A stretch of DNA of 64,000 nt from an uncultured Bacteroidales bacterium (GTDB taxonomy: Bacteria > Bacteroidota > Bacteroidia > Bacteroidales > VadinHA17): NCBI GenBank assembly GCA_963743775.1, contig CAVURA010000018.1, positions 142,518 to 206,517 on the forward strand, given 5' to 3'. Below the pieces are notes generated by a model, which made no database searches, was not told the DNA's origin, and worked only from the letters and a program-made list of their open reading frames with translations. The translations under genes were made by a program, and so were the position numbers. Each line of letters opens with the position of its first letter. Within the stretch, counting starts at the first letter, position 1. This document shows, piece after piece, positions 1-64,000 of this stretch.

Positions 1-8
1 CAACCCTC

Positions 9-1025
9 ATGATTGAGAAATTATTCAATGATGTGAGAACCATCATTGAGAGAGCCAGGGAGACTGCATTCAGGGCTGTAAACTTCACTATGGTTAAAGC
101 TTATTGGGAAGTAGGAAGGGTTATCGTTGAAGAAGAACAAAAAGGCAGCGCCAGGGCAGAATATGGAGCATACTTAGTGGAAAGTATATCAGACAAGTTG
201 TCAGCAGAATATGGGAAGGGGTTTGATAAAACTAACTTATGGAACATGATCAAGTTTTATCGTTCTTTCCCAATACTCGACGCACTGCGTCAAGAGTTAT
301 CCTGGACACATTACCGGATATTGTTGCGTATAGAAAAAGAACCCGCAAGGGAATTCTATATGCATGAATGTGTGGAAGGCAATTGGAGTACACGTCAATT
401 GGAGAGGCAGGTAAACAGCTTGTATTTTGAGCGTATATTGATGAGCAGCAAGAAAGGGCGACCCCTGGTAAAAAAAGAGGCTGATGGCAAAAAGGAAGTA
501 ATGCAGCCCGGACAAATAATAAAGGATCCCTATGTACTCGAGTTCCTGGATCTGAATCCCAATACAAATTTTTACGAGAAGGAAATAGAACAAGCCCTTA
601 TCGATAAGCTTCAGGGGTTCCTGCTGGAACTTGGAAAAGGCTTTTCATTCGTTGGCAGGCAATACAGAATATCAGCTGATACAAAACATTTTTATGTTGA
701 TCTGGTGTTTTACAATTATATCCTTAAGTGCTTTTTACTTATTGATCTGAAAACCGGGGAGCTGACGCATCAGGATATTGGACAGATGGATTTTTATGTC
801 AGGTACTTTGAGGATCAGGTAAGACAGAAATCTGACAATCCCACCATTGGGTTGATACTCTGTGCGGAAAAGGATAAGACGATAGCAAAATACAGTCTGT
901 TAAACGAAAGCAAACAGATCTTCGCTTCAAAATACAAGCTTTACATGCCAACCGTTAAGGAACTGCAACAGGAAATAACCAGGGAACGGCAAATAATAGA
1001 ACAGGAAAAAGGCCTGAAAGAATAA
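9..1025 (+). CDS. PDDEXK-family nuclease, YhcG/DUF1016-like
   Basis: 338-aa ORF with an ATG start. The N-terminal helical region (WTHYRILL, EFY..EC..GNWSTRQLERQ) and the C-terminal restriction-endonuclease-like core (FYVDLVFYN, LLIDLKTGELTHQDIGQM) fit the DUF1016 pattern. Confidence 0.75.
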   Translation: MIEKLFNDVRTIIERARETAFRAVNFTMVKAYWEVGRVIVEEEQKGSARAEYGAYLVESISDKLSAEYGKGFDKTNLWNMIKFYRSFPILDALRQELSWTHYRILLRIEKEPAREFYMHECVEGNWSTRQLERQVNSLYFERILMSSKKGRPLVKKEADGKKEVMQPGQIIKDPYVLEFLDLNPNTNFYEKEIEQALIDKLQGFLLELGKGFSFVGRQYRISADTKHFYVDLVFYNYILKCFLLIDLKTGELTHQDIGQMDFYVRYFEDQVRQKSDNPTIGLILCAEKDKTIAKYSLLNESKQIFASKYKLYMPTVKELQQEITRERQIIEQEKGLKE

Positions 1026-1117
1026 TCCCAGCAAGTTCGTTTAAAACTGCAACCACGGATTGCAGAAATGACTTAAACCTTTGGCTTTGCCAAGGTAGCT
1101 TCCACCATTACACTTGC

Positions 1118-1753
1118 TCAAATGATCTTTTGTTCACCCTTAGGGTACTCCGTAAAAACAATCACTCCGCCATTGTCAAATTTTAGCGTAAAACTATCAC
1201 CTCCAGCTTCGTTCAGGGTGCCTCGCCACCAGCTTGTGAGCTTAAGGTTTTGGAGTGGGTAGCGCAGCCCGGTTGACGTGACAGCTAGGCCGGGATCAAG
1301 GCTGAAGAGCGACACCTGCTGACCCGGAAATGAATCAATTGTAATGGTGCGGTCAAAAACCTGAAAAGAACCTGTATCGGTGAACATTTTAGCTTTAATA
1401 TCCCTGTTGTAGTCGGCCAGAAGGGCGATATTTCCAAGAGTATGGTCTTCGCGTATGCCTGTGGCGCCAAGTATGGCAACTTCCTTAATCCCCTGAGAGA
1501 CGCACCACTTAACGGCCTTGGTCAGGTCATTGGTCTCCTGATCAGCATCAGTCACCAGTATGCTCTTATATTTTCTTTTCAGCTCCGGGGAGACTGAGTC
1601 AAGATCCCCAATGATGATACCCGGCTCAATGCCGTGAGATACAAGCTTCTCCGCCGCTCCGTCGCAACAGACTGTCAGGTCAGCCTCTTCAAGGTATCTG
1701 ACCGGCACAGCATGTGACGGGTACTGTCCGTTTGCCAGGATTACTGTCTTCAT
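1118..1753 (-). CDS. thiamine pyrophosphokinase (TPK)
   Basis: 211-aa ORF with the catalytic region CCDGAA...IIGDLDS and a C-terminal thiamine-binding beta domain. It is the last gene of the TPP-riboswitch operon. Confidence 0.85.
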   Translation of the reverse strand: MKTVILANGQYPSHAVPVRYLEEADLTVCCDGAAEKLVSHGIEPGIIIGDLDSVSPELKRKYKSILVTDADQETNDLTKAVKWCVSQGIKEVAILGATGIREDHTLGNIALLADYNRDIKAKMFTDTGSFQVFDRTITIDSFPGQQVSLFSLDPGLAVTSTGLRYPLQNLKLTSWWRGTLNEAGGDSFTLKFDNGGVIVFTEYPKGEQKII

Positions 1754-1776
1754 ATTTTTGGTCTGATGTCAAAAGA

Positions 1777-1816
1777 ATTTGCGATTTGCGATTTGCGATT
1801 TGCGATTTGCGATTTA
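1777..1816. repeat. heptanucleotide microsatellite (ATTTGCG) x5 plus a partial unit
   Basis: Read directly: atttgcg repeated at 1777, 1784, 1791, 1798 and 1805, then attta. The last partial unit supplies the TAA stop of the pnuC-family gene on the minus strand. The array ends 24 nt upstream of the TPK start. Confidence 0.95.
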
Positions 1817-2644
1817 GCTGATCCTCAAATTCTTAATTCTTAATTGCTCCATGCCCCTTGCCCCTTGCTGCCGGCCCCATGCTCTCAGCCCGATCACCGC
1901 CATTGCCGTATAAACTGCAAACAGCACTGCGGTCGGATACATTTCCATCACAAGATATACAATTACAGCGATGGAGTTGGCCAGGATCCACACATACCAT
2001 TGTTCAATGATCTTTTTCGTCAGCATCCATGTGGCCACCACAGAAAGGGATGTGATCAGTCCGTCCCACAGCGGCACCGGAGAGTCCGTCCACCTGTCCA
2101 GTGAAAACCACAGTAATGCCCATAATCCCAGGGAGATTACAAGGCAAATTAAAGCTGTTTTACTATCGATCCTCCTGACATCACCTGTGGCGTTTGATTC
2201 TGCATCCTGTTTTCTGTGGCCTGTACCCTCTGCCAAGTGCTCTGAGCCCCCATCCCTGACTCTTCGCGGGATTTCCTCTTCGCTATCCGGCGAATTGTCA
2301 ACTTGCTCCTTGCCCCTTGCTCCTTGCTCTCCCGCTTCGCGGGACTGCCTCACTTCGTTCGCCAGCATGCCCCGTGCCCTCCCGCTTCGCGGGATTTTCT
2401 CTCTTCGTTCGTCAACATGCCATTTGTACCAACCGTAAATGCTGATTACAATATAGTATCCCTGCAGAACCATACCTGCATAGAAACCGTTTCTGCCAAA
2501 AACATATATATAAACGGCTGAGGTAAGAATACCCAGCGGCCACAGAAGTATGTTGCGTCTGATCTCGAGAATGACATAAGCTATTCCGGTTACAGCTCCA
2601 AAGACCTCAACAATATTTTCAGACAGCCATGTGATCATAGTCAT
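1814..2644 (-). CDS. pnuT: PnuC-family transporter (thiamine-type PnuT by context) with an in-frame hydrophilic insertion of about 80 aa
   Basis: 276-aa ORF with PnuC-like TM segments (FGAVTGIAYVILEI, YGWYKW, WDGLITSLSVVATWMLTKK, EQWYVWILANSIAVIVY). It sits between a TonB receptor and TPK, downstream of a TPP riboswitch. Residues about 76-157 are charged and low in complexity. Confidence 0.8.
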   Translation of the reverse strand: MTMITWLSENIVEVFGAVTGIAYVILEIRRNILLWPLGILTSAVYIYVFGRNGFYAGMVLQGYYIVISIYGWYKWHVDERREKIPRSGRARGMLANEVRQSREAGEQGARGKEQVDNSPDSEEEIPRRVRDGGSEHLAEGTGHRKQDAESNATGDVRRIDSKTALICLVISLGLWALLWFSLDRWTDSPVPLWDGLITSLSVVATWMLTKKIIEQWYVWILANSIAVIVYLVMEMYPTAVLFAVYTAMAVIGLRAWGRQQGARGMEQLRIKNLRIS

Positions 2645-5074
2645 CAGAAGGATAATGTGATACCAGCAGTGTAATTTATGCCTGCCTGCGGAAAATAGTA
2701 GGCCCAGGTCTTTTCAGCACCGTCTTCTGTCCACATCCCGCCGTAAGCATTGTTTTCATAGACGGCGTTGAACAGGTTGTTTATAATAAACCTGAGCATA
2801 AGCTCATCAAATCCTTTTAAATGAATTTTATAGCCTGCAGAAATGCTGCTGATAAAATACGGGTTGATAATCCTGTTTTCACTCATCGTATTGTCAAAGT
2901 ACTGTTTGCCAACATACTTTCCTGTCAGATTCAGTGAAAGGTTTTTCACAGGATTGACCTCGACCTCCGCAGACCCGGTTATGCGGGGTGAATAGGCTAT
3001 ATCCACTGTACCGAGGCTGGCTCGATGTATATTCTTCGCTCCAGTCGGATGTATCATAGTTGAAATAGAAATTCGTGAAGTTGGTGATCCTGCTCCGGCT
3101 GAGTGTGAGGTTCATCCTGAACGCAGCCAGAGGCGATGGCCTGTAGCTTCCCGAAAATTCAACACCTGTCCGGTAACTTTCCGGCACGTTTGTCATTATG
3201 GGGTACCCGGTGTTGCTTATCTTTCCGGTGGGGACAAGCTGATCGCGGTACAGCATATAGTAGAGATTGAGGCCCACTGAAAATGAAGCATTTCTGAAGG
3301 TGTAACCGCCCTCAAAATCCGTCAACCGTTCCTGTCCGGGTGTGGCCTCAGGGTCACCTGCAGCTTCCTTGAAGTCAGACCGTGTGGGTTCACGGTGAGC
3401 CACGGATACCGAAACAAAAGCATCGCTCCCTGCGCCGTTACTCCAGAACAGACCTGTCTTGGGATTGAAGAACCGGTACATATATTCCGCCGTGAGATCT
3501 TTCATGTCGCTGTCGGGTCCGTCAAAATGATATCTGATGTACCTGTACTGAAGGTCAAGAAAAGCGTTCAGGCTTCCGTTGACCCTGGCGTTAACCTTCC
3601 CGTAGATGCTGAACTCATCCTTCGTGCCGTTGTTCCTGTACCATTCATAATCAGGAGTGATATTTCCCGGGTGCTCCATCCAGATTAACCTTCCAAAATG
3701 ATCGCCGTCGTACCTGTTCAGTGCACCTCCAAAGGTCCACTCAGTCACGTTGCCCGCCTTTACAAGTGACCATACCGCACCGTAAAAATAGTTTTCAAGC
3801 CACTTACGTTGCACCAGATCAGTCTCAATCACCTCCATTCCGTCGTCAGTCAATCCGTACAGTCCGTATTCAGATGGATCGCAGTCGCTCTCCTGTTCTT
3901 CATAGTAGCCTGATCCGGCCGTCAGGTGCAGGCCGGTATTCAGGCTGACCTGTCCGGAGAAGAGATGGGTGTAGAAAAGGTTGTAGTGGTTCTGGGTGTA
4001 ATTGTCAGTCTCATTTTCATAATAGCGCAAGACGCCGTTAGCGTCAGTGTACTCACCTGCAGGATTATAACGCCTGTTCTCCGGCAGTACTTCTGCCGGC
4101 ACACCCCACCAGCTTATCCCTGTTTTTTCACTGCCGGTCAGGAAATTAAATCTCAGCCTGTTTGCAGGAGCGGACCAGATGCCTGTCACCATTGCCGATC
4201 GAATATCGGATGCGCTGTGATCAACATAGCCGTCACTGCCTATGAGAGATGCCCTGACCATCATATTGAACCTGTCGCCCAGGTTACCTGTCCATGCTTT
4301 TGCCGAGGCCCTGACGGTGTTAAAGGAACCGAAAGAAAGTGCAGCTTCTCCTCCCGGGTCATCCGGTGGTATCATTGAGCTTATATTCACTGATGCCCCG
4401 AAGGCGCCGGCACCGTTGGTCGATGTACCCACCCCGCGCTGTATCTGAATACTGCCTGTCGATGAAGCCAGGTCAGGCAGGTCGACCCAGAAAACCTGCT
4501 GTGATTCGGCATCATTGAGAGGTATCCCGTCGAGTGTGATGTTTATTCTGCTGGCATCACTGCCACGTATACGCAGCGAGGTATATCCGACACCGTTTCC
4601 CGCATCAGATGTCTCCACCACTGACGGGGTAAGAGCGAGAAGATACGGCATATCCCTCGTCAGATCGCGGGATCGCATCTCTGCAGCCAGAACGGTGCTG
4701 TGAGCCATTGGCGTTCGGCTGCCGGCACGGCTTCCTCTTACGATCACTTCGTCGGTCACAAAAAGGGCTTCCTTCAACGAAGCATCAACGACTGTATTCC
4801 TACTCACAACGACTACCGTATCAAAGGGCTCGAAGCCTGTGAAACTGATCCGGAGAGCGTACCTGCCATAATTCAAACCCCGAAGGGCATACTGCCCGTC
4901 ATTGCCCGTTGCCACACCGGCATTAAGGCTGTCAACGACTACTGATGCACCTGCAAGAGGCGCACCCTCGCTGTCAGTGACCGTGCCGCTGATGACGCCA
5001 CGGTTATTCTGTCCCTTAGATGCAGAGCAGACAAGCAAAATTGCAGTTAGAAATATTGAAAATTTCCTCACCAT
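2644..5074 (-). pseudogene. TonB-dependent outer-membrane receptor (thiamine-regulon type), split by a frameshift near 3000-3057
   Basis: The 726-aa ORF (2894..5074) has a signal peptide, a carboxypeptidase-regulatory-like N-terminus (GVISGTVTDSEGAPLAGASV), a plug and most of the barrel. The 137-aa ORF (2644..3057), in another frame, carries the last beta-strands and the terminal ...GITLSF. The two ORFs overlap, and only a frame switch gives a complete barrel. Confidence 0.8.
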
Positions 5075-5135
5075 AATAACTTAAATATAACTGACTTACT
5101 GTCAGAAGCGAGGGTGTGTCAACTGGCCGGAAATG

Positions 5136-5219
5136 ATTACTCTCGTTCCCTACGCCGGCATTATCCGGATCAGGTTGTAAGGGTATGATCTCAGCCTGTA
5201 TAATAAGGCACCCCGTAAT
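5136..5219 (-). promoter_or_regulatory. TPP (THI-box) riboswitch aptamer
   Basis: The minus strand reads attacGGGGTGCcttattatacaggCTGAGAtcatACCCttacaACCTGATCCGGATAATGCCGGCGTAGGGAAcgagaGTAAT. This matches the conserved GGGGUGC / CUGAGA / ACCUGAUCYGGAUAAUGCCRGCGUAGGGAA core, with P1 formed by attac/gtaat. It lies in the 5' UTR of the TonB receptor. Confidence 0.9.
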
Positions 5220-5228
5220 TCGACAGGA

Positions 5229-5236
5229 CAAATATA
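5229..5236 (-). promoter_or_regulatory. Bacteroidota -7 promoter box (TATATTTG) for the riboswitch operon
   Basis: The minus strand reads TATATTTG, which matches TAnnTTTG, about 10 nt upstream of the aptamer 5' end. Confidence 0.5.
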
Positions 5237-5294
5237 CTACAGATACGAATAAGTCAGTAAAAAGTTCATGTCAATCTTCCTGACCACTTATTAG

Positions 5295-5302
5295 TATATT
5301 TG
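5295..5302 (+). promoter_or_regulatory. Bacteroidota -7 promoter box (TATATTTG)
   Basis: TAnnTTTG match 17 nt upstream of the ATG at 5319. This argues against the GTG at 5304 as the start codon. Confidence 0.45.
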
Positions 5303-5318
5303 TGTGGAATGCAGATTC

Positions 5319-5744
5319 ATGAATATGGAGGAAATCCTAAAAAAACTCAAGTATAGTGATCAGGACCACATAGCTGTACTGAACGCACCGAAAGATTTTA
5401 TCAGGAAGCTGGACAAGACCTTACCCGGAGTCCAGATAGACACTGAGATCAATGCCCGTTTCCTGTATGACTTCATGATTATATTCACCCCGGATTCGAA
5501 TGAGGTAAAAAGGTTTGGGCCGAAAGGCATTCACAACCTTGCTGATGACGGCAAGCTCTGGATGGTTTATCCCAAGGGAACATCGCGGAAATATTCCAGC
5601 GACATTAATCGTGACCACGGGTGGGAAGCTGTTTTAGAGACCGGTATGAGGCCAGTCAGCCAGGTGTCTGTTGACGATGACTGGTCAGCGCTCCGTTTCA
5701 GGAACGCCAGGTATATAAGATCAGCAAATGGTAGTCACAGATGA
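5319..5744 (+). CDS. hypothetical protein, DUF3052-like
   Basis: ORF trimmed to the first ATG (MNMEEIL...). The pattern AVLNAP...LWMVYPKGTSRKYSSDINRD.GW....G...V.QVSVDDDWSALRF resembles DUF3052. Its stop overlaps the next gene's start (ATGA). Confidence 0.55.
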   Translation: MNMEEILKKLKYSDQDHIAVLNAPKDFIRKLDKTLPGVQIDTEINARFLYDFMIIFTPDSNEVKRFGPKGIHNLADDGKLWMVYPKGTSRKYSSDINRDHGWEAVLETGMRPVSQVSVDDDWSALRFRNARYIRSANGSHR

Positions 5745-7225
5745 GAAGACTGATAATAATATCATTCTTTTTTCTTTTGCTCAACTCTTGTGCAGATAAT
5801 GATTACGACAAGTTTTATACAGGGGAGGTGGAATTTCCTGCCAATCCGCCCCACGGTGTCAAGGAGGCCATGGCCGCACGTGTCATACCCCACCCGCGTC
5901 AGCTTGCCTGGCAGCAGCTTGAGATGACAGCGTTCATCCACTTCAGCATAAACACCTTCACGGACAGGGAATGGGGCAACGGTGATGAACCTCCGGAGCT
6001 GTTCAATCCTGTCTCTCTTGACGCGGAACAGTGGGTCAGGGTACTCAGTGACGCAGGGATGAAGATGGTCATTATCACGGCGAAACATCACGACGGCTTT
6101 TGTCTCTGGCCAACAAAAACGACCAGCCACTCGGTAGCCTCAAGTCCATGGAAGGAAGGCAAGGGCGATGTGATACGGGAGCTCAGGGATGCATGCGAAA
6201 AGTACAATATGAAATTCGGGATTTACCTCTCTCCGTGGGACCGCAATGCGGAGTGTTACGGTGATTCGCCGGCGTACAATAAATTCTACCTGGAGCAGCT
6301 GACCGAGCTGCTTACCTGGTACGGCAAGGTTGATGAGGTATGGTTTGACGGTGCCCAGGGGGTGGATCGCCGAGGCAGGAGGCAGGTGTATGACTGGCAG
6401 TCCTACTATGATCTCATCAGGAAACTGCAACCCGACGCCGTTACTGCAATTATGGGCGAAGATGTGAGATGGGTAGGAACGGAGACAGGTTACGGTCGGG
6501 AGACTGAGTGGAGCGTGACGGCGCTGGCCCCAGGCGGCACACCGGAGAGCCGGGCAATAAATGAAGCGCTGGGCCTGAACCCTGCTTCGCTGGACCTCGG
6601 CAACAGCGCTCTTCTTCAGAAAGCCGGAAAGGTCTTCTGGTACCCTGCTGAGGTCGATGTTTCAATTCGCCCGGGATGGTTCTGGCATTCAGCAGAAGAC
6701 AGCCTCGTGAAAGACCCTGACAAGCTGCTCGATATCTATTTCAGCTCCGTGGGCCGTAACGCCGTACTGCTTCTGAATGTCCCGCCCGACAACCGCGGAC
6801 TTATAACAGATAATGATATTAACAGCCTGATGGGGCTCAAAGCCCGTATAGATGATCTCTATGACACTGATCTCCTTAACGGTGCCCGCCCATACGGAAA
6901 AGGAGCAGCAAGGGCCATAGACGGTGACAGTACCACGTCATGGACCCCCAATCACCAGAGGGTTGCGTCCTTCATTCCCGCGATAGCAGTTAATTTCAAC
7001 GTGGCAATGTTGCAGGAAGATATCAGCAAGGGACAGAGGGTGGAGAAGTTTGTTATTGAAGCACGGCTGGACCAGCAGTGGGATACAGTGGCTGCGGGTT
7101 CTACCATTGGTTACAAGCGACTGCTTCGTTTTCCCGATTTTAAGGCCGACGAGATAAGGCTCACAATAATTTCCTCACGGGCAAGACCTAATATCAGCAC
7201 CTTCGCTCTTTACCATATAGAGTGA
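5741..7225 (+). CDS. alpha-L-fucosidase (GH29) with a C-terminal F5/8-type-C-like domain
   Basis: 494-aa ORF with a lipoprotein-type signal (LLLNSC). It has the GH29 motifs QLAWQQLEMTAFIHFSINTF and ITAKHHDGFCLWPT, and a C-terminal discoidin-like region (AIDGDSTTSW). Confidence 0.85.
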   Translation: MRRLIIISFFFLLLNSCADNDYDKFYTGEVEFPANPPHGVKEAMAARVIPHPRQLAWQQLEMTAFIHFSINTFTDREWGNGDEPPELFNPVSLDAEQWVRVLSDAGMKMVIITAKHHDGFCLWPTKTTSHSVASSPWKEGKGDVIRELRDACEKYNMKFGIYLSPWDRNAECYGDSPAYNKFYLEQLTELLTWYGKVDEVWFDGAQGVDRRGRRQVYDWQSYYDLIRKLQPDAVTAIMGEDVRWVGTETGYGRETEWSVTALAPGGTPESRAINEALGLNPASLDLGNSALLQKAGKVFWYPAEVDVSIRPGWFWHSAEDSLVKDPDKLLDIYFSSVGRNAVLLLNVPPDNRGLITDNDINSLMGLKARIDDLYDTDLLNGARPYGKGAARAIDGDSTTSWTPNHQRVASFIPAIAVNFNVAMLQEDISKGQRVEKFVIEARLDQQWDTVAAGSTIGYKRLLRFPDFKADEIRLTIISSRARPNISTFALYHIE

Positions 7226-7271
7226 AACTATACCGCTGAACTACTGATATTTCCAGAATTATTTGAAGCCC

Positions 7272-7853
7272 TTACCTCTTCAGGTGGCTCATCATCCACC
7301 AGCGCTGACGCTCTTCTTCTGATTTGTGGAAGATCTTCTTGTTGACATATTTTATGGCTTCCACGGTGTACAGTGCACGGGGATTGTAGAGATTGATAAG
7401 ATCAAGCACTTCCTTAATCATACTTCTGCGTGCAATGATATAGATGACAGCGACTTCTCCCTCTATTCCCTGCGCTTTGACGTTTGTGAAACCATAGCCT
7501 CTGTCGCTGAGTTCGGCGATCAGGTTGGTTGCATCCTTTCGGGTGATAACCCTTATCATCTCATGGCCTATTGCGAGCCTTTCCTCAAGCAGCATCCCGA
7601 CAAAATTGCCCGTCGCAAACCCGGCAGCATATGCAACATAGCAAACCCAGTTATCAAGGTCCTGCATTATACGGCTTATTGCCAGCAGCCAGATAAGAAC
7701 CTCAAAGAATCCGAAAAACGGGGCAACTCTCTTCATGCCCTTGGTGACAAAAATGATCCTCAGCGTGCCGAGGGAGACATCCATAATGCGGGCCACAAAG
7801 ATGAAGAGTGGCAGCAGAAGGTATGTAACTAATTCTGAATTAATGAATTCCAT
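7272..7853 (-). CDS. UPF0316/DUF2179 family membrane protein
   Basis: Trimmed to the ATG at 7853 (MEFINSELVTYLLLPLFIFVARIMDVSLGTLRIIF...). It has three TM segments plus a C-terminal DUF2179-like domain (TRKDATNLIAELSDRGYGFT). Confidence 0.7.
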   Translation of the reverse strand: MEFINSELVTYLLLPLFIFVARIMDVSLGTLRIIFVTKGMKRVAPFFGFFEVLIWLLAISRIMQDLDNWVCYVAYAAGFATGNFVGMLLEERLAIGHEMIRVITRKDATNLIAELSDRGYGFTNVKAQGIEGEVAVIYIIARRSMIKEVLDLINLYNPRALYTVEAIKYVNKKIFHKSEEERQRWWMMSHLKR

Positions 7854-7891
7854 GATAAAGTCAACTTTTTTAGAAGTTCCTAAGTTATGAT

Positions 7892-7899
7892 TATTTTTG
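7892..7899 (+). promoter_or_regulatory. Bacteroidota -7 promoter box (TATTTTTG)
   Basis: TAnnTTTG match 28 nt upstream of the ATG at 7927. It overlaps the TTG at 7897 offered by the ORF track, which favours the 7927 start. Confidence 0.4.
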
Positions 7900-7926
7900 A
7901 GACAGATACTCCCTGAACAACTGCAC

Positions 7927-9099
7927 ATGAGATTTCTCAAGGTATGCCTGTTTTTAGTTACCATTCTCCTGCCCGGGCTGTCGGCCGGTCAGGAGGCTGA
8001 CAGCGGCCCCACTCTTCCGCCGGCCGGTCAGGAGGCTGACAGCGTACTCACGGTCATGTTCACAGGAGACATCATGGGCCACGACGGACAGATCACATCA
8101 GCATATGATGATTCCACCGGGACTTATTCCTACGACAGTGTTTTCAGATATGTCTCACCGCTTTTAAGCGCAGCTGATATTGCCATTGGCAACCTTGAGG
8201 TCACCCTTGGCGGAAAACCATTCAAGGGGTATCCTGCCTTCAGTTCTCCTGATGAGTTGGCACAAGCATGCAGGGATGCGGGGTTTGACATACTTACCAC
8301 GGCGAACAATCACGCTGCAGACCGCGGACCAAAAGGAATAGCCCGTACCATCAGGGTACTTGACAGTCTCAATATCAAGCATACAGGTACGTGGATAAAC
8401 AGCGAAGCAAGAGACACACTCTCTCCCCTGATGATTTCTGCGAAAGGCATCAGTCTGGCATTGCTCAGTTATACTTACGGCACCAACGGAATAGTGGTGC
8501 CTCCTCCTGCCGTCGTATCTTATATGGATACAATCCGTATCTGTAATGATATTAAGGCTTCTGCTGAAAAGGGAGCTGACCTTGTCATAGTGAGCGTTCA
8601 CTGGGGAACAGAATATGACACCCTCCCCTCAGCTGAACAAAAACGGCTGGCTGCCGCCATGTTCAGAAGCGGCGCTGATATCATCATCGGATCGCATCCT
8701 CATGTGATACAGCCTATGACAGCATTGGTTGATTCCACTGAATTGACGGAACCTGTGGTTTGGTCAATGGGCAATTTCGTATCAAACCAGCGTCAGCAGA
8801 GAAGAGACGGAGGAGCCATGATCGGTCTTGAGCTGACGAAAAGAGGTGACCGGGTCTTTATAACTGAGGCAGGATATATCCTTACATGGGTTTATACCCC
8901 GACAGAAAACGGGAAACGCAGGTTCTGCATCCTGCCCTGCTCCGAATATGAGAACCATCCTGAGTTCTTCCAGTCGTCGTCTGACTATAATGCCATGATG
9001 GACTTTGTCACTGGTGCACGCCGGCTTCTCAACAGCTCGAACACCGGCTTCGGTGAAGTCATCAGTGCGCTCGACATGTGGACAAATCAGGTAAAGTAA
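7927..9099 (+). CDS. CapA/PGA_cap family metallophosphatase-like protein
   Basis: Signal peptide MRFLKVCLFLVTILLPGLSAG, followed by FTGDIMGHD, NLEV.L and TTANNHAADRG, which are typical of CapA. Confidence 0.8.
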   Translation: MRFLKVCLFLVTILLPGLSAGQEADSGPTLPPAGQEADSVLTVMFTGDIMGHDGQITSAYDDSTGTYSYDSVFRYVSPLLSAADIAIGNLEVTLGGKPFKGYPAFSSPDELAQACRDAGFDILTTANNHAADRGPKGIARTIRVLDSLNIKHTGTWINSEARDTLSPLMISAKGISLALLSYTYGTNGIVVPPPAVVSYMDTIRICNDIKASAEKGADLVIVSVHWGTEYDTLPSAEQKRLAAAMFRSGADIIIGSHPHVIQPMTALVDSTELTEPVVWSMGNFVSNQRQQRRDGGAMIGLELTKRGDRVFITEAGYILTWVYTPTENGKRRFCILPCSEYENHPEFFQSSSDYNAMMDFVTGARRLLNSSNTGFGEVISALDMWTNQVK

Positions 9100-9117
9100 A
9101 GGATCCCACAGAATTGA

Positions 9118-9125
9118 TATATTTG
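9118..9125 (+). promoter_or_regulatory. Bacteroidota -7 promoter box (TATATTTG)
   Basis: TAnnTTTG match 19 nt upstream of the ATG at 9144. Confidence 0.4.
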
Positions 9126-9143
9126 TAAAAAATCAGGGAAATC

Positions 9144-9854
9144 ATGGAAGGATCAACAATACTCCTCGCAGGTACGGCCGTCACAATCGGATTCATTCAC
9201 ACGCTTGTCGGACCTGATCATTATCTTCCGTTCATCGTTATGGGAGAGGCACGCAAGTGGACTATACGAAAGACAATGTTTATAACCTTTCTTTGCGGGA
9301 TAGGGCATGTCCTCAGTTCTGTCATCCTCGGATTTATAGGCATAGCAGCAGGCATTTCACTCTCAAAACTGGAGTTTTTTGAATCATTCAGGGGAAATAT
9401 TGCGGCCTGGCTTCTGATAGTTTTCGGTCTTGTCTATATGCTTATCAGCCTCCGTTCCCTTTACCGCAAAAAGAAGCACATTCATGAGCATCACCATACC
9501 GACGGCACTGATCATGAACATGAGCACGGTCATTTCAGCGGTCACTCTCATATCCATCTGGAAGACAAAAAAAACCTTACCCCCTGGATTCTTTTCCTTA
9601 TTTTCATCCTGGGACCCTGTGAGCCACTCATACCTATAGTGATGTACCCTGCTGCTGAAAACAATATCAGTGGTGTTGTGATAGTATCCCTGCTCTTCTC
9701 AGCGGTAACGATTGCCACTATGATGTCGGTCGTACTTGCTTTCAGGCTCGGGTTGAGTCGTATCAATCTAAATCCCCTGGAAAGATATGTGAACGTCATT
9801 GCAGGTGCCACAATACTTGTTTCAGGTGTTGCCATACAGTTTCTCGGCCTCTGA
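9144..9854 (+). CDS. HupE/UreJ-signature metal (Ni/Co-type) transporter with a His-rich loop
   Basis: 236-aa ORF with six predicted TM segments. TM1 contains GFIHTLVGPDH, which has the same spacing as the HupE/UreJ signature HPxxGxDH. The central loop is HIHEHHHTDGTDHEHEHGHFSGHSHIH. Confidence 0.45.
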   Translation: MEGSTILLAGTAVTIGFIHTLVGPDHYLPFIVMGEARKWTIRKTMFITFLCGIGHVLSSVILGFIGIAAGISLSKLEFFESFRGNIAAWLLIVFGLVYMLISLRSLYRKKKHIHEHHHTDGTDHEHEHGHFSGHSHIHLEDKKNLTPWILFLIFILGPCEPLIPIVMYPAAENNISGVVIVSLLFSAVTIATMMSVVLAFRLGLSRINLNPLERYVNVIAGATILVSGVAIQFLGL

Positions 9855-9869
9855 AACACAAATATTTAT

Positions 9870-9877
9870 TAGCTTTG
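9870..9877 (+). promoter_or_regulatory. Bacteroidota -7 promoter box (TAGCTTTG)
   Basis: TAnnTTTG match 17 nt upstream of the ATG at 9894. Confidence 0.4.
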
Positions 9878-9893
9878 CCAAAAATTTCAAAGG

Positions 9894-10556
9894 ATGAGTT
9901 TCGATTACAATACACAGAGAAAAAAGATGTCCCTGCCGGAATACGGAAGGAATGTCCTCAAAATGATAGAGCATATTAAAACCATAAAAGATCCGGAAGA
10001 GAGGAACAGGGCTGCCAGAAGCATCATTCAGATAATGAGCAACCTCAATCCCAACCTCCGCGAAGTGACCGACTACAAGCACAAGTTGTGGGACCACCTG
10101 ATGATAATTGCTGATTTTGACCTCAACGTCGATTCGCCTTATCCGGGCCCTGACAGAACAAAGCTCGATGCCAAACCCAACACGGTTCCGTATCATAACG
10201 GCGAGATTACATACGCGCACTATGGCCGTATTGTTCCGGCACTCATCGAAGCAGCTTCGGCTATGGATGACGGGGAAGAGAAAGAATATCTCACAGTCCT
10301 AATTCTCAATCAGATGAAGAAGGATTACATCACGTGGAACAAGGCAACGGTTGCAGATGAACTGATCATAAGAGATCTGTCTGCCATTTCAGGGGGAAGG
10401 CTTAAGGCCCCTGAGAACTTCAAAATGCCTGACATCAGGGAGATTCTGGCACCGCCGAAGAGCAAGATACAGGGGCGTTTCCAGGGCAGACCGCAGGATA
10501 AATACCAGAGCAGATCAGGCAAGCCGGGCAAAAAGAAACATAAAACAGGTTATTGA
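9894..10556 (+). CDS. DUF4290 family protein
   Basis: 220-aa ORF. The N-terminus MSLPEYGRNVLKMIEH...R...A..II..M..LNP and ...KLWDHL are characteristic of the Bacteroidota-wide DUF4290 family. The C-terminal tail is basic. Confidence 0.65.
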   Translation: MSFDYNTQRKKMSLPEYGRNVLKMIEHIKTIKDPEERNRAARSIIQIMSNLNPNLREVTDYKHKLWDHLMIIADFDLNVDSPYPGPDRTKLDAKPNTVPYHNGEITYAHYGRIVPALIEAASAMDDGEEKEYLTVLILNQMKKDYITWNKATVADELIIRDLSAISGGRLKAPENFKMPDIREILAPPKSKIQGRFQGRPQDKYQSRSGKPGKKKHKTGY

Positions 10557-10575
10557 CGGAACAAAATTGAGTATC

Positions 10576-10959
10576 ATGAAGATCACCAGCATAAATACCT
10601 ATGATGCACCACTGCCGGCAGGCCACTACTCCCAGGGCGCCGTCGCCGGTAACGTAATTTTCGTTTCAGGACAGCTGCCGGTCGTTCCGCTGGCTGGCGA
10701 CCAGATTTCCGGGGACATCAGCAATCAGACACTTCAGGCTCTTAATAATGTGCTGAGCATTGTCAAGGCTGGTGGAGGTGATATCACTACCATCGCCAGG
10801 ACAACTATCTATACCACTGAGGTAAAACACTGGGAAGAGGTCAACAGGGTTTACGCCGACTTCTTTGGTCCTATTCAACCTGCCAGATCCATCATCACTG
10901 TTGCGGGGCTTCATCATGGCGCCCTGGTGGAGATTGAGGCCGTTGCCTATACCCTGTAG
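10576..10959 (+). CDS. ridA: RidA/YjgF family reactive-intermediate deaminase
   Basis: Trimmed to the ATG at 10576. Contains the motifs AGHYSQG, FVSGQLP, PARS and VEIEAVA. Confidence 0.85.
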   Translation: MKITSINTYDAPLPAGHYSQGAVAGNVIFVSGQLPVVPLAGDQISGDISNQTLQALNNVLSIVKAGGGDITTIARTTIYTTEVKHWEEVNRVYADFFGPIQPARSIITVAGLHHGALVEIEAVAYTL

Positions 10960-11031
10960 GTTGACACTTTGTCATGTTTGTGAGTGTGGCCGGCATTTTG
11001 CTAAAAACGCCTGTAGAAAAGTATTTTTATC

Positions 11032-11622
11032 ATGGTAAAAAAGAAAAGTCACGAAGAGAGACCGGATGAACCTGTGTCATCAAATGAATCAATTGAGAAT
11101 CAAATAAATACAGAATCTGGAGCCACTGATGACTCAGTGACCGCTGAGGAGCCAAAGCCACCTGAAGGGTCAGGAACCGCTGAAGAACTGACGAGGAAAC
11201 TGACAGAAATGCAGGATAAGTACATCCGTCTCTCGGCTGAGTTTGACAACTACAGGAAAAGAACGCTCCGTGAAAAGATAGAGCTCTCCAAAACAGGCGG
11301 TGAGTCTGTTATAATAAGCCTGCTGCCCGTTGTTGACGATTTTGACAGGGCTGTCATCTCAATGCGTGACACGGAAAACTGTGAGGCAATCAGACAAGGA
11401 CTGGAGCTGATTAATGCAAAGCTTTCCGCCTTTCTGAAACAGAATGGTGTCAGCGAGATTGAAGCTATCCACGAACAGTTCAATCCTGACATCCATGAGG
11501 CCGTAACAAGCATAGCAGTCGATAATGAATCACTGAGAGGCAAGGTAACAGAAGTGATACGGAAAGGATACACTCTGAACGAGAAGGTGATCCGCTTTCC
11601 AAAGGTGGTCGTCGGAGAATAA
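11032..11622 (+). CDS. grpE: nucleotide exchange factor GrpE
   Basis: 196-aa ORF with DKYIRLSAEFDNYRKR and a C-terminal beta domain. It lies directly upstream of dnaJ. Confidence 0.9.
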   Translation: MVKKKSHEERPDEPVSSNESIENQINTESGATDDSVTAEEPKPPEGSGTAEELTRKLTEMQDKYIRLSAEFDNYRKRTLREKIELSKTGGESVIISLLPVVDDFDRAVISMRDTENCEAIRQGLELINAKLSAFLKQNGVSEIEAIHEQFNPDIHEAVTSIAVDNESLRGKVTEVIRKGYTLNEKVIRFPKVVVGE

Positions 11623-11645
11623 ATAAAATGCGTTTAAGCTGAAAG

Positions 11646-12794
11646 ATGTCGAAAAGAGACTATTACGAGGTACTGGGAGTCAGTAAAGGGGCCACCAAGG
11701 ATGAGATAAAGAAGTCCTATCGTAAACACGCGCTGAAATATCATCCTGACAAGAACCCGGGGAACAAGGAAGCTGAGGAGAAGTTCAAGGAAGCTGCTGA
11801 GGCATATGAGGTGCTCAGCAATGATGACAAGAAGGCCAGGTATGACCAGTTCGGACATGCCGGCATGGGCAATAATATGGGTGGCGGCTTTAACGGAGGC
11901 ATGACCATGGAAGATATTTTCTCCTCCTTCGGTGATATCTTCGGTGATGCTTTTGGCGGTGCCTTCGGTTCACGCGGAAGGGGCGGCCGCTCGCGCAACG
12001 TCAACAAGGGAACAAACCTGAGGCTGAAGGTGAAGCTTACTCTTGAAGAGTTTGCCAGGGGAGCTGAGAAGAAGGTCAGGGTCACCAAGTATGTTGTCTG
12101 CAACACCTGTAACGGCAGCGGAGCAGCTTCTGACAGCGATGTCACCACCTGCTCAACCTGCAAGGGCACCGGTCATACCACCAGGGTAATGAATACCATA
12201 CTGGGCCAGATGCAGACAAGCGCCCCGTGCAACGTATGCGGCGGTGAAGGCAAGGTCATAACAAAAAAATGTCATAAGTGCTATGGCGAAGGAATAACTC
12301 AGGCAGAAGAGGTAATACCCATTTCAATTCCCGCCGGTCTCGCACCCGGGATGCAGCTCTCAATGACGGGCAAGGGTAACGCCGCCCGCCGCGGAGGAAT
12401 TAACGGCGACCTGCTCGTGATGATTGACGAGGAGCCTCACGATGAACTGATCCGTGAGGGTAATGACCTGATATACAATCTTTTTATCAGTATTCCTGAT
12501 GCTATCCTGGGTGCCAATGTTGAAGTGCCCACGCTGGAGGGCAAGGTAAGGATCAAGATAGACCCCGGAACCCAGGGTGGAAAGATACTCCGCCTGAGAG
12601 GCAAGGGCCTGCCCGACGTCAACGGTTACGGCAAGGGTGATCTGCTGGTGAATGTCAATGTCTGGGTGCCGAAGAACCTTTCCAGGGAAGAACAGAAAAT
12701 GATGGAACAGTACCGTAACTCGCAGACGTTCGTTCCAAAACCGGACGCTGATGACAAAGGCTTCTTCGACAGGGTGAAGAACTACTTTTCCTGA
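11646..12794 (+). CDS. dnaJ: molecular chaperone DnaJ
   Basis: J-domain with HPD (KYHPDKN), a G/F-rich linker and four CxxCxGxG zinc-finger repeats. Confidence 0.95.
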
Positions 12795-12820
12795 AACATC
12801 ATTAAACGAATAAGTGGGTT

Positions 12821-12855
12821 GATACGCAATGCAATGTGCGTATCGACCTTTTTTA
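12821..12855 (+). terminator. rho-independent terminator after dnaJ
   Basis: Perfect 8-bp stem gatacgca/tgcgtatc with an 8-nt loop, followed by gaccTTTTTT. Confidence 0.65.
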
Positions 12856-12863
12856 TATCTTTG
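12856..12863 (+). promoter_or_regulatory. Bacteroidota -7 promoter box (TATCTTTG)
   Basis: TAnnTTTG match 37 nt upstream of the ATG at 12900. Confidence 0.4.
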
Positions 12864-12899
12864 AATTTCCCGGACTAACATTTAATCAAGGAAAGAACC

Positions 12900-13826
12900 A
12901 TGCCATTGTTTGAAGCACAGAATGTGACCAAACGCTTTGCGACCACAACAGCTCTGGACGAAGTCAGCATAAGCGTTCCGGAACAGAGTATCTACGGTCT
13001 CCTCGGCCCCAACGGTGCCGGAAAGACTACTCTGATCCGTATTATTAACCAGATCACCGCACCCGACAGCGGCATAGTACTGCTTAACGGCAGGCCTATA
13101 AATTCTGAAGATGTGCATAAGATCGGTTATCTACCGGAAGAGCGGGGCCTCTATAAAAAAATGAAAGTGGGCGAACAGGCTCTGTACCTTGCCCAGCTTA
13201 AAGGACTGACCAGGACTGAAGCCATGCGGCGCCTCAAATACTGGTTCAGTAAACTTGAAATAACCGACTGGTGGGGAAAGAAGGTCGAGGAGCTTTCAAA
13301 AGGAATGCAGCAGAAGGTGCAGTTTGCAACCACTGTGTTGCATGAACCTCAACTCCTCATTTTTGATGAACCTTTTACCGGGTTCGACCCGATAAATGTC
13401 AAACAGATAAAGGACGAGATCCTCTTTCTGCGCGAGAGGGGAGCAACAATCATCTTTTCAACTCATAACATGGGCTCTGTTGAAGAACTGTGCGACAACA
13501 TAACTCTCATCAACAAAGCAAAAACAATCCTTGAAGGCAGTGTGGACAAGATCAGGCACGACTGGTCTGCAGATGAATACGAAGTTGTTTTTACAGGTGA
13601 GGTGACCCCTTCGGGCAACGCACATTTTTCCGTTTTAAGCTCGTCATTTGCAAAGGGCCGGAGCACTGTCCGCATTAAAGCTGCCGGAACAGGCGACACA
13701 AATGAGATAATCAGTTCAATGACAGGTTCAGGTACGGTAATCTCATTCAACCAGGTTCTGCCGTCAATGAACGATATATTTATCAGGGTTGTCGAAGCAA
13801 AAAACAGTGAAGCTGCAAAAAACTGA
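12900..13826 (+). CDS. ABC transporter ATP-binding protein (ABC-2/NatA-like)
   Basis: Walker A GPNGAGKTT, signature LSKGMQQK, Walker B LLIFDEP, plus a C-terminal accessory domain. Confidence 0.9.
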   Translation: MPLFEAQNVTKRFATTTALDEVSISVPEQSIYGLLGPNGAGKTTLIRIINQITAPDSGIVLLNGRPINSEDVHKIGYLPEERGLYKKMKVGEQALYLAQLKGLTRTEAMRRLKYWFSKLEITDWWGKKVEELSKGMQQKVQFATTVLHEPQLLIFDEPFTGFDPINVKQIKDEILFLRERGATIIFSTHNMGSVEELCDNITLINKAKTILEGSVDKIRHDWSADEYEVVFTGEVTPSGNAHFSVLSSSFAKGRSTVRIKAAGTGDTNEIISSMTGSGTVISFNQVLPSMNDIFIRVVEAKNSEAAKN

Positions 13827-13829
13827 GCC

Positions 13830-15182
13830 ATGAACAAAATATCATTAATAATTCAGAGAGAATATTCGACCAGGGTGCGCAAAAAGTCATTTATCGTAAT
13901 GACATTGCTTACACCGTTTCTCTTAGCCCTGGTATTTGTCGTTCCGGGCCTCATGATGTCAAACCAGGACAAGGATTTTAAGAAGATTGCCGTCGTCGGG
14001 GACAGCGACTTGTACCAGGATGTGATACCGGATACCAAGGAAGCGGATTTTGAATTCCTTCCGAATACCAGTGTTAACGATATCAAAAACAATTTCAGCG
14101 AGAAGGGCTATTACGGGGTATTATATATTTCGGACCTGCTGGTCGATGTACCCAATGCTGTACAGTTAATCTCAAAGCAGCAGCCGCCGATAGGCCTTCT
14201 TGATCACATCACCGGTTCCCTCAAGAAGGAACTTGAGAAGAAAAAGCTTCAGTCGTACAATATCGAAAACCTGGACGCAATACTCAAAAGCATCAATGCG
14301 AGCGTCGATTTACAGACCATAAAGATTGATGAGGCAGGCGAAGTAAAGACAACCAGCACAGGAATCGCAATGGGCCTGGCTTATCTGAGCGGTTTCATGA
14401 TGTATATGCTGGTCTTTATGTTCGGAGCACAGGTGATGCGCGGAGTGATTGAAGAAAAGACAAGCCGGATAGTGGAGGTGATCATATCTTCTGTAAAACC
14501 TATCCAGCTGATGCTTGGCAAGATTATCGGTATCGCTCTTGTAGGTCTCACACAGTTCGCAATCTGGATTCTGCTGACCCTGGCGATAGTTGCCGTGGCC
14601 CAGTCGAAATTGCTGCCGGAAGGTACCATGGATCAGATGCAACAGCTCCCCCAGAGCTTTGCCCAGGCTGAACCTGGTGCGGGCAGTGCTGATGCAGCCG
14701 CTGCAGTTGAAACGCAGATGACCAAGTTTCAGTCGGTCTTCGCCAGCGCATTGAACCAGCAATGGGGACTTATCGCCTTCTGCTTTGTATTCTATTTTAT
14801 CACAGGCTACTTGCTGTATGCCTCACTGTTCGCAGCCATCGGATCGGCAGTGGACAATGAGACGGAGACGCAACAGTTCATGCTGCCGGTCACCATTCCC
14901 ATTATCTTTGCTCTGTTCGTGGCCATGGCAACAATGCAGAACCCCGAAAGCTCACTGTCATTCTGGTTTTCATTGATCCCTCTTACATCTCCCATTGTCA
15001 TGGTGGCAAGAATTCCTTTTGGTGTTGACGCCTGGGAGATCGCGCTTTCGATGGCTATAATGCTGGTTACAATATTCGGCTGTATCTGGATGGCTGCCAA
15101 AATATACCGTACCGGAATACTCATGTACGGAAAAAAGACCTCTTACAAGGAAATATGGAAATGGCTGACATACAAAGGATAA
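13830..15182 (+). CDS. ABC-2 family permease (NatB/YhaP-like)
   Basis: 450-aa ORF with an N-terminal TM segment, a large extracytoplasmic loop and five or six C-terminal TM segments. It starts 3 nt after the ATPase gene. Confidence 0.75.
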   Translation: MNKISLIIQREYSTRVRKKSFIVMTLLTPFLLALVFVVPGLMMSNQDKDFKKIAVVGDSDLYQDVIPDTKEADFEFLPNTSVNDIKNNFSEKGYYGVLYISDLLVDVPNAVQLISKQQPPIGLLDHITGSLKKELEKKKLQSYNIENLDAILKSINASVDLQTIKIDEAGEVKTTSTGIAMGLAYLSGFMMYMLVFMFGAQVMRGVIEEKTSRIVEVIISSVKPIQLMLGKIIGIALVGLTQFAIWILLTLAIVAVAQSKLLPEGTMDQMQQLPQSFAQAEPGAGSADAAAAVETQMTKFQSVFASALNQQWGLIAFCFVFYFITGYLLYASLFAAIGSAVDNETETQQFMLPVTIPIIFALFVAMATMQNPESSLSFWFSLIPLTSPIVMVARIPFGVDAWEIALSMAIMLVTIFGCIWMAAKIYRTGILMYGKKTSYKEIWKWLTYKG

Positions 15183-15194
15183 TAAAGATCTGTA

Positions 15195-16373
15195 ATGCCC
15201 AGGATATTAGTCGTTGACGACGAAAAATCAATCAGGAACACCCTGAAAGACGTTCTTGAATATGAGAAATATGAGGTATTTCTTGCGGAAGATGGCGCCT
15301 CAGGAATAGACCAGTTCACCCAGGAAGCGTTTGATGTGGTGTTGTGCGACATCAAGATGGCCAAGATGGATGGCATAGAGGTTTTGCAGAAGCTCCTTGA
15401 GATTACTTCCGACGTGCCTGTCATAATGATTTCGGGTCACGGGAATATAGACACGGCAGTTGATTCAATCAAGAAAGGTGCCTTTGATTTCCTTGAAAAA
15501 CCGCTTGACCTGAACCGTCTTCTCATCACCATCCGTAACGCTCTTGAAAGGGGCTCTCTTATCTCACAGACAAAAGTCCTGAAGAAACAGGTCAGCAAAA
15601 AATTTGAGATTGTTGGCACTTCTCCTGCCATCATTGTTGTAAAGGAGATGATAGACAGAGTAGCTCCGACGGAGGCAAGGGTGCTCATCACAGGCGCCAA
15701 CGGTACGGGCAAGGAGCTTGTTGCCCATCAGATACATGAAAAAAGCAATCGCGCCAGAGGTCCTTTCGTTGAAGTCAACTGTGCCGCCATCCCTTCAGAA
15801 TTGATTGAGAGTGAGCTTTTCGGTCATGAAAAAGGGTCATTTACATCAGCCATTAAGCAACGCATAGGCAAATTTGAGCAGGCCACCGGAGGCACTATCT
15901 TCCTTGATGAGGTTGGAGACATGAGCCTTGCCGCGCAGGCTAAGGTTCTCAGGGCCCTCCAGGAGAGCAAGATCACACGGGTGGGTTCAGACAAGGACAT
16001 AAACGTCGATGTAAGGGTAATTGCCGCAACCAACAAGAATATACGCAGTGAGATTGACCGCAATAACTTCAGGGAAGATCTTTACCACCGGCTGAGTGTC
16101 ATTCTGATCCATGTGCCTACGCTTAATGAGCGAAGTGATGACATACCGCTCCTCGCTGACTATTTCAATACCCTTATCTGCAATGAGTACGGCATGGTAA
16201 AGAAAAAAATAAGGCCTGATGCCATAGCCGAGATGCAGAAGATCAAATGGACCGGGAATATAAGAGAGTTCAGAAATGTGCTTGAGAGGCTGATAATACT
16301 TTGCCCTGAAGAAATATCCGGCAGGGATGTAATTACCTATGCACACCCTGTCTCGGGTTTTAACGAAATATAA
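15195..16373 (+). CDS. sigma-54-dependent response regulator (REC + AAA+), with no C-terminal HTH
   Basis: REC domain (VVDDE...DIKM). The AAA+ domain has Walker A GANGTGKE, Walker B IFLDEV and GSFTSA in place of GAFTGA. The protein ends about 20 aa after the AAA+ lid. Confidence 0.85.
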   Translation: MPRILVVDDEKSIRNTLKDVLEYEKYEVFLAEDGASGIDQFTQEAFDVVLCDIKMAKMDGIEVLQKLLEITSDVPVIMISGHGNIDTAVDSIKKGAFDFLEKPLDLNRLLITIRNALERGSLISQTKVLKKQVSKKFEIVGTSPAIIVVKEMIDRVAPTEARVLITGANGTGKELVAHQIHEKSNRARGPFVEVNCAAIPSELIESELFGHEKGSFTSAIKQRIGKFEQATGGTIFLDEVGDMSLAAQAKVLRALQESKITRVGSDKDINVDVRVIAATNKNIRSEIDRNNFREDLYHRLSVILIHVPTLNERSDDIPLLADYFNTLICNEYGMVKKKIRPDAIAEMQKIKWTGNIREFRNVLERLIILCPEEISGRDVITYAHPVSGFNEI

Positions 16374-18733
16374 TGAAGAAAATATACATTGCCTTTGCGT
16401 ACATTCTCGTGATAATGGCAGCACTCACCACGAGGTGCGACAGGCAGCGGCATCCAGGACTCCCGGTATCATTCAATGACCGCTGGATGTTTATCAGGCA
16501 GGACTCAGCCAATATTGATAAAATTCTTCCCGGAAATATTCCCAACCATAAATGGGAAGATGTGACGCTGCCGCACACGGCATTCATCGAACCGCTTGTC
16601 GTCACAAATCAGCAGTGGACAGGCATCAGCTGGTACAAGAAAATTTACAGGGCACCCCGCGGGGATCACCGTCATCATACCGGCCTTCTTTTCGACGGGG
16701 TGATGAATGATGCCATCGTCTATCTTAACGGAGCCGAAATAGCCCGGCACACTGGAGGTTATTTGCCTTTCTATGTCGATCTCAGCAATGACCTCAGGTT
16801 TGGCAGGGAGAATGAGATCCTTCTCAGGGTTGATAACAGGGATAATCCCTCAATTCCTCCGGGCAAACCCCTTTCTGAGCTTGATTTTCTCTATTACAGT
16901 GGTATCTACCGCAATGTGTCCCTGTTTGTAAGTGACAAACTGCATATCACATCTGCTCCCGAAGCTGACACTCTTCTGGGAGGAGGTGTCATTACGGGCT
17001 TTCGCGATGTCAGCAAGGATGCCGCCACAGTCATTGTCTCAGTTCTGGTACAGAATGATGACAGAACACCACGGTCATTCTATCTGAAAAATACTCTTCT
17101 TGATGCCGCAGGAACACAAGTATCTGCATCGCTCTCCGAAGAGATCGAGATGGAGCCCGGGCAGCGCAGACGGCTGCTGTCAGAGGTAAGAGTGATGCAG
17201 CCGGCACTCTGGTCAAATGAACAGCCTTTTCTGTACACACTCAGGACAGAACTGCAGGCTGGCCAGAATGCCATAGACTGCAATGAGATACGCATTGGGA
17301 TAAGATCAGTGGAGATCACCAGGGACAACGGCCTGTTGCTGAACGGCAACCGTGTCAGCATCACCGGCACCAACCGGCACCAGGAGTACCCGTACATAGG
17401 CTACGCTCTCTCAGACAACGCAGCTTACCGTGATGCTTCTAAGATCAGGGATGCCGGATTCAATTTCGTGCGCTGTTCGCATTATCCCCCCGCCCCTGCC
17501 TTCCTTGATGCCTGTGATGAGCTTGGCCTTCTGGTTATGGATGCCATACCGGGATGGCAGTTCATCGGAGATTCCATATTCTGCGAGGCCTCCGTGCGTG
17601 ACACCCGTCTTATGTGCCGTCGCGACAGGAACCACCCGTCGGTGGTCATGTGGGAAGCATCACTGAATGAGACGATGATGCCGTATAGTTTCCTGAACAG
17701 GTTGCACCAGACAGTAAAGGAGGAACTTCCTTTCGGAAATAACTACACCTGCAGCTGGATGGACACTATCTGTGACGTCTTTATACCTGCCAGACAGCAT
17801 GCCAAAGCACCTGAGTACTGGAAAAACTATGACAAGAATAAGCCACTGCTCATCTGTGAATATGGCGACTGGGAATATTATGCACAGAATGCCGGCTTCA
17901 ATCAGACTGAATTCAGTGATCTGGAACCCGCGGCACGAAATTCGAGACAGTTGCGGTCTGCAGGCGAGAGAGGATTGCTGCAGCAGGCCTATAACTTCCA
18001 GGAAGCCCATAATGACAATCTCTTCGGGCCATGCTTCGGAGATGCCAACTGGCTGATGTTCGATTACAACCGCGGTTATGCTGCAGACATAGAGTCATCA
18101 GGAATAATGGATATTTTCAGGATACCGAAATTCACATACTGGTTCTATCGCAGCCAGTCCGATGACGGGCCTGTTTGCTTCATTGCATATTATAACCTTC
18201 CCTCATCGGGAAAAACAATAAGGGTGTACAGCAATGCAGACACTGTGCAGCTTTTCCGCAATGACACTCTCCTGGCAGTGCAGGGACCCGACAACGATGT
18301 TAGCACTGCAAATCTCACACATCCTCCTTTTACTTTTACTGCAGATGAGTATATACCCGGCACCATCAGGGCTGTTGGATTAAGAAAAGGATCAGAGTAC
18401 GGCATGCATTCAGTAACCACCCCGGGTCCTCCTGCAGCGCTTCGGTTATCGGTTGACTTCAGTAATAAACCGCTCCGGGCCGACGGTGCCGATGTCGTCT
18501 TTGTATATGCCACACTGGTTGATTCACTGGGATTCCCGGTTATGACTGCTGACTCAGTGGTAGAATTTTCTGTCAGAGGAAATGCCACGCTGATAGGAGA
18601 CAATCCTGTCAGGGCAGAGGCCGGCATTGCAACAATACTTCTCAGGGCTGGTACCAATCCCGGTAAAGTGATGGTGCATGCCTCTTCCGGCACGATGTCA
18701 AAGGCTGAGATTATGACGGAGACAAAGAGATAA
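16373..18733 (+). CDS. glycoside hydrolase family 2 (beta-galactosidase/beta-glucuronidase-like)
   Basis: 786-aa ORF with a sugar-binding N-domain, then TNRHQEYPY, RCSHYPP and NHPSVVMWEASLNE. Its start overlaps the regulator's stop (TAATG). Confidence 0.85.
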   Translation: MKKIYIAFAYILVIMAALTTRCDRQRHPGLPVSFNDRWMFIRQDSANIDKILPGNIPNHKWEDVTLPHTAFIEPLVVTNQQWTGISWYKKIYRAPRGDHRHHTGLLFDGVMNDAIVYLNGAEIARHTGGYLPFYVDLSNDLRFGRENEILLRVDNRDNPSIPPGKPLSELDFLYYSGIYRNVSLFVSDKLHITSAPEADTLLGGGVITGFRDVSKDAATVIVSVLVQNDDRTPRSFYLKNTLLDAAGTQVSASLSEEIEMEPGQRRRLLSEVRVMQPALWSNEQPFLYTLRTELQAGQNAIDCNEIRIGIRSVEITRDNGLLLNGNRVSITGTNRHQEYPYIGYALSDNAAYRDASKIRDAGFNFVRCSHYPPAPAFLDACDELGLLVMDAIPGWQFIGDSIFCEASVRDTRLMCRRDRNHPSVVMWEASLNETMMPYSFLNRLHQTVKEELPFGNNYTCSWMDTICDVFIPARQHAKAPEYWKNYDKNKPLLICEYGDWEYYAQNAGFNQTEFSDLEPAARNSRQLRSAGERGLLQQAYNFQEAHNDNLFGPCFGDANWLMFDYNRGYAADIESSGIMDIFRIPKFTYWFYRSQSDDGPVCFIAYYNLPSSGKTIRVYSNADTVQLFRNDTLLAVQGPDNDVSTANLTHPPFTFTADEYIPGTIRAVGLRKGSEYGMHSVTTPGPPAALRLSVDFSNKPLRADGADVVFVYATLVDSLGFPVMTADSVVEFSVRGNATLIGDNPVRAEAGIATILLRAGTNPGKVMVHASSGTMSKAEIMTETKR

Positions 18734-18775
18734 TAAGATCACTGAGCCAGTCTCCGGGACTTAAGCCAGCCCTTT

Positions 18776-21700
18776 TCAGAACCGGAAGTAGATAAAAGGC
18801 TGCAGGACTTCCGTACCCACCTTATTAAGCAGAATGGCGACTCCTATCGCGATCAGAAACTTTATCACCATGGGCATCCTGATGAAGAGCCCCCTGTATG
18901 CTTCCTTGACAGTAACAGGAAGAAAATGCAGTATATAGCCTGATGCAATAAGGATGAGGACAGGCAGATACGCCATGAGAACCACCCTGTAGTTTCCCGG
19001 ACTGAAGGAAGAAAATATCTGTGACAGCATAACGCCTGCATCTTCCAAAGATCCTGCACGGAAAAAGATCCAGGCAAAGCTCACAAAGTTAAAGGTTATG
19101 ATTATCCCGGCAAGGTGGGCAATACGGCTTTTCCTTTTCACACCCCGGAAGATCCATTGCCATATCCTGTCTAACACCAGCGCTATGCCGTGCAATCCGC
19201 CCCAGAGCACGAATCTTGTTGCCGCACCATGCCACAGGCCTCCGATCAGCATCGTTACCATTAAGCTAATTCCTGTGCGTACCGCTCCATGCCGGTTTCC
19301 TCCGAGAGGTATATAAAGGTAATCTTTCAGCCACCTTGACAGGGTAATATGCCACCGTTTCCAGAAATCACTGATGTTCGACGCCTTGTATGGAGAGTTG
19401 AAGTTCAGTGGCAGCCTGAACCCCATCAGCATGGCGACACCGATTGCAATATCAGTGTAGCCTGAGAAATCGCAGTAGATCTGAAGGCCGTATCCGTAAA
19501 CTGACATAAGGTTCTCGAAGCCTGAATATAGCGCGGGTGTATCAAAAACCCTGTCAATGAAACCGGCGGCTATAAAATCAGAAATGATCACCTTCTTTAT
19601 CAGCCCTTGCAGGATCAGGAACAGGCTGTGTCCGAACTCATTACGGCTGATGGTATATTCTCCCTTCATCTGGGGGACAAACTCAGAGGCCCTTACGATC
19701 GGACCCGCAACCAGCTGCGGGAAAAAGGTATGATAGAAGGAGTAGTCTATAAAGTTTCTGACCGGCTCTATCTTACCCCTGTAAACATCAATGTTATAGC
19801 TTAAAGCCTGAAAGGTGAAGAATGATATACCAATAGGGAGTATAATCTGTGATACATCAAAACTGGTACCGAACACATTGTTTGACCAGGCTGAGAAGAA
19901 ATCATAGCTCCTGAATGATGTGCCAAGAAGGGAATTAATGCTTTCGGTAAAGAAGCCTGCATATTTGAAATAAGAAAGTAATCCCAGCGAAACAATAATA
20001 TTAAGGATGAGCCAGAATCTCTTCATCGGTCTGCCATTGGCCCTGTTTGTGTACAATGCTGTCAGGTAGGTCGAAACGCAGCTGAACAGCAGGAGGATAA
20101 AGAAGAGGCCTCCTGCTTTATAATAAAAATATAGACTGACCAGTAAGAGCCAGGTGTGGCACATTGCCCTTTTATTCCTGATAAGGGCAAAACCGGCCAT
20201 TACAACCAGGAGGAAGACCCAGAATGCCGGCGTTGTAAAAATAAAAGTCTTCTGCGGATTATATTTAAGGAATGTCAGAACAGATCTATGGTGCTCAGCA
20301 TGCGGTTCTTCAACTGTTAACACAGTATCGGCAACAGAAGATGCTGCGGTTTCAGGAACAGGAATCACTCCGGGGTCAGATGCCGCCAGAAGTGTATCAG
20401 GAGGTTTACTTACTGCCGTGGTCCTGGCTATAAGCAGATCCGAATAGATCTTTAAAGCTATCGTGTCTGCCCCTGCATTGGAGAGATGAGTGAGATCCTT
20501 TCCGGCCAGGGGCGGCATATGATTATACCACCTGACTATTGAGCCCTTGCCTCCCATGGCTTCCCAGGCATCCCAGAATATCACTCCGCTTCGTACCGCT
20601 GCTCTTTTCTGGGCATCCCTGATAGCCGGGATATTCTTGTATGGTATGATTGTATCTTCTGATTTCAGGGCCATGTCGGTCAGGCTGACAAGGACCACCG
20701 GAGCGCCGCCCGAAACATTTCTGAGCCAGTCTACCTGCTTGGCAAGACCCTCCTCATAATAATGGTACTCGCTCCTGACATTTCTGACAACATTAAGTCC
20801 GAACTGATGGAATATCATGTCAGGGTGAAGCTTCGAAAAACAACCTGCAACACCTTCCGGATCAGTCATCACAAACTCGAGCCCGGCACTGCCTCTGACG
20901 GGGATATTATCAACAATCACCCCATGGTTGCTTTCCAGGCTGAGGGCATAAATATCCGGAGAGCTGCGACCGGTGAATTCAATTGTGACATCTGAAAGTG
21001 ATGGTAGCGGTGTGCTGTATTCAAGTGGGCCTTCACCTGTCTCAAGCATTGCGAAATCAAGCAGTTTACTGCCTGACCTTACGCTTACGAATACCGTATC
21101 AGGATTATTCCCATAGAATATCCGCAGATTCTCATATTTTGAAACTGATTCGTCGGCTCCGGGAACAGGTGTGATTTTAACCGAGGCATAAAGAGGTGTT
21201 CTCAGCGTGTCCTGCGGAGGTTTGAAACGGCAGACAGCGAGCATTGGTCCAAGCCTGTTGTGGGGCAGCACTCCGCTTCTGTAATCAAGCAGGGTGTACC
21301 TGACCCAGTTGGCCGATGACTTGACGACGTATGAGCGGGTATACATCACGGGCATGACAGGCGATATCAGCCCCGGGCCCGTTCCGCCGCCGCTTTCTCT
21401 AAGCTGTTTGCGAAGGAAAGAGGTCATCCTGTCACCCTCAATCTGCGAATCACCGTAGAACATTATTCTTACCTGCTTCCCGGCGGCAAGCGAATCTCTT
21501 ATCGCATCACCTGGAAAGAAAGGAGTGACAGTAACACGGTTCACGGAATCTTTCAATGCCGGGGCGGGCAGGGAGTCACGTGTGATCACCTCTGGCGGGG
21601 CTGTACCAGGCAGAACTGCCGCATGAGTGGCCGTGTCAGCCTTAACTGACTGAACCGGAACTGTATCAGCCAGCACTTCCTGAACCGGAACAGAATCAGC

Positions 21701-21847
21701 CGGAACAGATTGTTGCAGCAAGGTGTCAGAGGGTACTTTGAACAACGACTTATCACCCCAGAGCCTCCCGTCACCGGCTGCAAGGCTCAGGATAAACAGC
21801 GTCAGAACGACTGCCAGCAAAAAAAGAAAGATCCTGCCGGGGCGCAT
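18776..21847 (-). CDS. fusion protein: N-terminal TM anchor + SGNH/GDSL-like domain + C-terminal MBOAT (AlgI/PatA-like) O-acyltransferase
   Basis: 1023-aa ORF. The SGNH blocks are FYGDSQIEG (block I Ser), GLNV (block III) and DLTH (block V DxxH). The MBOAT region has FFTFQALSY, QLVAGPIVR, YCDFSGYTD, FWKRWHITLSRWL.DYLYIPLGGNR and GLWHGA. Confidence 0.8.
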   Translation of the reverse strand: MRPGRIFLFLLAVVLTLFILSLAAGDGRLWGDKSLFKVPSDTLLQQSVPADSVPVQEVLADTVPVQSVKADTATHAAVLPGTAPPEVITRDSLPAPALKDSVNRVTVTPFFPGDAIRDSLAAGKQVRIMFYGDSQIEGDRMTSFLRKQLRESGGGTGPGLISPVMPVMYTRSYVVKSSANWVRYTLLDYRSGVLPHNRLGPMLAVCRFKPPQDTLRTPLYASVKITPVPGADESVSKYENLRIFYGNNPDTVFVSVRSGSKLLDFAMLETGEGPLEYSTPLPSLSDVTIEFTGRSSPDIYALSLESNHGVIVDNIPVRGSAGLEFVMTDPEGVAGCFSKLHPDMIFHQFGLNVVRNVRSEYHYYEEGLAKQVDWLRNVSGGAPVVLVSLTDMALKSEDTIIPYKNIPAIRDAQKRAAVRSGVIFWDAWEAMGGKGSIVRWYNHMPPLAGKDLTHLSNAGADTIALKIYSDLLIARTTAVSKPPDTLLAASDPGVIPVPETAASSVADTVLTVEEPHAEHHRSVLTFLKYNPQKTFIFTTPAFWVFLLVVMAGFALIRNKRAMCHTWLLLVSLYFYYKAGGLFFILLLFSCVSTYLTALYTNRANGRPMKRFWLILNIIVSLGLLSYFKYAGFFTESINSLLGTSFRSYDFFSAWSNNVFGTSFDVSQIILPIGISFFTFQALSYNIDVYRGKIEPVRNFIDYSFYHTFFPQLVAGPIVRASEFVPQMKGEYTISRNEFGHSLFLILQGLIKKVIISDFIAAGFIDRVFDTPALYSGFENLMSVYGYGLQIYCDFSGYTDIAIGVAMLMGFRLPLNFNSPYKASNISDFWKRWHITLSRWLKDYLYIPLGGNRHGAVRTGISLMVTMLIGGLWHGAATRFVLWGGLHGIALVLDRIWQWIFRGVKRKSRIAHLAGIIITFNFVSFAWIFFRAGSLEDAGVMLSQIFSSFSPGNYRVVLMAYLPVLILIASGYILHFLPVTVKEAYRGLFIRMPMVIKFLIAIGVAILLNKVGTEVLQPFIYFRF

Positions 21848-21860
21848 AACATGTATCAGA

Positions 21861-23411
21861 TCAACCTTTTCTTCTGATCCTCAGCCTCTGTCCCACCTGT
21901 ATCCTGGAAGCATCGGAAATATTGTTCAACTTAAGGATATCCGTTGCAGACACACCGTCAAACAATTTTGCTATGTCCCATATGGTGTCACCATTCCGGA
22001 CTGTATAGAACTCATAGTCAGTGTCTGCCGAAGCAGTCACTGCCAGTTTAGCCGGCTCTGATGCCGTCGAAACACTTATGGCGCTGTTACCTGCCCTTTT
22101 CTGCTTATCCGCAAAACTCATTGAATTAACCTTACTGTAATATTCGGCCTTGGCAGGATCAACGTATATGGTAAGCTTCTGCCCTACCCTGATTGTATTG
22201 CGGTAGATATTATTCCAGTATCTCAGGTCAGAAAGTCCGACATTATACCATTCTGAAATGAACCCCAGGTTATCACCGTCCCTGACCACATAGGTCAGTT
22301 TCGTTCTCCCGTTTACATCGGGTGTGGAATAGGTCGACTGTGCAGGCGCTGACGTCTGATTGACCCTCGTAAGATACTGGTCCTTCCTGTAACCGGTTAT
22401 GGTATCAGCCATATCGATGAACTCCCCAAGCCTGTCGACAGGCAGGGTTATAGAGCTGGGTCTGGTTTTACCTGGCACAAGTCCCGTACGGTACTGCGGA
22501 TTAAGTGCCTTAAGCTCTTCCAGGGGAAGGTCAAGCACAGCGGCAATCTGCTCAAGGTGTATGTCCTGTGAGACCATCACAGTGTCAACTGCCAGCGGAA
22601 GATCTATCTGTATCGGGGTGATATTATGTTCACGGTAGTAATTCATCGAGTAAGTGGCTGCAACATATGCGGGAATGTAACCACGCGTCTCCCTTGGCAG
22701 CCGGTAATAAATCTCCCAGTAATCCTTGCGGTTCCCTGATCGCCTTATGGCTTTGTTTACGTTACCCGGGCCGCAGTTATAGGCTGCAATGACAAGAATC
22801 CAGTCGTTATATATGCCGTAAAGGTCTTTCAGGTATTTTGCGGCGGCATGTGTCGCTTTGACGGGATCACGGCGCTCATCCACAACTGAATTGATAGTGA
22901 GTCCGCACATGCGGCCCGTGCTGTACATAAACTGCCACAGTCCGGTAGCCCCCACCCTGCTGACAGCATTGGGGTTAAGGGCAGATTCGATGACAGCCAT
23001 ATATTTAAGTTCGACAGGAAGACCGTATGCATCAAAGATATCTTCGATCATGGGGAAATAATAATCCTGCAGCCCAAGCATTATCCTGAACTTGTCAACC
23101 TTTTTTTCAGTGTATACGTGAATATGGTTTCTTATGATATTGTTGTAAGGAAGGATTATGACCGAATTAATCCTGCCGATGCGGTCTTTATATACGGAAT
23201 CGGAAAACTCACCGATAACTGAATCCTGCTGCAGCAGATCGCTTCTGTCAACAGACATACGTATAAACCAGTTGTTAAGCAGGCTGTCGAGATCACGTTC
23301 AATAAGTTCCGTAGAGTCATCATTTCTGATTATAATGGTATCATTTACTGCATGAAGCATAAATGGGAACAGAACAACAAGAAGCGTGAGGACAATCCTT
23401 TTTATGGTCAT
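21861..23411 (-). CDS. lytic murein transglycosylase (MltD-like) with LysM domains
   Basis: SLT core VIESALNPNAVSRVGATGLWQFM and AAYNCGPGNV, plus C-terminal LysM repeats (YVVRDGDNLGFISEWY, YTVRNGDTIWDIAKLF). Confidence 0.85.
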   Translation of the reverse strand: MTIKRIVLTLLVVLFPFMLHAVNDTIIIRNDDSTELIERDLDSLLNNWFIRMSVDRSDLLQQDSVIGEFSDSVYKDRIGRINSVIILPYNNIIRNHIHVYTEKKVDKFRIMLGLQDYYFPMIEDIFDAYGLPVELKYMAVIESALNPNAVSRVGATGLWQFMYSTGRMCGLTINSVVDERRDPVKATHAAAKYLKDLYGIYNDWILVIAAYNCGPGNVNKAIRRSGNRKDYWEIYYRLPRETRGYIPAYVAATYSMNYYREHNITPIQIDLPLAVDTVMVSQDIHLEQIAAVLDLPLEELKALNPQYRTGLVPGKTRPSSITLPVDRLGEFIDMADTITGYRKDQYLTRVNQTSAPAQSTYSTPDVNGRTKLTYVVRDGDNLGFISEWYNVGLSDLRYWNNIYRNTIRVGQKLTIYVDPAKAEYYSKVNSMSFADKQKRAGNSAISVSTASEPAKLAVTASADTDYEFYTVRNGDTIWDIAKLFDGVSATDILKLNNISDASRIQVGQRLRIRRKG

Positions 23412-23421
23412 TTTCTGCGTT

Positions 23422-24087
23422 TTAAAATGTTCGTGTAAGTGTAAGAGTTAACCCCGGCGCAAGGCCGTAAGGAGAAACAGTAACCGGGATCAGCAATGCC
23501 TTCAGGTCATCAGTAATATCATAGTCAAAAAGACTTGCGTCGACCTGCGCATCGATGATGGTTACCAGGTACCATGCAACTATTCCGATGTAAGACAGGT
23601 CACGGTATCTGCGGTAATATTCCACTCCGTTCAGCAGCTGGGTTGTGACCCATGCCTCAGTGGAGGGATTGTAAGTTTCCGGATGGAGAACCGGGTCATA
23701 GTCTTCAGGATTAAGATTACTCATGCCTTTTATATCGAGGTAGCTGTCTGTCTCGGGAACAAGATCAGTGAAATCCTTGTAGGCATTGATATAAGCATTA
23801 TAATTGGTTCCGTTAAAGGAGGCGGCGTAACCCAACGCACCGAAGCCTGCATAGACTATCGGCAGTTTCCAGTATTTACGGTTGTAGATCTGTCCCATTC
23901 CTGGAAGAGCTGCTGCATACATTGTGGCCCTGATGGGCTCAAGGGTATATTTTTTTACCTTTTTTTCAGCCATGACAGGAATGGAATCCTGTGACCAGGC
24001 TCCGCAGGTTACAACACACATAAAAAAAAAGAATACCGCTATTTTTGTCAACAGCTTCAAAAGCAAACAGTTTTCGTTTGCCGGCAA
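23422..24087 (-). CDS. DUF5683 domain protein
   Basis: Contains the motif ALPGMGQIYNRKYWKLPIVYAGFG. This is the usual position between parB and mltD in Bacteroidota. The start at 24087 is a TTG. The next ATG (24021) would remove the signal peptide. Confidence 0.65.
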   Translation of the reverse strand: MPANENCLLLKLLTKIAVFFFFMCVVTCGAWSQDSIPVMAEKKVKKYTLEPIRATMYAAALPGMGQIYNRKYWKLPIVYAGFGALGYAASFNGTNYNAYINAYKDFTDLVPETDSYLDIKGMSNLNPEDYDPVLHPETYNPSTEAWVTTQLLNGVEYYRRYRDLSYIGIVAWYLVTIIDAQVDASLFDYDITDDLKALLIPVTVSPYGLAPGLTLTLTRTF

Positions 24088-24097
24088 ATATAATTAA

Positions 24098-24985
24098 TTA
24101 CCTATTAAGTTTATCGAGCAGGGCGATAATGCGTTCCATTTCATCGTTATCCGAGAATGGTATCACTATTTTTCCTCTTCCCTTTTCGTTAATGCGGAAC
24201 TGCACCTCAGAAGCGAAAAGTTTGCTCAGCTGCCCGGCAAGTTCCCCATATTCGGTATTGAGTTTCTTCCTCTTATCTCCCCTGGCAGGGTCCTTGGCGG
24301 CCTGGCTCTGGAAGTGCCGTACCAGATCTTCTGTAGCCCTGACCGACAGGTCTTCCTGAATTACGTGGTAGAAGATATTAATCTGTTTAATGGGGTCTTC
24401 AATATTCACAAGTGTGCGGGCATGTCCCATTGTGAGGCTTCTGTTGCGTATGCCAAGCTGTATCTCGGCAGGCAGGCGCAGGAGACGGAGATAATTCGAC
24501 ACTGTTGATCGCTGCTTGCCAACCCTGTCGCTCATCTGCTCCTGAGTGAGGTTGCACTCTTCTATCAGGCGCTGGTAGGTTATTGCCACCTCCATGGCGT
24601 CAAGATCTTCTCTCTGGATATTCTCCACGAGGGCCATCTCGAGCATCGCAGTGTCATCAGCCGTACGCACATAGGCTGGCACATGCGTCAGTCCTGCTAT
24701 ACGTGAGGCACGCAGCCTGCGCTCACCTGCTATAAGCTGGAACCGTCCGTCGCCTGAATCCCTGACAGTGAGTGGCTGGACAATGCCCAGCTGCCGTATT
24801 GATGCTGCAAGCTCTTCCAGTGCCTGGGCATCAAAACGCGTACGCGGCTGAAAGGGGTTGCTGTCAATGGAGTTGATGTCTATCTGCAGATTCACCTCGA
24901 CCTTTTTTTCGAGCACCTCTTTTTCAACACCATCTATAAGGGCTCCGAGGCCCCTGCCCAACGGGCTCTTTTTCACTGTGTTCAT
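24098..24985 (-). CDS. parB: chromosome partitioning protein ParB
   Basis: Contains GLGALI, NPFQPR and IAGERRLRAS, plus an HTH region. Confidence 0.95.
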   Translation of the reverse strand: MNTVKKSPLGRGLGALIDGVEKEVLEKKVEVNLQIDINSIDSNPFQPRTRFDAQALEELAASIRQLGIVQPLTVRDSGDGRFQLIAGERRLRASRIAGLTHVPAYVRTADDTAMLEMALVENIQREDLDAMEVAITYQRLIEECNLTQEQMSDRVGKQRSTVSNYLRLLRLPAEIQLGIRNRSLTMGHARTLVNIEDPIKQINIFYHVIQEDLSVRATEDLVRHFQSQAAKDPARGDKRKKLNTEYGELAGQLSKLFASEVQFRINEKGRGKIVIPFSDNDEMERIIALLDKLNR

Positions 24986-25002
24986 ACGACGGATAGCAGT
25001 TT

Positions 25003-25782
25003 TTAGTTCTTCTGTCTGGCCTCCACCCTCTCGAGGAGCTCACGCGCCAGATTGAGATAGTTGACCGTACCTCTTGATTCCGCATCGTAGAGTATAGCAG
25101 GCTGGCCATAACTTGGGGCCTCCGACAGCTTCACATTTCGCTGAATGATAGTGTTGAAGACCATCTGCTGAAAATGCCTCGTGACCTCTTCAACAACCTG
25201 ATTGGCAAGCCTGAGACGCGAATCATACATCGTCAGCAGAAATCCTTCGATCTCAAGCATGGGGTTCAGGTTGGTCTGAATAATCTTAATTGTATTCAGC
25301 AGCTTACCCAGCCCTTCAAGCGCAAAATATTCGCACTGAACGGGGATAATAACAGAATCGGCGGCGGTCAGCGCATTAACAGTCAGCAATCCGAGTGAAG
25401 GTGAACAGTCAATAAGTATGAAGTCATAGTCAGATGATATTCCCGCAAGCGCTTTCTTAAGGGTCTTCTCTCTTTCCGGCCTGTCAAGCATCTCAATCTC
25501 AGCCCCCACCAGGTCAATGTTTGAAGGTATGACAGAAAGGTTGTCAATGTTACATTTGACAACAGCCTCGCGCGAATTCACCCCGTCAATGAGACAGTCG
25601 TAGATAGTCACCTTCACCTGTTTGGAGTCTATTCCCACGCCTGAGGTGGCATTTGCCTGCGGATCGGCATCAACAATCAGTACCTTCTTTTCGAGCGCTG
25701 CCAGACTTGCAGCCAGATTGATGGCTGTAGTTGTCTTTCCTACTCCTCCCTTCTGATTTGCCAGTGCAATTATCCTTCCCAT
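25003..25782 (-). CDS. parA: chromosome partitioning ATPase ParA/Soj
   Basis: Deviant Walker A KGGVGKTT. Full-length 259-aa ParA-type ATPase. Confidence 0.95.
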   Translation of the reverse strand: MGRIIALANQKGGVGKTTTAINLAASLAALEKKVLIVDADPQANATSGVGIDSKQVKVTIYDCLIDGVNSREAVVKCNIDNLSVIPSNIDLVGAEIEMLDRPEREKTLKKALAGISSDYDFILIDCSPSLGLLTVNALTAADSVIIPVQCEYFALEGLGKLLNTIKIIQTNLNPMLEIEGFLLTMYDSRLRLANQVVEEVTRHFQQMVFNTIIQRNVKLSEAPSYGQPAILYDAESRGTVNYLNLARELLERVEARQKN

Positions 25783-25926
25783 ATAACCCTTTTTACCATT
25801 AATTTAATGAGCTCCAAATTTACAATATATGCCTATCCCGGGTAGCCGTGAGAAGTTTGTAATTGTAAACATTTCCCCTGTGGTTATTAACACTTTTTGA
25901 ACATCCGCAGGCGCAAAACAGACCGG

Positions 25927-27045
25927 TTAATTCCGGGCAGAGGCAGTGACAGTGATCTCAAAGAGCCGGGGCCAGTACTTTCCTGTCACAAAGAGACGCT
26001 TATTTGCAGCATCCCAGGCTATGCCGTTCAGGACGTCTGTCTCCTGTGAGTGGTCCTCCCGGGGAAGGATATTTGCCAGCTCGACATATCCCAGGACTTT
26101 GCCTGACAGGGGATCAATGCGTGCTATGTGCTCTGTCTGCCAAATATTCGCCCAGAGCTCTCCGTCGATCATTTCAAGCTCATTGAGACTGTCCACGATA
26201 CCTTTGTTATCCCATACCTCCACTGAGGAGAGGACGTTGAAGTCAGCATCAAGGAACCGGATGACATTAGTACCATCACTCATAACCAGCTTGTTATCCA
26301 TGGTTGTGAGGCCCCATCCCTGAGTCTGGTAATATATTTTGTTTAACTGGGTAAGTGTTTTCTTATCATAAACGAACCCCACTTTTGTGGTCCATGTCAG
26401 CTGATAAATGCGGTCATCAAGCAGTGCCACACCCTCGCCGAACAGCGATCCTTCAAGGTTTACCTGGCTGACCACTTTACCCGTCGCGGCTTCTACCTTT
26501 CTGAGGGTTGACTGGCCTTGCTGGCCGGTACCTTCATAAAAGTAACCCTCATCATATACCAGTCCCTGTGTATACGCATGCCTGTCATGAGGGTAACTTT
26601 TCACCACTTTATACCGATATGTCACCGGGGTGATGTCTGAGAGAAGCGACACAAAAAGGCTCACTGTCTGTGGTTTCGAAACAGGAGAGAAAGCCACGAC
26701 CCTGAGCGCGAGCCTGCCCGGTTTGCCTGCAGGTTCCAGTTCCACGGATGCCGGAAGCTCATAAATCGTGCTTTTCCTGCTGCCGCCGACCCACAGCTGA
26801 ACAGAGTCGATCTTTACCAATCCGGCAGCCTGAGTCACAGAGAAAGTTATTTTGTCAGAACAGATAAAACTGGCATTATCAGCAGGTGAAAGGACTTCTA
26901 TAAGTCGCTTTGCAGGTAAAGCATTTGTCCCTGCAGCAGTTACTCCGGCAACTGCCCCGCTCTTACCGTCTGAAGACCCTGAGCATGAGATAACAGATAC
27001 AAGTATCAGCAGAAAAAGAATTGAATATATGGTTTTTCTCTTCAT
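25927..27045 (-). CDS. glutaminyl-peptide cyclotransferase (beta-propeller type) with an N-terminal Ig-like domain
   Basis: Lipoprotein signal (VISC). Propeller motifs: YPHD..AYTQGL, EGTGQ.G.S.L, FGEG, GWGLT and NELE..DGELWANIW. Confidence 0.8.
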   Translation of the reverse strand: MKRKTIYSILFLLILVSVISCSGSSDGKSGAVAGVTAAGTNALPAKRLIEVLSPADNASFICSDKITFSVTQAAGLVKIDSVQLWVGGSRKSTIYELPASVELEPAGKPGRLALRVVAFSPVSKPQTVSLFVSLLSDITPVTYRYKVVKSYPHDRHAYTQGLVYDEGYFYEGTGQQGQSTLRKVEAATGKVVSQVNLEGSLFGEGVALLDDRIYQLTWTTKVGFVYDKKTLTQLNKIYYQTQGWGLTTMDNKLVMSDGTNVIRFLDADFNVLSSVEVWDNKGIVDSLNELEMIDGELWANIWQTEHIARIDPLSGKVLGYVELANILPREDHSQETDVLNGIAWDAANKRLFVTGKYWPRLFEITVTASARN

Positions 27046-27054
27046 CCGGCAATG

Positions 27055-27477
27055 TCATTTTTTCCCAAACAAGCTGAAGCGCCTTGTCTTGATAGCTCTC
27101 ATCGCCTGTTCCTCCCTTTCGGCCCAGGGGTCTATCATATTGAGTATCTCGCCCCATCCCGGGAAGCCCCCGGCATTCTTGTCGTCAATAAAAATATCCG
27201 CGTTTAGTTTCCTTGGAGTATCATCCACCCACTTCTCTTCCGGGTAATTACGGTTGACGGCGTAGAATTCAATGCCGTTTGAACGGCAGTATTCCACAGC
27301 TTCGTCAAGCTCTGTCCCTGTCCTGATCGTCCAGAGAATGAGCAGTGCACCCCTCTTCTGCAGCTCCCTGAGCGTAATAAAGGCAAAGAGTCTTTCCTTT
27401 CCGATTTCAGGATAGTCGTGCTCAACGATTGTGCCGTCGAAGTCAACCGCAATTTTGATGTTGGTAAGATCTCTCAT
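27055..27477 (-). CDS. small HAD-like hydrolase-fold protein (hypothetical)
   Basis: Trimmed to the ATG at 27477. IAVDFDGTIV resembles the DxDx(T/V) motif, and there is a downstream IDD. Confidence 0.5.
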   Translation of the reverse strand: MRDLTNIKIAVDFDGTIVEHDYPEIGKERLFAFITLRELQKRGALLILWTIRTGTELDEAVEYCRSNGIEFYAVNRNYPEEKWVDDTPRKLNADIFIDDKNAGGFPGWGEILNMIDPWAEREEQAMRAIKTRRFSLFGKK

Positions 27478-27521
27478 AATCCACCACAAAAATAAACAAA
27501 TAATAGTTGCCTATAATATTG

Positions 27522-27529
27522 TAATTTTG
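27522..27529 (+). promoter_or_regulatory. Bacteroidota -7 promoter box (TAATTTTG)
   Basis: TAnnTTTG match 20 nt upstream of the ATG at 27549. Confidence 0.4.
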
Positions 27530-27548
27530 CTATGCTTTTAAAAGAGAG

Positions 27549-28265
27549 ATGACAAAAAACGTACCGAACTTCATTACTTTGCTAAACCTTCTTTCCGGTT
27601 TTGCGGCAACAGTTCTTGCCTCAAAGGGTTATAATGAGTATGCTGCGCTGCTAATCATTGCAGGAGGTATCTTTGATTTTTGTGACGGTTTTGCGGCGCG
27701 TCTTCTGAAATCCTATTCAGCCATCGGAAAGGAGCTTGACAGTCTTGCTGATGTGGTGACCTTTGGCATCGCTCCTGGTGCCATTGTCCTCAACCTGCTT
27801 ATCGTTGCCGGCATGGCTATGGCACCTGCTTTCGTCCTGGCCTGTCTCATCCCTGCCGCCTCGGCACTGCGCCTGGCGAAATTCAATACTGACGCCACTC
27901 AGAGCACTTCCTTCAGAGGCCTTGCCACGCCGGCAAGCGCCTTCACGGTGATCTCATTTGTGATTGCCGCCGAATACAGCAGCTGTGCCGTCTGTGACAC
28001 GCTTGTGACATCATCATGGTTTATCGGAGCTCTCTCTCTCTTCCTGGCAGTGATGATGCTTGTCAACACAAGGATGTTTTCATTGAAATTCTCTCATCTC
28101 AGATGGGGCGGGAATGAAGAGAGGTATCTCCTGGCAGGAATCAGCCTGCTGCTCCTGCTGGTATTCCGGCTGGCCTCACCGCCGCTGATAATGGCAGCCT
28201 ACATTGTGATTTCACTCGTTTTTACTGTTATCAGGGGCAGGAAAACACCTTCAACGGCTGTGTAG
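27549..28265 (+). CDS. pssA: CDP-diacylglycerol--serine O-phosphatidyltransferase
   Basis: CDP-alcohol phosphatidyltransferase motif DGFAAR...GKELDSLAD in a 238-aa polytopic protein. Confidence 0.85.
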   Translation: MTKNVPNFITLLNLLSGFAATVLASKGYNEYAALLIIAGGIFDFCDGFAARLLKSYSAIGKELDSLADVVTFGIAPGAIVLNLLIVAGMAMAPAFVLACLIPAASALRLAKFNTDATQSTSFRGLATPASAFTVISFVIAAEYSSCAVCDTLVTSSWFIGALSLFLAVMMLVNTRMFSLKFSHLRWGGNEERYLLAGISLLLLLVFRLASPPLIMAAYIVISLVFTVIRGRKTPSTAV

Positions 28266-28347
28266 CTGTTCCATACCCCTGGCTTGCGTCCGGATCAATT
28301 CTTACCTGATCATACCAGGTACACCATGTGCTATTTACCGGAATCTG

Positions 28348-29478
28348 TCAGTAGGAATGATCCTCTCCGGCCATCTCCTCCCTGGTGATCATCTTCCGGT
28401 TCATTGATCTCCATGCATACCATATATATGCTGCTACGAACGGAATACTAAATGACACATACATCATCGTTTTAAGCGTAAACATGCTGGACGAGGCTTT
28501 AGCCAGTGTCAGCGAACTCTGCAGATCGGATGAAGAAGGATAGAATGCCGTGTTACCATAACCGGCCATGAAAAAGAGAGCCATCACAACGGCAACAGTA
28601 CCCGGACCTGCGAACCATATCGCTTTGCGCGAGTGCCGTATTATTCCAAGCCAGAGTGAGACAAGCACAAGCACCACTCCTCCGGCAAAAAAGATGAGTG
28701 TGAATATGTTTGACAGCAGATTATGCAGGTAGAGGTATTTCACCATCGTGATCTCGCCTGTCGAGCTGTCTGCCATGAAGCCTTTTGCAAAGAGCAGGCA
28801 GCCGGTGAATGCCAGGAAAAAGACAAGGAACGGGATTGCATTTCTGACCAGCGCCTTGTTGATGGCAGCATTCATATCACCGTCGTCGATTGTGTCGGAG
28901 AGATACATCAGTCCCAGAACTCTTGCCAGAAAGATAACCGTAAGGCCAAGGAGCAGGTTCACCGGGTTAACCAGGGCTTCAAGGCCGTGCCATCCTGAGC
29001 CCCACGTGACCCTGTTAAAGAGATCAAGTGAAAAATCGGAACCTGTAAAGAAGGTTGCGACAGCCACGCCAATCAGGAAAGGGCCAAGGCATCCGTTGAT
29101 CAAAAGAAATGTGTCGAATACGCCGGTGCCGAAGACGTTGGATGGTTTTGAACGGTATTCGTATGCTACGGCCTGTATGATGAAACTGAACAGGATTGCC
29201 ATCCACACCCAGTATGCACCGCCGAAGCTGGTTGCATAAAAGAGAGGGAAGGAAGCAAAAAATGCTCCTCCGAAAGTGACGAGAGTGGTGAAGGTGAACT
29301 CCCATTTGCGGCCCAGTGCGTTGACCATCATCTTGCGTTGCATGTCGTTGCGCGGCAGGGAGAAGATAAACGACTGTCCTCCCTGAACAAACATCAGGAA
29401 AACGAGAAGGCCGGCAAGAAGTGATATTATCAGCCACCAGTAATTTTGCAGGAATGCGTGTGAGATCATCAATGTCAT
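28348..29478 (-). CDS. cydB: cytochrome bd ubiquinol/menaquinol oxidase subunit II
   Basis: 376-aa polytopic ORF directly downstream of cydA, with a typical CydB N-terminus (LQNYWWLIISLL). Confidence 0.9.
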   Translation of the reverse strand: MTLMISHAFLQNYWWLIISLLAGLLVFLMFVQGGQSFIFSLPRNDMQRKMMVNALGRKWEFTFTTLVTFGGAFFASFPLFYATSFGGAYWVWMAILFSFIIQAVAYEYRSKPSNVFGTGVFDTFLLINGCLGPFLIGVAVATFFTGSDFSLDLFNRVTWGSGWHGLEALVNPVNLLLGLTVIFLARVLGLMYLSDTIDDGDMNAAINKALVRNAIPFLVFFLAFTGCLLFAKGFMADSSTGEITMVKYLYLHNLLSNIFTLIFFAGGVVLVLVSLWLGIIRHSRKAIWFAGPGTVAVVMALFFMAGYGNTAFYPSSSDLQSSLTLAKASSSMFTLKTMMYVSFSIPFVAAYIWYAWRSMNRKMITREEMAGEDHSY

Positions 29479-29490
29479 GACAGTGTCCTC

Positions 29491-31047
29491 CTAATGTTTT
29501 GGTCCGTTTTTGATCTGCCTGACCATTATTGAAACCTCCGCAATGAGCAGGGCGGTGAAGAGAACGGCGAAGAGGCAGAAAGTGGTCTGCACCGCCCCGG
29601 TACTTATGTTCGAGACAGCCACGCTGACCGGCATGAGGTCCTGTATTATCCATGGCTGCCGGCCCATCTCGCAAACTATCCATCCCAGTTCGCTTGCGAG
29701 GTACGCCAGCGGTATGGAGAAGAGGGAGAGCCACAGAAACCAGCGGTTGCGCTCAAGCGTCCCCCGCCTGTGAAAGCCGATTGCCAGAATGAAAAGCAGG
29801 ATGAAGAAAAATCCCAATCCGACCATAAGACGGAAACTGTAGAAGGTTACAGGCACCGACGGGATCACTTGCCAGGGATGATCAAAATAGCTGTAGCCAA
29901 AATACCTGAAGTAGTTGTCGATAAAGTCCTGCTCCCTGAACCTGGCGCCGAGGGCAGCTGTTGAAGCCTCATCCCCTATCTCCTTGGCCATCTTGTAATC
30001 AATGAGCACCTGCCGGGCATACCTGCCACGTTCCATCATGTCGCTCACCGGAAGTATTCCTTTTTCAGGGTTGCCGTTGACCAGATCTTTCAGGCCGGGA
30101 ACATAACCGTCTTCCATGCCTGTTGTCATTATAGAAAGAAGCTTGGGTAATGCAATCTTCATTTTGATATCATGAACTGTCTTCTCTCCCATTCTTTCTC
30201 CGGTATCAGTAAGAGCGCCTATCACTGTCAGGCCTGCCCCGCTCTTGCCTTCATAAAGTGCTTCCATGGACGCAAACTTGACCGGCTGCACCTTAGAGAT
30301 GGTGCGGGCGGAGCTGTCTCCTGTCATCGCCACCAGCAATGCAGAGACAAGCCCGAAAATACCTGAAATAAGGATACTCTTCCTTGCCATTACCTCGTCC
30401 CTGTGCCGCAGGAGAAACCATGAGCTAATGCCCACGACAAAGACCGAACCAAGCACAAAGCCTGATGTCACCGTATGGGTGAATTTATTGATGGCAACCG
30501 GGTTCAGCAGGACATCGCGGAAGCTGCTCATCTCATTACGGGCGGTATCCGGATTGAATACCATTCCCACCGGATTTTCCATCCATGAGTTGGCAACAAG
30601 GATCCACATCGCCGAGAGGCTTGCTCCCACGGCCACAAGCCAGGTGGAGGCGAGGTGAAATTTCTTTCCTACCTTGTTCCATCCGAAGAACATCACTGCA
30701 ACAAATGTCGATTCCAAAAAGAAAGCCAATATACCCTCTATTGCAAGGGGTGCTCCGAAGATGTCACCAACGAACCATGAATAGTTTGACCAGTTGGTGC
30801 CGAATTCAAATTCGAGAATTATTCCGGTGGCCACTCCTATTGCGAAGTTGATGCCAAAAAGCGTCATCCAGAACTTCGTTATTTTCTTCCATATCTCATC
30901 TCCCGTGCGCACGTAGATTGTTTCCATGAACGCAAGTATAAATGAGAGGCCAATGGTCAGGGGTACAAAGAGCCAGTGGTAAATAGCTGTCAGGGCGAAT
31001 TGCGCTCTTGACCAGTTTACAAGTGAGAGATCAATATTTTCAATCAT
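29491..31047 (-). CDS. cydA: cytochrome bd oxidase subunit I
   Basis: Contains SRAQFALTAIYHWLFVPLT, a Q-loop and GWIVCEMGRQPW. Confidence 0.95.
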   Translation of the reverse strand: MIENIDLSLVNWSRAQFALTAIYHWLFVPLTIGLSFILAFMETIYVRTGDEIWKKITKFWMTLFGINFAIGVATGIILEFEFGTNWSNYSWFVGDIFGAPLAIEGILAFFLESTFVAVMFFGWNKVGKKFHLASTWLVAVGASLSAMWILVANSWMENPVGMVFNPDTARNEMSSFRDVLLNPVAINKFTHTVTSGFVLGSVFVVGISSWFLLRHRDEVMARKSILISGIFGLVSALLVAMTGDSSARTISKVQPVKFASMEALYEGKSGAGLTVIGALTDTGERMGEKTVHDIKMKIALPKLLSIMTTGMEDGYVPGLKDLVNGNPEKGILPVSDMMERGRYARQVLIDYKMAKEIGDEASTAALGARFREQDFIDNYFRYFGYSYFDHPWQVIPSVPVTFYSFRLMVGLGFFFILLFILAIGFHRRGTLERNRWFLWLSLFSIPLAYLASELGWIVCEMGRQPWIIQDLMPVSVAVSNISTGAVQTTFCLFAVLFTALLIAEVSIMVRQIKNGPKH

Positions 31048-31051
31048 ATGG

Positions 31052-31279
31052 TCACTTATTGCCGGTTAATTGTTCAATCACATAATCACTCCGCTCACTG
31101 TCTGATCCGAAATTACTCTTCAGAAAATCAGGAAAGAAAAAAAGCCTGAGTAAAAGGAAGATAATGCAGAGCTTGATAATAATAATAAGCCAGACCTTTT
31201 TGCCCCACCACGACAATGTCCGGAAGCCTTCATAATAAAAAAGGAATAAATTTCTGAGGGCGCAGGCCATTCTGGTCAT
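31052..31279 (-). CDS. DUF4492 small membrane protein (cydAB-associated)
   Basis: 75-aa ORF with one TM segment, 4 nt upstream of cydA. It has the usual Bacteroidota position and sequence style (FYYEGFR.LSWWGKK.W). Confidence 0.7.
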   Translation of the reverse strand: MTRMACALRNLFLFYYEGFRTLSWWGKKVWLIIIIKLCIIFLLLRLFFFPDFLKSNFGSDSERSDYVIEQLTGNK

Positions 31280-32406
31280 TTCACAGTTTCATCAAGGTCT
31301 TTGCCGAACCCGGATGTAATTTTCCGGACAGGCCCGAAATTATTAAAGAACTCCCTGGCGAAAACACGCAAAGCCGTATAAGCCGGTACTGCCACAATCA
31401 TTCCGGGAATACCTGCGAAGCTGCCAATCGCCATGATGACAATGAATATTTCAATTGGATGGGCATTGACGCTGCGGGAATAAATCATTGGAGCAAAAAC
31501 GTTATTATCAAGTATTTGAGTACAGGCAATGACGATGACCATATAAATGATCAGCAGCCAGATGGCCGGGAATCCCCCGACAGTGATAGCTGTGGCAACG
31601 CCCATCAGAACTGCAATACCTCCTCCCAGCCACGGGCCAAGGTAAGGTATCACATTGAAAATGCCGATCAGCAATCCCATCACAAGTGCCTGGTGGAATG
31701 GAAAGCCCACGATAGTCATACCGATAGTGATGATTATCAGAACTATTGAACTTTCAATTATGATGCCGATAAAATACCTGATCAGGAGTTGTTTTATCGA
31801 GTGCAGCACGTTTCTGATTCTCTCTTCATACTGGGTAGGGACCATCACCATCACAGTCTCCTTGAACAGCCCTTCATCCTTCAGGAAGAAGAATGAAAGG
31901 AATGTGACGGCAACGAATGCAACTACTACCTTGCCCACTATGCCTACTAAATTTCCGGCCAGATTCGTAATGGATGCCGGTTTAAGTATCTCGGTGATTT
32001 TTTCGACTGCTATATCATACAGTGTACTGTCGACAGGCATGTTCTTATAAACTCTCCTGACAAGGTGGTCAAGTTTTTCAAGCTGTTCCTGGAGGCCACG
32101 TACTATTTCACCTGCATCAAAGCCCGATAATGCATCTATCTGTTTAGATACCAACGGGATAAAAATCACAAAAAAGAGTGCCAGCAAACCGTAGAGAAGC
32201 AGCAGTGTCAAAAGTGAACTCAATGCCCTCGGAAATCTCATCTTCCGCAGGTGAATGCTGTTCAGCAGGTCAACAATAGGCCTTCCTATAAGGGATATGA
32301 CTCCTGCAATAATTATATATGCAATGATACTCCTGAAATACCAGGTAAGGTAAGCCGCCAGTGCTATGCCGATGACAATCAGAAAATTACGCAGAGTGGC
32401 ATTCAT
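31276..32406 (-). CDS. AI-2E/PerM (UPF0118) family transporter
   Basis: Trimmed to the ATG at 32406 (MNATLRNFLIV...). It has eight TM segments and the motif NVIPYLGPWLG. Its stop overlaps the DUF4492 start by 4 nt. Confidence 0.85.
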   Translation of the reverse strand: MNATLRNFLIVIGIALAAYLTWYFRSIIAYIIIAGVISLIGRPIVDLLNSIHLRKMRFPRALSSLLTLLLLYGLLALFFVIFIPLVSKQIDALSGFDAGEIVRGLQEQLEKLDHLVRRVYKNMPVDSTLYDIAVEKITEILKPASITNLAGNLVGIVGKVVVAFVAVTFLSFFFLKDEGLFKETVMVMVPTQYEERIRNVLHSIKQLLIRYFIGIIIESSIVLIIITIGMTIVGFPFHQALVMGLLIGIFNVIPYLGPWLGGGIAVLMGVATAITVGGFPAIWLLIIYMVIVIACTQILDNNVFAPMIYSRSVNAHPIEIFIVIMAIGSFAGIPGMIVAVPAYTALRVFAREFFNNFGPVRKITSGFGKDLDETVK

Positions 32407-32639
32407 TGTGTAACTGGATAAGGTCTGCAACCCATGTCCTGACAGGGTGCTGTTAAAACTCTTCTCATCAAATTTAAAAAGAATTCCCGTTATTGCAACC
32501 CGAATATTCAAATGTCATTATGTCATGTCAAAACTTAGAGTTCATGCCATATTGGCATATATATTCCAATGGCACACTGATTGAAATATATCCCGTGAAA
32601 ATGTTATTAATGTCTAACAATTATAAAAAGGAGGTCGTT

Positions 32640-33068
32640 ATGTTACCAATGATCACAAGAAGAGGCTACAAGCCGCTTACGCTTTCAGATTTCTTCAATG
32701 AAGATTTCTTTCCCACAATGAACAGGAATACGAGCAGTCTTCCGTCAGTCAACATCAGGGAAGATGAAAAGGCATTTTATCTTGAGCTTGCCGTCCCGGG
32801 CATGGATAAGAAAGATCTTCGTATTGAGGTAAAGGATGATGTTCTTACAATCTCGTCCGAGCACAAGGAGGAGAATGACCAGGATCTTGACGGGTACAGG
32901 CGCAGGGAATTCAGTTACAGCTCATTCTGCCGAAGTTTTTACCTGCCTGAGGATGTAAACGGTGAGAAGATCGGCGCTTCATACAAGGATGGCATCCTGA
33001 ATGTTGAAATACCGAAGCTGGAGGAAGAGAAGAAAAAGGAAAAAATCCGCTCGGTCTCGATTTCGTAA
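32640..33068 (+). CDS. Hsp20/alpha-crystallin small heat-shock protein
   Basis: Trimmed to the ATG at 32640, which is preceded by aaaaggagg. The alpha-crystallin domain reads AFYLELAVPGMDKKDLRIEV...GILNVEIPK. Confidence 0.9.
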   Translation: MLPMITRRGYKPLTLSDFFNEDFFPTMNRNTSSLPSVNIREDEKAFYLELAVPGMDKKDLRIEVKDDVLTISSEHKEENDQDLDGYRRREFSYSSFCRSFYLPEDVNGEKIGASYKDGILNVEIPKLEEEKKKEKIRSVSIS

Positions 33069-33112
33069 TACGGGGGTTATAAAACCGTAAATACGGTTGG
33101 CATTTACATCGC

Positions 33113-33137
33113 AGAGACGCCTAAATTGGGCGTCTCT
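33113..33137 (+). terminator. stem-loop after hsp20 (candidate terminator)
   Basis: Perfect 9-bp stem agagacgcc/ggcgtctct with a 7-nt loop. The downstream T-tract is weak (acatgtttatata). Confidence 0.4.
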
Positions 33138-33161
33138 ACATGTTTATATACCTACGTTATT

Positions 33162-34388
33162 CTACGATTCCTGGTTCGGCTTCACAAGTTCGCGTGCAAA
33201 CCGCTCACCGTATTCGATCAGGGTCTTCTCCTTATCGCTCTCAGGCATAAACTTCAATGCTGCCGGCTCCTCAAAAAAACGAAGTTTCAGGTTTTTCATC
33301 ATCCCGGCTATCAGCGTGGGCGCCTCGCCACTCCATCCGTATGATCCGAATGAGCCCGCCAGCTTACCCCTGTCGCGCAGGGGACTGATCATTGCAGCGA
33401 GTTTATAAACAGGTAAAAGGGTATTCTGATTGATTGTAGGCGAGCCCACGATGATCCCATCGGCAATGGTCAGCTTTGAGTCCATTTCGCCTGATTGTGC
33501 ATTCTCAATATCCATCACCTCCACGGTGACATTATTCACTGTGCGGGCCCCGCGGGCTATCAATTCAGCCATCTTAGCAGTGTAACCGTATGCCGACACA
33601 TAGGTTATCAGCAGCCTCTTTCCCTCTGAAGCTGAGATAAGCTTTAGATAATCACCTGCCAGCTGTTCAGTTGTATCAACAATGGTCTTCCAGTTTTTTC
33701 TCAGTACCGGACCGTGACCGGTAGCTATCATGGAAATGTCAAGGGGCCTTATCTTTTCAATGGCCCTGATCATGAATTTGCTGTAAGGCTTCAGAATGAC
33801 ATCAAAATAATACCTGAAATATTTTTCATAATCGCCCGACAGATCGTCAAATATCTCCTCACTGCAATAATGTGCACCGAACGCATCGCATGTGAACAGT
33901 ATCCTGTCCTCCTCGAGCCAGGTGAAGATGGTGTCTGGCCAGTGAAGGTTGGGGGCTGCAATGAACCTCAGTGTTTTGTTGCCGAGATCAAGGGTGTCAC
34001 CATCCTTAACCACAAGTGATCTGAAGGGCCTGTTGATGATGTCAGCCAGGTATCTGACAGCGTTGCCGCTGCCTACCACGACTGCCTGCGGTGCAATTTC
34101 AAGAAGCTGCCTCAATGATCCTGAATGGTCGGGCTCTGTGTGATCAAGGACAATATAGGATATCTCTGCCGGGTCAGTAACTTTTTTCAGCTTGCTGATA
34201 TATGTCTGGCTGAACTTTTCCTTGGCCGTCTCAACCACAGTCTTTTTGTCTGCATTTATAAAATATGAGTTATAGGTGGAGCCGCGCTCGGTATGCATCA
34301 CAATATCGAAAACCGTGATGTCGGGATCAAGTATCCCTATCCATTTCACGTCCGGAGTAAGATCCAGTATTTTGTTATCTTCTTTCAT
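33162..34388 (-). CDS. FprA-family flavodiiron protein (O2/NO reductase)
   Basis: Metallo-beta-lactamase-like domain with the di-iron motif LDHTEPDHSG, plus a C-terminal flavodoxin domain (ITYVSAYGYT). Confidence 0.9.
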   Translation of the reverse strand: MKEDNKILDLTPDVKWIGILDPDITVFDIVMHTERGSTYNSYFINADKKTVVETAKEKFSQTYISKLKKVTDPAEISYIVLDHTEPDHSGSLRQLLEIAPQAVVVGSGNAVRYLADIINRPFRSLVVKDGDTLDLGNKTLRFIAAPNLHWPDTIFTWLEEDRILFTCDAFGAHYCSEEIFDDLSGDYEKYFRYYFDVILKPYSKFMIRAIEKIRPLDISMIATGHGPVLRKNWKTIVDTTEQLAGDYLKLISASEGKRLLITYVSAYGYTAKMAELIARGARTVNNVTVEVMDIENAQSGEMDSKLTIADGIIVGSPTINQNTLLPVYKLAAMISPLRDRGKLAGSFGSYGWSGEAPTLIAGMMKNLKLRFFEEPAALKFMPESDKEKTLIEYGERFARELVKPNQES

Positions 34389-34397
34389 GAGTGTTGA

Positions 34398-35073
34398 TTA
34401 AAGAACTTTTGCTATTATGGTCCTGCTGGCCCTTACCTGTTCAAACATCTGCACATCGATCTCAGTGCTTTCAGGAAGGAAGATGTCAACACGTGAACCG
34501 AACTTGATGAAACCCAGCTCATCGCCCTGACGTACACTTTCTCCCTTTTTCGAGTAAGTGACAATGCGGCGGGCCACCGCACCTGCCACCTGCCTGATAA
34601 GAATTTCAGTGCCGTTTTCTGATTTAACAACTACACTGCTCCTTTCGTTCAACTCTGACGATTTCGGACTGCGGGCATGATACTTCTTGCCGGCCTGATA
34701 ATTGGTATAAGAGACCGTACCGGTGATCGGATACCTGTTGCTGTGCATATTAAAAGGTGACATGAATATTGAGATCTGCAGCCTGTTATCCTTGAAATAC
34801 TCCTTTTCAAACGTATCCTCTATCACAACTATCTTTCCGTCAGCGGGTGCGTAGATCAGCAAAGGATCCGGATCAAGCTTCCGCGCCGGGGTTCTGAAAA
34901 ACAAGACTATAAAGGAGAAAAAAACCAGGGATGCGGCCAGGAGCAGATAATGAAGAATGCGCAGTTCCCGGCCAGATGGTCAGTGCTAAAGCATTGATCA
35001 GGACAAGCATAATGAATACAGCAACTATTATCTTGTATCCTTCCCGGTGTATTTTCAGTCTTTTTACTGCCAT
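34398..35073 (-). pseudogene. psd: phosphatidylserine decarboxylase, apparently frameshifted near 34960-34985
   Basis: The ATG ORF 34873..35073 encodes TM1 (HREGYKIIVAVFIMLVLINALAL). Another frame, open from 34979, encodes TM2 plus the body (RILHYLLLAASLVFFSFIVLFFRTPARKL...YAPADGKIVVIE...GFIKFGSRVD). No single frame covers both parts. Confidence 0.8.
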
Positions 35074-35074
35074 T

Positions 35075-35917
35075 TTACCCTGAAATCGCTATATAAAGAT
35101 ATACCAGCGGAAATGAAATGACAACACTGTCAAACCTGTCTAGGAAGCCGCCGTGACCGGGCAGGATTGTACCCAAATCTTTAAGTTCAAGACTTCGCTT
35201 CAGCATTGATTCAAGCAGGTCACCAGCTGTTCCGGCTATGGAGATTATCACTGCAATGATCATCCATCCTGTGGTGTCAGCCACGCCAAGCCATCCGCCG
35301 ATCAGGCGTGCCACCAGAAGCGTTAACAACAACCCCCCGAGAAAGCCTTCCCAGCTCTTCTTCGGTGACAGGCGCTCAAAGAGACGGTGCTTTCCTATGG
35401 CTGACCCCACCAGGTAAGCGCCGCTATCGTTTGCCCACAGCAGTATGAAAAAACCCACAGGAATTCCCGGCGAATATACGACCTCGTTCATCCGGATCAG
35501 CGGTTCGAGACCGGTATGGCCGAAAGCAGCGAAGGGCAGCAGTGATAATGGGGCCGCAGTATATAAGATTGAAAAGAAAGTATGGGCAAGTGAATCAAAC
35601 GGTCTCTCAACCTTCCTGAAAAGCTCTGCCACCAGTACAACGGTTACCACCGGAATAAGTAACAGGAAGCTTTTGTCCGGAAGCCATCCGGCTGCCACCG
35701 TGGTTGAAATAAGGTAAATTACGAAACCGGCTATTATTCCCATGATTGTCTGTGGTCTGATCCCCGTACCCCTGACCATCATGTAATATTCATGCTGCGT
35801 TCCGGCTATCATCACTGCAACGACAATGAAGAAGGTCACAGGATGGAGCCACATTCCTCCAAGAACGCATATCACAAGGATGGCACCGGTAATGGTACGT
35901 CTGATAAAGTTGGTCAC
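35075..35917 (-). CDS. cdsA: phosphatidate cytidylyltransferase
   Basis: Signature SMLKRSLELKDLGTILPGHGGFLDRFDS. Confidence 0.9.
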   Translation of the reverse strand: MTNFIRRTITGAILVICVLGGMWLHPVTFFIVVAVMIAGTQHEYYMMVRGTGIRPQTIMGIIAGFVIYLISTTVAAGWLPDKSFLLLIPVVTVVLVAELFRKVERPFDSLAHTFFSILYTAAPLSLLPFAAFGHTGLEPLIRMNEVVYSPGIPVGFFILLWANDSGAYLVGSAIGKHRLFERLSPKKSWEGFLGGLLLTLLVARLIGGWLGVADTTGWMIIAVIISIAGTAGDLLESMLKRSLELKDLGTILPGHGGFLDRFDSVVISFPLVYLYIAISG

Positions 35918-35918
35918 C

Positions 35919-36119
35919 TCACAGATCTTTGATTATTTCCATGGCTGGAATCACATTGTCACGGTGAACATACAATTCAATATCGCCGAATTTGTAGTTC
36001 CAGTCGCGCTTGTCCACCGCCACCGCTTCAATACTGTTATTGTGGAGCTGGTCGATAGCGATCTGACATTTTACGTCATCACCGAATCTGGCTACGACCA
36101 CCCATTCATCTTCCATCAC
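35919..36119 (-). CDS. small DUF2007-like protein
   Basis: 66-aa ORF whose start overlaps the ftsH stop (ATGA). The pattern (VVVARF.....A.I....L....IEAV..D............ELYV......A.EII) resembles the DUF2007 fold. Confidence 0.5.
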   Translation of the reverse strand: MMEDEWVVVARFGDDVKCQIAIDQLHNNSIEAVAVDKRDWNYKFGDIELYVHRDNVIPAMEIIKDL

Positions 36120-38272
36120 TCGGTCTTTAAGGGCGCTTCAGGTATTGCCGGTTCTTCAGGCTTGTCGGCCTCTTCAGATCTTGCAGGTTCAGCAACCTTT
36201 GCAGTCTCTTCAGCCTTTGCGGGTTCAGCAAACTTTGCAGTCTCTTCAGCCTTCGCGGGTTCAGCAACCTTTGCAGTCTCTTCAGCCTTCGCGGGTTCAG
36301 CAAACTTTGCAGTATCCTCGGTCAGGCTTTTGGAAATGTCGCCTCTTCTCTTGCCGAAGATACGCTCCAGGTCCTCACTGAAGATGACTTCCTTTTCAAG
36401 CAGCTGCTCGGCAAGTTTGGTGAGTCCGGCAATATTTGCAGAAATAACCTCTTTAGCCTTATTGTACGATACTTCCACAATCTTTTTTGCCTCGTGATCA
36501 ATAAGTTCGGCTGTTTTTTCGCTGTACGGCTTTGTAAAGCCATATTCTGACTGTCCTGATGAATCGTAGAAACTCACGTTACCAACCTCTTCCGACATAC
36601 CGAAATAGGCCACCATGGCATAAGCCTGTTTGGTTACCTTTTCCAGGTCGCTGAGGGCTCCTGTAGATATTTTTCCTATCACCAGTTCTTCTGCAGCCCT
36701 TCCTCCGAGAGCGTATGCAAGCTCATCAAGGATATGTTCCCGGGTGGAAATCGACCTCTCCTCCGGCAGATACCATGCTGCTCCGAGGGCTTTGCCCCTG
36801 GGTATGATGGTCACCTTAAGCAGGGGACTGGCATATTCAAGGAGCCAGCTTACAGTGGCATGTCCTGCCTCATGATAGGCAATCGTCCTCTTTTCTTCAA
36901 AAGAAACAATCTTGTTTTTTTTCTCCAGGCCGCCAATGATCCTGTCAATAGCATCAAGGAAGTCCTGCTTCTCAACCACATTTTTATTTCCTCTCGCTGC
37001 TATCAGTGCTGCTTCGTTACAGACATTAGCTATGTCAGCGCCGGAGAAACCGGGTGTGTTTTTGGCAAGGAAGGTTACATCAAACCCTTCCTCAAGTTTT
37101 ATAGGACGGAGGTGCACCTTGAAGATGGCTTCACGCTCCCTTATGTCAGGCAGCTCGACATTTATCTGACGGTCAAAGCGTCCTGCCCGGAGCAATGCCT
37201 TGTCCAGGATATCAGCCCTGTTTGTGGCGGCAAGTATGATGACACCGCTGTTGGTTCCGAAACCGTCCATCTCAGTCAGGAGCTGGTTAAGAGTGTTCTC
37301 ACGCTCGTCATTGGCTCCGAAGTTCGGGTTACGGCCACGGGCACGTCCCACTGCATCTATCTCATCAATGAAAACGATACAGGGAGCTTTCTCCTTTGCC
37401 TGTTTGAAGAGATCCCTGACTCGCGACGCGCCTACACCAACAAACATCTCAACAAAGTCTGATCCTGAAATGGAAAAGAAGGGCACATTGGCTTCGCCGG
37501 CGACAGCCTTGGCCAGCAGTGTCTTGCCAGTGCCGGGAGGGCCTACCAGCAACGCACCCTTGGGTATCTTGCCTCCCAGGCTGGTATATTTTTTCGGGTT
37601 CTTGAGAAAATCCACTATCTCCATCACCTCTGTCTTGGCCTCCTCGAGACCGGCTACATCGCTGAAATTAGTCTTGATGTGTGTGTCCTTGTCAAATATC
37701 TGCGCCTTCGATTTGCCAACGCTGAAGATGTTACCTGCACCCCCGCCGCCGGCACCTCCTGACATGCGTCTCATGAAGTAGATCCAGATCAGTGCTATAA
37801 GCAGAAACGGAAGGATGACACCAAGGAATGTCGACAGGTAATCTTTCCTGGTCTGGTATTCGGGATGTATCCACTCATCCTGGGTGTAGCCTGCTTTCTC
37901 CTGCATCGCGGAGAAAAACTCTTCAAACAGCTCAACAGTACCAAAACTGTGATAGTACTGCGGCCTCGGAGGTTGTATCCCGAAGCCTTTCTGCCTGGCA
38001 AAATCAGAATATTTTTCCTTCTTCAGGGCTTCAGGCTTTAGATAAATCTCAGCCTGCTCCTTGTTAACAACAACCACCTTTTCAATGTCATGACTGGTGA
38101 TCATGTCCTCTATTTCCCTCTGACTGGCTTTCTTTGTGTATTTGCCGTTAAAAAGCACCTGGATTGCTATAAAGGCCAGAAGAAGTATAAAAAAGAACCA
38201 GTTTGTATTAAACTTAGGCTTCAGCTTTTTATCATTCGTATTTGACTTCAATGGATCCTTGTTCTCTGCCAT
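36116..38272 (-). CDS. ftsH: ATP-dependent zinc metalloprotease FtsH with a repeat-containing acidic C-terminal tail
   Basis: Walker A GPPGTGKT, the SRH region and the zinc motif HEAGHA. The tail is built from [11 protein letters not shown](F/V) repeats. Confidence 0.95.
36183..36313. repeat. 36-bp tandem repeat (about 3.6 copies) inside the ftsH 3' end
   Basis: Units start at 36183, 36219, 36255 and 36291 (gc[ag]ggttcagcaa[ac]ctttgcagtctcttcagcctt[tc]). They are in frame, at 12 aa per unit. Confidence 0.95.
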
Positions 38273-38275
38273 ATA

Positions 38276-38665
38276 TTAAATACCTTTCTTTTCTTCTTTG
38301 TCCTCAAGCATTGTTAAGCGACCGTCAGCATACAGCGACTCGAGGTTATAAAATTCCCTGTAAGGCTGCTGGAAAATATGAACGAGTATGTCACCGTAAT
38401 CAAGCAATACCCAAATGCAGTTCTCCCTGCCCTCAATGTGAAAAGGTTTTTGCCCGGTCTCTTTCCTTACAATATCCTCGACTGACCATGCCAGTGAATC
38501 AACTTGTTTTGTCGATGCAGCGTGGGTGATCACGAAATAATCACAAATCCTGTTTTCAATTTTTCTCAGATCGATAAGGGCCACCTTCTCTCCCTTCTTT
38601 TCAAACAATCCTTTTACAATACTATCCGTTATCTGGGCGGCCTCTTTTTTGGGTTTTCTCATCAA
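38276..38665 (-). CDS. rsfS: ribosome silencing factor RsfS
   Basis: Contains CDYFVI..A.S..QV....SVED and WVLLDYGDILVHIF. It ends 3 nt upstream of ftsH. Confidence 0.85.
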   Translation of the reverse strand: MMRKPKKEAAQITDSIVKGLFEKKGEKVALIDLRKIENRICDYFVITHAASTKQVDSLAWSVEDIVRKETGQKPFHIEGRENCIWVLLDYGDILVHIFQQPYREFYNLESLYADGRLTMLEDKEEKKGI

Positions 38666-38831
38666 TAATATTTTCAGTTATAAACAGTTCCTTTTTGCTG
38701 GCGCAAAATTACGAACATTATCTGTAATTTCGTCCGGCCTCACTTCTTTTTACAATTACGATGCCATTTTGTTCAGCAAACCGGTCAGCTTCGGAATGAT
38801 TGAATAATAATATTTTAAATACCTGCCAGTC

Positions 38832-39572
38832 ATGATCATAGGAACTGCCATAAGACATTATGAAAAGGTGTCATCTACCAACGACCTGGCATCAGTCATG
38901 CTTCGGGCTGAAAAGCCTGCGGAAGGTACTGTAATAACAGCCTCTTTCCAGGAAGCCGGCAGGGGCCAGCAGGGTAACAGCTGGGACAGCGAGCCGGATA
39001 AGAACCTGCTGATGAGCGTAATACTCTATCCGGTCATGGTCAGGCCGGAAGAACAGTTCGTCATTTCCCAGATGGTTTCCCTTGCGGTACTTGACCTTGT
39101 GAGAGCTGAGACACCTGATGTGAAAATCAAATGGCCCAATGACATTTATGTCAGGGATGACAAAATAGCAGGTATCCTGATTGAGCACAGTATAATGGGC
39201 TACTCCATCAGCAGCACCGTGGCCGGCATAGGGCTCAACGTCAATCAGACAGAGTTCAGGAGCACACTCGCGAATCCCGTCTCGCTGGCACAGGTCACAG
39301 GCAGAAAACATGATCTGTCACTGGTAACCGGTGAGCTGTTACGCCTTCTTGACATGAGGTATGCAATGGTCATCAGCGGCATGACAGACGAACTGGCAGA
39401 AGCATATCATAATTCGCTTTACAGATGCGGCGAGTGGCACCGTTATGCTGACCGCAACGGAGAATTCCGTGGAATGATTGAACGGGTCGGGGCCGGCGGG
39501 ATGCTAATGGTCCGAAGAGAAAAGGGCCCCGTCACAGGATACGCTTTCAAAGAGATTGACTATATCCTCTGA
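38832..39572 (+). CDS. birA: biotin--[acetyl-CoA-carboxylase] ligase (no HTH domain)
   Basis: Contains STNDLA, QEAGRGQQGNSW and KWPNDIYV...KIAGILIE. Confidence 0.85.
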   Translation: MIIGTAIRHYEKVSSTNDLASVMLRAEKPAEGTVITASFQEAGRGQQGNSWDSEPDKNLLMSVILYPVMVRPEEQFVISQMVSLAVLDLVRAETPDVKIKWPNDIYVRDDKIAGILIEHSIMGYSISSTVAGIGLNVNQTEFRSTLANPVSLAQVTGRKHDLSLVTGELLRLLDMRYAMVISGMTDELAEAYHNSLYRCGEWHRYADRNGEFRGMIERVGAGGMLMVRREKGPVTGYAFKEIDYIL

Positions 39573-39993
39573 TCTTGTCATAACCACCATAATTCACAAT
39601 CATATCGATCAGTATGTCAAGATATTGCGGAGCAGCTTCTCCGATAAGCATCCTGACAAATGGGTTCATGTTCATATCAGTAGTGACATACACCTTTGAA
39701 CTATGGCTGGTCAATGATTCTATAATTACCTGCAGTAACAAATTACCGGTAAAAAAATTTTCTGCCGTATAACTGACCATGCTATGCGGAAGGGCTTCCT
39801 TCAGGGTGACAGTCACTCTTCCTGCCTTATCCACCCTGAAGCTGCATTTATCTGATGTAGCTTTCCAGTCGGATAACATGTTGTCGGGCACGACTTCCCT
39901 GAAATTGCGGACGTCTGTCAGGAACGCATAGAGGTCTCTGTCGCCGCACGGTACCTCTCCTGTTTTGCTTGTGTATGATTTTGATTGACTCAT
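39547..39993 (-). CDS. hypothetical protein, possible SRPBCC-fold
   Basis: 148-aa ORF. The assignment is weak and pattern-level only. Its 3' end overlaps the birA 3' end by 26 nt (convergent). Confidence 0.4.
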   Translation of the reverse strand: MSQSKSYTSKTGEVPCGDRDLYAFLTDVRNFREVVPDNMLSDWKATSDKCSFRVDKAGRVTVTLKEALPHSMVSYTAENFFTGNLLLQVIIESLTSHSSKVYVTTDMNMNPFVRMLIGEAAPQYLDILIDMIVNYGGYDKIRGYSQSL

Positions 39994-40103
39994 TCTACAA
40001 TAATTTGATGGCCTACAACAATACGCAATAATTTGAAAGCCTAGGTACTTCTACTTTATCCTTTAACCTTTTTTATATCCCCCGCTGCAGTCTGTCCCCT
40101 CGC

Positions 40104-40127
40104 TAAAAAAGCCCACCGGGCTTTTTA
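40104..40127 (-). terminator. rho-independent terminator after pyrE
   Basis: The minus strand reads aagcccggtgggctt followed by TTTTTT, immediately after the pyrE stop. Confidence 0.6.
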
Positions 40128-40766
40128 TTAACGCTCGGTCCCCCACGTTGACGGATTTTTCCGCCATTCCTTGAGTGTCTCGACATCGGCGGCCGAGATA
40201 TAACCCGATGCAGCAGCCATATCAACAAGGACCCCGTAGTTGCTGAGCGTATCAAGCCGGCATCCTTCATCCCTGAAGGCATCTGCCGATTTGCTGAAAC
40301 CATAGGTAAAGATGGCTATCATGCCCTGCACATCACATTCCGCCTCACGAAGAGCCTTCACGGCTCCCAGGCTGCTGCCGCCGGTGGAGATAAGATCTTC
40401 TATCACCACCACCTTCTGCCCTTTTGTGTAATGACCTTCTATCTGGTTGCCCAGCCCGTGATCCTTGGCGCCTGATCTGACATAGATGAACGGAAGATTC
40501 AATCGGTCAGCAACAAGCACACCATGGGCAATGGCACCGGTAGCCACACCGGCAATCACCTCCGCATCAGGGTATAACTCCTTTACCCTTAAGGCAAACG
40601 AATCTCCAATAAAAGAACGCACCTCCGGGAACGACAGCGTCATGCGGTTATCGCAATAAATGGGCGACTTCCAGCCTGATGCCCATGTAAAAGGTTTTGC
40701 CGGTTGCAATTTAATTGCTTTTATTTGTAAAAGATATTCTGCAGTTTTTCTGGCGATATCATCCAT
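40128..40766 (-). CDS. pyrE: orotate phosphoribosyltransferase
   Basis: Trimmed to the ATG at 40766 (MDDIARKTAEYLLQIKAIKL...). PRPP-binding motif VVVIEDLISTGGS. Confidence 0.9.
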   Translation of the reverse strand: MDDIARKTAEYLLQIKAIKLQPAKPFTWASGWKSPIYCDNRMTLSFPEVRSFIGDSFALRVKELYPDAEVIAGVATGAIAHGVLVADRLNLPFIYVRSGAKDHGLGNQIEGHYTKGQKVVVIEDLISTGGSSLGAVKALREAECDVQGMIAIFTYGFSKSADAFRDEGCRLDTLSNYGVLVDMAAASGYISAADVETLKEWRKNPSTWGTER

Positions 40767-41384
40767 ATGCTTAAGTATAAGGTATATTTTGACAACAGGG
40801 TTATTACCCTCTCTCCTGAACCCGACCGGCTGCAAAAATACGCTCTTTTTCACAATTACAGCGAGCCGGAGGCTATGTACAGCCAAATATCCCAGTTTGC
40901 CGTCAATAATGACATCCCTTCATTAAATATTTATTCATCTGATATCAACAACCTGTGGAATGCCTTCTGTGCATGGTTTATTGTAATCGAGGCTGCCGGC
41001 GGACTCGTGAGCCACACTTCGGGAAAGTACCTGTTCATTAAACGCTATGGCAGGTGGGATGTGCCCAAGGGGCATATTGAAAAAGGCGAGACCCCGGAGG
41101 AATGCGCCCTACGGGAGGTCACGGAAGAGTGTAATATAAGGGGGCATGTCATCAGGGGATCGCTGCCTCCAAGCTACCATACCTATCTTTATGACAATAA
41201 ACCCCACATGAAAAAGACATACTGGTTCACGATGAATTATGAAGGGGATATGATTACGGAACCGCAGGCTGAAGAGGGAATTACCCATGCCGAATGGCTC
41301 GCACCCGATGATATAGCCAAAATCAAATCAAACACCTACCAGTCCCTGCTTGACCTGATGAACATAACCCTGAGGGTAAAGTGA
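40767..41384 (+). CDS. NUDIX hydrolase with an N-terminal extension of about 70 aa
   Basis: Nudix box GHIEKGETPEECALREVTEECN. Confidence 0.8.
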   Translation: MLKYKVYFDNRVITLSPEPDRLQKYALFHNYSEPEAMYSQISQFAVNNDIPSLNIYSSDINNLWNAFCAWFIVIEAAGGLVSHTSGKYLFIKRYGRWDVPKGHIEKGETPEECALREVTEECNIRGHVIRGSLPPSYHTYLYDNKPHMKKTYWFTMNYEGDMITEPQAEEGITHAEWLAPDDIAKIKSNTYQSLLDLMNITLRVK

Positions 41385-41861
41385 TCATTTGGTGAGATAA
41401 TCCGAAATCTTAATCACTGAGGGAACGAACGGTGAGGCATCGCCGCCGTTAACTATAATATCACGGACAATTGTTGAATTGACAGGAGTGTGCTCATTGC
41501 TTGTAAGCAGAAAGACCGTGTCAATCTCCGGAGCCATCTTCCTGTTCATCTGACCCATGGCTCTCTCATATTCAAAATCAGCGGCAGTGCGCAATCCTCT
41601 CAGTATATAACTTGCCTTGCTCTTCCTGCAGAAATCGACTGTCAGACCGCGGTACCTGGTGACAACCACCCTGCTTTCACCGTCAAATACCTTTGAGATC
41701 ATTTTCATGCGGTTCTCAATACTGAAGAGATTCTTTTTCTCTGTATTCTCACCGACGGCGATAATCACCTTGTCGAAAAGCATAATGGCCCTTCTGACCA
41801 GGGCCTCGTGACCCACAGTAAAAGGATCGAATGAACCAGGGAAGAGAGCTGTCTTATTCAT
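41385..41861 (-). CDS. coaD: pantetheine-phosphate adenylyltransferase
   Basis: Contains GSFDPFTVGH and a typical 158-aa PPAT. Confidence 0.95.
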   Translation of the reverse strand: MNKTALFPGSFDPFTVGHEALVRRAIMLFDKVIIAVGENTEKKNLFSIENRMKMISKVFDGESRVVVTRYRGLTVDFCRKSKASYILRGLRTAADFEYERAMGQMNRKMAPEIDTVFLLTSNEHTPVNSTIVRDIIVNGGDASPFVPSVIKISDYLTK

Positions 41862-41878
41862 GATGAGCAGTTTATCGG

Positions 41879-44341
41879 TTAGTCGAAATCTATCACACGG
41901 GGGTTGGTCACTTTCTGGCTGAGCAGCACCTGGTTGATGACATCCATAATAGTGTCAACATAATTGAACTTCAGTCCGCGCACATACTTTTCATTGATCT
42001 CCTCAACATCCTTGCGGTTAAGTTCAGAAAGCACTATCTCCCGGATACCCGCCCGCTTTGCAGCGAGTATCTTCTCCTTAATGCCTCCCACAGGCAATAC
42101 CTTGCCCCTGAGTGTTATCTCACCCGTCATGGCCACATACTTTTTTACCTTGCGCTGGGTGAAGGCTGACGCAATGGAGACAGCCATGGTGATGCCGGCA
42201 GACGGACCATCTTTGGGAATTGCGCCCTCGGGAACATGAATGTGGATATTCCATTTCTCAGAGAACGTCTCAGGGAGGTCAAGCATCGGAGCATGGGCCT
42301 TGAGATACTCAAGCGCAATCACTGCTGATTCCTTCATCACATCTCCCAGGTTACCGGTCAGCGTCAGGTTGCCTTTGCCCCTGCTGAGGCTTGTCTCCAC
42401 GAACAGTATCTCTCCACCGGTTGCTGTCCAGGCCAGTCCTGTAACCACTCCGGCCTGATCATTGCCGTCATAAATATCCTTGATATACTTTGGCGGTCCG
42501 AGAATTTCCATCACATCAGCAATGGAAAGCTTCTCTTCCGGGGTTTTATCAAAGGCTATCTCCCTGGCCCTGTGCCTGACCAGTTTTGCAATACGCTTAT
42601 CAAGCTCCCTGACCCCCGACTCGCGGGTATATTTCTGGATGACCTCTTCAATGACCTGCTTCGAAAGGGAAAACTGTGTGCTTTTGACGCCGTGGGCTTC
42701 GAGCTGTTTGGGAATAAGGTGCTTTACTGCTATCTCCCTCTTCTCCTCCACAAGGTAGCCTGAAATCTCTATCAACTCCATCCTGTCCCGCAAAGCAGGA
42801 CTGACTGTAGCCAGGGTGTTTGCCGTAGCGATGAAAAGTACCTTCGACAGGTCATATTCCATCTCGAGGAAATTATCATAGAAGTGTGTGTTCTGCTCCG
42901 GGTCGAGGACTTCCAGGAGTGCTGATGACGGGTCACCCCTGAAATCCTGCCCAACTTTATCAACCTCGTCAAGTATAAATACGGGATTGGAAGATCCTGC
43001 GCGCCGTATATTTTGCACAACCCTTCCGGGCATGGCACCAATATATGTCTTTCGATGCCCCCTGATCTCCGCCTCGTCATGCAATCCGCCCAGTGACATA
43101 CGGGCATACTTGCGTCCCAGGGCGCGGGCAACTGATTTGCCAAGTGAGGTCTTGCCAACACCCGGAGGGCCGTAAAGACACAGGATGGGAGACTTCATGT
43201 CGCCCTTAAGCTTCAGTACTGCCAGATGCTCCAGCATCCTTTCCTTGACCTCCTCAAGCCCGTAGTGGTCCTCATCAAGAACACGCTGTGCGTTGTTAAG
43301 GTCAAGATTATCAGGAGTATATTCATTCCACGGCAGCTCAAGCAGAGTCTGTATATAATTTACCTGCACCGAGTATTCGGCAGCGGCAGGATTAAGCCGG
43401 GAGAGTTTTTCGAGCTCGCGGTCGAACACCTTTGCCACATCCTCGTTCCAGAGTTTTTTTGTGCCTCTCGCGCGGAACTCCTCCACTTCCTTCTCAACAG
43501 GATTGCCGCCCAGTTCGTTCTGAATGGTCTTCATCTGCTGATGCAGGAGGAACTCACGCTGTTGCTGGTCTATCTCATACTTGACCTTTGACTGCAGCTC
43601 ATTCTTCAGCTCCATGAGCTGTATCTCACGCACAAGGTGCTCAAGCAGTCGCAGTCCGCGCTCTTTCAGAGTCGATGCCTCAAGCAGTTTCTGCTTGTCG
43701 TTGACATTTATCTCAGTGTTGGCGCAGATGTAGTTAATAAGGTAGGTGCTGTTCTCAATATTCTTGACAGCAAAAGAAGCTTCAGGACTAATATTCGGGT
43801 TCAGTTTTACAATCTTCATCGAAAGGTCTTTCAGTGATCCGATGATCACCTCGAAATCCTTTTCATCTTCGCCACCCTTGTTATCGGGAATGGCTTTCAC
43901 CTGGGCAGTGAGGTATGGCTCCGTCTGCACTATGTTAAGAACGGAGATGCGTCTGCGGCCCTGGAGGATGGCGGTGGTTGTTCCGTCAGGCATCTCCAGC
44001 AGCTTCACTATCTGTCCAAGTGTACCGACGACATTCAGGTCACGTATCTGCGGGTCATCAATCTCCGCGTCAAGCTGGGCCACTGCGGCAACGAGTTTAT
44101 CACCGCGATAGGCTTCACGCACCAGCTGAACTGATTTTTTGCGTCCCACGGCAATGGGTATCACCACTCCGGGAAACAGCACCGTGTTTCGCAGCGGCAG
44201 CAAAGGCACGCTTCCCGGGATCTCCACTTCGTCAAGCTCCTGATCATCTCCATCGGAAAGAATGGGTATAATCTCCCTCCCTTCATCGATCAGCTCATGA
44301 AAGCCGACACTCTCCCACTTCTTAAAATCTCTTTTCTCCAT
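41879..44341 (-). CDS. lon: ATP-dependent Lon protease (LonA)
   Basis: Trimmed to the ATG at 44341. It has a LON N-domain, Walker [10 protein letters not shown] and the protease motif KDGPSAG. Confidence 0.95.
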
Positions 44342-44391
44342 AAAAACTGTAAACCATGCAAAATTAGTCAAATAAACTTTACTGCCTATTC

Positions 44392-44417
44392 AAAAAAAAA
44401 GCTGCCATCCCGGCAGC
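44392..44417 (-). terminator. rho-independent terminator after rpmE2
   Basis: The minus strand reads gctgcc-gggat-ggcagc followed by a run of nine T. Confidence 0.75.
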
Positions 44418-44438
44418 TTTTATGAGTAAGATTGTCTT

Positions 44439-44705
44439 TTACTTCGTCTTCTTGTCAAGGTGAGACTTGTAGCGGTTCATATACTTATCGACCCTTCCGG
44501 CAGTGTCAACAAGTTTCATCTTGCCGGTATAGAATGGATGGGAAGTATTTGATATCTCAAGCTTGATAAGCGGATATTCATTGCCGTCTTCCCACTTGAT
44601 GGTATCACGCGACGAGGCTGTTGAACGTGTGATAAAAGCTGTGCCGTTTGACATATCCTGAAATACAACCAACCTGTAATTGCCCGGATGTATACCTTCT
44701 TTCAT
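44439..44705 (-). CDS. rpmE2: 50S ribosomal protein L31 type B
   Basis: Trimmed to the ATG at 44705 ([10 protein letters not shown]...). It lacks the CxxC pairs and contains HPFYTGK. Confidence 0.9.
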
Positions 44706-44801
44706 CTCCTGATATAATTTGTTTCTGATTAAAAAACCCTTTTCCAAGGGTTTGCAAAGATAATGAACTTTAGGAAAATACAAAAGGAGTGATAAAAATT
44801 T

Positions 44802-46010
44802 TCACGTTTTATGCCGGAGCTGACGCTCAGCCTTATTTTCCTCCATTTCAAGCCTGTATGTTTTAAATGGTAATTTATCATTTATCATGTACCTGAAGGT
44901 CAGGTGGGTTTTGGCTTTCGATGCTCCGAGTGCCTCATAGATGGCAATCATTTTAGGATTGAAATCGCCGACCCATGAGAGCTCGAGCTCCTTGTAAAAG
45001 CGTTTCCTGCGGAAGACTTTGAAGAGTTGGAGGAAGATAGCCGATTCAATTCCGCTGTTCTGGTAAGCGGGGTTAACCCCGGCCACAAGGGCCCGCATAC
45101 GGGTCATCCTGTGAGTTAGTTTGAACCATACGAACCTTATAATGTTCCATGGCGTGAGCTTCCCGTTAAAGTATTTTATGATCTGGTTCAGATCAGGAAA
45201 AATGACGAAGAAGGCTATAGGCTTGTCGTTGTGGTAGGCATACCATATCAGATCCTGGTCAATAAATGCTTTCGCCTGCTTCAGGGTATTACGGAGCATC
45301 CCCGGGTCGAGCGGGGTGAAGTCCTCCTTGAATACAGACCAGGTTGCATTATAAATGTCGACCATGTCGGCAATGAACTTGTCCTGCTTACTGTACTCAA
45401 AATGCCGGAAGCTGTGCCCCGGTCTTTTGGATACCCACTCTGCAATCTTCATGAACCGTTCCGGGAAAACCTCGACGGAACCTATATCCTTGTGATAGCT
45501 GTACTGCTCAAAATAGGTTTTAAAACCGTAGTCCTCAAAAAAGTGTCTGTAATACTTCTTATTATATGGCATTCCGAATCCCGGCTGGGTGAAGCCTTCA
45601 ACGAGCAACCCCCAGTAATTGTCGTTCTCACCGAAGTTGATCGGGCCGTCCATTGCTTCCATACCCCTGTCGGAAAGCCACTTGCGGGCTGTATCGAAGA
45701 GAACGGTTGCAGCTTCCGCTGAATCAATGACCTCAAAGAAACCAAAGCCGCCGGTCGGCTGTCTGTTTGCCTTTGATCGTATCTCATCAATGAATGCAGC
45801 CACCCTCCCGATGGTATTGTTATTGTCGTCAACAAGCAGCCACCGTATGGCTTCTCCGCGCCTGAAAGCCATATTCCTCGAAAAGTCAAAAACAGCCTCA
45901 ACCTCGCTGTCCAGAGGGCATACCCAGTTGGGATCTCCCCTGTAGAGCCTCTTAGGGAATTCTGTAAACTCCTTCCTGTGGCCTTTTGCTGTCACTTCAA
46001 CTGTTTTCAT
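44802..46010 (-). CDS. GNAT-fold protein of unknown function
   Basis: 402-aa ORF. The C-terminal part has an acetyl-CoA-binding-like motif (VNPAYQNSGIESAIF). The N-terminal half is unassigned. Confidence 0.5.
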   Translation of the reverse strand: MKTVEVTAKGHRKEFTEFPKRLYRGDPNWVCPLDSEVEAVFDFSRNMAFRRGEAIRWLLVDDNNNTIGRVAAFIDEIRSKANRQPTGGFGFFEVIDSAEAATVLFDTARKWLSDRGMEAMDGPINFGENDNYWGLLVEGFTQPGFGMPYNKKYYRHFFEDYGFKTYFEQYSYHKDIGSVEVFPERFMKIAEWVSKRPGHSFRHFEYSKQDKFIADMVDIYNATWSVFKEDFTPLDPGMLRNTLKQAKAFIDQDLIWYAYHNDKPIAFFVIFPDLNQIIKYFNGKLTPWNIIRFVWFKLTHRMTRMRALVAGVNPAYQNSGIESAIFLQLFKVFRRKRFYKELELSWVGDFNPKMIAIYEALGASKAKTHLTFRYMINDKLPFKTYRLEMEENKAERQLRHKT

Positions 46011-46013
46011 CTG

Positions 46014-47513
46014 TCAGCTCTGAAGGTTAAACCATGTCTTCACTTTCTCCCTGCCGGATCCTGTGTCATCCTTGTGTCTGTACTCGTTTGTCCGCCGGTC
46101 ATAGTTATAATCTTTGCTCCAGCCTGAGGCATCAGCCTGTATCTCAGTAAGTGCGATGATGACGGAATCAAGTTCGTTGTCGGTCATCGTCGGATGAAGT
46201 GACAGTCGTACCCATCCCGGTTTCTCTGAAAAGTCTCCCTTATTGATCATCTCGGTAATTCTGTGGCTGTGATCATAGGTGACATCAAGCAGGAAATGGC
46301 CGTAAGTGCCTGCGCAGGCACACCCGCCCCTGACCTGGATGCCGTACCTGTCGCTCAGGAGCTTGACAACCAGATTGTAATGCATGCCGTCGATATAAAA
46401 AGATATAGCCCCCAGTCTCTCCTTTATGTCTGGTGCAAGTATATGCAGGCCTGGAATGCCCGAAAGTCCGTCCAATGCTTTTTTGACCAGCTCATCCTCA
46501 CGTTCCCTGATCATCTCCGTCCCCATGAGATGTTTGAGCTCCATGGCCAGCGCAGCCCTGATCATCTGAAGGAAGCCCGGTGTACCGCCATCCTCCCTCG
46601 ACTCAATGTTATCGACATACTTATACTCCCCCCAGGGGTTTGTCCAGTCAACCGTGCCGCCACCGGGCTGATCAGGTGCAGTTGCCTTGTAAAGGGATTT
46701 GTCAAAAAGCATTATGCCTGATGACCCCGGGCCGCCAAGAAACTTATGGGGTGAAAAGAATATTGCGTCTAGTTTTTCAATGCTGTCGGCAGGGTGCATA
46801 TTGATGTCAACGTACGGGGCCGAGGCGGCAAAATCAATGAAGCAAAGGCCTCCGTTCTCATGCATGATGCGCGCCAGCCGGTGATAGGGAGTGAATACAC
46901 CCGTGACATTGGAGCAGGCAGAGAATGAGCCTATTTTGAATTTACGGTCTTTGTAGACCTCAAGAGCTTTCTGAAGGTTGCCGGGGTCAACTGTAAGACC
47001 CTGACCAGGCTCGATCATCACGACATCGGCAATTGTCTCATACCATGACGTCTGGTTTGAATGATGTTCAATATGTGTGATGAAAACGACAGGACGGTCA
47101 ATGTCACTCAGACAACGGGCTGTCCTGGGGTAACTGCATCCCTTCAGGCCCAGTATTCTCTGGAACTTGTTTATTACCGCAGTCATGCCTGAGCCTGCAG
47201 CTATGAGCACATCATCACTGCCCGCATTCACATGCGTCTTGATGATCTCCTGCGCATGATGGTACGCATAGGTCATCATCGACCCTGTTTCCGATGTCTC
47301 GGTGTGTGTATTGGCAACAAATGGTCCGAAGACATCCGAAATCTTTTTTTCAATGGGTCCGTAGAGCCTTCCGCTGGCTATCCAGTCGCAGTAGATGATC
47401 CTCTTCCTTCCAAAGGGGGTTTCATACTCCTGATTTATACCCACGATATTTTTGCGAATTTCCCCGAAATAGCTTTCTGACCGGCTCATCTGATCCCTTA
47501 CATTTGCTGGCAT
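46014..47513 (-). CDS. class V aminotransferase-fold PLP enzyme (cysteine desulfurase-like, long form)
   Basis: PLP-lysine motif FSPHKFLGGPGSSG. 499 aa. Confidence 0.8.
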   Translation of the reverse strand: MPANVRDQMSRSESYFGEIRKNIVGINQEYETPFGRKRIIYCDWIASGRLYGPIEKKISDVFGPFVANTHTETSETGSMMTYAYHHAQEIIKTHVNAGSDDVLIAAGSGMTAVINKFQRILGLKGCSYPRTARCLSDIDRPVVFITHIEHHSNQTSWYETIADVVMIEPGQGLTVDPGNLQKALEVYKDRKFKIGSFSACSNVTGVFTPYHRLARIMHENGGLCFIDFAASAPYVDINMHPADSIEKLDAIFFSPHKFLGGPGSSGIMLFDKSLYKATAPDQPGGGTVDWTNPWGEYKYVDNIESREDGGTPGFLQMIRAALAMELKHLMGTEMIREREDELVKKALDGLSGIPGLHILAPDIKERLGAISFYIDGMHYNLVVKLLSDRYGIQVRGGCACAGTYGHFLLDVTYDHSHRITEMINKGDFSEKPGWVRLSLHPTMTDNELDSVIIALTEIQADASGWSKDYNYDRRTNEYRHKDDTGSGREKVKTWFNLQS

Positions 47514-47571
47514 AAATTATATGCCTCAAATATAATTCTTTTTGACTTCCGTGGCAGAGACGGCAGTCTGA

Positions 47572-48918
47572 CTAATGGAAGTCAATGACCCTGTGGTCAA
47601 TAAGGACAAAAAGAATTACCAGGATGGCAGAATATATAATCCATTTAACCACAGGAATATAATCTGTCGGTTTGATCTTCATCTTTTTCCATACATACCA
47701 TATAAGGAAGATCTTTTCAAGTGAATAGACGATGAATGTTGCCAGCGCGACACCGACCACCCCGTAGGGTTTAATCAGGAAGAGGCTGAGGGGGATGTTT
47801 ATCGCTATCTCGACTGAAGCTGCGATCAGAGTGATGTTTGTTTTCTTCCGGCCGATGATGATTGTCTGCGGAAAGACAAGTCTTGGTATGATAAGCAAAA
47901 GATATATCATGAAGACATCCGCGCTGCGTCTGAACTCGGTAGTAAAGAGGCGGGGGAAAACCCATCGTGCCACGAGCATAGTAACCATGGAAACCGGGAA
48001 AAGATAGTGCATCAGTTTTTCTGATTTTTCCTTCAGGGTGACAAGGGCTTCTCTCATCCCCTCCCTGGTACCGAACCGCGGCAGGAGGGCATTGCTGAGA
48101 CCATTGGCAAGCAGCAGGACAAGGGGAAACTCCTTCGCGCCGTAACGGTACATTGCAAAGACACCGGGGTCCTCATAACGGGCTGAAATGATTATGCCGT
48201 CAACATACTGGGCTGACCCGCTGATGAGGAACGTAAGTATAAGGGGCATGCCCACCCGAAGCTGTTCCCGGATAAAGTCAAACGATACCTTCATTAAAGT
48301 GTACCGCCTGAGGAGGATTATAAGCCATATCCACCTCATCAGAGTAATGGCAAGGAGACCAAGAATGGCGCTCTGCTCATCAAAACCGGCGATTACCGGT
48401 GAGATAACGAACAGCAGCTGGGCTAAATAAGTATAGACTCCGTATTGTAAAATACGGTGTGGCCTGTTGTTAAGAAGATATATATATTCTATAAGAGCAA
48501 CCGGGTTGCTGAAGAGGATATACAGGAGCAGAAGGTTGGCATAAGGAATTTCCCTCTTCAGGTCCATGGTACCTAGTACGCTCTTTATAGGAATGCCAAG
48601 GGCGAAAACGAGTATGCTGAAGAATAATATCAGCAGGAAAGCATTGAATATCTCCGGAGATTTTCTCCCCTCGGACTCGCCGCTGACATGGAATGTCCTG
48701 TTCCGGTTATAGAGCGTAAGAAGCGACTGGATTATGCCGGAGACCCAGAAGAAGCTGAGCAGGCTGGAGATGAAAAGGAACAGCTCCCATGTTCCAATCT
48801 GTGGCCTCGAGAGATGGCTTTTGGTAAAAACTACGCTGATGATCAGGAAGGTTGCAAATCTGAGCAGTTGCACGGACTGCAATCCTGAGATATTGTCTAT
48901 GAACTTAAACCTGGCCAA
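47572..48918 (-). CDS. MOP-superfamily oligosaccharide/polysaccharide flippase (Wzx-like)
   Basis: 448-aa ORF with about 12-14 TM segments and the general pattern of polysaccharide-biosynthesis flippases. Confidence 0.6.
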   Translation of the reverse strand: MARFKFIDNISGLQSVQLLRFATFLIISVVFTKSHLSRPQIGTWELFLFISSLLSFFWVSGIIQSLLTLYNRNRTFHVSGESEGRKSPEIFNAFLLILFFSILVFALGIPIKSVLGTMDLKREIPYANLLLLYILFSNPVALIEYIYLLNNRPHRILQYGVYTYLAQLLFVISPVIAGFDEQSAILGLLAITLMRWIWLIILLRRYTLMKVSFDFIREQLRVGMPLILTFLISGSAQYVDGIIISARYEDPGVFAMYRYGAKEFPLVLLLANGLSNALLPRFGTREGMREALVTLKEKSEKLMHYLFPVSMVTMLVARWVFPRLFTTEFRRSADVFMIYLLLIIPRLVFPQTIIIGRKKTNITLIAASVEIAINIPLSLFLIKPYGVVGVALATFIVYSLEKIFLIWYVWKKMKIKPTDYIPVVKWIIYSAILVILFVLIDHRVIDFH

Positions 48919-49075
48919 TAGATACGGTTAATGAAACAGGAACGATTAGGAGCGTCAATAATTGTACCATTCGCTTTCCCGGCGACTAAGATACGATTTG
49001 GGATGTATGAATGACAAAATGAGGTTAAAAATTTGCAGAATGGGATTTTTGCTGTTTCTTTGCACTCCGTAAAAC

Positions 49076-49152
49076 GGTGGTTGTAGCTCAGTTGGTTAGA
49101 GCGCCAGATTGTGGATCTGGAGGTCGCCGGTTCGAACCCGGTCTTCCACCCA
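49076..49152 (+). tRNA. tRNA-His (GTG) with G-1
   Basis: The cloverleaf was read by hand. It has G-1, the acceptor 5' strand gtggttg, D-arm gctc/gagc, anticodon stem ccaga/tctgg with loop ttGTGga, and T-arm gccgg-ttcgaac-ccggt. The acceptor 3' strand is cttccac, then c. Positions 5:68 and 6:67 are U-U. Confidence 0.8.
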
Positions 49153-49159
49153 AGCATTA

Positions 49160-49197
49160 AAGGCTGTCCGTGAAAACGGTCAGCCTTATTTTTTTTA
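49160..49197 (+). terminator. rho-independent terminator after tRNA-His
   Basis: Stem aaggctgtccg/cggtcagcctt (one mismatch), loop tgaaaa, then a T-rich tract (aTTTTTTTT). Confidence 0.75.
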
Positions 49198-49454
49198 TAA
49201 AGGATAAAGCTTGCTTGAGACTTAAGAAAAAAAATAAGGGTGAAGATGCCGCAGGCATCACAGCCTTTGCTGTTTTAGGTTGCCAATTGAGGCTCGCCAT
49301 TCGAGCAAGGCGAGAATGGCAACCCGCATTCTGCCCTTGTATAACTAAGGTGGAAACCCGGTATCGAAAAAAAATGTGGTTTCAACCGTTTGGATTTCTT
49401 AAATTAATTTTTGTATCTTGCGCCACTTGAATTTTTAACCTAAATCTAAGTCTT

Positions 49455-52400
49455 ATGAAGAAACTATTTCTGTTCTTTGTTTTGTTTGTGTTAGCGGGTG
49501 CAAGCACGCTGTGGGCACAGACAAAAGTCATTACAGGTACGGTAACATCCGCCACGGAGGGTGAAGGTACGATTCCAAGCGTATCCGTTTTCGTCAAGGG
49601 CACGACCGTAGCGACATCAACCGATGCCAATGGAAAGTTTTCATTGAATGTTCCCGAAAATGCAACAACCCTCGTTTTTTCCTTTATTGGGATGAAACAG
49701 CAGGAAGTTGCTATTTCAGGTCGTTCAGTGGTAGACTGTGTTATGGAATCCGATGTTGTTGATCTGAATGAGGTTGTTGTGACCGCTCTCGGTATTAAAA
49801 GAGAGAAGAGGGAAATAACCTACCAGACCCAGAAAGTTGATAATGCAGAACTTGCAGTTGCTCAACCGACGAGAGCCGGTAGCGCACTGGCCGGTAAGGT
49901 AGCCGGACTGCAGATCAACGTTCAGGATAACGGTGTTAATCCTTCAACACAGATCATCTTAAGAGGACTAAGGTCAATATCATCTGACAACCAGGCACTG
50001 ATTGTTATTGATGGTGCCATTGCTTCTCTTGGTGCTTTTGATGACCTGAACCCTAACGATATAGCTGACCTCAGTATCCTGAAAGGCGCAACTGCCGCAG
50101 CACTGTATGGGTCAAGCGCAAGTAACGGCGCCGTGCTCGTTACAACCAAAAAAGGACAGGCCGGCCAGAAGTTCACTGTAGGACTGATCTCCACGTACAC
50201 GGCTGAGAAAGTAGCTTATATGCCCAAATTCCAGACTGAATATGGAACAGGATGGGAAGGCGCTTATGACGCTATTGAGAATACCAACTGGGGTCCGCGT
50301 TTTGACGGAACCATGCGCCAGATAGGCCCGACATTCCCTGACGGATCATTCCAGGAAGTGCCATACGCTCCTGTTAAAGATAACCTGCTTAATTTCTTCA
50401 ATACAGGTAATACATATAACAATACCGTATATATTAGCGGAAGCCAGGAAACCAGTAAGTTTTACCTTTCTGTAGGTGACCAGAGGTCAACAGGCATTGT
50501 TCCAAAAGACACTTACCAAAGAAACACATTCAGGGTCAACGCCAGCAAGAAAGTCGGTGATGTTGAACTTTCTATCAACTCAAGTTTCTTCACTGACAAG
50601 ACTGATCAGGTCGGAAATACAATAGGAGATCAGGATAGACCATTGTACTGGTTCCTGTTAAATACATCTGCAAATATTCCACTGTCAGAATACTGGGACT
50701 GGAAAAATAATAAATATGCAGAACCCAGCGGCTATTATAACGGTTACTATGAGAATCCTTATTATTGCGTTGACGCAAACAGAAGAATGGATTATACAAA
50801 CAGGCTAACTGCCAACGTCCAGGCATCATGGGATATCGTCTCGTGGCTTAACCTGACAGCCAGGGCTGCTGCGAACAACTCATGGGGCGACGGAAAAAGC
50901 CACCGTGACGGATATGTATTCGATACTGAGATCAAACCGACAGGAAGTGCTATTTCTTCTTTTCTTGAAGATACTGAATTCCAGGTGACTGATTATGTGG
51001 GAGACCTCCTCTTAAGCGGAAACTGGAATTTCAGTGACATCTCACTTAAGGCTATCGTGGGTGGAACCGTTATGGCCTACGACTACAGGTACAGCTCCAT
51101 CAGGGTCAATAATTTAAGTATCCCCTATTTTTATGATATATCAAATGGAACAGGAAGCCCGCAAGTCACTGCTAATGCGTCAACGGAACGCCAGTTTGGG
51201 TTCTTCGGTGATTTTACCGTGGGATATCGCAACTTTGTGTTCCTGAACTTTTCCGGCAGAAATGACTGGACATCTACCCTGGCAAAAGGTAATAACAGCT
51301 ATTTCTACCCGGGATTTGGATTGTCATTTGTCCTCACCGATGCAATTGATGCTCTGAAAAATAATGCTATCCTTTCCTACGCAAAAATTACTGCTAGTAA
51401 TTCAACAGTATATAATGACCTTTCACCATACAGGATTAACGAGACTTACTCCAAGCCTTCCAATTTCCCGTATGGCACTGTTAACGGGTTTGCTCTCAGC
51501 GGCACTACAGTTGACGCCAATATTAAAAAGGAAAAACTCAATACCACTGAGTTTGGTGTTAATCTTGGTTTCTTCAAGTCAAGGTTGTTGCTTGATGCAT
51601 CTTACTTTATGACCAAGACAACTGACCTTATTACCAATACCACTCCTTCTATTACCTCAGGAGCTACTGCATTCCTCACCAATATCGGTGAACTGCAGGG
51701 CAAAGGGTTTGAGATAACCCTGGGAGGTACAGTAGTCCAGGCTAAAAATATCAGCTGGGATATGAGCGTGAACTATTCAGCCAACGAGACCACAGTGGTA
51801 GAGATCAAGGAAGGTCTTGATGAAATCCTTTTGTCCGGAACCAGCTCATGGGGTGTTTATGCCATAAAAGATATGGCTTTCCCGCAGATAAAGGCTAACA
51901 CCTATGTCAGGGATCCCCAGGGAAGGATTGTCGTAGATCCTGCAACAGGATTCCCGCGGGAGAATGCAGCCCTTTCACCGCTTGGAAAGACAACACCTGA
52001 CTACACCGTTGGTTTGAATACTGCATTGAATGTCTACGGAGTTACATTGTCAGCGACTGTTGATTACAGAACCGGACATGTATTCTACTCACAGGGAGCT
52101 GCCAGTATGGAGTTCACCGGAAGATCACTTGAGAGTGTCTCTGCAAACAGGCAGGATTTTGTAATCCCCAACTCAGTGATTGAGACCAGTGACGGTGTTT
52201 ATGTTGAGAACACAAACATACCGGTATCCGGAGGACGCCAGAGCTATTGGACTGACGTTTACAATAATGTCTTTGAGAACTATATCAAGGATGCCACAGC
52301 ATTTAAGGTAAGGGAGCTGGCAATCAGTTATAGCCTGCCGGCAAATCTTCTCACCAAGACTCCTATCAGCAAAGTGTCTATTGGTTTCATAGCCAGGAAC

Positions 52401-52541
52401 CTGTTTACTCTGCTTCCGGCAGAAAACGCTTTCTCTGACCCTGAATTCAACAATACTAATGACAACGCTATTGGTGTTGGCGGTTACAACCAGATGCCAC
52501 CGACAAAATCGTACGGTGTGAACTTAAACATAGAATTTTAA
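49455..52541 (+). CDS. SusC/RagA-family TonB-linked outer-membrane transporter
   Basis: Signal peptide, carboxypeptidase-regulatory-like domain (ITGTVTSATEG...), TonB-box/plug (EVVVTALGIKREK) and the C-terminal ...YGVNLNIEF. There is no STN extension. Confidence 0.95.
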   Translation: MKKLFLFFVLFVLAGASTLWAQTKVITGTVTSATEGEGTIPSVSVFVKGTTVATSTDANGKFSLNVPENATTLVFSFIGMKQQEVAISGRSVVDCVMESDVVDLNEVVVTALGIKREKREITYQTQKVDNAELAVAQPTRAGSALAGKVAGLQINVQDNGVNPSTQIILRGLRSISSDNQALIVIDGAIASLGAFDDLNPNDIADLSILKGATAAALYGSSASNGAVLVTTKKGQAGQKFTVGLISTYTAEKVAYMPKFQTEYGTGWEGAYDAIENTNWGPRFDGTMRQIGPTFPDGSFQEVPYAPVKDNLLNFFNTGNTYNNTVYISGSQETSKFYLSVGDQRSTGIVPKDTYQRNTFRVNASKKVGDVELSINSSFFTDKTDQVGNTIGDQDRPLYWFLLNTSANIPLSEYWDWKNNKYAEPSGYYNGYYENPYYCVDANRRMDYTNRLTANVQASWDIVSWLNLTARAAANNSWGDGKSHRDGYVFDTEIKPTGSAISSFLEDTEFQVTDYVGDLLLSGNWNFSDISLKAIVGGTVMAYDYRYSSIRVNNLSIPYFYDISNGTGSPQVTANASTERQFGFFGDFTVGYRNFVFLNFSGRNDWTSTLAKGNNSYFYPGFGLSFVLTDAIDALKNNAILSYAKITASNSTVYNDLSPYRINETYSKPSNFPYGTVNGFALSGTTVDANIKKEKLNTTEFGVNLGFFKSRLLLDASYFMTKTTDLITNTTPSITSGATAFLTNIGELQGKGFEITLGGTVVQAKNISWDMSVNYSANETTVVEIKEGLDEILLSGTSSWGVYAIKDMAFPQIKANTYVRDPQGRIVVDPATGFPRENAALSPLGKTTPDYTVGLNTALNVYGVTLSATVDYRTGHVFYSQGAASMEFTGRSLESVSANRQDFVIPNSVIETSDGVYVENTNIPVSGGRQSYWTDVYNNVFENYIKDATAFKVRELAISYSLPANLLTKTPISKVSIGFIARNLFTLLPAENAFSDPEFNNTNDNAIGVGGYNQMPPTKSYGVNLNIEF

Positions 52542-52554
52542 AACTGATTACTAT

Positions 52555-54048
52555 ATGAAAAATATAATAAAATTCGCAAGCGTACTGATGGTCTTCGGAC
52601 TTTTGGTATCATGTGAGGATTTTCTGGATGTGAATGTTGATCCAAATAATCCCACTTCAGTAACACCCGATCTTGTCCTGGCTCCTGCCCAGTTTTACAC
52701 TGCATACAGGCAACAGTGTGACAGAGGAATAAGTCACCTTGGAAACATGTTTATGGTAAACTGGAGCCAGAGTGATGGTTATTCCTGGTATTCTGATGAA
52801 TTCAAGTATAATGTTACCTCCTCTTTTTACGTGAATACATTTAACAATGTTTATGCCAATCCGCTTAAACAGTATCAGATCCTGAATGACCTTGAAGACC
52901 CCAAAGATGACTACTATAAGGCTATCGCCAAGGTAATGAAGGCCTTTCACTTTCAGATACTGGTTGACAGCTATGGAGATGTTCCTTATTCTGAAGCTTT
53001 AGGCAGAAGCCTTCTGGCTACTCCGAAATACGATGATGCACAGACGATCTATGAAGATCTTATCGTTCAGCTGACAGATGCAATCGCTATTATTAAGAAT
53101 GCTCCCGAGAATGTAGTAGTACCGGGTGCTGATGATTGTATGTTCGGCGGAGATATGGAAGAATGGATCAGGTTTGCTAATACCCTTAAGCTCAGGATAC
53201 TCGTTCGTCAGTCAGATATGGACGGCAGAGCATCTTATATACAAACCGAATTGGGTGTAATTAATTCTGAAGGTTCCGGTTTTATAACATCTGATGTAGG
53301 CATTAATCCCGGTTTCATTACCGGAGAAACAGATAAGCAGAATCCTATGTGGAACGAGCTCGGTTGGGATGCTTCAGGTACACAGACAATGTCAAGCAAA
53401 GCAACTTGTGCTACCGATTATATACTCAATTATCTGACTTCAACTAACGACCCGAGGATTGACCGCATCTATGAAAAACCTTCCACAGGTCATCTCGGTG
53501 TTCCGCAGGGTTTGCTTGACTATGACACGCCAGTCGTTGATGCATATATGCCTGAAAAAGTTTCCAATATAGGCCCCGGCATCCTTAAATCAGGCGATAT
53601 GGATGCAATAATCTTTACCCTTGCTGAAAGCTATTTCAACCAGGCTGAAGCCAGGCTGAAAGGTTTAATAACCACAGGACCCAGCGTCAAGGACCTTTAT
53701 CAGAGCGGAATCACGGCTTCGTTCGAATACCTCGGACTTGATGCCGCTGATGCAGTAACCTACTATTCACAGATTCAGGATCTTGTTAACTATGATAACT
53801 CTTCCAACAAACTGAAGGCTATCATCACCCAGAAATGGATTGCTGTTAACGGTATCACTGCCGAACAGTCATGGTTTGATTACAGCAGGACCGGATACCC
53901 CAGTGGTCTTCCAATTCCGCTTAATTATTCCGGATCAGTTGACAGACCAGTAAGATTATTTTATCCTTCTGGTGAATATTCCGCAAACGGAGATAACGTG
54001 CCGACTCAGCCAAATGCCTTTTCAGCAAAGATATTCTGGGCGAATTAA
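52555..54048 (+). CDS. SusD/RagB-family nutrient-binding lipoprotein
   Basis: Lipobox LLVSC and a TPR-like SusD pattern (WF.YSRTGYP). It starts 13 nt after susC. Confidence 0.9.
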   Translation: MKNIIKFASVLMVFGLLVSCEDFLDVNVDPNNPTSVTPDLVLAPAQFYTAYRQQCDRGISHLGNMFMVNWSQSDGYSWYSDEFKYNVTSSFYVNTFNNVYANPLKQYQILNDLEDPKDDYYKAIAKVMKAFHFQILVDSYGDVPYSEALGRSLLATPKYDDAQTIYEDLIVQLTDAIAIIKNAPENVVVPGADDCMFGGDMEEWIRFANTLKLRILVRQSDMDGRASYIQTELGVINSEGSGFITSDVGINPGFITGETDKQNPMWNELGWDASGTQTMSSKATCATDYILNYLTSTNDPRIDRIYEKPSTGHLGVPQGLLDYDTPVVDAYMPEKVSNIGPGILKSGDMDAIIFTLAESYFNQAEARLKGLITTGPSVKDLYQSGITASFEYLGLDAADAVTYYSQIQDLVNYDNSSNKLKAIITQKWIAVNGITAEQSWFDYSRTGYPSGLPIPLNYSGSVDRPVRLFYPSGEYSANGDNVPTQPNAFSAKIFWAN

Positions 54049-54066
54049 TCTAAAACAGAAATAACT

Positions 54067-54930
54067 ATGAAAACATTAAAATATATTTTGATGATTATCT
54101 TAAGTCTGGGTGCCTTTAACTCCTGTTTGGTTGACGATACAACCAATTATGACGCTAATGGTGAAGGACCAAACCTTGCAGGCTTTACCGATCCAAGAAC
54201 TTCGTTTGGAATGACCGCAGATGGCAATGAATACGACTTTACAGTCAAGATGAGGCTTATCGGTCCTACATCTATGGATGTGACAAACGACATTGTAGTC
54301 ACCATTGGTGCTGATGAATCATCGACAGCAATAGAAGGAACACATTTCAAACTTGATCAGCCGACAATTACGCTGAAAAAGAGTGATAACTATCTGGGAT
54401 GGATGCCGGTAACCGTTCTTACAGAAGGGATTGTAGCTCCTCTGGCCGCGTCTCCTAAACTGGTCCTCAAAGTTGTAAGTGCGACAGGTGACCCGAAAGT
54501 ACTGAACAACGGAAAGAATCTGGAGATCACTCTTAACTACGGTTGCTTCTCCAACCTGGCAGGTGAATATGATGTTCACCAGGTTATAACACGCACAGTG
54601 AGCGGAGCAATATCCCAGTATGACTGGACTGAAACCATTAGTCAGACAGGTGTAGGTGAATATCGTACGACAATTGTTGCTTATGATGGTTATGTTAACC
54701 CGGCTCCTGCAGGTGGTACTGACGGATTCACCTTCCTTGATGTGTGCAACGTTATTACAGTCCCTCAGCAGAATCTGGTCGACTATTACAGTAATCAGGT
54801 TTATGGTAACCTCCCTGGTTCAGTAGATCCCGCCACGGGAATTATAACTATTTCATATACAGTTGAAACCACTGCAGCTGCCGGGTTCCGGAGCTGTGTT
54901 TCAACCTATACACCAGTTGGTAAAAAATAG
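54067..54930 (+). CDS. PUL-associated lipoprotein of unknown function (DUF1735/Calx-beta-like N-domain)
   Basis: Lipobox GAFNSC. The segment VVTIGADESSTAIEGTHFKLDQPTITL resembles DUF1735/Calx-beta-type modules. Confidence 0.6.
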   Translation: MKTLKYILMIILSLGAFNSCLVDDTTNYDANGEGPNLAGFTDPRTSFGMTADGNEYDFTVKMRLIGPTSMDVTNDIVVTIGADESSTAIEGTHFKLDQPTITLKKSDNYLGWMPVTVLTEGIVAPLAASPKLVLKVVSATGDPKVLNNGKNLEITLNYGCFSNLAGEYDVHQVITRTVSGAISQYDWTETISQTGVGEYRTTIVAYDGYVNPAPAGGTDGFTFLDVCNVITVPQQNLVDYYSNQVYGNLPGSVDPATGIITISYTVETTAAAGFRSCVSTYTPVGKK

Positions 54931-54962
54931 ATCATTAATACTGGATAAATATTATAAATATT

Positions 54963-55958
54963 ATGAATATGAGAAAATATATTAAATATAAAGTACTCGG
55001 GCTGGCGTTAATCGTCATCGGCATGGTTGCCTGCGATCAGGCCAGCCAGGAACCTGAACCAATCGGAAGTCCCAGCGGTTATCCGGTGAGTACAGTTACA
55101 CCATCGGTTACAACTGTTGTGGAAGGTAATTCTTTAATAGTCAATATCACTGTCGATAAAATGATCGACAGGGCGCTTACCTTCACTTTCAAGCAAACCG
55201 GTGGTACTGCTACTGAAGAGGATTATACTGTTGCACCTGCAGTATTACAACCCTACACAAAATCAATCCAGATGACGATAGGGACAATTGCGGACTTCGA
55301 TACCGATCCAACTGAAACATTGGTTGGAGAAATCGGTGTCTACGGGATCGCAGAAAAATATATGCTGAATCCCAGCACAGTCAATCCGGTGAACGTATCG
55401 TTTACTATCACTAACTTTGTCTCTCCGGACCTCGAGGTAGCATTCTACTGGAATGCAGATGTGGTAATTGGCGGGGTTACCTATGATGCAGCTGCCAATA
55501 TTGACTACGACTTCCTTGTTTCACCCGAGGCCGACTTTGACATTGCTGACCCATGGGCTTCTGAAATAGGAATCTATGATGCAGCAACAGGAAGCCATCC
55601 TGAAAGAATGACTCTGGGAGGACTGGATGATGGAAGCTATCTGCTGTGGTGCGACCTGTATTATAACGGTTTCACTGGTTACAGCGATGGTTCAGTCAAG
55701 ATACCTATTGTTGCTGTATTCACACGTCAGGGAACAACTGTGATCGATACCGAAGTCGGAATGGATCCTGCAGACATGATGGCTGACAATGTCGCCGGTT
55801 TTGATAATGATCCAAGCGGCGTATACAACGCAGTCATAGCAAAAGTCACTGTCGCTGCCGGTAAGTACACCATTACCAAATACGACGGTACAACAATTGG
55901 CCCGTTCAAATCCGGTACTCCTAAAACAGCAAGACCTCTTAACTATAGAACAAAATAG
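54963..55958 (+). CDS. PUL-associated lipoprotein of unknown function (Calx-beta-like N-domain)
   Basis: Lipobox GMVAC. The segment LTFTFKQTGGTATEEDYTVAP...SIQMTIGTIADFDTDPTETLVGEIG resembles a Calx-beta module. Confidence 0.6.
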   Translation: MNMRKYIKYKVLGLALIVIGMVACDQASQEPEPIGSPSGYPVSTVTPSVTTVVEGNSLIVNITVDKMIDRALTFTFKQTGGTATEEDYTVAPAVLQPYTKSIQMTIGTIADFDTDPTETLVGEIGVYGIAEKYMLNPSTVNPVNVSFTITNFVSPDLEVAFYWNADVVIGGVTYDAAANIDYDFLVSPEADFDIADPWASEIGIYDAATGSHPERMTLGGLDDGSYLLWCDLYYNGFTGYSDGSVKIPIVAVFTRQGTTVIDTEVGMDPADMMADNVAGFDNDPSGVYNAVIAKVTVAAGKYTITKYDGTTIGPFKSGTPKTARPLNYRTK

Positions 55959-55982
55959 TTGACCGGATCTTCATATTAATAA

Positions 55983-56014
55983 AAGAGCCCCGTTTTTCGG
56001 GGCTCTCTTATTTT
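55983..56014 (+). terminator. rho-independent terminator ending the SusC/D operon
   Basis: Perfect 9-bp stem agagccccg/cggggctct with loop ttttt, followed by cttaTTTTg. Confidence 0.7.
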
Positions 56015-56098
56015 GTAACGGCGTGTAGCCTGTGAGATGTTATAATGTATGCCTGTATATTTTGACATAGCGACGTCCGGTTTGGGCGTCGTTATGGT

Positions 56099-59000
56099 TT
56101 ATGATTTCGGGACTTTCGCAGATGCACGTTTGTACATCATCGAGGCTGCTAAAGCCAGGGACACAAGCAGAATCACTGCAACATAAACAAACACTGGCAC
56201 AGGTACTGCGTCACCCCCGGCATACGAATGGAGCCCTGATAAATAGTAGTTGACCCCAAAGTAGGTCATGAGAACTGAAGAAAATGCAAATAGTGAAAGA
56301 AGATTAAACGAATAAACATCCTTCAGTCCGGGAATCATTCTTGAATGGGTTACCAGAGTATATATAACTATTGTGATCAGTGACCAGGTCTCCTTAGGAT
56401 CCCATCCCCAGTAACGACCCCATGATTCGTTAGCCCAGACAGCACCGAGAAAGGTCCCGATGGTCAGAAAATAGAGTCCCAGCGTCAGTGTCCTGTAATT
56501 GATGACAGTAAGCTCGTCTATCGTGGCGCTTATCCTTTCGTGGTTCCTTTTATTGACAAAGAGCATCATGATCATCACAATAAGACCGAGTAAGGCCCCC
56601 AGACCCAGAAATCCGTAACTGCCTGTAATCACAGAGACATGCAGCGTGAGCCAGTACGATTTGAGAACGGGCACCAGGTTCGTTATCTCAGGGTCCATGA
56701 AGCTCAGGTGAGCTACCATAAGCGTCATTCCGGCAAGTACGGCTGTGGCAGCCAGCGCCAGAAGCGACTTGCGGCTGAAGATAAAGCCGGCCAGCATTGT
56801 GACCCAGGAGATGAAAAGCATTGACTCATACCCGTTGCTCATGGGCGAATGGCCGGAAATGTACCACCTTATGCCCAGACCCAGCGTATGAAAGATAAAT
56901 CCGGCTACAGCCAGGCTGAAAAGGATCTTCATAAACACTGAGCCTCCTCCCTTGCCGGTAATGATAAAACTGATCAGGGTTATGATCATTAAAAGACCCA
57001 GTGTGGCATAAAAAGGAAACAGCTTTTCAAATATATTAGCCTTGTAATAGAAGAGCTCTGCCCTGATCCTTGACTCCGACGGAAGATCATATTCTGAATT
57101 CACCCGCTGATATTCCTTAATTGCCCGGAGGTACTCGTCAGGCTTTACCGGAGCGCCTCCCACAGCAGTGACAGCCTGAGCCCACATAGGTATGACATTG
57201 AGTACAAAAAGTGAATCATCAACACCTGAAGTGTGCCTGACGGCATCGCCGGAGCTTCCCCACTGATCTGTCCCGTCTTTCAGCGGGAATATATTCAGGA
57301 AACCCCCTTCTGACATCATGTAACATATATTTACCCTCTCGTCAACCTTTATAACCTCCTTGTCGAAACGGGTCCTCTCACCTGCCGGTTTTGCATATGC
57401 CTTTTCAACGTACGATGAAAGCTTGTACCCTCCTTCGTCCCCAAATGAAACAATATCCGAAAAAGCAGCCATGTCGCCTTTCACTTTCAGCAGATCTGAC
57501 AGCTCCCCATTTGAGACTTTAATAAGAGGCACATTATGCCAGTGTTCAGGATCAAGCGAATAACCCAAAAATACCTGCATGGGTGAGAGGCCCTCAAACT
57601 CCTTTTCCCTGGCAACCTTCCGGAGAATGTCACTGCTTATTGTATAAAGAGGCTTGGTACGCCCCTTCTGATCCTGCGCAAGCACTTCCCCGAAACGGTT
57701 GGCTTCTTCACTGTCAAGTACCAGATGCTGGGCTTTTAAAGGTGAGAGGGAAGTAAGGGCAATAATCATAACAACCAAAGCTGCCTGACGGCGGTACCGC
57801 GAATTCCAGTAACCCTTCTTTACGGTCCTGAAGAACGATCTTCTGTTGATTATCGAGAGAACGATGAACAGGAAAAGCAGGGCATAACCGGTATAGGTTG
57901 TAATCATGCCAGCCGGATCGTGATTCACTGAAAGGACAGTACCACGCTCGTCCTTGTCATAAGACGACTGATAGAAGCGGTAACCCTTGTACTTAAGTAT
58001 ATGGTTCATATATATATCATACTTAATGTCAGCTTTCTGATTCTCATCCGTTAATGTAACCCGGCTTTTAAAACCGGAAGGGCTGTTGGAACCCGGATAC
58101 CGTTCAATCATGAAATCGTTAAGAGTGATACTGAAGGGCAGGTCAAGAACTCTGTTTCCATAGCTGACATTCACCTTAAGATCACCTGCAGTCCCGTGCC
58201 ATTCTGATCTTTCTGCTTCAGGATTGGTCCACAGGTAAACCTTCTTTTCATAGTCTTTACCTGACAGGGTAAACTCAAAGGCGCCGGAACCGTCCTGGCC
58301 CGTATTATCGGCAGACGATGCAGGCACTGCCACGCCGCTGCGCGTCATCTGCCGTGGAACCAATTTGTATCCTCCGATTGTAAATACGGTGCCCGGAACT
58401 ATGCTAATAAATGTATCAGGCGGGCATATCACTCTGGTCATGTCAGACATCCTTGTCAGCATCATCTCTTTTCCGGATCTTATAAGGAATGAAGAGCTGT
58501 CAAGTTCAATAATAATATCCGCATCTATGCCAAACCCCATGGTCATCTCTCCGGCCATAGCTGTTTCGCCCCGGGCAAGGACAATTATTTCACTTGTCCT
58601 CATATCACGGGTGGCAAGAAAAGCAACCATAGGAACCCCGTCAGGTGATTCTTCCACCTGTTTTTCGACACCGGGAATGTATCTGTCCAGTTTCAGCTGC
58701 ACTTCAGTGCCACCGGCATTGAGTGTCTTCCTGTAACCGGTACGACCACTCCCGGCAACAGACAGAGCTTTTGAGTGGCCTGCCATTACTTTATTATCCT
58801 TGTCAGCCAATTCAAAAACAAGATCGCTGACCGAAGAATATGTCAATGATGTGGCTTCCCCCTCTCTTATGTGCATCATGCCGTCGAAACCGGTATACCG
58901 GGTTATTGCCGCACCGATGACCATTACAATAAAGGCGAGATGGAATATCATAACTGTAATCTTTTCTTTCCGGTACAGCTTGTATTTTATTATCTGTCCG

Positions 59001-59182
59001 GAAAGATTGATAACAAGCAGCAGAAACAGCAGTTCAAACCAGCGTGTGTTGTAAACCATTGACCTGGCCGTGTCAGCTCCGAAATCATTCTCAATGAATG
59101 TTGCTGCAGCCATGGCTGCGGCCAGCAGAATGAACAGTATACCCATAACTGCCGGAGTAAGAAGAAATCTTAATACTTTCAT
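56099..59182 (-). CDS. ccsBA: system II cytochrome c synthase, fused CcsB(ResB)-CcsA (CcsBA)
   Basis: 1027-aa ORF. The N-terminal part is a ResB-like domain with TM anchors. The C-terminal part is a polytopic CcsA with the WWD motif WGRYWGWDPKETWSL. Confidence 0.9.
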   Translation of the reverse strand: MKVLRFLLTPAVMGILFILLAAAMAAATFIENDFGADTARSMVYNTRWFELLFLLLVINLSGQIIKYKLYRKEKITVMIFHLAFIVMVIGAAITRYTGFDGMMHIREGEATSLTYSSVSDLVFELADKDNKVMAGHSKALSVAGSGRTGYRKTLNAGGTEVQLKLDRYIPGVEKQVEESPDGVPMVAFLATRDMRTSEIIVLARGETAMAGEMTMGFGIDADIIIELDSSSFLIRSGKEMMLTRMSDMTRVICPPDTFISIVPGTVFTIGGYKLVPRQMTRSGVAVPASSADNTGQDGSGAFEFTLSGKDYEKKVYLWTNPEAERSEWHGTAGDLKVNVSYGNRVLDLPFSITLNDFMIERYPGSNSPSGFKSRVTLTDENQKADIKYDIYMNHILKYKGYRFYQSSYDKDERGTVLSVNHDPAGMITTYTGYALLFLFIVLSIINRRSFFRTVKKGYWNSRYRRQAALVVMIIALTSLSPLKAQHLVLDSEEANRFGEVLAQDQKGRTKPLYTISSDILRKVAREKEFEGLSPMQVFLGYSLDPEHWHNVPLIKVSNGELSDLLKVKGDMAAFSDIVSFGDEGGYKLSSYVEKAYAKPAGERTRFDKEVIKVDERVNICYMMSEGGFLNIFPLKDGTDQWGSSGDAVRHTSGVDDSLFVLNVIPMWAQAVTAVGGAPVKPDEYLRAIKEYQRVNSEYDLPSESRIRAELFYYKANIFEKLFPFYATLGLLMIITLISFIITGKGGGSVFMKILFSLAVAGFIFHTLGLGIRWYISGHSPMSNGYESMLFISWVTMLAGFIFSRKSLLALAATAVLAGMTLMVAHLSFMDPEITNLVPVLKSYWLTLHVSVITGSYGFLGLGALLGLIVMIMMLFVNKRNHERISATIDELTVINYRTLTLGLYFLTIGTFLGAVWANESWGRYWGWDPKETWSLITIVIYTLVTHSRMIPGLKDVYSFNLLSLFAFSSVLMTYFGVNYYLSGLHSYAGGDAVPVPVFVYVAVILLVSLALAASMMYKRASAKVPKS

Positions 59183-59203
59183 AATTTTAATTTGAGTGTA
59201 AAA

Positions 59204-59941
59204 CTAGCCTTTTTCGGAGATTAAACGAAGCTTTTCACGCTGGAGGATCTTAACTGAGCGTGGAGTCGCCTGAATGATTTTTTCATTCTCAAGCTCGCCC
59301 ATTATCCTCACAACACTCTCTTTTGCCATATTGGTCATTTCTCCGAGTTCCTGGCGTGACAGTACCATCTCAAAACTGTCTGAATGAAAAAGTGTATCCG
59401 CAAAATAGAGTAATGTCTCCGCGAGTCTTCCATGCATCTTCTTCTGTGTCAGGTTTACCACCTTATGATGCATCATGTATGCATTTTCACTGAGCTCTTC
59501 AATAAACCCGACGGCAAAATCCGGATTGCCGGCAATGAGCCGGCGGATGATGTCAAAGCTTATAAAGCAGGCTTGTACCGGGGTAATTGCAGCCACAGAA
59601 TAGCAGTATCTTGAATTAACGTGAACACCTGGGCCGGCAAGCAATGTTGATTGTCCGGCAAGATCAAGAATCAGGTTTCTTCCCGAGTACCCTTCCATGT
59701 ATACTTTCGTAAGACCTGAAAGAATGAAAACAGCATTTGATGATGGTGAGCCCTGCTTGATAATTATCTCCCCCTGGTTAAAACCGGCTTCATAACGGTT
59801 ACTGTTAACAAGGTCAAGCTCTTCTTTTGAAAGATTTCTGAAGTTGTTCCAGCATTTGGAACAGACCTCACAACTTGATATTACGTTTTCACTGAACATG
59901 GTTTCACTCTGAAATTTACAGCCAAACCTACAATAACGCAT
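59204..59941 (-). CDS. Crp/Fnr-family transcriptional regulator with a Cys-rich N-terminus
   Basis: cNMP-binding-like beta-barrel (GEIIIKQGSPSSNAVFILSGL) and a C-terminal HTH (SRQELGEMTNMAKESVVRIM). The N-terminus MRYCRFGCKF...SSCEVCSKCW has 5 Cys. The alternative start at 59899 keeps only CxxCxxC, and the TTG at 59956 is another possible start. Confidence 0.8.
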   Translation of the reverse strand: MRYCRFGCKFQSETMFSENVISSCEVCSKCWNNFRNLSKEELDLVNSNRYEAGFNQGEIIIKQGSPSSNAVFILSGLTKVYMEGYSGRNLILDLAGQSTLLAGPGVHVNSRYCYSVAAITPVQACFISFDIIRRLIAGNPDFAVGFIEELSENAYMMHHKVVNLTQKKMHGRLAETLLYFADTLFHSDSFEMVLSRQELGEMTNMAKESVVRIMGELENEKIIQATPRSVKILQREKLRLISEKG

Positions 59942-59959
59942 GTGCAATATAGGCAATTA

Positions 59960-59973
59960 ATGATATATATCAT
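59960..59973. promoter_or_regulatory. perfect 14-bp palindrome ATGATATATATCAT (candidate operator)
   Basis: Read directly. It lies just upstream of the Crp/Fnr gene, in the divergent intergenic region. Confidence 0.35.
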
Positions 59974-60026
59974 ATTTAAAATTGACCTTAATCAATCATG
60001 TTGCTCATACTTATCAATCTGTTGTT

Positions 60027-60040
60027 ATTGAAATATCAAT
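60027..60040. promoter_or_regulatory. candidate regulator site ATTGA-N4-TCAAT (copy 1 of ATTGAAATATCA)
   Basis: Palindromic arms ATTGA/TCAAT. The 12-mer ATTGAAATATCA recurs at 60084. Confidence 0.35.
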
Positions 60041-60083
60041 GAAACACCAACCGTATACATCGCGGGTGTTGTTACCTTTCGCA

Positions 60084-60095
60084 ATTGAAATATCA
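60084..60095. promoter_or_regulatory. candidate regulator site (copy 2 of ATTGAAATATCA)
   Basis: Exact 12-nt repeat of the 60027 site, starting 57 bp downstream of it and ending 19 nt before the cytochrome ATG. Confidence 0.35.
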
Positions 60096-60113
60096 CAAAA
60101 AACCTGAAAACCT

Positions 60114-61310
60114 ATGAAGGGAAGTTTGAAGCTTTTTTCGTTATTAGTCATGACCGGGATGGTGATGATATCCTGTGAAGGTCCAATGGGTCCGATAGGT
60201 CCACAAGGCGCACAGGGTCCAAAGGGAGAACCGGGAACAACCGTTGCCTGCACAGAGTGCCATAATCCTGATGTTGTTGAGGCAAAAGTAGTTGAGTACG
60301 ATCACTCAGTGCATTTCAGCGGTGTAGCATTTGAAGAAGGAACCAGAAACGCTTGTGCACCGTGTCATTCAGATCAGGGTTTCAGGTATGTTGTGACGAA
60401 CAACACTCCTGTAACTTTTATTCCGGATCCGGCCAATGCAGGAAAGTTTCTGAATAATTATTCAGTCGACGCCATTACCGCATCTCTGCCCGGACCAATA
60501 GGCTGTATGACCTGTCACAGTGCGCTCCATTCAACATATAGCGGAGACGACTTCTCACCACTTACGACAACTGCTGAAGTGCCAATGACGATGTGGGGCG
60601 GTTCAAAAAGCATCAATTTTGCGAAGGCTAAAGGAAACCTTTGTACCAAGTGTCACCAGCCAAGACCTGTAACAGCCTCAAGCGGAAATGTAATTGATTA
60701 CGCGCTGCTGGTTTCAGATCCGGGCACAAAATATACGCTCTCAAGCTTAAGCTACAGGACCGGTATTCATTACGGAGCACAGGGTGCAATAGCAGCCGGT
60801 GTTGGAGGTATCCAGTTCGGAACAGGTTATGCAAACTCAGGACATACTGCAAACCTCTCATGCGGAAACTGCCACATGGCAGAACCAAGGACCCTGTCAG
60901 GAGGCCATTCATTCAGCGCAACCGGCCTGTTTACGGGATGCAACGTGAGTGGATGCCACGCATCGCTGAGTGCCACAAGCCCGACTTATACCAACGCTGT
61001 AAATGATATTACTGACCTGCTGAGTGATCTGGCAAATAAAATAAATGCCGTAGGTGCCGGGCATGATATTCTCCAGACAGATCCTGAAGATGGCCAGTAT
61101 CATGGTTACCTGGATATCTATGATGCAGGCTCAAATCCAACCGGTTACTGGAAGAACCCCAGCCAGGGCAATGTTGCATTCCCGCCTATAACAAATGCGC
61201 AGTTCGGTGCAATTCTCAACTACCAGCTGGCATTCAGGGACGGAAGCTTTGGCGTTCACAACTACACGTATACAAAGAAGCTGCTTGAAAACACTCTTGC
61301 AGCCTGGTAG
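60114..61310 (+). CDS. multihaem cytochrome c lipoprotein (5 CXXCH + 1 CX4CH) with an N-terminal collagen-like G-X-Y run
   Basis: Signal and lipobox MKGSLKLFSLLVMTGMVMISC, followed by EGPMGPIGPQGAQGPKGEPGTT. The haem motifs are CTECH, CAPCH, CMTCH, CTKCH, CGNCH and CNVSGCH. The C-terminal helix reads FRDGSFGVHNYTYTKKLLE. Confidence 0.85.
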   Translation: MKGSLKLFSLLVMTGMVMISCEGPMGPIGPQGAQGPKGEPGTTVACTECHNPDVVEAKVVEYDHSVHFSGVAFEEGTRNACAPCHSDQGFRYVVTNNTPVTFIPDPANAGKFLNNYSVDAITASLPGPIGCMTCHSALHSTYSGDDFSPLTTTAEVPMTMWGGSKSINFAKAKGNLCTKCHQPRPVTASSGNVIDYALLVSDPGTKYTLSSLSYRTGIHYGAQGAIAAGVGGIQFGTGYANSGHTANLSCGNCHMAEPRTLSGGHSFSATGLFTGCNVSGCHASLSATSPTYTNAVNDITDLLSDLANKINAVGAGHDILQTDPEDGQYHGYLDIYDAGSNPTGYWKNPSQGNVAFPPITNAQFGAILNYQLAFRDGSFGVHNYTYTKKLLENTLAAW

Positions 61311-61329
61311 AAAAAACTAATTTAAAAAA

Positions 61330-61363
61330 GAAGGCTGTCACATCACGGGCAGTCTTTTTTTTT
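61330..61363 (+). terminator. rho-independent terminator after the hexahaem cytochrome gene
   Basis: Stem aaggctg/cagtctt (one G-U pair), followed by a run of T. Confidence 0.65.
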
Positions 61364-61407
61364 GAAATAAAAGAAGGCCGTGTTTCATCAGAGGCAGCTT
61401 TATTTAG

Positions 61408-61444
61408 AATAAAAAGGAAGGCTGCTTCGTTGGAGGCAGCCTTC
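61408..61444 (-). terminator. rho-independent terminator after the monohaem cytochrome c (61467..61877)
   Basis: Perfect 9-bp stem gaaggctgc/gcagccttc. The minus strand continues cTTTTTatt. Confidence 0.65.
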
Positions 61445-61466
61445 TTCAGTTCTGAAAGGAAGTTCC

Positions 61467-61877
61467 TTATTTCTTAAAACTTCTCATGTGATTCACCAAT
61501 GCCCACATTTCATTCTCAGGGATTTTCTTGTCAAATGCAGGCATTTCACCACGTCCGGTCTTGGTTCTGTAGAATATCTCACCATCCGTAAAGGCCTGGA
61601 ATTCGGCTGAAGAGAAGTTACCCGGATTAGTCTTGCACATCCTGCCTTTTACGCCGTCACCCAGCCCGGTCTTGCCATGACATGATGCACAGTTCTTTGA
61701 CCATGAAGACATACCCAGCTGCATGGTGGCATCATCAGCTTTAGCCGGGTTTGCCTTGCTCTTCTCATTAGCAGGCACAGGCCACGGTTCAGCTTTCTTC
61801 TGACTTTGTGCGTTCATCACCTGCGACAAGGAGAAGGTCACCAGTAAAGCACCAACAAATACTGATTTGAATTTCAT
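61467..61877 (-). CDS. class I monohaem cytochrome c (paralogue 2)
   Basis: Signal peptide, a single CASCH, and a distal Met region (GRGEMPAF). Confidence 0.85.
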   Translation of the reverse strand: MKFKSVFVGALLVTFSLSQVMNAQSQKKAEPWPVPANEKSKANPAKADDATMQLGMSSWSKNCASCHGKTGLGDGVKGRMCKTNPGNFSSAEFQAFTDGEIFYRTKTGRGEMPAFDKKIPENEMWALVNHMRSFKK

Positions 61878-61922
61878 AATTTACACTTTTTGGTTATACA
61901 TAACAATTATCACTTATCGTGC

Positions 61923-61930
61923 CAAAAGTA
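61923..61930 (-). promoter_or_regulatory. Bacteroidota -7 promoter box (TACTTTTG) for paralogue 2
   Basis: The minus strand matches TAnnTTTG, 45 nt upstream of the ATG at 61877 and downstream of a strong terminator. Confidence 0.45.
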
Positions 61931-61960
61931 TAAATTTTTAATTTGGGGTTTACTCATGCA

Positions 61961-61990
61961 TAAAAAAACCTGTCATGACATGACAGGTTC
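61961..61990 (-). terminator. rho-independent terminator between the two monohaem cytochrome c genes
   Basis: Perfect 11-bp palindromic stem aacctgtcatg/catgacaggtt. The minus strand continues TTTTTTTa. Confidence 0.8.
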
Positions 61991-62008
61991 TTTTAGTTTT
62001 TCGGCAGC

Positions 62009-62425
62009 TTATTGCTTAAGAGATTTCATGTAAATAACCATCTTCCAGATATCGTTATCAGGAATTTTCTTGTCATAGGCAGGCATTTCTCCTCTTCCGG
62101 TTTTGGTCTGGTAATACATGGTGCCCTCACTGTATGCCTGAAAGTCGGCTCCTGAGAAATCACCAGGGAAAACTTTACACATTCTTCCTTTGGGGCCATC
62201 ACCCTTACCAAGCTTGCCATGACATGATGCACAGTTTTTGTCATAAGCTGTTTTGCCCGCTGCAATCGATGTTGCATCAGTGGCGACAGGATTCTTCATT
62301 GTTTTATACTCAGCCGGGATAGTCCACGGTTCGCCCTTTTTCTGCTGACCATAAGCAGTGACAGACATCACGGCAAAGACAGCTGTCAGCATCATGACTG
62401 AAATAGTTCTAAATGTTCTTTTCAT
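62009..62425 (-). CDS. class I monohaem cytochrome c (paralogue 1)
   Basis: Signal peptide, a single CASCH, and GRGEMPAY. It aligns along its whole length with the 61467..61877 product. Confidence 0.85.
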   Translation of the reverse strand: MKRTFRTISVMMLTAVFAVMSVTAYGQQKKGEPWTIPAEYKTMKNPVATDATSIAAGKTAYDKNCASCHGKLGKGDGPKGRMCKVFPGDFSGADFQAYSEGTMYYQTKTGRGEMPAYDKKIPDNDIWKMVIYMKSLKQ

Positions 62426-62451
62426 ACAAATTGTTTTTAATTAGACTCATA

Positions 62452-63072
62452 TTAATGACTCTCCTGCCAGCCGGTGACGATGCTTCTGAAATTACTCAAA
62501 GGCGACTTACCCATTGTACTGACATAGAGATGAATAAATAAAAATATCACAATCAGGAAACCAAGAATTACATGAAACTGGTCTGTAAGGAAAATTCCGC
62601 TCAGCCCCAGGAATTTTTTGAGAATAAATTCCGGAAACATCAGGGCCCAACCAGTGATAAAAAGCATCGGCAGGGCAAAATACATCACAGCGACATATGA
62701 TACTTGCTGGAGAGGATTGAATTTACGGTCACTGCCGACCGGGTAAGGAGCCTTTTCACCTTTGAAATATCCATAGGCATAATAGTAGCCCTGCTTCCAC
62801 AGCCTTGCACCCATTCCTCTAATCTGTGCCAGGTAATGTTTTCCGTTTGGGGTGAAAAGGTTACCGGCAAGAAATACTGTATAACTTATTGTAAGCAGGA
62901 TACCGCAAACATTATGGACTGAAACGGCGCGCTTAAAATTAACTATCATGGCGTTATCAGGATTGGAATAAAGCATGCTGAACCCTGTAACAATAAGGAA
63001 AAGACACAAAATGGCATTTGAAAGGTGCCAAAGCCTGACCCAGACAGGATAGTGATAGAAATTACTGCTCAT
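62452..63072 (-). CDS. dihaem b-type membrane cytochrome (PhsC/FdnI/Ni-hydrogenase cyt b-like, 4 TM)
   Basis: 206-aa ORF. His residues sit in TM1 (WVRLWHLSN) and TM2 (VSVHNVCG), and two sit in TM4 (DQFHVILGFLIVIFLFIHLY), which is the PF01292-type ligand pattern. Its start overlaps the upstream multihaem gene by 11 nt. Confidence 0.75.
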   Translation of the reverse strand: MSSNFYHYPVWVRLWHLSNAILCLFLIVTGFSMLYSNPDNAMIVNFKRAVSVHNVCGILLTISYTVFLAGNLFTPNGKHYLAQIRGMGARLWKQGYYYAYGYFKGEKAPYPVGSDRKFNPLQQVSYVAVMYFALPMLFITGWALMFPEFILKKFLGLSGIFLTDQFHVILGFLIVIFLFIHLYVSTMGKSPLSNFRSIVTGWQESH

Positions 63073-64000
63073 AATAGCGTTTAACAGGTTTAATTATTAT
63101 CCTGAAAATTGTATGTATTAGCCCGATTGCAAGAGTCATGCCAATAATGAATATCCCTGCTAAAGAAATGAATTTGCTGTGGTTAGCTCCGATGACATAA
63201 GAGTCGTTTCTGAGCATAACTCCATTGACAAAACCTTTCTCAATGCGGTTCTCCTTTGAGGCATATTTATAAAGCGTACCCATCAGTATGGAGTTCTTGT
63301 TGTGACAGTCAGAACAGGTATTTACGGCGCTGTCAGCAGACATAACTTCATGTGCAACAAGAATACTGTCAGTCATACGTGTGTGACAATCAAGGCATCT
63401 TACTGCCTCAAGATGCCTTTCGACATTGGGTAACCACTCATGTTTCGGAAGTACCTTCTCCAGACCTTTTTCAGATATCATGCCCATAATATCCGAATGA
63501 CCATGACAACTAAGACACATTTCATTTGACCTGATAATATAATCACGTCCGCCAGTGGTCTGACGAGCCAGGGGGTTATAGTAATGAGCATTATGACACT
63601 TCCAGCAGGTGACAAGGCCGTCAGTTGCCGTAAAATGAATACTTCTCTGGTACTCGGCATCGATCTCCTCAAAACCGTACTTTGCATAGTTAGGGTCATT
63701 ACCGTGGCAGTCAATACAATTCCAGGAAGCCTCAAAACGAGTTTCCACACTGTGAGGAAAGCTCTTGAACCCTTCCGAGTGACAGTCAAGACAGTTAAAG
63801 CTCCAGTGAACCGAGTTATAAAAAAGATCAGGGCTTATCACATTGTGCTGTGCCATAAGCTGTTTCCTGCTTACCCCTGAAACCGTATCAGTCAGGGTAT
63901 AAACCAGTTTGCCGTGACATTTAAGACAGTTCTGCTCATTCTGGTCAGCATAGAGACTTAATTCAGCCCCTTTTTTTACCGTCGTATCCTGTTTATCGCC
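63062..64000 (-). CDS. multihaem cytochrome c with at least 7 CXXCH motifs and a C-terminal TM anchor (5' end outside the window)
   Basis: The reading frame stays open upstream of the listed ATG to the window edge (...NCLKCHGKLVYTLTD...). The motifs are CLKCH, CLDCH, CIDCH, CWKCH, CLSCH, CLDCH and CSDCH. The C-terminal TM segment is FISLAGIFIIGMTLAIGLIHTIF. Confidence 0.8.
   Translation of the reverse strand, partial: GDKQDTTVKKGAELSLYADQNEQNCLKCHGKLVYTLTDTVSGVSRKQLMAQHNVISPDLFYNSVHWSFNCLDCHSEGFKSFPHSVETRFEASWNCIDCHGNDPNYAKYGFEEIDAEYQRSIHFTATDGLVTCWKCHNAHYYNPLARQTTGGRDYIIRSNEMCLSCHGHSDIMGMISEKGLEKVLPKHEWLPNVERHLEAVRCLDCHTRMTDSILVAHEVMSADSAVNTCSDCHNKNSILMGTLYKYASKENRIEKGFVNGVMLRNDSYVIGANHSKFISLAGIFIIGMTLAIGLIHTIFRIIIKPVKRYYEQ

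Follow-up and report, generated by a model that had tools for sequence, protein, structure and literature searches.

The pnuT gene of an uncultured Bacteroidales bacterium, which lies in the 64 000-nucleotide stretch of DNA analysed here (the window), raises the question of why the coding sequence of a vitamin transporter should be built in part from short tandem repeats whose unit is not a multiple of three. A first-pass annotation had noted in PnuT an in-frame hydrophilic insertion of about 80 aa and a repeat-built C-terminal tail, and had proposed that the repeats are either a potential on/off switch for thiamine uptake or a domesticated REP- or MITE-like element.

The pnuT gene and its operon

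The ORF at 1814..2644 of the minus strand encodes a protein of 276 aa which, from its Pfam match, homologues and operon context, is a Pnu-family thiamine transporter. The match to PF04973 (Pnu/NMN_transporter; E=9e-50) is above the curated cut-off and falls in two stretches, broken by the insertion at approximately profile position 70/71. A homologue search with PnuT returned 1362 sequences, and its closest homologues are 196–339 aa long. The operon, all on the minus strand, has the order TPP riboswitch (5129..5225; RF00059, 62.3 bits against a gathering score of 54.3, E=1e-10), TonB-dependent outer-membrane receptor gene (2644..5074; recognized from its ORFs, plug and CarboxypepD_reg domains and alignment to locus L110), pnuT and the thiamine pyrophosphokinase gene, tpk (1118..1753; PF04263, 1e-28; PF21275, 5e-16), which encodes the trapping enzyme of the operon. 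The receptor gene is present as two ORFs as a result of a 1-nt insertion near 3023, identified by alignment to L110. The same thiamine gene order is found in three other loci (L109, L116 and L119), and the thiamine context of PnuT is provided by the TPP riboswitch together with an adjoining kinase for metabolic trapping.

In the Pnu fold, TM4 joins two three-helix bundles into a seven-TM core. An AF2 model, run on a 30-sequence alignment and used for helix positions only, has seven long helices and one short helix in the loop; its mean pLDDT is only 58.8, and values fall below 50 at residues 109–159. The insertion site lies between predicted TM3 and TM4, where confidence in the model is low, and the PnuT profile matches PnuC (4QTN) on either side of the loop in two stretches (E=4e-6), the insertion site mapping to the TM3–TM4 loop of that protein. 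Alignment of orthologues, which had been suggested as a means of defining the boundaries of the insertion, sets the start of the loop directly after the codon for W75, a residue that, like W256, is invariant in the 30 sequences. In PnuT_Sw, W88 and W199 form the Trp pair of the cytoplasmic gate (PMC5749112), to which W75 and W256 may be likened: they would be a pseudo-symmetric pair, closing TM3 and TM7 respectively on the cytoplasmic side. As to the topology of the loop, which the first-pass annotation had left for prediction, its place between predicted TM3 and TM4 holds, and we infer only that its side, like that of the tail, is cytoplasmic.

Anatomy of the repeats

Heptamer arrays and hairpin-bearing modules of ~50 nt make up the TM3–TM4 loop, the 20-aa C-terminal tail and the 60-nt spacer between pnuT and tpk, so that the earlier description of insertion and tail as products of DNA repeats was correct. 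The loop (residues 76–158; 2171..2419, minus strand) is hypervariable in alignments, and is delimited also by loop lengths, lag-7 periodicity and the AF2 model; its 83 aa (~246 nt), close to the length first reported, compare with ~16 aa (45 nt) in L112, the nearest repeat-free allele, beyond which it extends by ~67 aa.

Two copies of the module were found by tandem repeats finder (TRF; 50-nt unit x2.1 at 2318–2421, 83% matches) and by repeat search, both on the minus strand. Copy 1 (2368..2417; nhmmer match 2369–2433), which is missing from L109, carries the hairpin TCCCGCGAAGCGGGA at 2380–2394, translated as IPRSGRA, and copy 2 (2318..2367; nhmmer match 2317–2378, E=3e-16) carries TCCCGCGAAGCGGGA at 2330–2344 in another frame, translated as QSREAGE. 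Hairpin 2 is abutted by a heptamer array, (GAGCAAG/GGGCAAG)x4 (2302..2329, minus strand; TRF, CTTGCTC x4.0), which encodes EQGARGKEQ and at the position of which L109 has four perfect GAGCAAG units. A third, degenerate module (2246..2300, minus strand; repeat search, which places the repeated part at 2246–2279, and RNA fold), with a hairpin remnant at 2258–2272 and 79% and 68% identity to the other two copies, encodes ...EEEIPRRVRD. The remainder of the loop is a decayed heptamer tract (2171..2245, minus strand; lag-7 and heptamer parse) that includes GGTACAG, GCCACAG, AAAACAG and GATGCAG in succession, and at the same position L004 has perfect GGCACAG arrays. The tail (residues 257–276; 1817..1876, minus strand) begins with the codon after invariant W256 and contains heptamers of the GCAAGGG type and AAGAATT (TRF, TTGCCCC x3.6 at 1844–1868 and AATTCTT x2.6 at 1828–1845). 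Finally, a perfect (ATCGCAA)x5.6 array (1777..1815, minus strand; TRF, ATTTGCG x5.6, 100% matches) overlaps the pnuT stop and fills the spacer before tpk, with only 2 nt, of the stop codon, inside the coding sequence; this unit is present in ~3 copies in L109, occurs 3' of pnuT in L003, L012 and L025, and lies 5' of thiS in L108. TRF and exact TCCCGCGAAGCGGGA sites thus recovered, near the positions first given for them, the heptamers, the direct repeat of about 50 bp, the hairpin and both repeats of the tail.

A 7-nt periodicity spans the whole loop, including the half at 2170–2300 that looks non-repetitive, where lag-7 identity is 0.42 against ~0.29 at other lags; the conserved PnuT core has no such periodicity. 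We do not claim a single 7-nt register running from the A255–W256 codons to the tpk leader: because boundaries between unrelated units are arbitrary, the claim is restricted to lag-7 autocorrelation. Matches to TCCCGCGAAGCGGGA with up to two mismatches number 3 (0.05 expected from shuffles), and GCAAGGGGCAAGG-like sites number 7 (1.7 expected), five of them within pnuT. TRF and scans for hairpin and motifs found no further copies of the pnuT repeats in the 64-kb window. The perfect spacer array, the third module, the 7-nt periodicity of the whole loop and this lack of further copies all go beyond the first-pass annotation. A 36-nt tandem repeat at 36170–36313, which also contains CTTCGCGGG, was considered as a relative and rejected as an unrelated in-frame coding repeat.

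Reading frames and close relatives

The repeats act at the level of DNA and not of protein: a single 15-nt hairpin sequence yields two different peptides in one protein, according to frame, and peptides of the EQGARSK type arise from (GAGCAAG)3 through the use of each of the three frames in turn. In homologues the hairpin is read as AVPRSGRA or RQSREAGE, and no loop peptide is conserved across loops. L109 corresponds to the window without one 50-nt module, and an earlier stop leaves its tail repeats non-coding; the tract of the window differs from that of L109 by a point difference and the loss of a module, which is variation between strains. The whole insertion is missing from L112, the core DNA of which is ~90% or more identical, and close relatives with ~86% identical cores have a loop of 15 aa. 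The earlier suggestion of a domesticated element is unsupported: its DNA is read in different frames, is missing from close relatives and is non-coding in L109.

A dispersed, normally intergenic family

Repeats were searched for in 1.4 Mb around pnuT loci and in short metagenome contigs. A 19-mer scan yielded 29 stretches: approximately 11 contigs (8 distinct sequence contexts) carry true copies outside pnuT with conserved flanks, and three stretches are in pnuT; the remainder are chance matches in unrelated high-GC DNA. The same scan of viral contigs gave 0 matches. The hairpin unit therefore belongs to a dispersed repeat family, a point that the first-pass annotation had set out to be checked, and in the 8 contexts the copies outside pnuT are intergenic wherever the flanking genes are readable. 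The genes beside them are carB/GNAT, 5'-nucleotidase, thiS, SNase and pcrA/uvrD (for example, there are sites downstream of carB and of pcrA/uvrD and one that precedes thiS), and ~6 of the 8 copies closely follow the 3' end of a gene, in the sense orientation of that gene. A link to thiamine genes through the copy upstream of thiS in L108 was considered and is marginal, being one in eight contexts. The array of L063 lies away from the riboswitch.

As a class of element the family departs from both of the types first proposed. It resembles MITEs, which are sometimes fused in frame to ORFs, in being small, non-autonomous and dispersed; unlike MITEs, it has no terminal inverted repeats (L099, L080, L108 and L002 were inspected, and their flanks are direct heptamers) and no target-site duplication was recognizable round four intergenic copies. 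With REP/BIME elements, which as REPINs are mobilized by RAYT transposases, it shares short, GC-rich, dispersed palindromes that lie chiefly just 3' of genes. However, the GTAG/CGTC tetranucleotide, which in the account of PMC3733652 marks two large REP superfamilies, is absent beside the stem in 21 aligned copies, where the flanks are GGCAGT...AGRGCA (CAGT and, on the opposite strand, CTCT); the modules are direct tandem copies and not inverted pairs, heptamer arrays lie alongside, and copy number is, by rough estimate, apparently in the tens and not the hundreds per genome.

The family is concentrated at pnuT. Among 80 orthologous loci, 58 period-7 arrays lie in 60.7 kb of pnuT zones and 26 in 1.30 Mb of flanks, a 47-fold difference in density; periods 5 and 6 are not enriched at the pnuT zones. 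Across 85 loci, loops (36–327 nt) and tails have lag-7 periodicity and the cores have none, and many uncultured Bacteroidales carry the repeat at these two positions of pnuT. Lineages diverged to 40–60% identity still have perfect arrays, which must be young.

Origin of the translated repeats

We hypothesize that a clade-specific repeat family, normally intergenic, has copies resident in loop, tail and spacer, and that those in the loop and tail are translated; we consider this the probable explanation. The family consists of heptamer arrays (GCAWGGR, AAGAATT, ATCGCAA and others) flanking modules of ~50 nt, each with a 6-bp GC hairpin and a GAA loop, and its copies sit at two spots where PnuT would tolerate extra sequence: one follows the Trp that closes TM3, where the first three-helix bundle meets the linker to TM4, and the other comes straight after the pseudo-symmetric Trp that ends TM7. 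There the repeats would simply be translated, giving a disordered charged linker and tail, and the resulting peptide probably has no function of its own. The tracts would evolve by gain and loss of 7-nt units, presumably through slippage, by gain and loss of whole modules and by recombination; changes of three units (21 nt) would give 7-aa length variants, and other changes would give frameshifted, null or split alleles, mostly purged by selection.

Several features sit less easily with this hypothesis. The 47-fold concentration, in relatives down to 35–45% identity, exceeds what simple tolerance would predict, and among genes in the 1.3 Mb of flanks no other tolerant loops or tails carry such repeats. 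A 53-nt module of L043 is identical to copy 2 of the window at 53/53 positions, in genes whose core identity is 77% and whose third codon positions in the C-terminal core are only 54% identical; the pattern indicates that the module spread recently, underwent gene conversion or is selected as DNA or RNA, and neutral residence explains none of these. Moreover, the analysis identified no mobilizing enzyme, target duplication or insertion mechanism for the repeat.

Among the closest described systems are the RPEs, small palindromic repeats of Rickettsia that are inserted in frame in coding genes (reviewed in PMC10969869). Like them, the pnuT repeat is dispersed, hairpin-bearing and non-autonomous, and is translated at a permissive spot without destroying the host protein. 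RPEs, however, are ~150 bp long, have one conserved peptide frame and occur, always in that frame, in numerous unrelated genes, whereas the pnuT repeat consists of ~50-nt units and heptamer arrays read in two or three frames, recurs throughout a clade at two fixed sites of a single gene, and is intergenic in its other copies with readable flanks. A second likeness is to heptanucleotide long simple-sequence repeats (LSSRs), with which the STRR heptamers of Cyanobacteria form one class of 7-nt tandem repeats. These are likewise tandem and mainly intergenic, often beside a start or stop codon; they have a patchy phylogenetic distribution and varying copy numbers, with seven as the favoured unit length. 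LSSRs with 7-nt units are those of Mrazek et al. (2007), as summarized in PMC4679880, and TAACTGA repeats occur in Beggiatoaceae, Cyanobacteria and Bacteroidetes (PMC4679880). The present family differs in its units (GCAWGGR, GCAGTCR, AAGAATT and ATCGCAA), which are joined to conserved hairpin modules, and in that the pnuT arrays are concentrated in one gene and translated; TAACTGA contains stop codons and is untranslatable in the forward orientation.

Heptamer alleles and phase variation

Alternatively, pnuT may be an adaptive contingency locus, in which heptamer tracts are retained because reversible frameshifting toggles thiamine uptake; possible benefits are evasion of toxic thiamine analogues, closure of a phage injection route or bet-hedging in vitamin cross-feeding. 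In contingency loci such as the tetra- and pentanucleotide tracts of Haemophilus and Neisseria, slippage within the coding sequence leads to phase variation. The pnuT gene resembles them in that a unit which is not a multiple of three lies within the coding sequence (2302–2329, 1844–1868 and 1828–1845 in the window) and, in a related lineage, natural alleles differ by whole units, in and out of frame. This lineage is the P0104 cluster, whose protein has 57% identity to the PnuT of the window and whose members, from several independent samples, have 7 (L119 and L120), 8 (L114 and L115), 10 (L116) or 12 (L117) units between identical anchors. With 8 or 12 units the reading frame is lost, and the internal order of the two 8-unit alleles differs. 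Truncated cluster members were inspected singly: P0159 (L118), which diverges into unrelated sequence, was left out of the count, as were P0193, P0194, P0210 and P0220; P0156 runs off its contig end, so that its length is uninformative, and has both anchors and 12 units; P0145 has a frameshift upstream of the repeats. Differences at strain level also come in 7-aa steps (HRAQGTG x1/x2/x3; KEQGARS x1/x3; 250 versus 243 aa).

The prediction that gain or loss of a heptamer would shift the frame is therefore borne out in relatives, where alleles with 8 or 12 units between identical anchors have lost the frame. For the gene of the window, a switch is no more than plausible, given how short and imperfect the tracts within its coding sequence are: there is no long perfect tract, the longest perfect runs being 2.1–2.6 units, and the longest perfect array lies, bar 2 nt, outside it. 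Two further broken alleles, L043 and L055, the latter with its shift inside a heptamer run, might be added to the series; both are from long-read MAGs, and the shift in L055 is at a G-run, so that sequencing error is possible. The 47-fold enrichment and the perfect young arrays kept in diverged lineages would also be in keeping with a contingency locus. However, 83 of the 85 loci are in frame, frameshift alleles are the expected by-product of any in-gene repeat and are no proof of selection for switching, and the tracts of the window are degenerate. We therefore regard selection for switching as doubtful. The target, too, is unlike those of known contingency loci: a vitamin facilitator in the inner membrane of environmental Bacteroidales, and neither a surface antigen nor a restriction system.

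Modules and arrays as cis-acting elements

A further explanation, which we hold to be improbable, is that modules and arrays act in cis on the operon transcript or its DNA, translation being incidental; they may, for example, form a 3' stabilizer or processing site that sets the ratio of pnuT to tpk, or the unstructured (AUCGCAA)n could be a leader for Shine–Dalgarno-independent translation of tpk. Such a role would suit the 53/53 identity of a module in genes of 77% core identity, the placement of most intergenic copies (~6 of 8) immediately downstream of a gene and, in the module alignment, the exchange of hairpin 1 for another hairpin and not its loss. It would suit also the spacer array, which as RNA is unusually unstructured (z=+1.9; a worse fold than 198 of 200 shuffles), and it has been proposed that in other phyla post-transcriptional regulators bind heptamer repeats that closely precede start codons (PMC4679880). 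Yet the folding z-scores of the modules are weak (−2.65 to +0.2, the lowest being that of the third module, at −18 kcal/mol), stem pairs in variant copies are broken without compensation, and no U-tract follows the hairpins. A search of Rfam at E<=1 with 10 element-bearing loci and window positions 1–8000 found only tRNA and the TPP riboswitch, hairpins in the coding sequence would be melted by ribosomes, and close relatives of the L112 type lack the whole element in pnuT.

That the charged loop and tail are a selected cytoplasmic domain or linker, used for instance in kinase docking or gating, is very unlikely and already largely refuted: the insertion adjoins the putative cytoplasmic gate Trp and many relatives have long loops, but two frames of one DNA sequence are used, the loops have no peptide in common, relatives with ~86% identical cores manage with 15 aa, the tail is non-coding in L109 and the region is predicted to be disordered. 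A search of the 81-aa loop peptide against 5.8 billion proteins gave four word-sharing candidates, none significant, and hence no sign of in-frame copies in other families of proteins, this being a weak test for a low-complexity sequence. An artefact of assembly or sequencing in a repetitive region, of which the 1-nt indel in the receptor gene makes one think and which the first-pass annotation had named as a possible refutation, is scarcely credible, as the pnuT ORF is intact and the same modules lie at the same place in independent contigs of other samples (L109, L110, L111, L043 and L001), L109 and L110 reproducing the two halves of the architecture.

Implications for uncultured Bacteroidales

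Returning to resident, translated copies of an intergenic repeat as the preferred explanation, the analysis documents in uncultured Bacteroidales an undescribed dispersed repeat family of heptamer arrays and GC-hairpin modules, and shows that repeats of intergenic type can ride, translated, at a domain boundary of an essential-fold membrane transporter. The ~85 orthologous loci and the natural allelic series provide a direct readout of heptamer gain and loss, and bear on the unsolved dominance of 7-nt units among bacterial LSSRs. There is also a practical consequence: gene callers split or shorten these pnuT genes (products of 102 and 177 aa) and assemblers break contigs in the arrays, and for this reason pnuT annotation and calls of its presence or absence are unreliable in the clade.

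Repeat slippage may also switch thiamine uptake in environmental communities that cross-feed B1. It is interesting to speculate, although we think it unlikely, that a heptamer frameshift switch has long been kept in the B1 facilitator of a whole uncultured Bacteroidales clade, with tracts seeded after both gate-Trp codons. If so, every population would at all times include cells that take up thiamine, cells that do not and cells whose uptake is tuned by tract length, and free-living anaerobes would have a nutrient transporter of the inner membrane whose phase variation is driven by an undescribed heptamer and hairpin repeat.

Repeats within and beside pnuT

The ORF at 1814-2644 (minus strand) encodes a 276-aa Pnu-family transporter (PF04973, E=9e-50, with the match in two stretches). 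It is preceded on the same strand by a TPP riboswitch at 5129-5225 (RF00059, 62.3 bits), which heads the operon, and by a TonB-dependent receptor gene (2644-5074), and is followed by the last gene, that for thiamine pyrophosphokinase (tpk; 1118-1753); this thiamine-uptake context justifies the name PnuT. The receptor gene is split into overlapping ORFs (2644-3057 and 2894-5074) owing to a 1-nt insertion near 3023 relative to a near-identical contig, L110 (ACATCGAGCC versus ACCTC-AGCC). This indel is not at a repeat, and the split reflects either a genuine pseudogene or an indel introduced by assembly.

The first-pass annotation had described heptamer arrays and a direct repeat of about 50 bp within pnuT, and all of these repeats are real and were found again: CTTGCTC in four units (2302-2329) and a 50-nt unit in 2.1 copies (2318-2421) in the loop, and TTGCCCC in 3.6 (1844-1868) and AATTCTT in 2.6 units (1828-1845) in the tail. 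Three features go beyond that annotation: a third, degenerate module in the loop (2246-2279), a perfect ATTTGCG array of 5.6 units (1777-1815) that takes up the 60-nt spacer between pnuT and tpk and overlaps the stop codon, and a 7-nt periodicity. The hairpin TCCCGCGAAGCGGGA occurs in two exact copies, and allowing up to two mismatches gives three matches in the window against 0.05 expected. The 7-nt periodicity runs throughout the loop (lag-7 identity 0.42 in both halves versus about 0.29 at other lags) and the tail plus spacer (0.61), and the same autocorrelation found none in the conserved pnuT core. The pnuT repeats have no further copy elsewhere within the 64-kb window. Unrelated to them, a 36-nt tandem repeat in four copies (92% matches) at 36170-36313 seems to lie in a coding region, and its minus strand would encode repeats of 12 aa rich in Ala, Glu and Lys. 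TRF also lists two tandem repeats at 61324-61422 and 21636-21706, one a 43-nt unit in 2.3 copies with a hairpin-like GGCCTGTCACATCACAGGC core and the other a 30-nt unit in 2.4 copies.

Sites of insertion and mosaic structure

The 120 closest homologues range from 196 to 339 aa, and an alignment of 30 sequences places the variation in length and sequence at two points, the loop immediately after the invariant W75 and the tail immediately after the invariant W256. Among the 85 loci with both anchors the loop measures 36-327 nt, with a basal length of 45-48 nt in many lineages; that of the window has 83 aa against about 16 in a repeat-free allele. DNA alignment of the nearest relatives reveals modular gain and loss: contig L112 has a repeat-free loop of 45 nt, L109 matches the window except for the absence of one 50-nt module, and L110 has the first two modules in common with it before the sequences part. 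Every combination of modules is present among protein variants of this lineage. The window gene is a mosaic: over the N-terminal core it matches L110 at 100% identity, whereas in the C-terminal core L109 is nearest (93%, versus 89% for L110). A recombination junction therefore coincides with the repeat region, in the loop, and its position suggests that recombination took place within the repeats.

Predicted TM3 (residues 55-82) and TM4 (161-185) enclose the insertion, and the protein profile aligns with the PnuC structure 4QTN to either side of the equivalent loop. Residues 109-159 have pLDDT values below 50 in a model that is poor overall (mean 58.8). The residue proposed as the cytoplasmic gate of PnuT_Sw is W88, where TM3 ends, and W199 forms its pseudo-symmetric counterpart (PMC5749112). 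We infer that both repeat sites follow the equivalents of these tryptophans and face the cytoplasm, a placing consistent with the Arg/Lys-rich translation of the repeats. A long disordered linker would most plausibly be accommodated at the loop site, where the first three-helix bundle meets the TM4 linker.

A dispersed repeat family enriched at pnuT

An exact 19-mer across the hairpin, scanned against JGI metagenome contigs, matched 29 stretches. Three are pnuT genes and about 11 contigs (8 distinct sequence contexts) carry true copies with conserved flanks, laid out as [GCAWGGR]n-GCTGGCGA-(optional hairpin 1)-GAGG-hairpin 2-[RGCAWGG]n; the remainder are chance matches in unrelated high-GC DNA. 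Wherever flanking genes were readable, the non-pnuT copies lie between genes (for instance in the gap that follows carB and precedes a GNAT gene, ahead of a 5'-nucleotidase gene, upstream of thiS, or beside an SNase gene), and every period-7 array inspected outside pnuT was likewise intergenic. The thiS copy (contig L108, 700-900), in which an ATCGCAA-type array comes after the modules, lies directly upstream of the gene, and no TPP riboswitch was detectable with thiS on that contig; with one context in eight, the hint that the repeat is tied to thiamine genes is marginal.

A module profile built from 21 copies picked up more copies between genes in three relatives (L001, L002 and L003), roughly 10 kb away from pnuT and at the 3' end of a gene for a pcrA/uvrD-like helicase. 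This second conserved home (L002 19890-20030; L055 15050-15071; L001 19797-19847; L003 20162-20226) has an (AGGCAGT)3 array directly 3' of the gene end, at or within which the stop codon appears to lie, and then hairpin modules. A different hairpin module, GAAATGATCCGGTGGATCATTT (translated ..RALRNDPV(D/G)H(F/L)SE..), occurs both in pnuT loops and in one intergenic copy (L055 10255-10370; L084 678-974; the loop of protein P0051), and the family therefore has several module types. In another branch of the clade (L016, L020, L022 and L036; P0097 and P0105) the same loop is filled by two to seven units of about 20-25 aa (..EARRASGIVEPG..), reaching 339 aa in P0097. Heptamer repeats fragment short-read assemblies: contig L012 ends in (AACCTTT)x7.9 (1-55), and L115, L117, L088 and L102 also break within heptamer arrays.

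Across 80 loci (79 orthologous loci and the window; 1.36 Mb), exact period-7 arrays number 58 in the 60.7 kb of pnuT zones, and the remaining 1.30 Mb hold 26, so that their density differs 47-fold. Period 8 shows a similar excess (13 versus 6 outside), and periods 5 and 6 show none. Particular units keep to particular places across genomes: the tail has AAGAATT, the loop GCAWGGR or GCAGTCR, and the stretch following the stop codon ATCGCAA. The arrays directly adjoin the Trp codons, with an identical 22 nt after TGG at both sites in L001. The window and L043 share a 53-nt module without a single difference (53/53), although identity between their C-terminal cores is 77% and falls to 54% at third codon positions. 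It follows that the modules spread, undergo conversion or are under constraint as DNA. The colonization of this one gene is strong and persistent.

Frameshift alleles and possible roles of the repeats

It had been proposed from the sequence that gain or loss of one heptamer would shift the frame and so might switch thiamine uptake on and off. In relatives the frameshifting has been demonstrated. Within clusters at ≥90% identity, protein lengths vary in 7-aa steps (HRAQGTG in one, two or three copies; KEQGARS in one or three; 250 versus 243 aa). Contigs of the P0104 cluster, which shares 57% identity with the window protein, come from different samples and agree fully in their anchors, but the number of units varies: 7 units in L119 and L120 (in frame, 243 aa), 8 in L114 and L115 (out of frame, internal order differing), 10 in L116 (in frame, 250 aa) and 12 in L117 (out of frame). 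L114 reaches a TAG stop after 102 aa. If the 119 in the contig names (k119_...) is taken to be the assembly k-mer, one k-mer spans arrays of ≤71 nt (at most 105 nt with anchors of 12 + 22 nt), so that the 8-unit alleles are read-supported and not assembly guesses; support for the 12-unit allele (85 nt) is borderline. The loops of L043 and L055 are also broken, the latter by a shift inside a heptamer run; both are long-read MAGs, and sequencing error is possible. In the window itself the tracts inside the coding sequence are short and imperfect, so switching propensity is probably low. We consider an adaptively maintained phase-variable switch unlikely.

A cis-acting role in RNA or DNA, including that of an unusually unstructured (AUCGCAA)n leader before tpk, is more doubtful still. 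The (AUCGCAA)5.6 spacer RNA (1745-1820, minus strand) folds less stably than 198 of 200 shuffled sequences (z=+1.9), and such a leader may matter for Shine-Dalgarno-independent initiation in Bacteroidota. The hairpin as single-stranded DNA is stable for its size (-6.6 kcal/mol, z about -3). The modules fold unremarkably as RNA, stem variants break pairs without compensation, and the element has no match in Rfam.

The repeats have a DNA-level nature, and a functional peptide is very improbable. In the single window protein the hairpin reads I-P-R-S-G-R-A where it lies in module 1 and Q-S-R-E-A-G-E in module 2, because the 50-nt period is not a multiple of three, and both readings recur in homologues; a heptapeptide repeat of the EQGARSK kind corresponds to three GAGCAAG units, each read in a different frame. 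The C-terminal tail is read-through into the spacer repeats. In L109 the stop codon is earlier, the AAGAATT and ATCGCAA arrays are non-coding, and ATCGCAA has about three copies as against 5.6 in the window. Many relatives' proteins end in ...LRIKN since (AAGAATT)n contains TAA and gives a stop within three units whatever the entry frame. That the whole pattern is an artefact is scarcely credible.

Among what is known, the pnuT element stands nearest to Rickettsia palindromic elements (PMC10969869), though its use of frames and its distribution set it apart from these, to heptanucleotide long simple-sequence repeats (PMC4679880) and to classical contingency loci. It is not a MITE, as no terminal inverted repeats were found on it, and the defining test for the GTAG/CGTC-tagged REP superfamilies places it outside them. 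Our favoured explanation, which we regard as probable, is that a clade-specific intergenic heptamer and hairpin repeat has become resident in pnuT, where its copies would be translated and tolerated by the protein and would change through gain and loss of units and modules and through recombination, frameshift alleles arising as a by-product.

Follow-up and report, generated by a model that had tools for sequence, protein, structure and literature searches.

The DNA analysed here, a 64-kb stretch (the window) from an uncultured Bacteroidales bacterium, carries on its minus strand five tightly packed open reading frames: parA, parB, a DUF5683 gene, an mltD-like gene and the gene for a 1023-aa fusion protein. 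The cluster begins with a ParA-family partition ATPase (259 aa; 25003..25782; Pfam AAA_31 at 1e-70, CbiA), followed by ParB (295 aa; 24098..24985), which contains ParB_N, HTH_ParB and ParB_C and scores 168.8 bits against TIGR00180, above the cutoff. A DUF5683 protein (221 aa; 23422..24087; PF18935 at 7e-43) separates the partition genes from a lytic transglycosylase of 516 aa (21861..23411) with an SLT domain (1e-30) and two C-terminal LysM domains (2e-26); we call it MltD-like, its score of 199 bits against the NCBIfam MltD model NF008050 lying below the equivalog cutoff. The fusion gene comes last (18776..21847, stop codon included), with a convergent GH2 gene downstream of it. Gaps along the cluster are 17, 10, 10 and 13 nt, in exact agreement with an earlier, sequence-only reading that had counted five same-strand genes 10-17 nt apart, and this spacing alone suggests that the five are co-transcribed. 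Among the best 80 genome matches, ParA is kept upstream in 70 loci, and 77 have an MltD homologue immediately upstream, ending <800 nt from the SGNH match; related loci also have the DUF5683 gene in the interval from parB to mltD. The mltD adjacency to which the sequence-only reading drew attention thus reaches far past the source genome.

Architecture of the fusion protein

The fusion protein consists of a transmembrane anchor, a linker, an Ape1-like module, a second linker and a PatA-like MBOAT. Residues 1-24 (21776..21847) are MRPGR and a hydrophobic helix with a Kyte-Doolittle value of 2.96 over residues 6-24 and positive residues before it; the transmembrane segment is residues 6-24 by hydropathy and residues 3-24 in the structure model. 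The next stretch, residues 25-107 (21527..21775), is a disordered (pLDDT <50), unconserved linker that varies from 42 to 144 aa at 12% identity in 71 homologues. Within it lies a tandem repeat, found by TRF at 21636-21706 (period 30 nt, 2.4 copies, 78% matches), whose existence had been recognised correctly; its 22-mer occurs twice against a chance expectation of 0, at 21680 and at 21650, the latter having been placed at 21649. The repeat is genuine yet trivial. A second disordered linker, residues 476-528 (20264..20422; pLDDT <50 for 477-522), spans 42-122 aa at 14% identity among homologues and lies between the one-time SGNH and MBOAT genes. Topology prediction, put forward earlier as a check, gives a signal anchor (N-in) that is predicted to place a 510-residue segment with the SGNH module in the periplasm, and in the model the two disordered linkers tether this segment to the MBOAT domain. 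The full-length model has a pTM of 0.48 and a pLDDT <50 for the C-terminal motif.

The fusion of an N-terminal SGNH domain to a C-terminal MBOAT, as first described, is genuine, with the anchor, the SGNH blocks and the MBOAT domain all located. That an assembly or sequencing error merged two adjacent genes into the 1023-aa frame, a worry voiced with that description, has in our judgement a negligible chance of being true. Relatives with adjacent split genes do exist, and at four loci (L018, L025, L071 and L076) the two halves lie in overlapping frames, so frame errors evidently occur in these assemblies. However, the frame is single and uninterrupted at 65 of the 80 independent species-representative Bacteroidales loci among the best genome matches, which come from many studies and assemblers, and >100 protein clusters of ~1000 aa span the full fusion length. 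Furthermore, a midpoint-rooted neighbour-joining tree restricted to the 80 best genome matches groups the fused tips into one clade, in which the four interrupted loci are nested as exceptions. We reject the artefact reading on these three grounds.

The MBOAT domain occupies residues 529-1023 (18779..20263; PF03062 at 2.7e-32 over residues 698-928). It matches the DltB structure 6bug by sequence (3e-27) and DltB structures also by fold, and its only NCBIfam match is a sub-threshold one to DltB. His833 and the catalytic His873, the latter in a WHG motif (19229-19231), are invariant in the 71 homologues. The translation ends in FIYFRF (residues 1018-1023; 18779..18796), an FXYXXF acyl-shuttle motif with Tyr1020; PFIYFRF is the C-terminal end in 70 of the 71 homologues, and the split MBOATs discussed below end in PFIYF[QK]F. 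For PatA, this motif and its acetyl-Tyr intermediate have been demonstrated (PMC12148441), and the MBOAT N-terminus is here predicted to be periplasmic, as in PatA. Catalytic His and Tyr shuttle are both those of the bacterial polymer-acylating kind, in line with the first assignment, and two reviews confirm that known MBOAT systems use a separate SGNH protein (PMC9558356, PMC12148441). The near-invariant SGNH blocks, the His833/His873 pair and the PFIYFRF terminus in 71 homologues suggest that both halves are active enzymes.

The periplasmic module

Residues 108-475 (20423..21526) were recognised by profile search against the PDB and by Foldseek as an Ape1-type module, an SGNH fold with an inserted beta-sandwich. 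All four SGNH blocks are invariant across the 71 homologues (50-90% identical): catalytic Ser134 (21446-21448) in GDS (residues 132-134), block II Gly319 (20891-20893) in R318-G319-S320, block III Asn352 (20792-20794) in GLN (residues 350-352), and Asp451/His454 in DLTH (residues 451-454; 20486-20497). The Ser134-Asp451-His454 triad and the oxyanion residues Gly319/Asn352 are intact, and the SGNH domain is as complete as it had been called from its GDS, GLN and DLTH blocks. Pfam by itself yields only GDSL_2 at 30.2 bits, below the gathering score of 32.9, and the SGNH identity is secured by the profile search and the structure.

Sequence and predicted fold agree in making the module a homologue of the peptidoglycan O-acetylesterase Ape1, inserted sandwich included. 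It finds Ape1 by phmmer (E 2e-8), and in profile searches against the PDB it matches Ape1 of N. meningitidis (4k3u; E 9.4e-29) and of C. jejuni (8gld; E 1e-12). Foldseek aligns it to 4k3u over 374 columns (E 1.7e-21, TM 0.68/0.77); its top five matches are all Ape1 (E 2e-21, TM 0.72-0.77) and the sixth follows at 1e-8. The sandwich (residues ~161-305; 20933..21367), inserted after block I and all-beta in both models, falls within this alignment as the counterpart of the Ape1 CBM35 module and is 66% identical, with zero indels, among fused homologues; an insertion after motif I is what defines Ape1a/1b (PMC1199599). This beta-rich insertion of ~145 aa between blocks I and II had gone unnoticed in the sequence-only reading.

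That reading had also cast the SGNH half as a candidate PatB, for which we found no support. The module has no Pfam match to PatB/DUF459 and no PDB sequence match to PatB by phmmer or profile, and no PatB description appears among its 50 best fold matches; with Ape1 matched instead and the block II Gly kept, we reject a PatB-like identity. In the profile alignment R318-G319-S320 falls on the N-G-A of Ape1. PatB and OatA, the two structurally characterised peptidoglycan O-acetyltransferases, have this Gly replaced by Ser or Asn, a change believed to tip the balance from hydrolysis to transfer (PMC12148441); judged in this way, the module resembles an esterase. The earlier suggestion that an Ape-type esterase be sought elsewhere in the genome is therefore partly answered within the protein itself, where the Ape1-type fold resides.

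Split relatives and origin of the fusion

In more distant relatives the genes are unfused, in the order mltD, a TM-anchored SGNH1, sometimes a secreted SGNH2, and the MBOAT. The split proteins align to fusion residues 1-~470 (SGNH1) and 526-1023 (MBOAT), and at one locus (L080) stop and start codons overlap along mltD, SGNH1, SGNH2 and MBOAT. Given this identical gene order, the fusion is an end-to-end joining of adjacent partner genes. SGNH2 is dispensable in split loci, and SGNH1 always adjoins the MBOAT; like PatB, SGNH1 combines a single TM helix with a long disordered linker. Similarity to Ape1 is 2.5e-25 for SGNH2, 1.5e-12 for SGNH1 and 2e-8 for the fused module. The ancestral locus would have held mltD, the anchored SGNH1, the secreted and more Ape1-like SGNH2 (likely an esterase) and the MBOAT; SGNH2 would have been lost first, and SGNH1 and MBOAT then joined end to end. 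The single clade of fused tips is consistent with one such event at the base of a large uncultured Bacteroidales clade.

A candidate acetyl relay and its acceptor

We lean, with modest confidence, towards the fusion being a single-chain acetyl relay for peptidoglycan O-acetylation. By analogy with PatA/PatB (PMC12148441), His873 would transfer acetyl from cytoplasmic acetyl-CoA to Tyr1020 of the C-terminal shuttle peptide, which would swing to the tethered SGNH module and acetylate Ser134. Ser134 would hand the group on to MurNAc, at O-6, in glycan strands to which the inserted sandwich holds on, and the modification would block the co-encoded MltD-type lytic transglycosylase, as well as lysozymes, where it is laid down. 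A Tyr-shuttle MBOAT requires an acceptor of the SGNH kind, and we found no SGNH domain besides the fused module in the five-gene cluster, in the 64-kb window or within 10 kb at the 65 fused loci; we therefore infer an SGNH-MBOAT partnership, for which the neighbouring, identically ordered SGNH1 and MBOAT genes of the split relatives and the overlapping codons at L080 speak as well. The Ape1-type domain would then be the transferase of the relay. Descent from SGNH1 favours that role because SGNH2 is both the closer to Ape1 and the one lost, and because patA and patB suffice for O-acetylation, ape1 only trimming (PMC12148441), with SGNH1 being PatB-like in its TM helix and linker.

Against the relay stand the canonical block II Gly, kept here unlike in PatB and OatA (PMC12148441), and the module's nearest structural and sequence relatives, which are esterases (the two crystallised Ape1 enzymes) and not transferases. 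Alternatively, then, the module may be an O-acetyl-peptidoglycan esterase with Ape1 function, anchored beside the acetyl donor, where it would edit acetylation or keep it in check and would license the neighbouring MltD, the transfer to peptidoglycan being left to another SGNH protein encoded elsewhere or to the MBOAT itself. Passages in two reports (PMC7083599; 10.1101/2021.09.23.461501) would suit this arrangement, stating that lytic transglycosylases require prior de-O-acetylation and that Ape1 in Neisseria needs LtgA for optimal function. We nevertheless consider it unlikely. It leaves the invariant PFIYFRF acetyl-Tyr shuttle of the fused loci with no acceptor SGNH nearby, and MBOATs of this class are not known to acylate a polymer unless they have an SGNH partner (PMC12148441). 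Moreover, split loci can dispense with the more Ape1-like, secreted SGNH2 but always keep SGNH1 beside the MBOAT, and an esterase fused to its own acetyl donor would run a futile cycle.

For the relay, several observations argue for peptidoglycan as the substrate. The Ape1 homology is specific, and MltD, with its SLT and LysM domains, lies upstream in 77 of the 80 loci; in Neisseria, Ape1 works with a lytic transglycosylase (PMC7083599). Peptidoglycan was 27-69% O-acetylated in two tested Bacteroides species, and Weadge et al. (2005) listed no Ape2/PatB for Bacteroides and Porphyromonas, whose OAP clusters are ape1b-ape1c-pat (PMC1199599). The same relay could instead serve a different envelope glycan, for instance capsule, exopolysaccharide or a sugar linked to LPS, on the model of AlgI/AlgJ/AlgX, WssH/WssI and PatA1/PatB1, and we give this a small but appreciable chance. 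CBM35-type sandwiches bind various glycans, and downstream of the SGNH-MBOAT pair at locus L001 come genes for GT2, a methyltransferase, DUF6311 and PMT_2; MBOAT-SGNH pairs as a group acylate various polymers (PMC12148441, PMC9487903). However, such polysaccharide-type downstream genes are unconserved, and the window has the GH2 gene in their place. Pfam matches the module to none of the families AlgX, DHHW and DUF459; it matches the peptidoglycan-specific Ape1 over both domains, the next fold match being 13 orders of magnitude worse in E-value, and its conserved neighbour is itself peptidoglycan-specific, with frames that overlap in L080.

Among characterised systems, PatA-PatB-Ape1 of Neisseria and Campylobacter shares the MBOAT with catalytic His, C-terminal FXYXXF Tyr shuttle and periplasmic N-terminus, the periplasmic SGNH partner anchored through a single TM helix and a long disordered linker, the Ape1-family module with a CBM35-type insertion and the functional link to lytic transglycosylases. 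Here, however, one polypeptide replaces three, an Ape1-type module with canonical block II Gly takes the place of PatB (there is no PatB/DUF459 domain), the present locus has no separate esterase, and the gene lies behind mltD and parAB instead of in a patA-patB-ape1 operon. Compared by description, the ape1b-ape1c-pat clusters of the same phylum (PMC1199599) likewise have Ape1-type SGNH genes upstream of an MBOAT, no Ape2/PatB and one SGNH with an insertion after motif I, in an order of gene kinds identical to SGNH1-SGNH2-MBOAT of the split relatives. They are reported to lie beside a cation-efflux gene, not mltD, and Ape1c is defined by lacking the insertion, whereas SGNH1 and SGNH2 of split loci both have it; our locus has SGNH1 fused to the MBOAT and lacks a second SGNH. 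OatA and other AT3-SGNH fusions also unite a membrane acyl translocase and an extracytoplasmic SGNH in a single chain, and OatA uses the Tyr-then-Ser relay and the MurNAc O-6 target that we propose here. Its membrane domain is an AT3, to which MBOATs are unrelated; the order is reversed in our fusion, with the SGNH N-terminal behind its own signal anchor, and that SGNH is of Ape1 type, with inserted sandwich and canonical block II. Finally, AlgI-AlgJ-AlgX, WssH-WssI, PatA1-PatB1 and DltB-DltX-DltD pair an MBOAT with an SGNH-superfamily partner for an extracytoplasmic polymer (alginate, cellulose, secondary cell-wall polysaccharide and teichoic acid) and carry the FXYXXF shuttle either as part of the MBOAT or on DltX, but there the components are not fused, and the SGNH partners come from the AlgX, DHHW and DltD families, none of which has a Pfam match here.

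If the relay operates as we suspect, the two halves of a machinery that consists of separate proteins in the bacteria studied so far would act here as one chain; its outer half has the fold of an enzyme that normally removes acetyl groups from the cell wall.

A single-chain SGNH-MBOAT protein in a conserved gene cluster

Five consecutive minus-strand genes lie in the window with gaps of only 17, 10, 10 and 13 nt between their ORFs. Profile searches assign the first four to a ParA-family ATPase (25003-25782), ParB (24098-24985), a DUF5683 protein (23422-24087) and an MltD-like lytic transglycosylase with an SLT and two LysM domains (21861-23411), and an MBOAT profile match marks the last as the gene for a 1023-residue SGNH-MBOAT protein (18776-21847), here called the fusion. 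These coordinates agree with the sequence-only reading, which had described five tightly spaced genes on one strand with the fusion last. The transglycosylase scores 199 bits against NF008050, for which the equivalog cutoff is 508, and is MltD-like in its SLT and LysM architecture without being an equivalog. The spacing of the genes suggests that the cluster is co-transcribed. Scans of 18300-27600 for sigma-70 promoters and intrinsic terminators gave counts not above those of shuffled sequence. The Bacteroidetes -7 promoter consensus is TAnnTTTG, and TAAATTTG at 25815-25822 (-), 33 nt upstream of the parA start and within the cluster's only long intergenic gap (144 nt), fits it; because the window holds 38 such matches against 37.8 expected, this promoter candidate is a lead only.

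Just upstream of parA is a glutaminyl cyclase gene (25927-27045, -) whose product has a weak N-terminal match to a bacterial Ig domain (Big_7), below Pfam's cutoff, and most related loci have a homologue 4.3-5.6 kb upstream of their SGNH match. At the other end, the genes for a sigma-54-dependent response regulator (392 aa) and a 786-aa GH2 glycosidase (together 15195-18733, +) share one base, and the glycosidase gene runs towards the end of the fusion gene, with a stop-to-stop gap of 42 nt. Elsewhere in the window, a TPP riboswitch (5129-5225, -; Rfam RF00059, 62.3 bits, above the gathering score) sits directly upstream of a 726-aa ORF (2894-5074, -).

A protein of this kind might be two genes joined by assembly, and a check on this point came out against such an artefact. 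In the protein collection, more than 100 clusters of ~1000 aa match the fusion from end to end at 50-100% identity; every one is from a metagenome bin of Bacteroidales or Bacteroidota, and the sources name them only as 'MBOAT family O-acyltransferase', DltB or AlgI. Scanning one genome per GTDB species gave at least 592 loci with a relative of the SGNH module. Among the best 80, which were kept, the ORF runs uninterrupted from SGNH to MBOAT in 65, the two are separate genes in seven, the halves lie in overlapping frames in four, and the remaining four are cut by a contig end. The overlapping-frame loci (L018, L025, L071 and L076) sit inside the fused clade of the module tree; they are probably recent pseudogenes or the result of frameshifts introduced by sequencing error in long-read bins. 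The full-length clusters, the single ORF in 65 of 80 loci and the one fused clade together exclude an assembly artefact.

The gene order ParA-ParB-DUF5683-MltD followed by SGNH and MBOAT, fused or separate, is conserved among related loci and occurs with split genes in the complete genome CP070687.1. In 77 of the best 80 loci the end of an MltD homologue lies upstream of the SGNH match at a distance of less than 800 nt, which bears out the proposed link to a lytic transglycosylase. ParA, ParB and DUF5683 are upstream in 70 of the 80, and of the ten remaining loci nine are truncated at a contig end. The DUF5683 gene (23422-24087, - in the window) is kept between parB and mltD in 70 of 80 related loci from deeply diverged Bacteroidales.

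The domains of the fusion

The fusion has its SGNH part at the N-terminal side and its MBOAT at the C-terminal side, as had been read from the sequence. Residues 1-24, MRPGR followed by a strongly hydrophobic helix, are by sequence signals an N-in signal anchor, and the SGNH motifs that had been pointed out are present (GDS at 132-134, GLN at 350-352, DLTH at 451-454). Within the MBOAT half (529-1023) the profile match spans 698-928 (E 2.7e-32), and GDSL_2 matches weakly over 304-459 (30.2 bits, just below the Pfam cutoff). The AlphaFold model predicts disorder at residues 25-107 and 476-528, and among 71 homologues these two linkers range over 42-144 and 42-122 aa, respectively, with 12-14% identity. 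TRF finds a tandem repeat of 30 nt x 2.4 copies in the first linker, with no conserved counterpart; the 22-mer repeat described earlier is indeed there, with its second copy at 21680 and its first at 21650 rather than 21649. We rejected the repeat as a functional element, given its place in a disordered linker of variable length and 12% identity among homologues. The full-length model has a pTM of 0.48 and a pLDDT below 50 at the C-terminus, and its inter-domain geometry is not usable.

The membrane half is identified by profile, sequence and model as a bacterial polymer-acylating MBOAT of the PatA/AlgI/DltB kind (PF03062, 112.8 bits against a cutoff of 27; DltB 6bug, E 3e-27 by sequence). His873, within a WHG motif, and His833 are invariant in 71 homologues, and the C-terminal FIYFRF fits the FXYXXF acyl-shuttle motif, with PFIYFRF ending 70 of the 71. 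Two helices, 953-974 and 993-1012, precede this motif in the model, so that the fusion has the PatA-type feature of FXYXXF on two extra TM helices. Another PatA-type feature, linkage to a gene for PatB (DUF459), is absent, and the SGNH partner is of the type of the peptidoglycan O-acetylesterase Ape1 instead. In Campylobacter jejuni PatA the motif tyrosine is auto-acetylated from acetyl-CoA in a His-dependent manner, and the acetylated peptide FIYANF of Neisseria gonorrhoeae PatA is a donor for PatB (PMC12148441). The N-terminus of PatA is predicted to be periplasmic (PMC12148441), an orientation that would allow a periplasmic module to be fused ahead of the MBOAT.

That module (residues 108-475) is compact, with a pLDDT of ~90, and homologues share 66-68% identity over it with no indels. 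Its SGNH fold is interrupted after block I by an all-beta insertion of ~145 residues, and its four blocks (GDSQxEGDR, DNxPxRGSAGLEF, GLN and DxxH) are invariant in 71 fused homologues, as are S134, D451, H454, G319 and N352, which make up the triad and a canonical oxyanion pair of block II Gly and block III Asn. The only significant PDB sequence relatives are Ape1 of N. meningitidis (4k3u; E 2e-8 by phmmer with a single sequence, 9.4e-29 with the family profile) and of C. jejuni (8gld/8gkd; 1e-12). The profile matches 4k3u in two stretches, block I and blocks II-V, and the homology covers both the extended block I of Ape1, GDSxxxGDxxTxxLRKxL, and its FWxxxxAMGG motif. A domain model (pLDDT 85.7, pTM 0.84) gave the same relatives in Foldseek, namely 4k3u (E 1.7e-21, TM 0.68/0.77, 374 columns) and 8gkd (E 4e-21), with the next match 13 orders of magnitude weaker; a fold search with the full-length model returned Ape1 again for the module and DltB as best for the C-terminal half. 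The alignment includes the inserted sandwich, which in the model corresponds to the CBM35 module of Ape1 as described in PMC12148441 and 10.1101/2021.09.23.461501. The sandwich corresponds also to the stretch of ~100 residues following motif I by which Ape1a/1b are defined (PMC1199599).

The label 'PatB' that the sequence-only reading had attached to the SGNH half is therefore wrong. Neither the fusion nor its neighbours match PF04311 (DUF459) at E up to 0.01, no PatB chain is among the PDB sequence matches at E up to 10, and no PatB description is among the 50 best fold matches. The AlgX/AlgJ, DHHW (PatB1), WssI and DltD families gave no profile match, the SGNH region matching only Lipase_GDSL_2, and none of them is among the top PDB sequence or fold matches; a PatB-, AlgX-, DHHW- or DltD-type identity is thus ruled out by Pfam, PDB sequence and fold searches. 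PatB and OatA have Ser or Asn in place of the block II Gly (a type I turn), an exchange thought to favour transfer over hydrolysis (PMC12148441). This replacement is absent from the module, in which R318-G319-S320 aligns with N-G-A of Ape1 and Gly319 is invariant. Unlike Ape1, a free periplasmic de-O-acetylase, the module is held covalently at each end, by the TM anchor at one and by the MBOAT at the other.

Split relatives and the origin of the fusion

Distant relatives of the module (34-39% identity) are stand-alone SGNH proteins of ~500 aa, which we call SGNH1; they share the TM anchor and linker, and downstream of each lies a separate gene for an MBOAT of ~510 aa that ends in PFIYF[QK]F. 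Residues 1-~470 of the fusion align with SGNH1 and residues 526-1023 with the separate MBOAT, so that the fusion is an end-to-end join in which the second linker marks the old gene boundary. All fused sequences form one clade of a neighbour-joining tree of the module and the split ones another, consistent with a single fusion event under midpoint rooting of a limited sample. At E up to 1e-30 there are 601 relatives of the module at the 50%-identity cluster level; the best 150 consist almost entirely of stand-alone proteins of 470-530 aa, so that the split state is the diverse and ancestral one.

In four loci (L072, L078, L080 and L081) a second, secreted SGNH protein of ~410 aa that also carries the insertion, SGNH2, is encoded between SGNH1 and the MBOAT (L080, 11175-12404; L081, 11151-12359). 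It represents a separate large family (1078 proteins), and homologues in other bins have locus tags adjacent to SGNH1 genes. SGNH2 is the closest to Ape1 (E 2.5e-25), followed by SGNH1 (1.5e-12) and the fused module (2e-8). By tblastn, no further SGNH2/Ape1-like gene was found in the 64-kb window or within 10 kb in fused loci. Two of 120 SGNH2 homologues listed, P0407 and P0463, carry a precomputed hit to PF04311 (the PatB family, DUF459) besides GDSL families, which could blur which paralogue is the transferase; SGNH2 of L080 has no PF04311 match at E up to 0.01.

In L080 (6619-13930) a class II aminoacyl-tRNA synthetase gene (tRNA-synt_2b plus HGTP_anticodon) replaces parAB and DUF5683 before mltD, and the mltD, SGNH1, SGNH2 and MBOAT genes overlap at their stops and starts by 1-11 nt. 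The link to the transglycosylase is thus the tightest in the cluster, tighter than that to the partition genes. In L078 and L081 (L081, 5225-9434), genes for a CarboxypepD_reg/Plug protein and a His_kinase/LytTR two-component pair stand between mltD and SGNH1, which suggests local regulation of the acetylation genes in these lineages.

A putative acetyl relay to peptidoglycan

We infer every functional step of the fusion from its parts and their relatives. His873 would catalyse acetylation of Tyr1020 from acetyl-CoA, the acetyl group would pass from Tyr1020 to Ser134 of the tethered module, and Ser134 would transfer it to O-6 of MurNAc. We consider the full relay onto peptidoglycan modestly probable. 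An MBOAT with a tyrosine shuttle requires an SGNH acceptor, and no SGNH domain other than this module was found in the window, which argues that the Ape1-type module is the transferase. The split relatives point the same way, since SGNH1 always stays with the MBOAT and is anchored like PatB, whereas the more Ape1-like SGNH2 is dispensable. Moreover, O-acetylation needs patA and patB, which are also sufficient for it, and ape1 only trims (PMC12148441), which again favours a transferase over an esterase. Finally, no Ape2 or PatB is listed for Bacteroides and Porphyromonas, in which the O-acetyl-peptidoglycan (OAP) clusters read ape1b-ape1c-pat (Weadge 2005, PMC1199599), yet the peptidoglycan of the two Bacteroides species tested is 27-69% O-acetylated (PMC1199599).

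A weak point of the relay is the esterase-type block II, with its retained Gly. This canonical residue, unlike its counterparts in PatB and OatA, is what would be expected if the tethered module were itself an esterase. We regard that reading as quite improbable, because it would leave the shuttle MBOAT with no SGNH acceptor at the locus and would fit poorly with the dispensability of the more Ape1-like SGNH2 and the constant pairing of SGNH1 with the MBOAT. As for the acceptor, the specific homology to Ape1 over both domains and the conserved MltD neighbour argue for peptidoglycan; O-acetylation blocks lytic transglycosylases, and in Neisseria Ape1 cooperates with LtgA (PMC7083599). Another glycan would be suggested by the glycosyltransferase-type genes downstream of the split pair in one genome (L001, 11279-17539 of CP070687.1: GT2, methyltransferase, DUF6311, radical SAM and PMT_2 genes), but this glycan-synthesis-like context is not conserved in the window, and we think such an acceptor unlikely.

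A 2022 review and a 2025 paper on PatAB divide envelope acylation into two arrangements, an MBOAT with a separate SGNH protein and an AT3 domain fused to SGNH (PMC9558356, PMC12148441). The fusion differs from the AT3-SGNH protein OatA in its reversed domain order, and from PatA-PatB in drawing its SGNH partner from the esterase (Ape1) family rather than the PatB family. No description of a natural MBOAT-SGNH or Ape1-PatA fusion was found in the literature searched, which is no proof of absence; the parts all come from known families, and the combination, a single MBOAT-SGNH chain, would be new. The absence of Ape2 and PatB from the Bacteroides and Porphyromonas lists of Weadge 2005 raises the possibility that the peptidoglycan O-acetyltransferase of Bacteroidota is an Ape1-fold enzyme. 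We tentatively propose that an Ape1-fold paralogue with the canonical Gly and a CBM35-type sandwich fills this role, having been recruited as the MBOAT acceptor and then fused in one large clade to give the first natural single-chain MBOAT-SGNH relay.

Occurring in at least 65 species-level genomes, a natural MBOAT-SGNH fusion provides independent evolutionary evidence for direct acyl hand-off from MBOAT to SGNH. With separate proteins, the hand-off from PatA to PatB could not be reconstituted, owing to nonspecific labelling (PMC12148441); the two partners joined in one chain make an attractive target for biochemistry and cryo-EM. The conserved and at times translationally overlapping linkage to mltD ties an enzyme blocked by O-acetylation to the putative installer of that modification. 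An Ape1-family partner also bears on a question posed in 2005, namely which protein acetylates the peptidoglycan of Bacteroides and Porphyromonas, where the SGNH genes of the clusters are all of the Ape1 type (PMC1199599). If the module is an Ape1-fold transferase, the non-canonical oxyanion turn of PatB and OatA would not be required for transferase activity, and the transferase of the Bacteroidetes OAP clusters would be identified.

Follow-up and report, generated by a model that had tools for sequence, protein, structure and literature searches.

The closest described counterpart of the genes considered here is the CbcBA (Cbc5) complex of Geobacter, in which CbcA (GSU0594) is a heptahaem cytochrome c with a C-terminal transmembrane anchor and a match to PF09699, and CbcB (GSU0593) is a PF01292 protein, described as "thiosulfate reductase-like", with four transmembrane helices, cbcA lying upstream of cbcB (Joshi, Chan and Bond 2021). 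The complex is a menaquinol:cytochrome c oxidoreductase for which genetics show electron export, and for a histidine of the CbcA helix a joint action with the b haems has been suggested (Joshi, Chan and Bond 2021); Geobacter needs the complex for respiring acceptors below about -0.21 V. Joshi, Chan and Bond (2021) also report homologs from Bacteroidetes and fused forms from Chloroflexi, and we found no paper that lists GSU0590-0592. Geobacter CbcL (Cbc1) and ImcH and Shewanella CymA are likewise inner-membrane gateways from quinol to periplasmic multihaem chains. They are, however, built differently: CbcL is a single polypeptide with six transmembrane helices and nine haems and, according to Joshi, Chan and Bond (2021), is not homologous in sequence to CbcB, while ImcH and CymA, of the NapC/NirT family, have N-terminal anchors and no b subunit. 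A periplasmic subunit held by one C-terminal helix beside a four-helix dihaem cytochrome b is also the arrangement of E. coli FdnH/FdnI (1KQF) and of hydrogenase HydC/HyaC (4GD3), and for Wolinella HydA the histidine of the anchor helix is needed for quinone reactivity, as cited in Joshi, Chan and Bond (2021).

The window, i.e., the whole stretch of 64,000 nucleotides from a Bacteroidales bacterium that was analysed, ends in a pair of cytochrome genes (Table 1). Given that this pair agrees with Geobacter CbcBA in architecture, Pfam families, gene order and published distribution, we consider that it probably encodes a CbcBA (Cbc5)-type cytochrome bc complex, with the gene at the window edge as its cbcA-like half; the likeness to GSU0594/GSU0593 is one of architecture, Pfam families and the published statement, compared by description and not by sequence alignment. 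Shared with Geobacter CbcBA are seven CXXCH motifs in a periplasmic c subunit that has a signal peptide and a histidine-containing C-terminal transmembrane anchor, a separate four-helix PF01292 dihaem cytochrome b with PhsC as its best match, and the position of the c gene immediately upstream of the b gene. The pair is therefore already known in kind, a Bacteroidales copy of the quinone-pool electron gateway described in Geobacter. An earlier note on this DNA had proposed a Cbc-like quinol dehydrogenase, which architecture, families and gene order support, and had pointed to the Geobacter CbcL/Cbc complexes for comparison, among which CbcBA/Cbc5 is the match and the fused CbcL is not. A role as the entry point for electrons from the quinone pool, also suggested there, would be expected from homology and from the Geobacter genetics. 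Differences exist as well: four histidines are conserved in the b family here against three reported for Geobacter CbcB, the flanks hold a DUF5777 barrel, a small haem lipoprotein and class I monohaem cytochromes c, and the host is a Bacteroidales bacterium without demonstrated metal respiration. Geobacter was represented neither among the 44 loci of a genome scan with a peptide pattern nor among the non-Bacteroidota clades of a profile search. The one organism name obtained for ten family representatives was Magnetococcales, and candidate proteins whose gene neighbourhoods were inspected came from Bacteroidota or from a proteobacterium that carries Mtr genes.

Table 1 Features of the cbcBA-like locus and its neighbours (positions in the window; fragment, the part of the c subunit encoded within the window)
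Feature	Position	Strand	Basis or detail
cbcA-like gene, heptahaem c-type cytochrome	63062..64000	-	3' 92% of the gene: 312 of 338 codons, plus stop
Seven-CXXCH span of the cbcA-like gene	63302..63928	-	conservation and shuffle control
Individual CXXCH motifs	63914-63928, 63779-63793, 63704-63718, 63593-63607, 63503-63517, 63383-63397, 63302-63316	-	fragment residues 25, 70, 95, 132, 162, 202, 229
Seven conserved distal His of the c subunit	within 63302..63928	-	fragment H65, H83, H122, H139, H187, H196, H217
C-terminal transmembrane helix of the c subunit, FISLAGIFIIGMTLAIGLIHTIF	63104..63172	-	hydropathy; fragment residues 277-299
Anchor-helix His codon	63113-63115	-	fragment H296, full-length H322
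Overlap of cbcA stop and cbcB start, ATGAGCAGTAA	63062..63072	-	11 nt; stop 63062-63064, cytochrome b ATG 63070-63072
cbcB-like cytochrome b, 206 aa, four transmembrane helices	62452..63072	-	PF01292
Predicted haem-ligand His of the b subunit	63025-63027, 62914-62916, 62572-62574, 62530-62532	-	H16, H53, H167, H181
Class I monohaem cytochrome c, 138 aa, signal peptide	62009..62425	-	PF13442, PF00034
Second monohaem cytochrome c	61467..61877	-	paralog of 62009..62425 at 51% identity
Multihaem lipoprotein MHC398, 398 aa, convergent	60114..61310	+	5 CXXCH and 1 CX4CH
Crp/Fnr-family regulator	59204..59899	-	invariant N-terminal CxxC and central Cys
CcsBA fusion, system II cytochrome c haem lyase	56099..59182	-	TIGR03144, 194 bits (cutoff 187.6); PF05140, PF01578

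The reverse-strand translation of the cbcA-like gene is a single open frame, and only the signal peptide, i.e., the first 26 codons, falls past the window edge. The missing 78 nt were taken from a near-identical metagenome contig (L001, differing at 2 of ~1600 nt), one of six (L001-L006) that belong to the same population as the window; in these contigs the frame runs 26 more codons to an ATG without a stop or frameshift beyond position 64000, yielding MNPGKISLFFLLAVLCLSPIYAQ followed by DLQGDK and a full-length protein of 338 aa. The ATG listed at 63856 corresponds to fragment M49, a residue that is internal and invariant in 39 homologs, so the earlier note was right to place the true start upstream of it and to expect more than 264 aa and at least seven CXXCH motifs. 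Although an open extension of 48 codons has a probability of ~8% by chance alone, it is coding, as the first haem motif is conserved (C25/C28/H29 invariant) and the same-population contigs carry it. There are exactly seven CXXCH motifs, every one of the 14 cysteines of the fragment lies within them, and 20,000 shuffles of the same residues gave a mean of 0.03 and a maximum of two. Searches with the c subunit returned 875 homologs, and the family profile covers 172 clusters at E<1e-30. The seven motifs and the seven distal histidines are invariant in alignment A2 (39 close homologs), and in alignment A3 (65 diverse homologs) they are invariant too, with one case nearly so.

Hydropathy bears out the expectation of a single C-terminal transmembrane helix in the c subunit, which is followed by a basic tail (RIIIKPVKRYYEQ). 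The anchor-helix histidine sits near its cytoplasmic end and is invariant in alignments A2, A3 and A4. Downstream, the cytochrome b matches PF01292 at 79.6 bits (cutoff 30.1), and its top NCBIfam match, the best-scoring curated family, is PhsC (NF011582; E=3e-48, positions 55-246 of the 248-position model), at 164 bits and thus under the cutoff of 204. The four predicted haem-ligand histidines, conserved in 65 of 66 sequences, align in order to FdnI H18, H57, H155 and H169 and follow the PF01292 pattern of FdnI/HydC, i.e., one in helix 1, one in helix 2 and two in helix 4 that are 14 residues apart; those of HyaC align likewise. A profile search of the PDB with the b subunit matched FdnI (1kqf_C, E=9e-6) and HyaC (4gd3_A), while a single-sequence search gave no match. 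The 11-nt overlap between the two genes, as previously claimed, can be read directly from the sequence and suggests translational coupling, though an overlap does not prove stoichiometry.

The pairing itself is widely conserved. Leaving aside the window's own population, all 47 related loci, from many phyla, have a b gene after the c gene. In each of the 44 genome loci, and in five further contigs, the b gene is co-oriented and immediately downstream; the 44 genome loci come from a scan with one narrow peptide pattern (drawn from a 16-sequence alignment) and include Magnetococcales, other Pseudomonadota, Acidobacteriota, Poribacteria, Coatesbacteria, Ignavibacteriales, Melioribacteraceae and Bacteroidota. 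The c stop and b start overlap or lie at most 30 nt apart in 45 of the 47, and the gene ends usually overlap by 4-17 nt, with 4, 8, 11 or 17 nt as the norm. Natural c-b fusions make up ~23 of the best 150 family representatives and occur in several clades. All 25 fusion proteins examined keep the anchor helix and its histidine, and each runs from this helix through a short linker to b helix 1, which fits our model, as the predicted topology requires that same order. With 47 loci and about 25 fusions, a conserved association of the two genes in other genomes, on which the case for a complex had been made to depend, is well documented. Non-Bacteroidota clades, when searched with a profile, yielded Magnetococcales, Chromatiaceae and Niveibacterium, along with Lentimicrobium. 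In two other lineages, the genes beside the pair are of the MtrA/MtrB porin-cytochrome type. The b/c pair is a portable module of many phyla with interchangeable partners, e.g., an octahaem cytochrome resembling octahaem tetrathionate reductase (OTR-like), MtrAB-type conduits, EB_dh-domain proteins and the DUF5777 set of Bacteroidota.

From these features, we propose the following mechanism. The 338-aa precursor would be exported by means of a cleavable signal peptide, supplied with seven bis-His c-haems by the neighbouring CcsBA lyase and tethered to the cytoplasmic membrane by its one C-terminal helix, leaving the tail in the cytoplasm. Translation of the next gene, coupled through the 11-nt overlap, would provide a four-helix, two-haem cytochrome b of the FdnI/HydC/PhsC family, and the c anchor helix would pack on it as the anchors of FdnH and HydA do. 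Such packing would set the invariant histidine at the cytoplasmic-side membrane level, where FdnI holds haem bC and the quinone site. Menaquinol would then be oxidised at the b subunit, and electrons could cross the membrane via the two b haems and then follow the seven-haem wire to periplasmic acceptors, for which the two co-transcribed monohaem cytochromes c are at hand; onward transfer may reach an outer-membrane module made of the DUF5777 barrel and the small haem lipoprotein. We infer haem ligation, subunit packing, quinol oxidation and direction of flow from PF01292 structures and Geobacter genetics. An AlphaFold2 model of the c subunit (39-sequence alignment) was poor, with a pLDDT of 64 and a pTM of 0.47, as expected for an apo multihaem protein, and a Foldseek search of this model against the PDB returned nothing below E=4. 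By sequence, the c subunit matched one PDB entry, 28pb_A ("Cytochrome c", 278 aa), weakly as a single sequence and at E=1e-20 as a profile, over haems 1-6.

The direction of electron flow deserves scrutiny, as PF01292 subunits run both ways: FdnI and HydC reduce quinone, and PhsC oxidises quinol. The same complex might work in reverse, i.e., as a quinone reductase that supplies menaquinone with electrons from donors in the periplasm or outside the cell (reduced cytochromes c, Fe(II) or a partner cell). Among solved structures, the b subunit is closest to FdnI and HyaC, both indeed quinone reducers, and the homologous FdnI and HydC work in this way in formate dehydrogenase-N and hydrogenase. 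Members of the family occur in magnetotactic, sulfur-oxidising and purple sulfur bacteria, which are not metal reducers, and are common in Magnetococcales, a tubeworm sulfur-oxidising endosymbiont and purple sulfur bacteria; moreover, the association with MtrAB/PioAB-type conduits is as compatible with Fe(II) oxidation as with Fe(III) reduction, and class I monohaem cytochromes such as those of the cluster are typical of electron-uptake chains. Set against this, the only genetic data for the architecture come from Geobacter CbcBA and show export of electrons, the b subunit has its best family match in a quinol oxidiser, seven bis-His haems are usually of low potential, and the host looks anaerobic and fermentative (genes for a cytochrome bd quinol oxidase and a flavodiiron protein are present in the window), so that it would need electron sinks more than sources. 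We therefore regard reverse operation as unlikely, and the flow here, unlike that in the FdnI and HydC systems, as probably outward. The pair also departs from FdnH and the NiFe-hydrogenases in that its periplasmic subunit is a seven-haem cytochrome and not an FeS protein, and in having no molybdopterin or NiFe subunit. PhsC is a quinol-oxidising PF01292 member that drives electrons outward to a low-potential acceptor using the proton motive force, and a similar outward push at the expense of the proton motive force would fit the role of CbcBA near the thermodynamic limit. As the bd oxidase is a quinol oxidase, the organism has a quinone pool.

Outward flow could also serve a single enzyme, the pair being the dedicated quinol dehydrogenase of one soluble multihaem reductase (compare NrfH/NrfA or the OTR-like octahaem) and not a general gateway. 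In about 30 of the 44 loci, the gene after cbcB encodes a 715-740-aa octahaem cytochrome, distantly related to octahaem tetrathionate reductase, that is 55-71% identical across phyla, an enzyme-like degree of conservation. Conserved among the neighbours in Bacteroidota is a multihaem lipoprotein, with homologs of MHC398 in two loci (L042 and L049), and this 398-aa hexahaem protein could be the enzymatic partner here. However, neither the window nor the Bacteroidota loci contain the octahaem, a search of MHC398 against family models gave no recognisable catalytic-site family, and the conserved Bacteroidota partners, i.e., the barrel, the small haem lipoprotein and the monohaem carriers, do not resemble catalytic enzymes. 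A dedicated reductase thus appears improbable, more so than reversed flow, and MHC398 is a possible further partner. Since the octahaem is usual outside Bacteroidota and lacking here, the partners, and perhaps the physiological role, differ by lineage.

That the c subunit is a NapC/NirT/NrfH/CymA-type, "cytochrome c554" or "nitrate reductase" protein beside an unrelated PhsC, as the names of some homologs ("NapC/NirT family cytochrome c", "cytochrome c554", "nitrate reductase") and the best NCBIfam match of the b subunit would have it, can be dismissed, given that NapC/NirT proteins are anchored at the N-terminus and have four or five haems, their own quinol site and no b subunit, against a cleaved signal peptide, seven haems, a C-terminal anchor and a b subunit here, that TIGR03153 (NrfH) reaches 22.7 bits against a cutoff of 134 with PF03264 and PF13435 unmatched, and that the window has no PhsA/PhsB molybdopterin or FeS genes near the pair. 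The comparisons with NrfH/NapC/CymA and with HAO-associated b cytochromes that had been suggested for this DNA accordingly do not hold, the cytochrome c554/HAO-associated identity being rejected on family-model searches. A PhsABC thiosulfate reductase was likewise rejected: the score is below the cutoff, the neighbours are cytochromes and a beta-barrel protein, and, unlike Salmonella PhsC, the b subunit has a multihaem cytochrome as its partner.

Returning to the CbcBA-type gateway, in Bacteroidota it is surrounded by a conserved cluster that comprises an Fnr-like regulator, a small haem lipoprotein (~100 residues, with a single CXXCH or CX4CH site), a DUF5777 protein, i.e., a 12-strand outer-membrane barrel of ~250 aa, and monohaem cytochromes c. 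The first monohaem cytochrome c downstream of the pair in the window adjoins it in Bacteroidota loci too and is a likely periplasmic acceptor. In MHC398, collagen-like GXY triplets follow the lipobox cysteine. A CcsBA haem lyase, which is needed for the maturation of all c-type cytochromes of the cluster, is also adjacent in locus L042. Barrel and small haem lipoprotein hold the gene position that MtrA/MtrB-type proteins take elsewhere, which recalls the MtrAB/PioAB and Cyc2 conduits. The barrel is, however, not large enough to enclose a decahaem protein in the manner of MtrB and, unlike Cyc2, is not fused to its cytochrome; no homology of DUF5777 to MtrB or Cyc2 was detected. We tentatively postulate that in Bacteroidota the pair might form the inner-membrane end of an undescribed trans-envelope conduit, with the DUF5777 barrel and haem lipoprotein as the outer end, class I monohaem cytochromes and the hexahaem lipoprotein as the bridge, and an Fnr-like regulator. 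If so, it would be a third architecture of porin-cytochrome modules, beside MtrAB and Cyc2, and an extracellular electron sink for strictly anaerobic, "fermentative" Bacteroidales such as Lentimicrobium. We found neither a description of this cluster in the literature nor any paper mentioning DUF5777. The cluster is present in a cultured isolate, Lentimicrobium saccharophilum TBC1 (locus L052), which offers a route to testing extracellular electron transfer by abundant Bacteroidales of anaerobic digesters and sediments.

For the pair itself, the consequences are mostly ones of annotation: the ORF track truncates the cbcA-like gene, and public names of its homologs ("NapC/NirT", "cytochrome c554", "nitrate reductase", "Zn finger HypA/HybF") are wrong, whereas a correct call marks this Bacteroidales genome as carrying a CbcBA-type gateway from the quinone pool. 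The invariant histidine of the anchor helix and the repeated natural fusions provide, in addition, a testable model of subunit assembly.

Regulation also sets the locus apart from that of Geobacter, where the sigma-54 regulator BccR and an operon-encoded response regulator act, a difference that concerns control in Deltaproteobacteria and not the complex itself. Scans for sigma-70 promoters and terminators gave nothing above the shuffle background. The cluster is likely controlled by the Crp/Fnr-family regulator, and a gene of this type is adjacent in six loci (L038, L042, L049, L052, L053 and L055); the sole sigma-54 activator of the window (15195-16373) lies ~47 kb away.

The earlier note held that the cytochrome c gene at the window edge (cbcA-like) stays open upstream of its listed ATG, that its product exceeds 264 aa and ends in a single transmembrane helix, and that the extension adds one haem site, making at least seven; each of these points was borne out, and several can be refined. 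Translation of the reverse strand gives a single open frame of 312 codons closed by TAA, with seven CXXCH motifs that contain all 14 cysteines of the fragment (20,000 permutations of its residues gave a mean of 0.03 motifs and a maximum of 2). The ATG at 63856 corresponds to M49, counted from the first in-window codon, an internal methionine that is invariant in 39 homologs. Given that 48 open codons are expected by chance in ~8% of cases (computed), openness of the frame alone is weak evidence for coding; the extension counts as coding because no aligned homolog departs from its haem motif (C25, C28, H29). The window's exact cytochrome b protein is encoded on nine public contigs, and L001, a contig of the same population with 2 mismatches in ~1600 aligned bases, extends past the window edge. 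There the frame runs just 26 further codons to an ATG, giving MNPGKISLFFLLAVLCLSPIYAQ ahead of DLQGDK, a predicted standard cleavable signal peptide that lacks an eighth haem motif. As only this peptide is missing from the window, the c subunit is 338 aa long with exactly seven haem sites. Its C-terminus consists of one hydrophobic stretch, FISLAGIFIIGMTLAIGLIHTIF, and then RIIIKPVKRYYEQ; a single helix is thus predicted to tether the periplasmic domain, leaving a short basic tail on the cytoplasmic side.

The stop of this gene lies, as noted earlier, 11 nt inside the downstream cytochrome b gene (cbcB-like; ATGAGCAGTAA), and the pairing recurs in other genomes. Scanning one genome per GTDB species with one narrow peptide pattern returned 44 loci, from Pseudomonadota (Magnetococcales, Kiloniellales, Rhodospirillales and Gammaproteobacteria, including a tubeworm endosymbiont), Bryobacterales, Poribacteria, Coatesbacteria, Ignavibacteriales, Melioribacteraceae and Bacteroidota. 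In each of the 44 the gene immediately downstream, in the same orientation, encodes a homolog of the b protein (30-50% identical to that of the window), and the same order is seen in five further contigs and two more known from gene tables. Most loci show an overlap of 4, 8, 11 or 17 nt between the two genes, which overlap or lie at most 30 nt apart in 45 of 47; translational coupling is therefore the rule across the family and not a peculiarity of the window's genome. Moreover, ~23 of the best 150 family representatives join both subunits in one polypeptide of 500-570 aa, with a seven-haem N-terminal half and a C-terminal half that shares 29-46% identity with the b protein of the window. Several more such fusions appeared in a later profile search and in-frame fusions occur in 2 of the genome loci; they belong to several separate clades. 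In 25 of 25 fusions examined, the anchor helix with its histidine is followed by a 15-30-residue linker and then b helix 1, as a cytoplasmic location of both the c tail and the b N-terminus would require. We consider this order strong comparative evidence that the subunits form a physical complex.

Among 5.8 billion proteins searched, the c subunit has 875 relatives, almost all 330-340 aa long and, where named, from Bacteroidales MAGs; its profile matched 718 of 1.84 billion cluster representatives (172 below 1e-30). In a diverse alignment of 65 representatives, just 28-46% identical to its reference sequence, the seven CXXCH motifs and seven further histidines are invariant or nearly so, which would suffice for bis-His ligation of every c haem. 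One histidine within the C-terminal helix is likewise conserved, four residues ahead of a nearly invariant arginine. AF2 gave a low-quality model of the c subunit, and that model had no structural match. Separately, PDB 28pb chain A, a 278-aa "Cytochrome c", matches the family profile over the region of haems 1-6 (E=1e-20) and would be the first structural template for the heptahaem subunit.

The 206-aa b subunit has four hydrophobic helices and matches PF01292 (79.6 bits; cutoff 30.1); among curated families PhsC, the b subunit of thiosulfate reductase, scores best, though below the PhsC cutoff. Its family profile also matches FdnI of formate dehydrogenase-N (1kqf_C) and HyaC of hydrogenase-1 (4gd3_A). 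Four histidines, H16, H53, H167 and H181, are kept in 65 of 66 family members and align with FdnI H18, H57, H155 and H169, which the Fdn-N structure paper, as relayed by a paper citing it, gives as ligands of the two b haems.

The Cbc-like interpretation put forward in the earlier note gains support from Geobacter sulfurreducens CbcBA (Cbc5), whose published architecture agrees feature for feature with the window's pair: cbcA (GSU0594) lies upstream of cbcB (GSU0593), CbcA is a heptahaem cytochrome with a C-terminal TM anchor, CbcB is a four-TM dihaem b protein resembling "thiosulfate reductase", and, on the model of hydrogenase, a histidine in the CbcA helix was proposed to work together with the b haems (Joshi, Chan and Bond 2021). 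An independent paper places GSU0593 in PF01292 and GSU0594 in PF09699, the families of the window's pair as well. Since architecture and Pfam families agree, we read the pair as a putative Bacteroidales CbcBA-type menaquinol:cytochrome c oxidoreductase. This putative family membership rests on these features together with gene order, fusions and the 2021 statement; Geobacter was absent from the 44 loci of the single-pattern scan and from the matches listed in a profile search of non-Bacteroidota clades. Two differences stand out: four b-subunit histidines are kept in the window's family whereas three were counted for Geobacter CbcB, and the adjacent regulator is of Crp/Fnr type rather than the sigma-54 regulator BccR. 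As CbcBA homologs were noted in Bacteroidetes in 2021 (Prolixibacter, Marinilabiliales, Labilibaculum, with fusions in Chloroflexi), the window's pair is probably a further member of a family known there.

PhsC is a quinol oxidiser that spends proton motive force to pass electrons outward. By analogy with the PF01292 enzymes, electron flow through the PhsC-like b subunit would be outward and low-yield, fitting Geobacter, where respiration of acceptors below -0.21 V depends on CbcBA, with the lowest growth yield (Joshi, Chan and Bond 2021). The opposite direction, in which the complex would reduce quinone, is less likely; it is favoured by FdnI and HyaC, the nearest relatives of the b subunit with solved structures, which do so, and by the frequent occurrence of the family outside metal-reducing organisms. 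In FdnI, haem bC and the quinone site lie at the cytoplasmic-side level, and the anchor-helix histidine of the c family sits at that end of its helix; by analogy with FdnH/FdnI and HydA/HydC, the anchor helix would complete that quinone site. The window also encodes cytochrome bd quinol oxidase subunits I and II and a flavodiiron protein with metallo-beta-lactamase-like and flavodoxin domains (28348-31047 and 33162-34388, both reverse strand), typical oxygen-defence and quinone-pool markers of anaerobes, which demonstrate that a quinone pool is present and that the lifestyle is anaerobe-like.

Genes of the cytochrome cluster and partners of the b/c pair
Feature	Position	Strand	Remarks
Heptahaem cytochrome c (cbcA-like)	63062-64000	-	5' end beyond window edge
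Dihaem cytochrome b (cbcB-like)	62452-63072	-	
Two tandem class I monohaem cytochromes c	61467-62425	-	paralogs, 51% identical
Multihaem lipoprotein	60114-61310	+	398 aa; 5 CXXCH and 1 CX4CH (CNVSGCH)
Crp/Fnr-family regulator	59204-59899	-	N-terminal CxxC and central Cys
CcsB-CcsA (ResB-CcsA) fusion	56099-59182	-	1027 aa; system II cytochrome c haem lyase
126-aa lipoprotein	L001:7738-8118		directly upstream of cbcA with DUF5777, beyond window edge
DUF5777	L001:8141-8977		as above
Octahaem cytochrome	L026:7501-9642; L008:7510-9654		examples; about 28 other loci

The usual Bacteroidota order is an Fnr-like regulator, a lipoprotein of 126-129 aa, DUF5777, sometimes a monohaem c, cbcA and cbcB, then one or more monohaem c and/or another multihaem cytochrome (L001-L006 of the window's population, and the related loci L038, L042, L047, L049 and L051-L055, L052 being the cultured isolate Lentimicrobium saccharophilum). 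The lipoprotein and DUF5777 genes are conserved upstream of cbcA in most Bacteroidota loci examined. The former keeps its lipobox cysteine and a single CXXCH (CX4CH in two members). DUF5777, for which the literature searched held no mention, models as an outer-membrane barrel: 12 strands with a terminal Phe (pTM 0.73), matching FapF, Tsx and OmpG. Its 1305 detected homologs are all single-domain, and at least 12 are on contigs equal in length to those of CbcA matches, so that the two probably occur on the same contigs. Homologs of the larger multihaem lipoprotein, with six collagen-like G-X-Y triplets (GPMGPIGPQGAQGPKGEPG) immediately past its lipobox cysteine, adjoin the pair in other Bacteroidota, and the CcsB-CcsA gene, right beside the cluster in the window, is adjacent in L042 too.

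Elsewhere the partners differ. In ~30 of the 44 loci (Magnetococcales, Gammaproteobacteria, Acidobacteriota, Poribacteria, Ignavibacteriota) cbcB is followed by an octahaem cytochrome of 715-740 aa with an N-terminal anchor, absent from the window. Its relation to octahaem tetrathionate reductase is only distant (TIGR04315, 84 bits; cutoff 375), and its 55-71% identity between phyla is enzyme-like. An EB_dh-domain protein comes next in seven loci. In two proteobacterial lineages (L043:5430-9918 and the contig of P0297) the pair adjoins a DmsE/MtrA-family decahaem cytochrome and an MtrB/PioB porin, in one case also a small monohaem c and an MtrC-like cytochrome, and seems to take the place of Shewanella CymA. 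With different partners in different lineages, the pair behaves as a portable inner-membrane module. Because a small barrel and a haem lipoprotein stand in Bacteroidota where the MtrA/MtrB conduit stands in those two lineages, we tentatively raise the possibility, less likely than not, that the pair is the inner-membrane end of an undescribed trans-envelope conduit with the DUF5777 barrel and haem lipoprotein. These Bacteroidota-specific outer-membrane companions and the invariant anchor-helix histidine merit further study; the practical gains are a corrected cbcA gene model and misleading database names set right.

The regulator's CxxC and central cysteine are invariant in six orthologs beside the same cluster, which suggests an FNR-like redox or oxygen sensor; its listed TTG start (59956) is probably too far upstream, ATG 59899 fitting the orthologs better. 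Between the monohaem paralogs, 131 nt apart, lies a perfect palindrome with a 10-bp stem (61967-61989; AACCTGTCATGACATGACAGGTT), a candidate attenuator, terminator or regulator site. In two Bacteroidota loci (L051:10364-14875 and L053:13028-17005), HmuY-like haem-binding proteins, a TonB-dependent receptor and a T9SS-tailed protein adjoin the cluster, a hint that haem uptake may be connected with this haem-rich locus.
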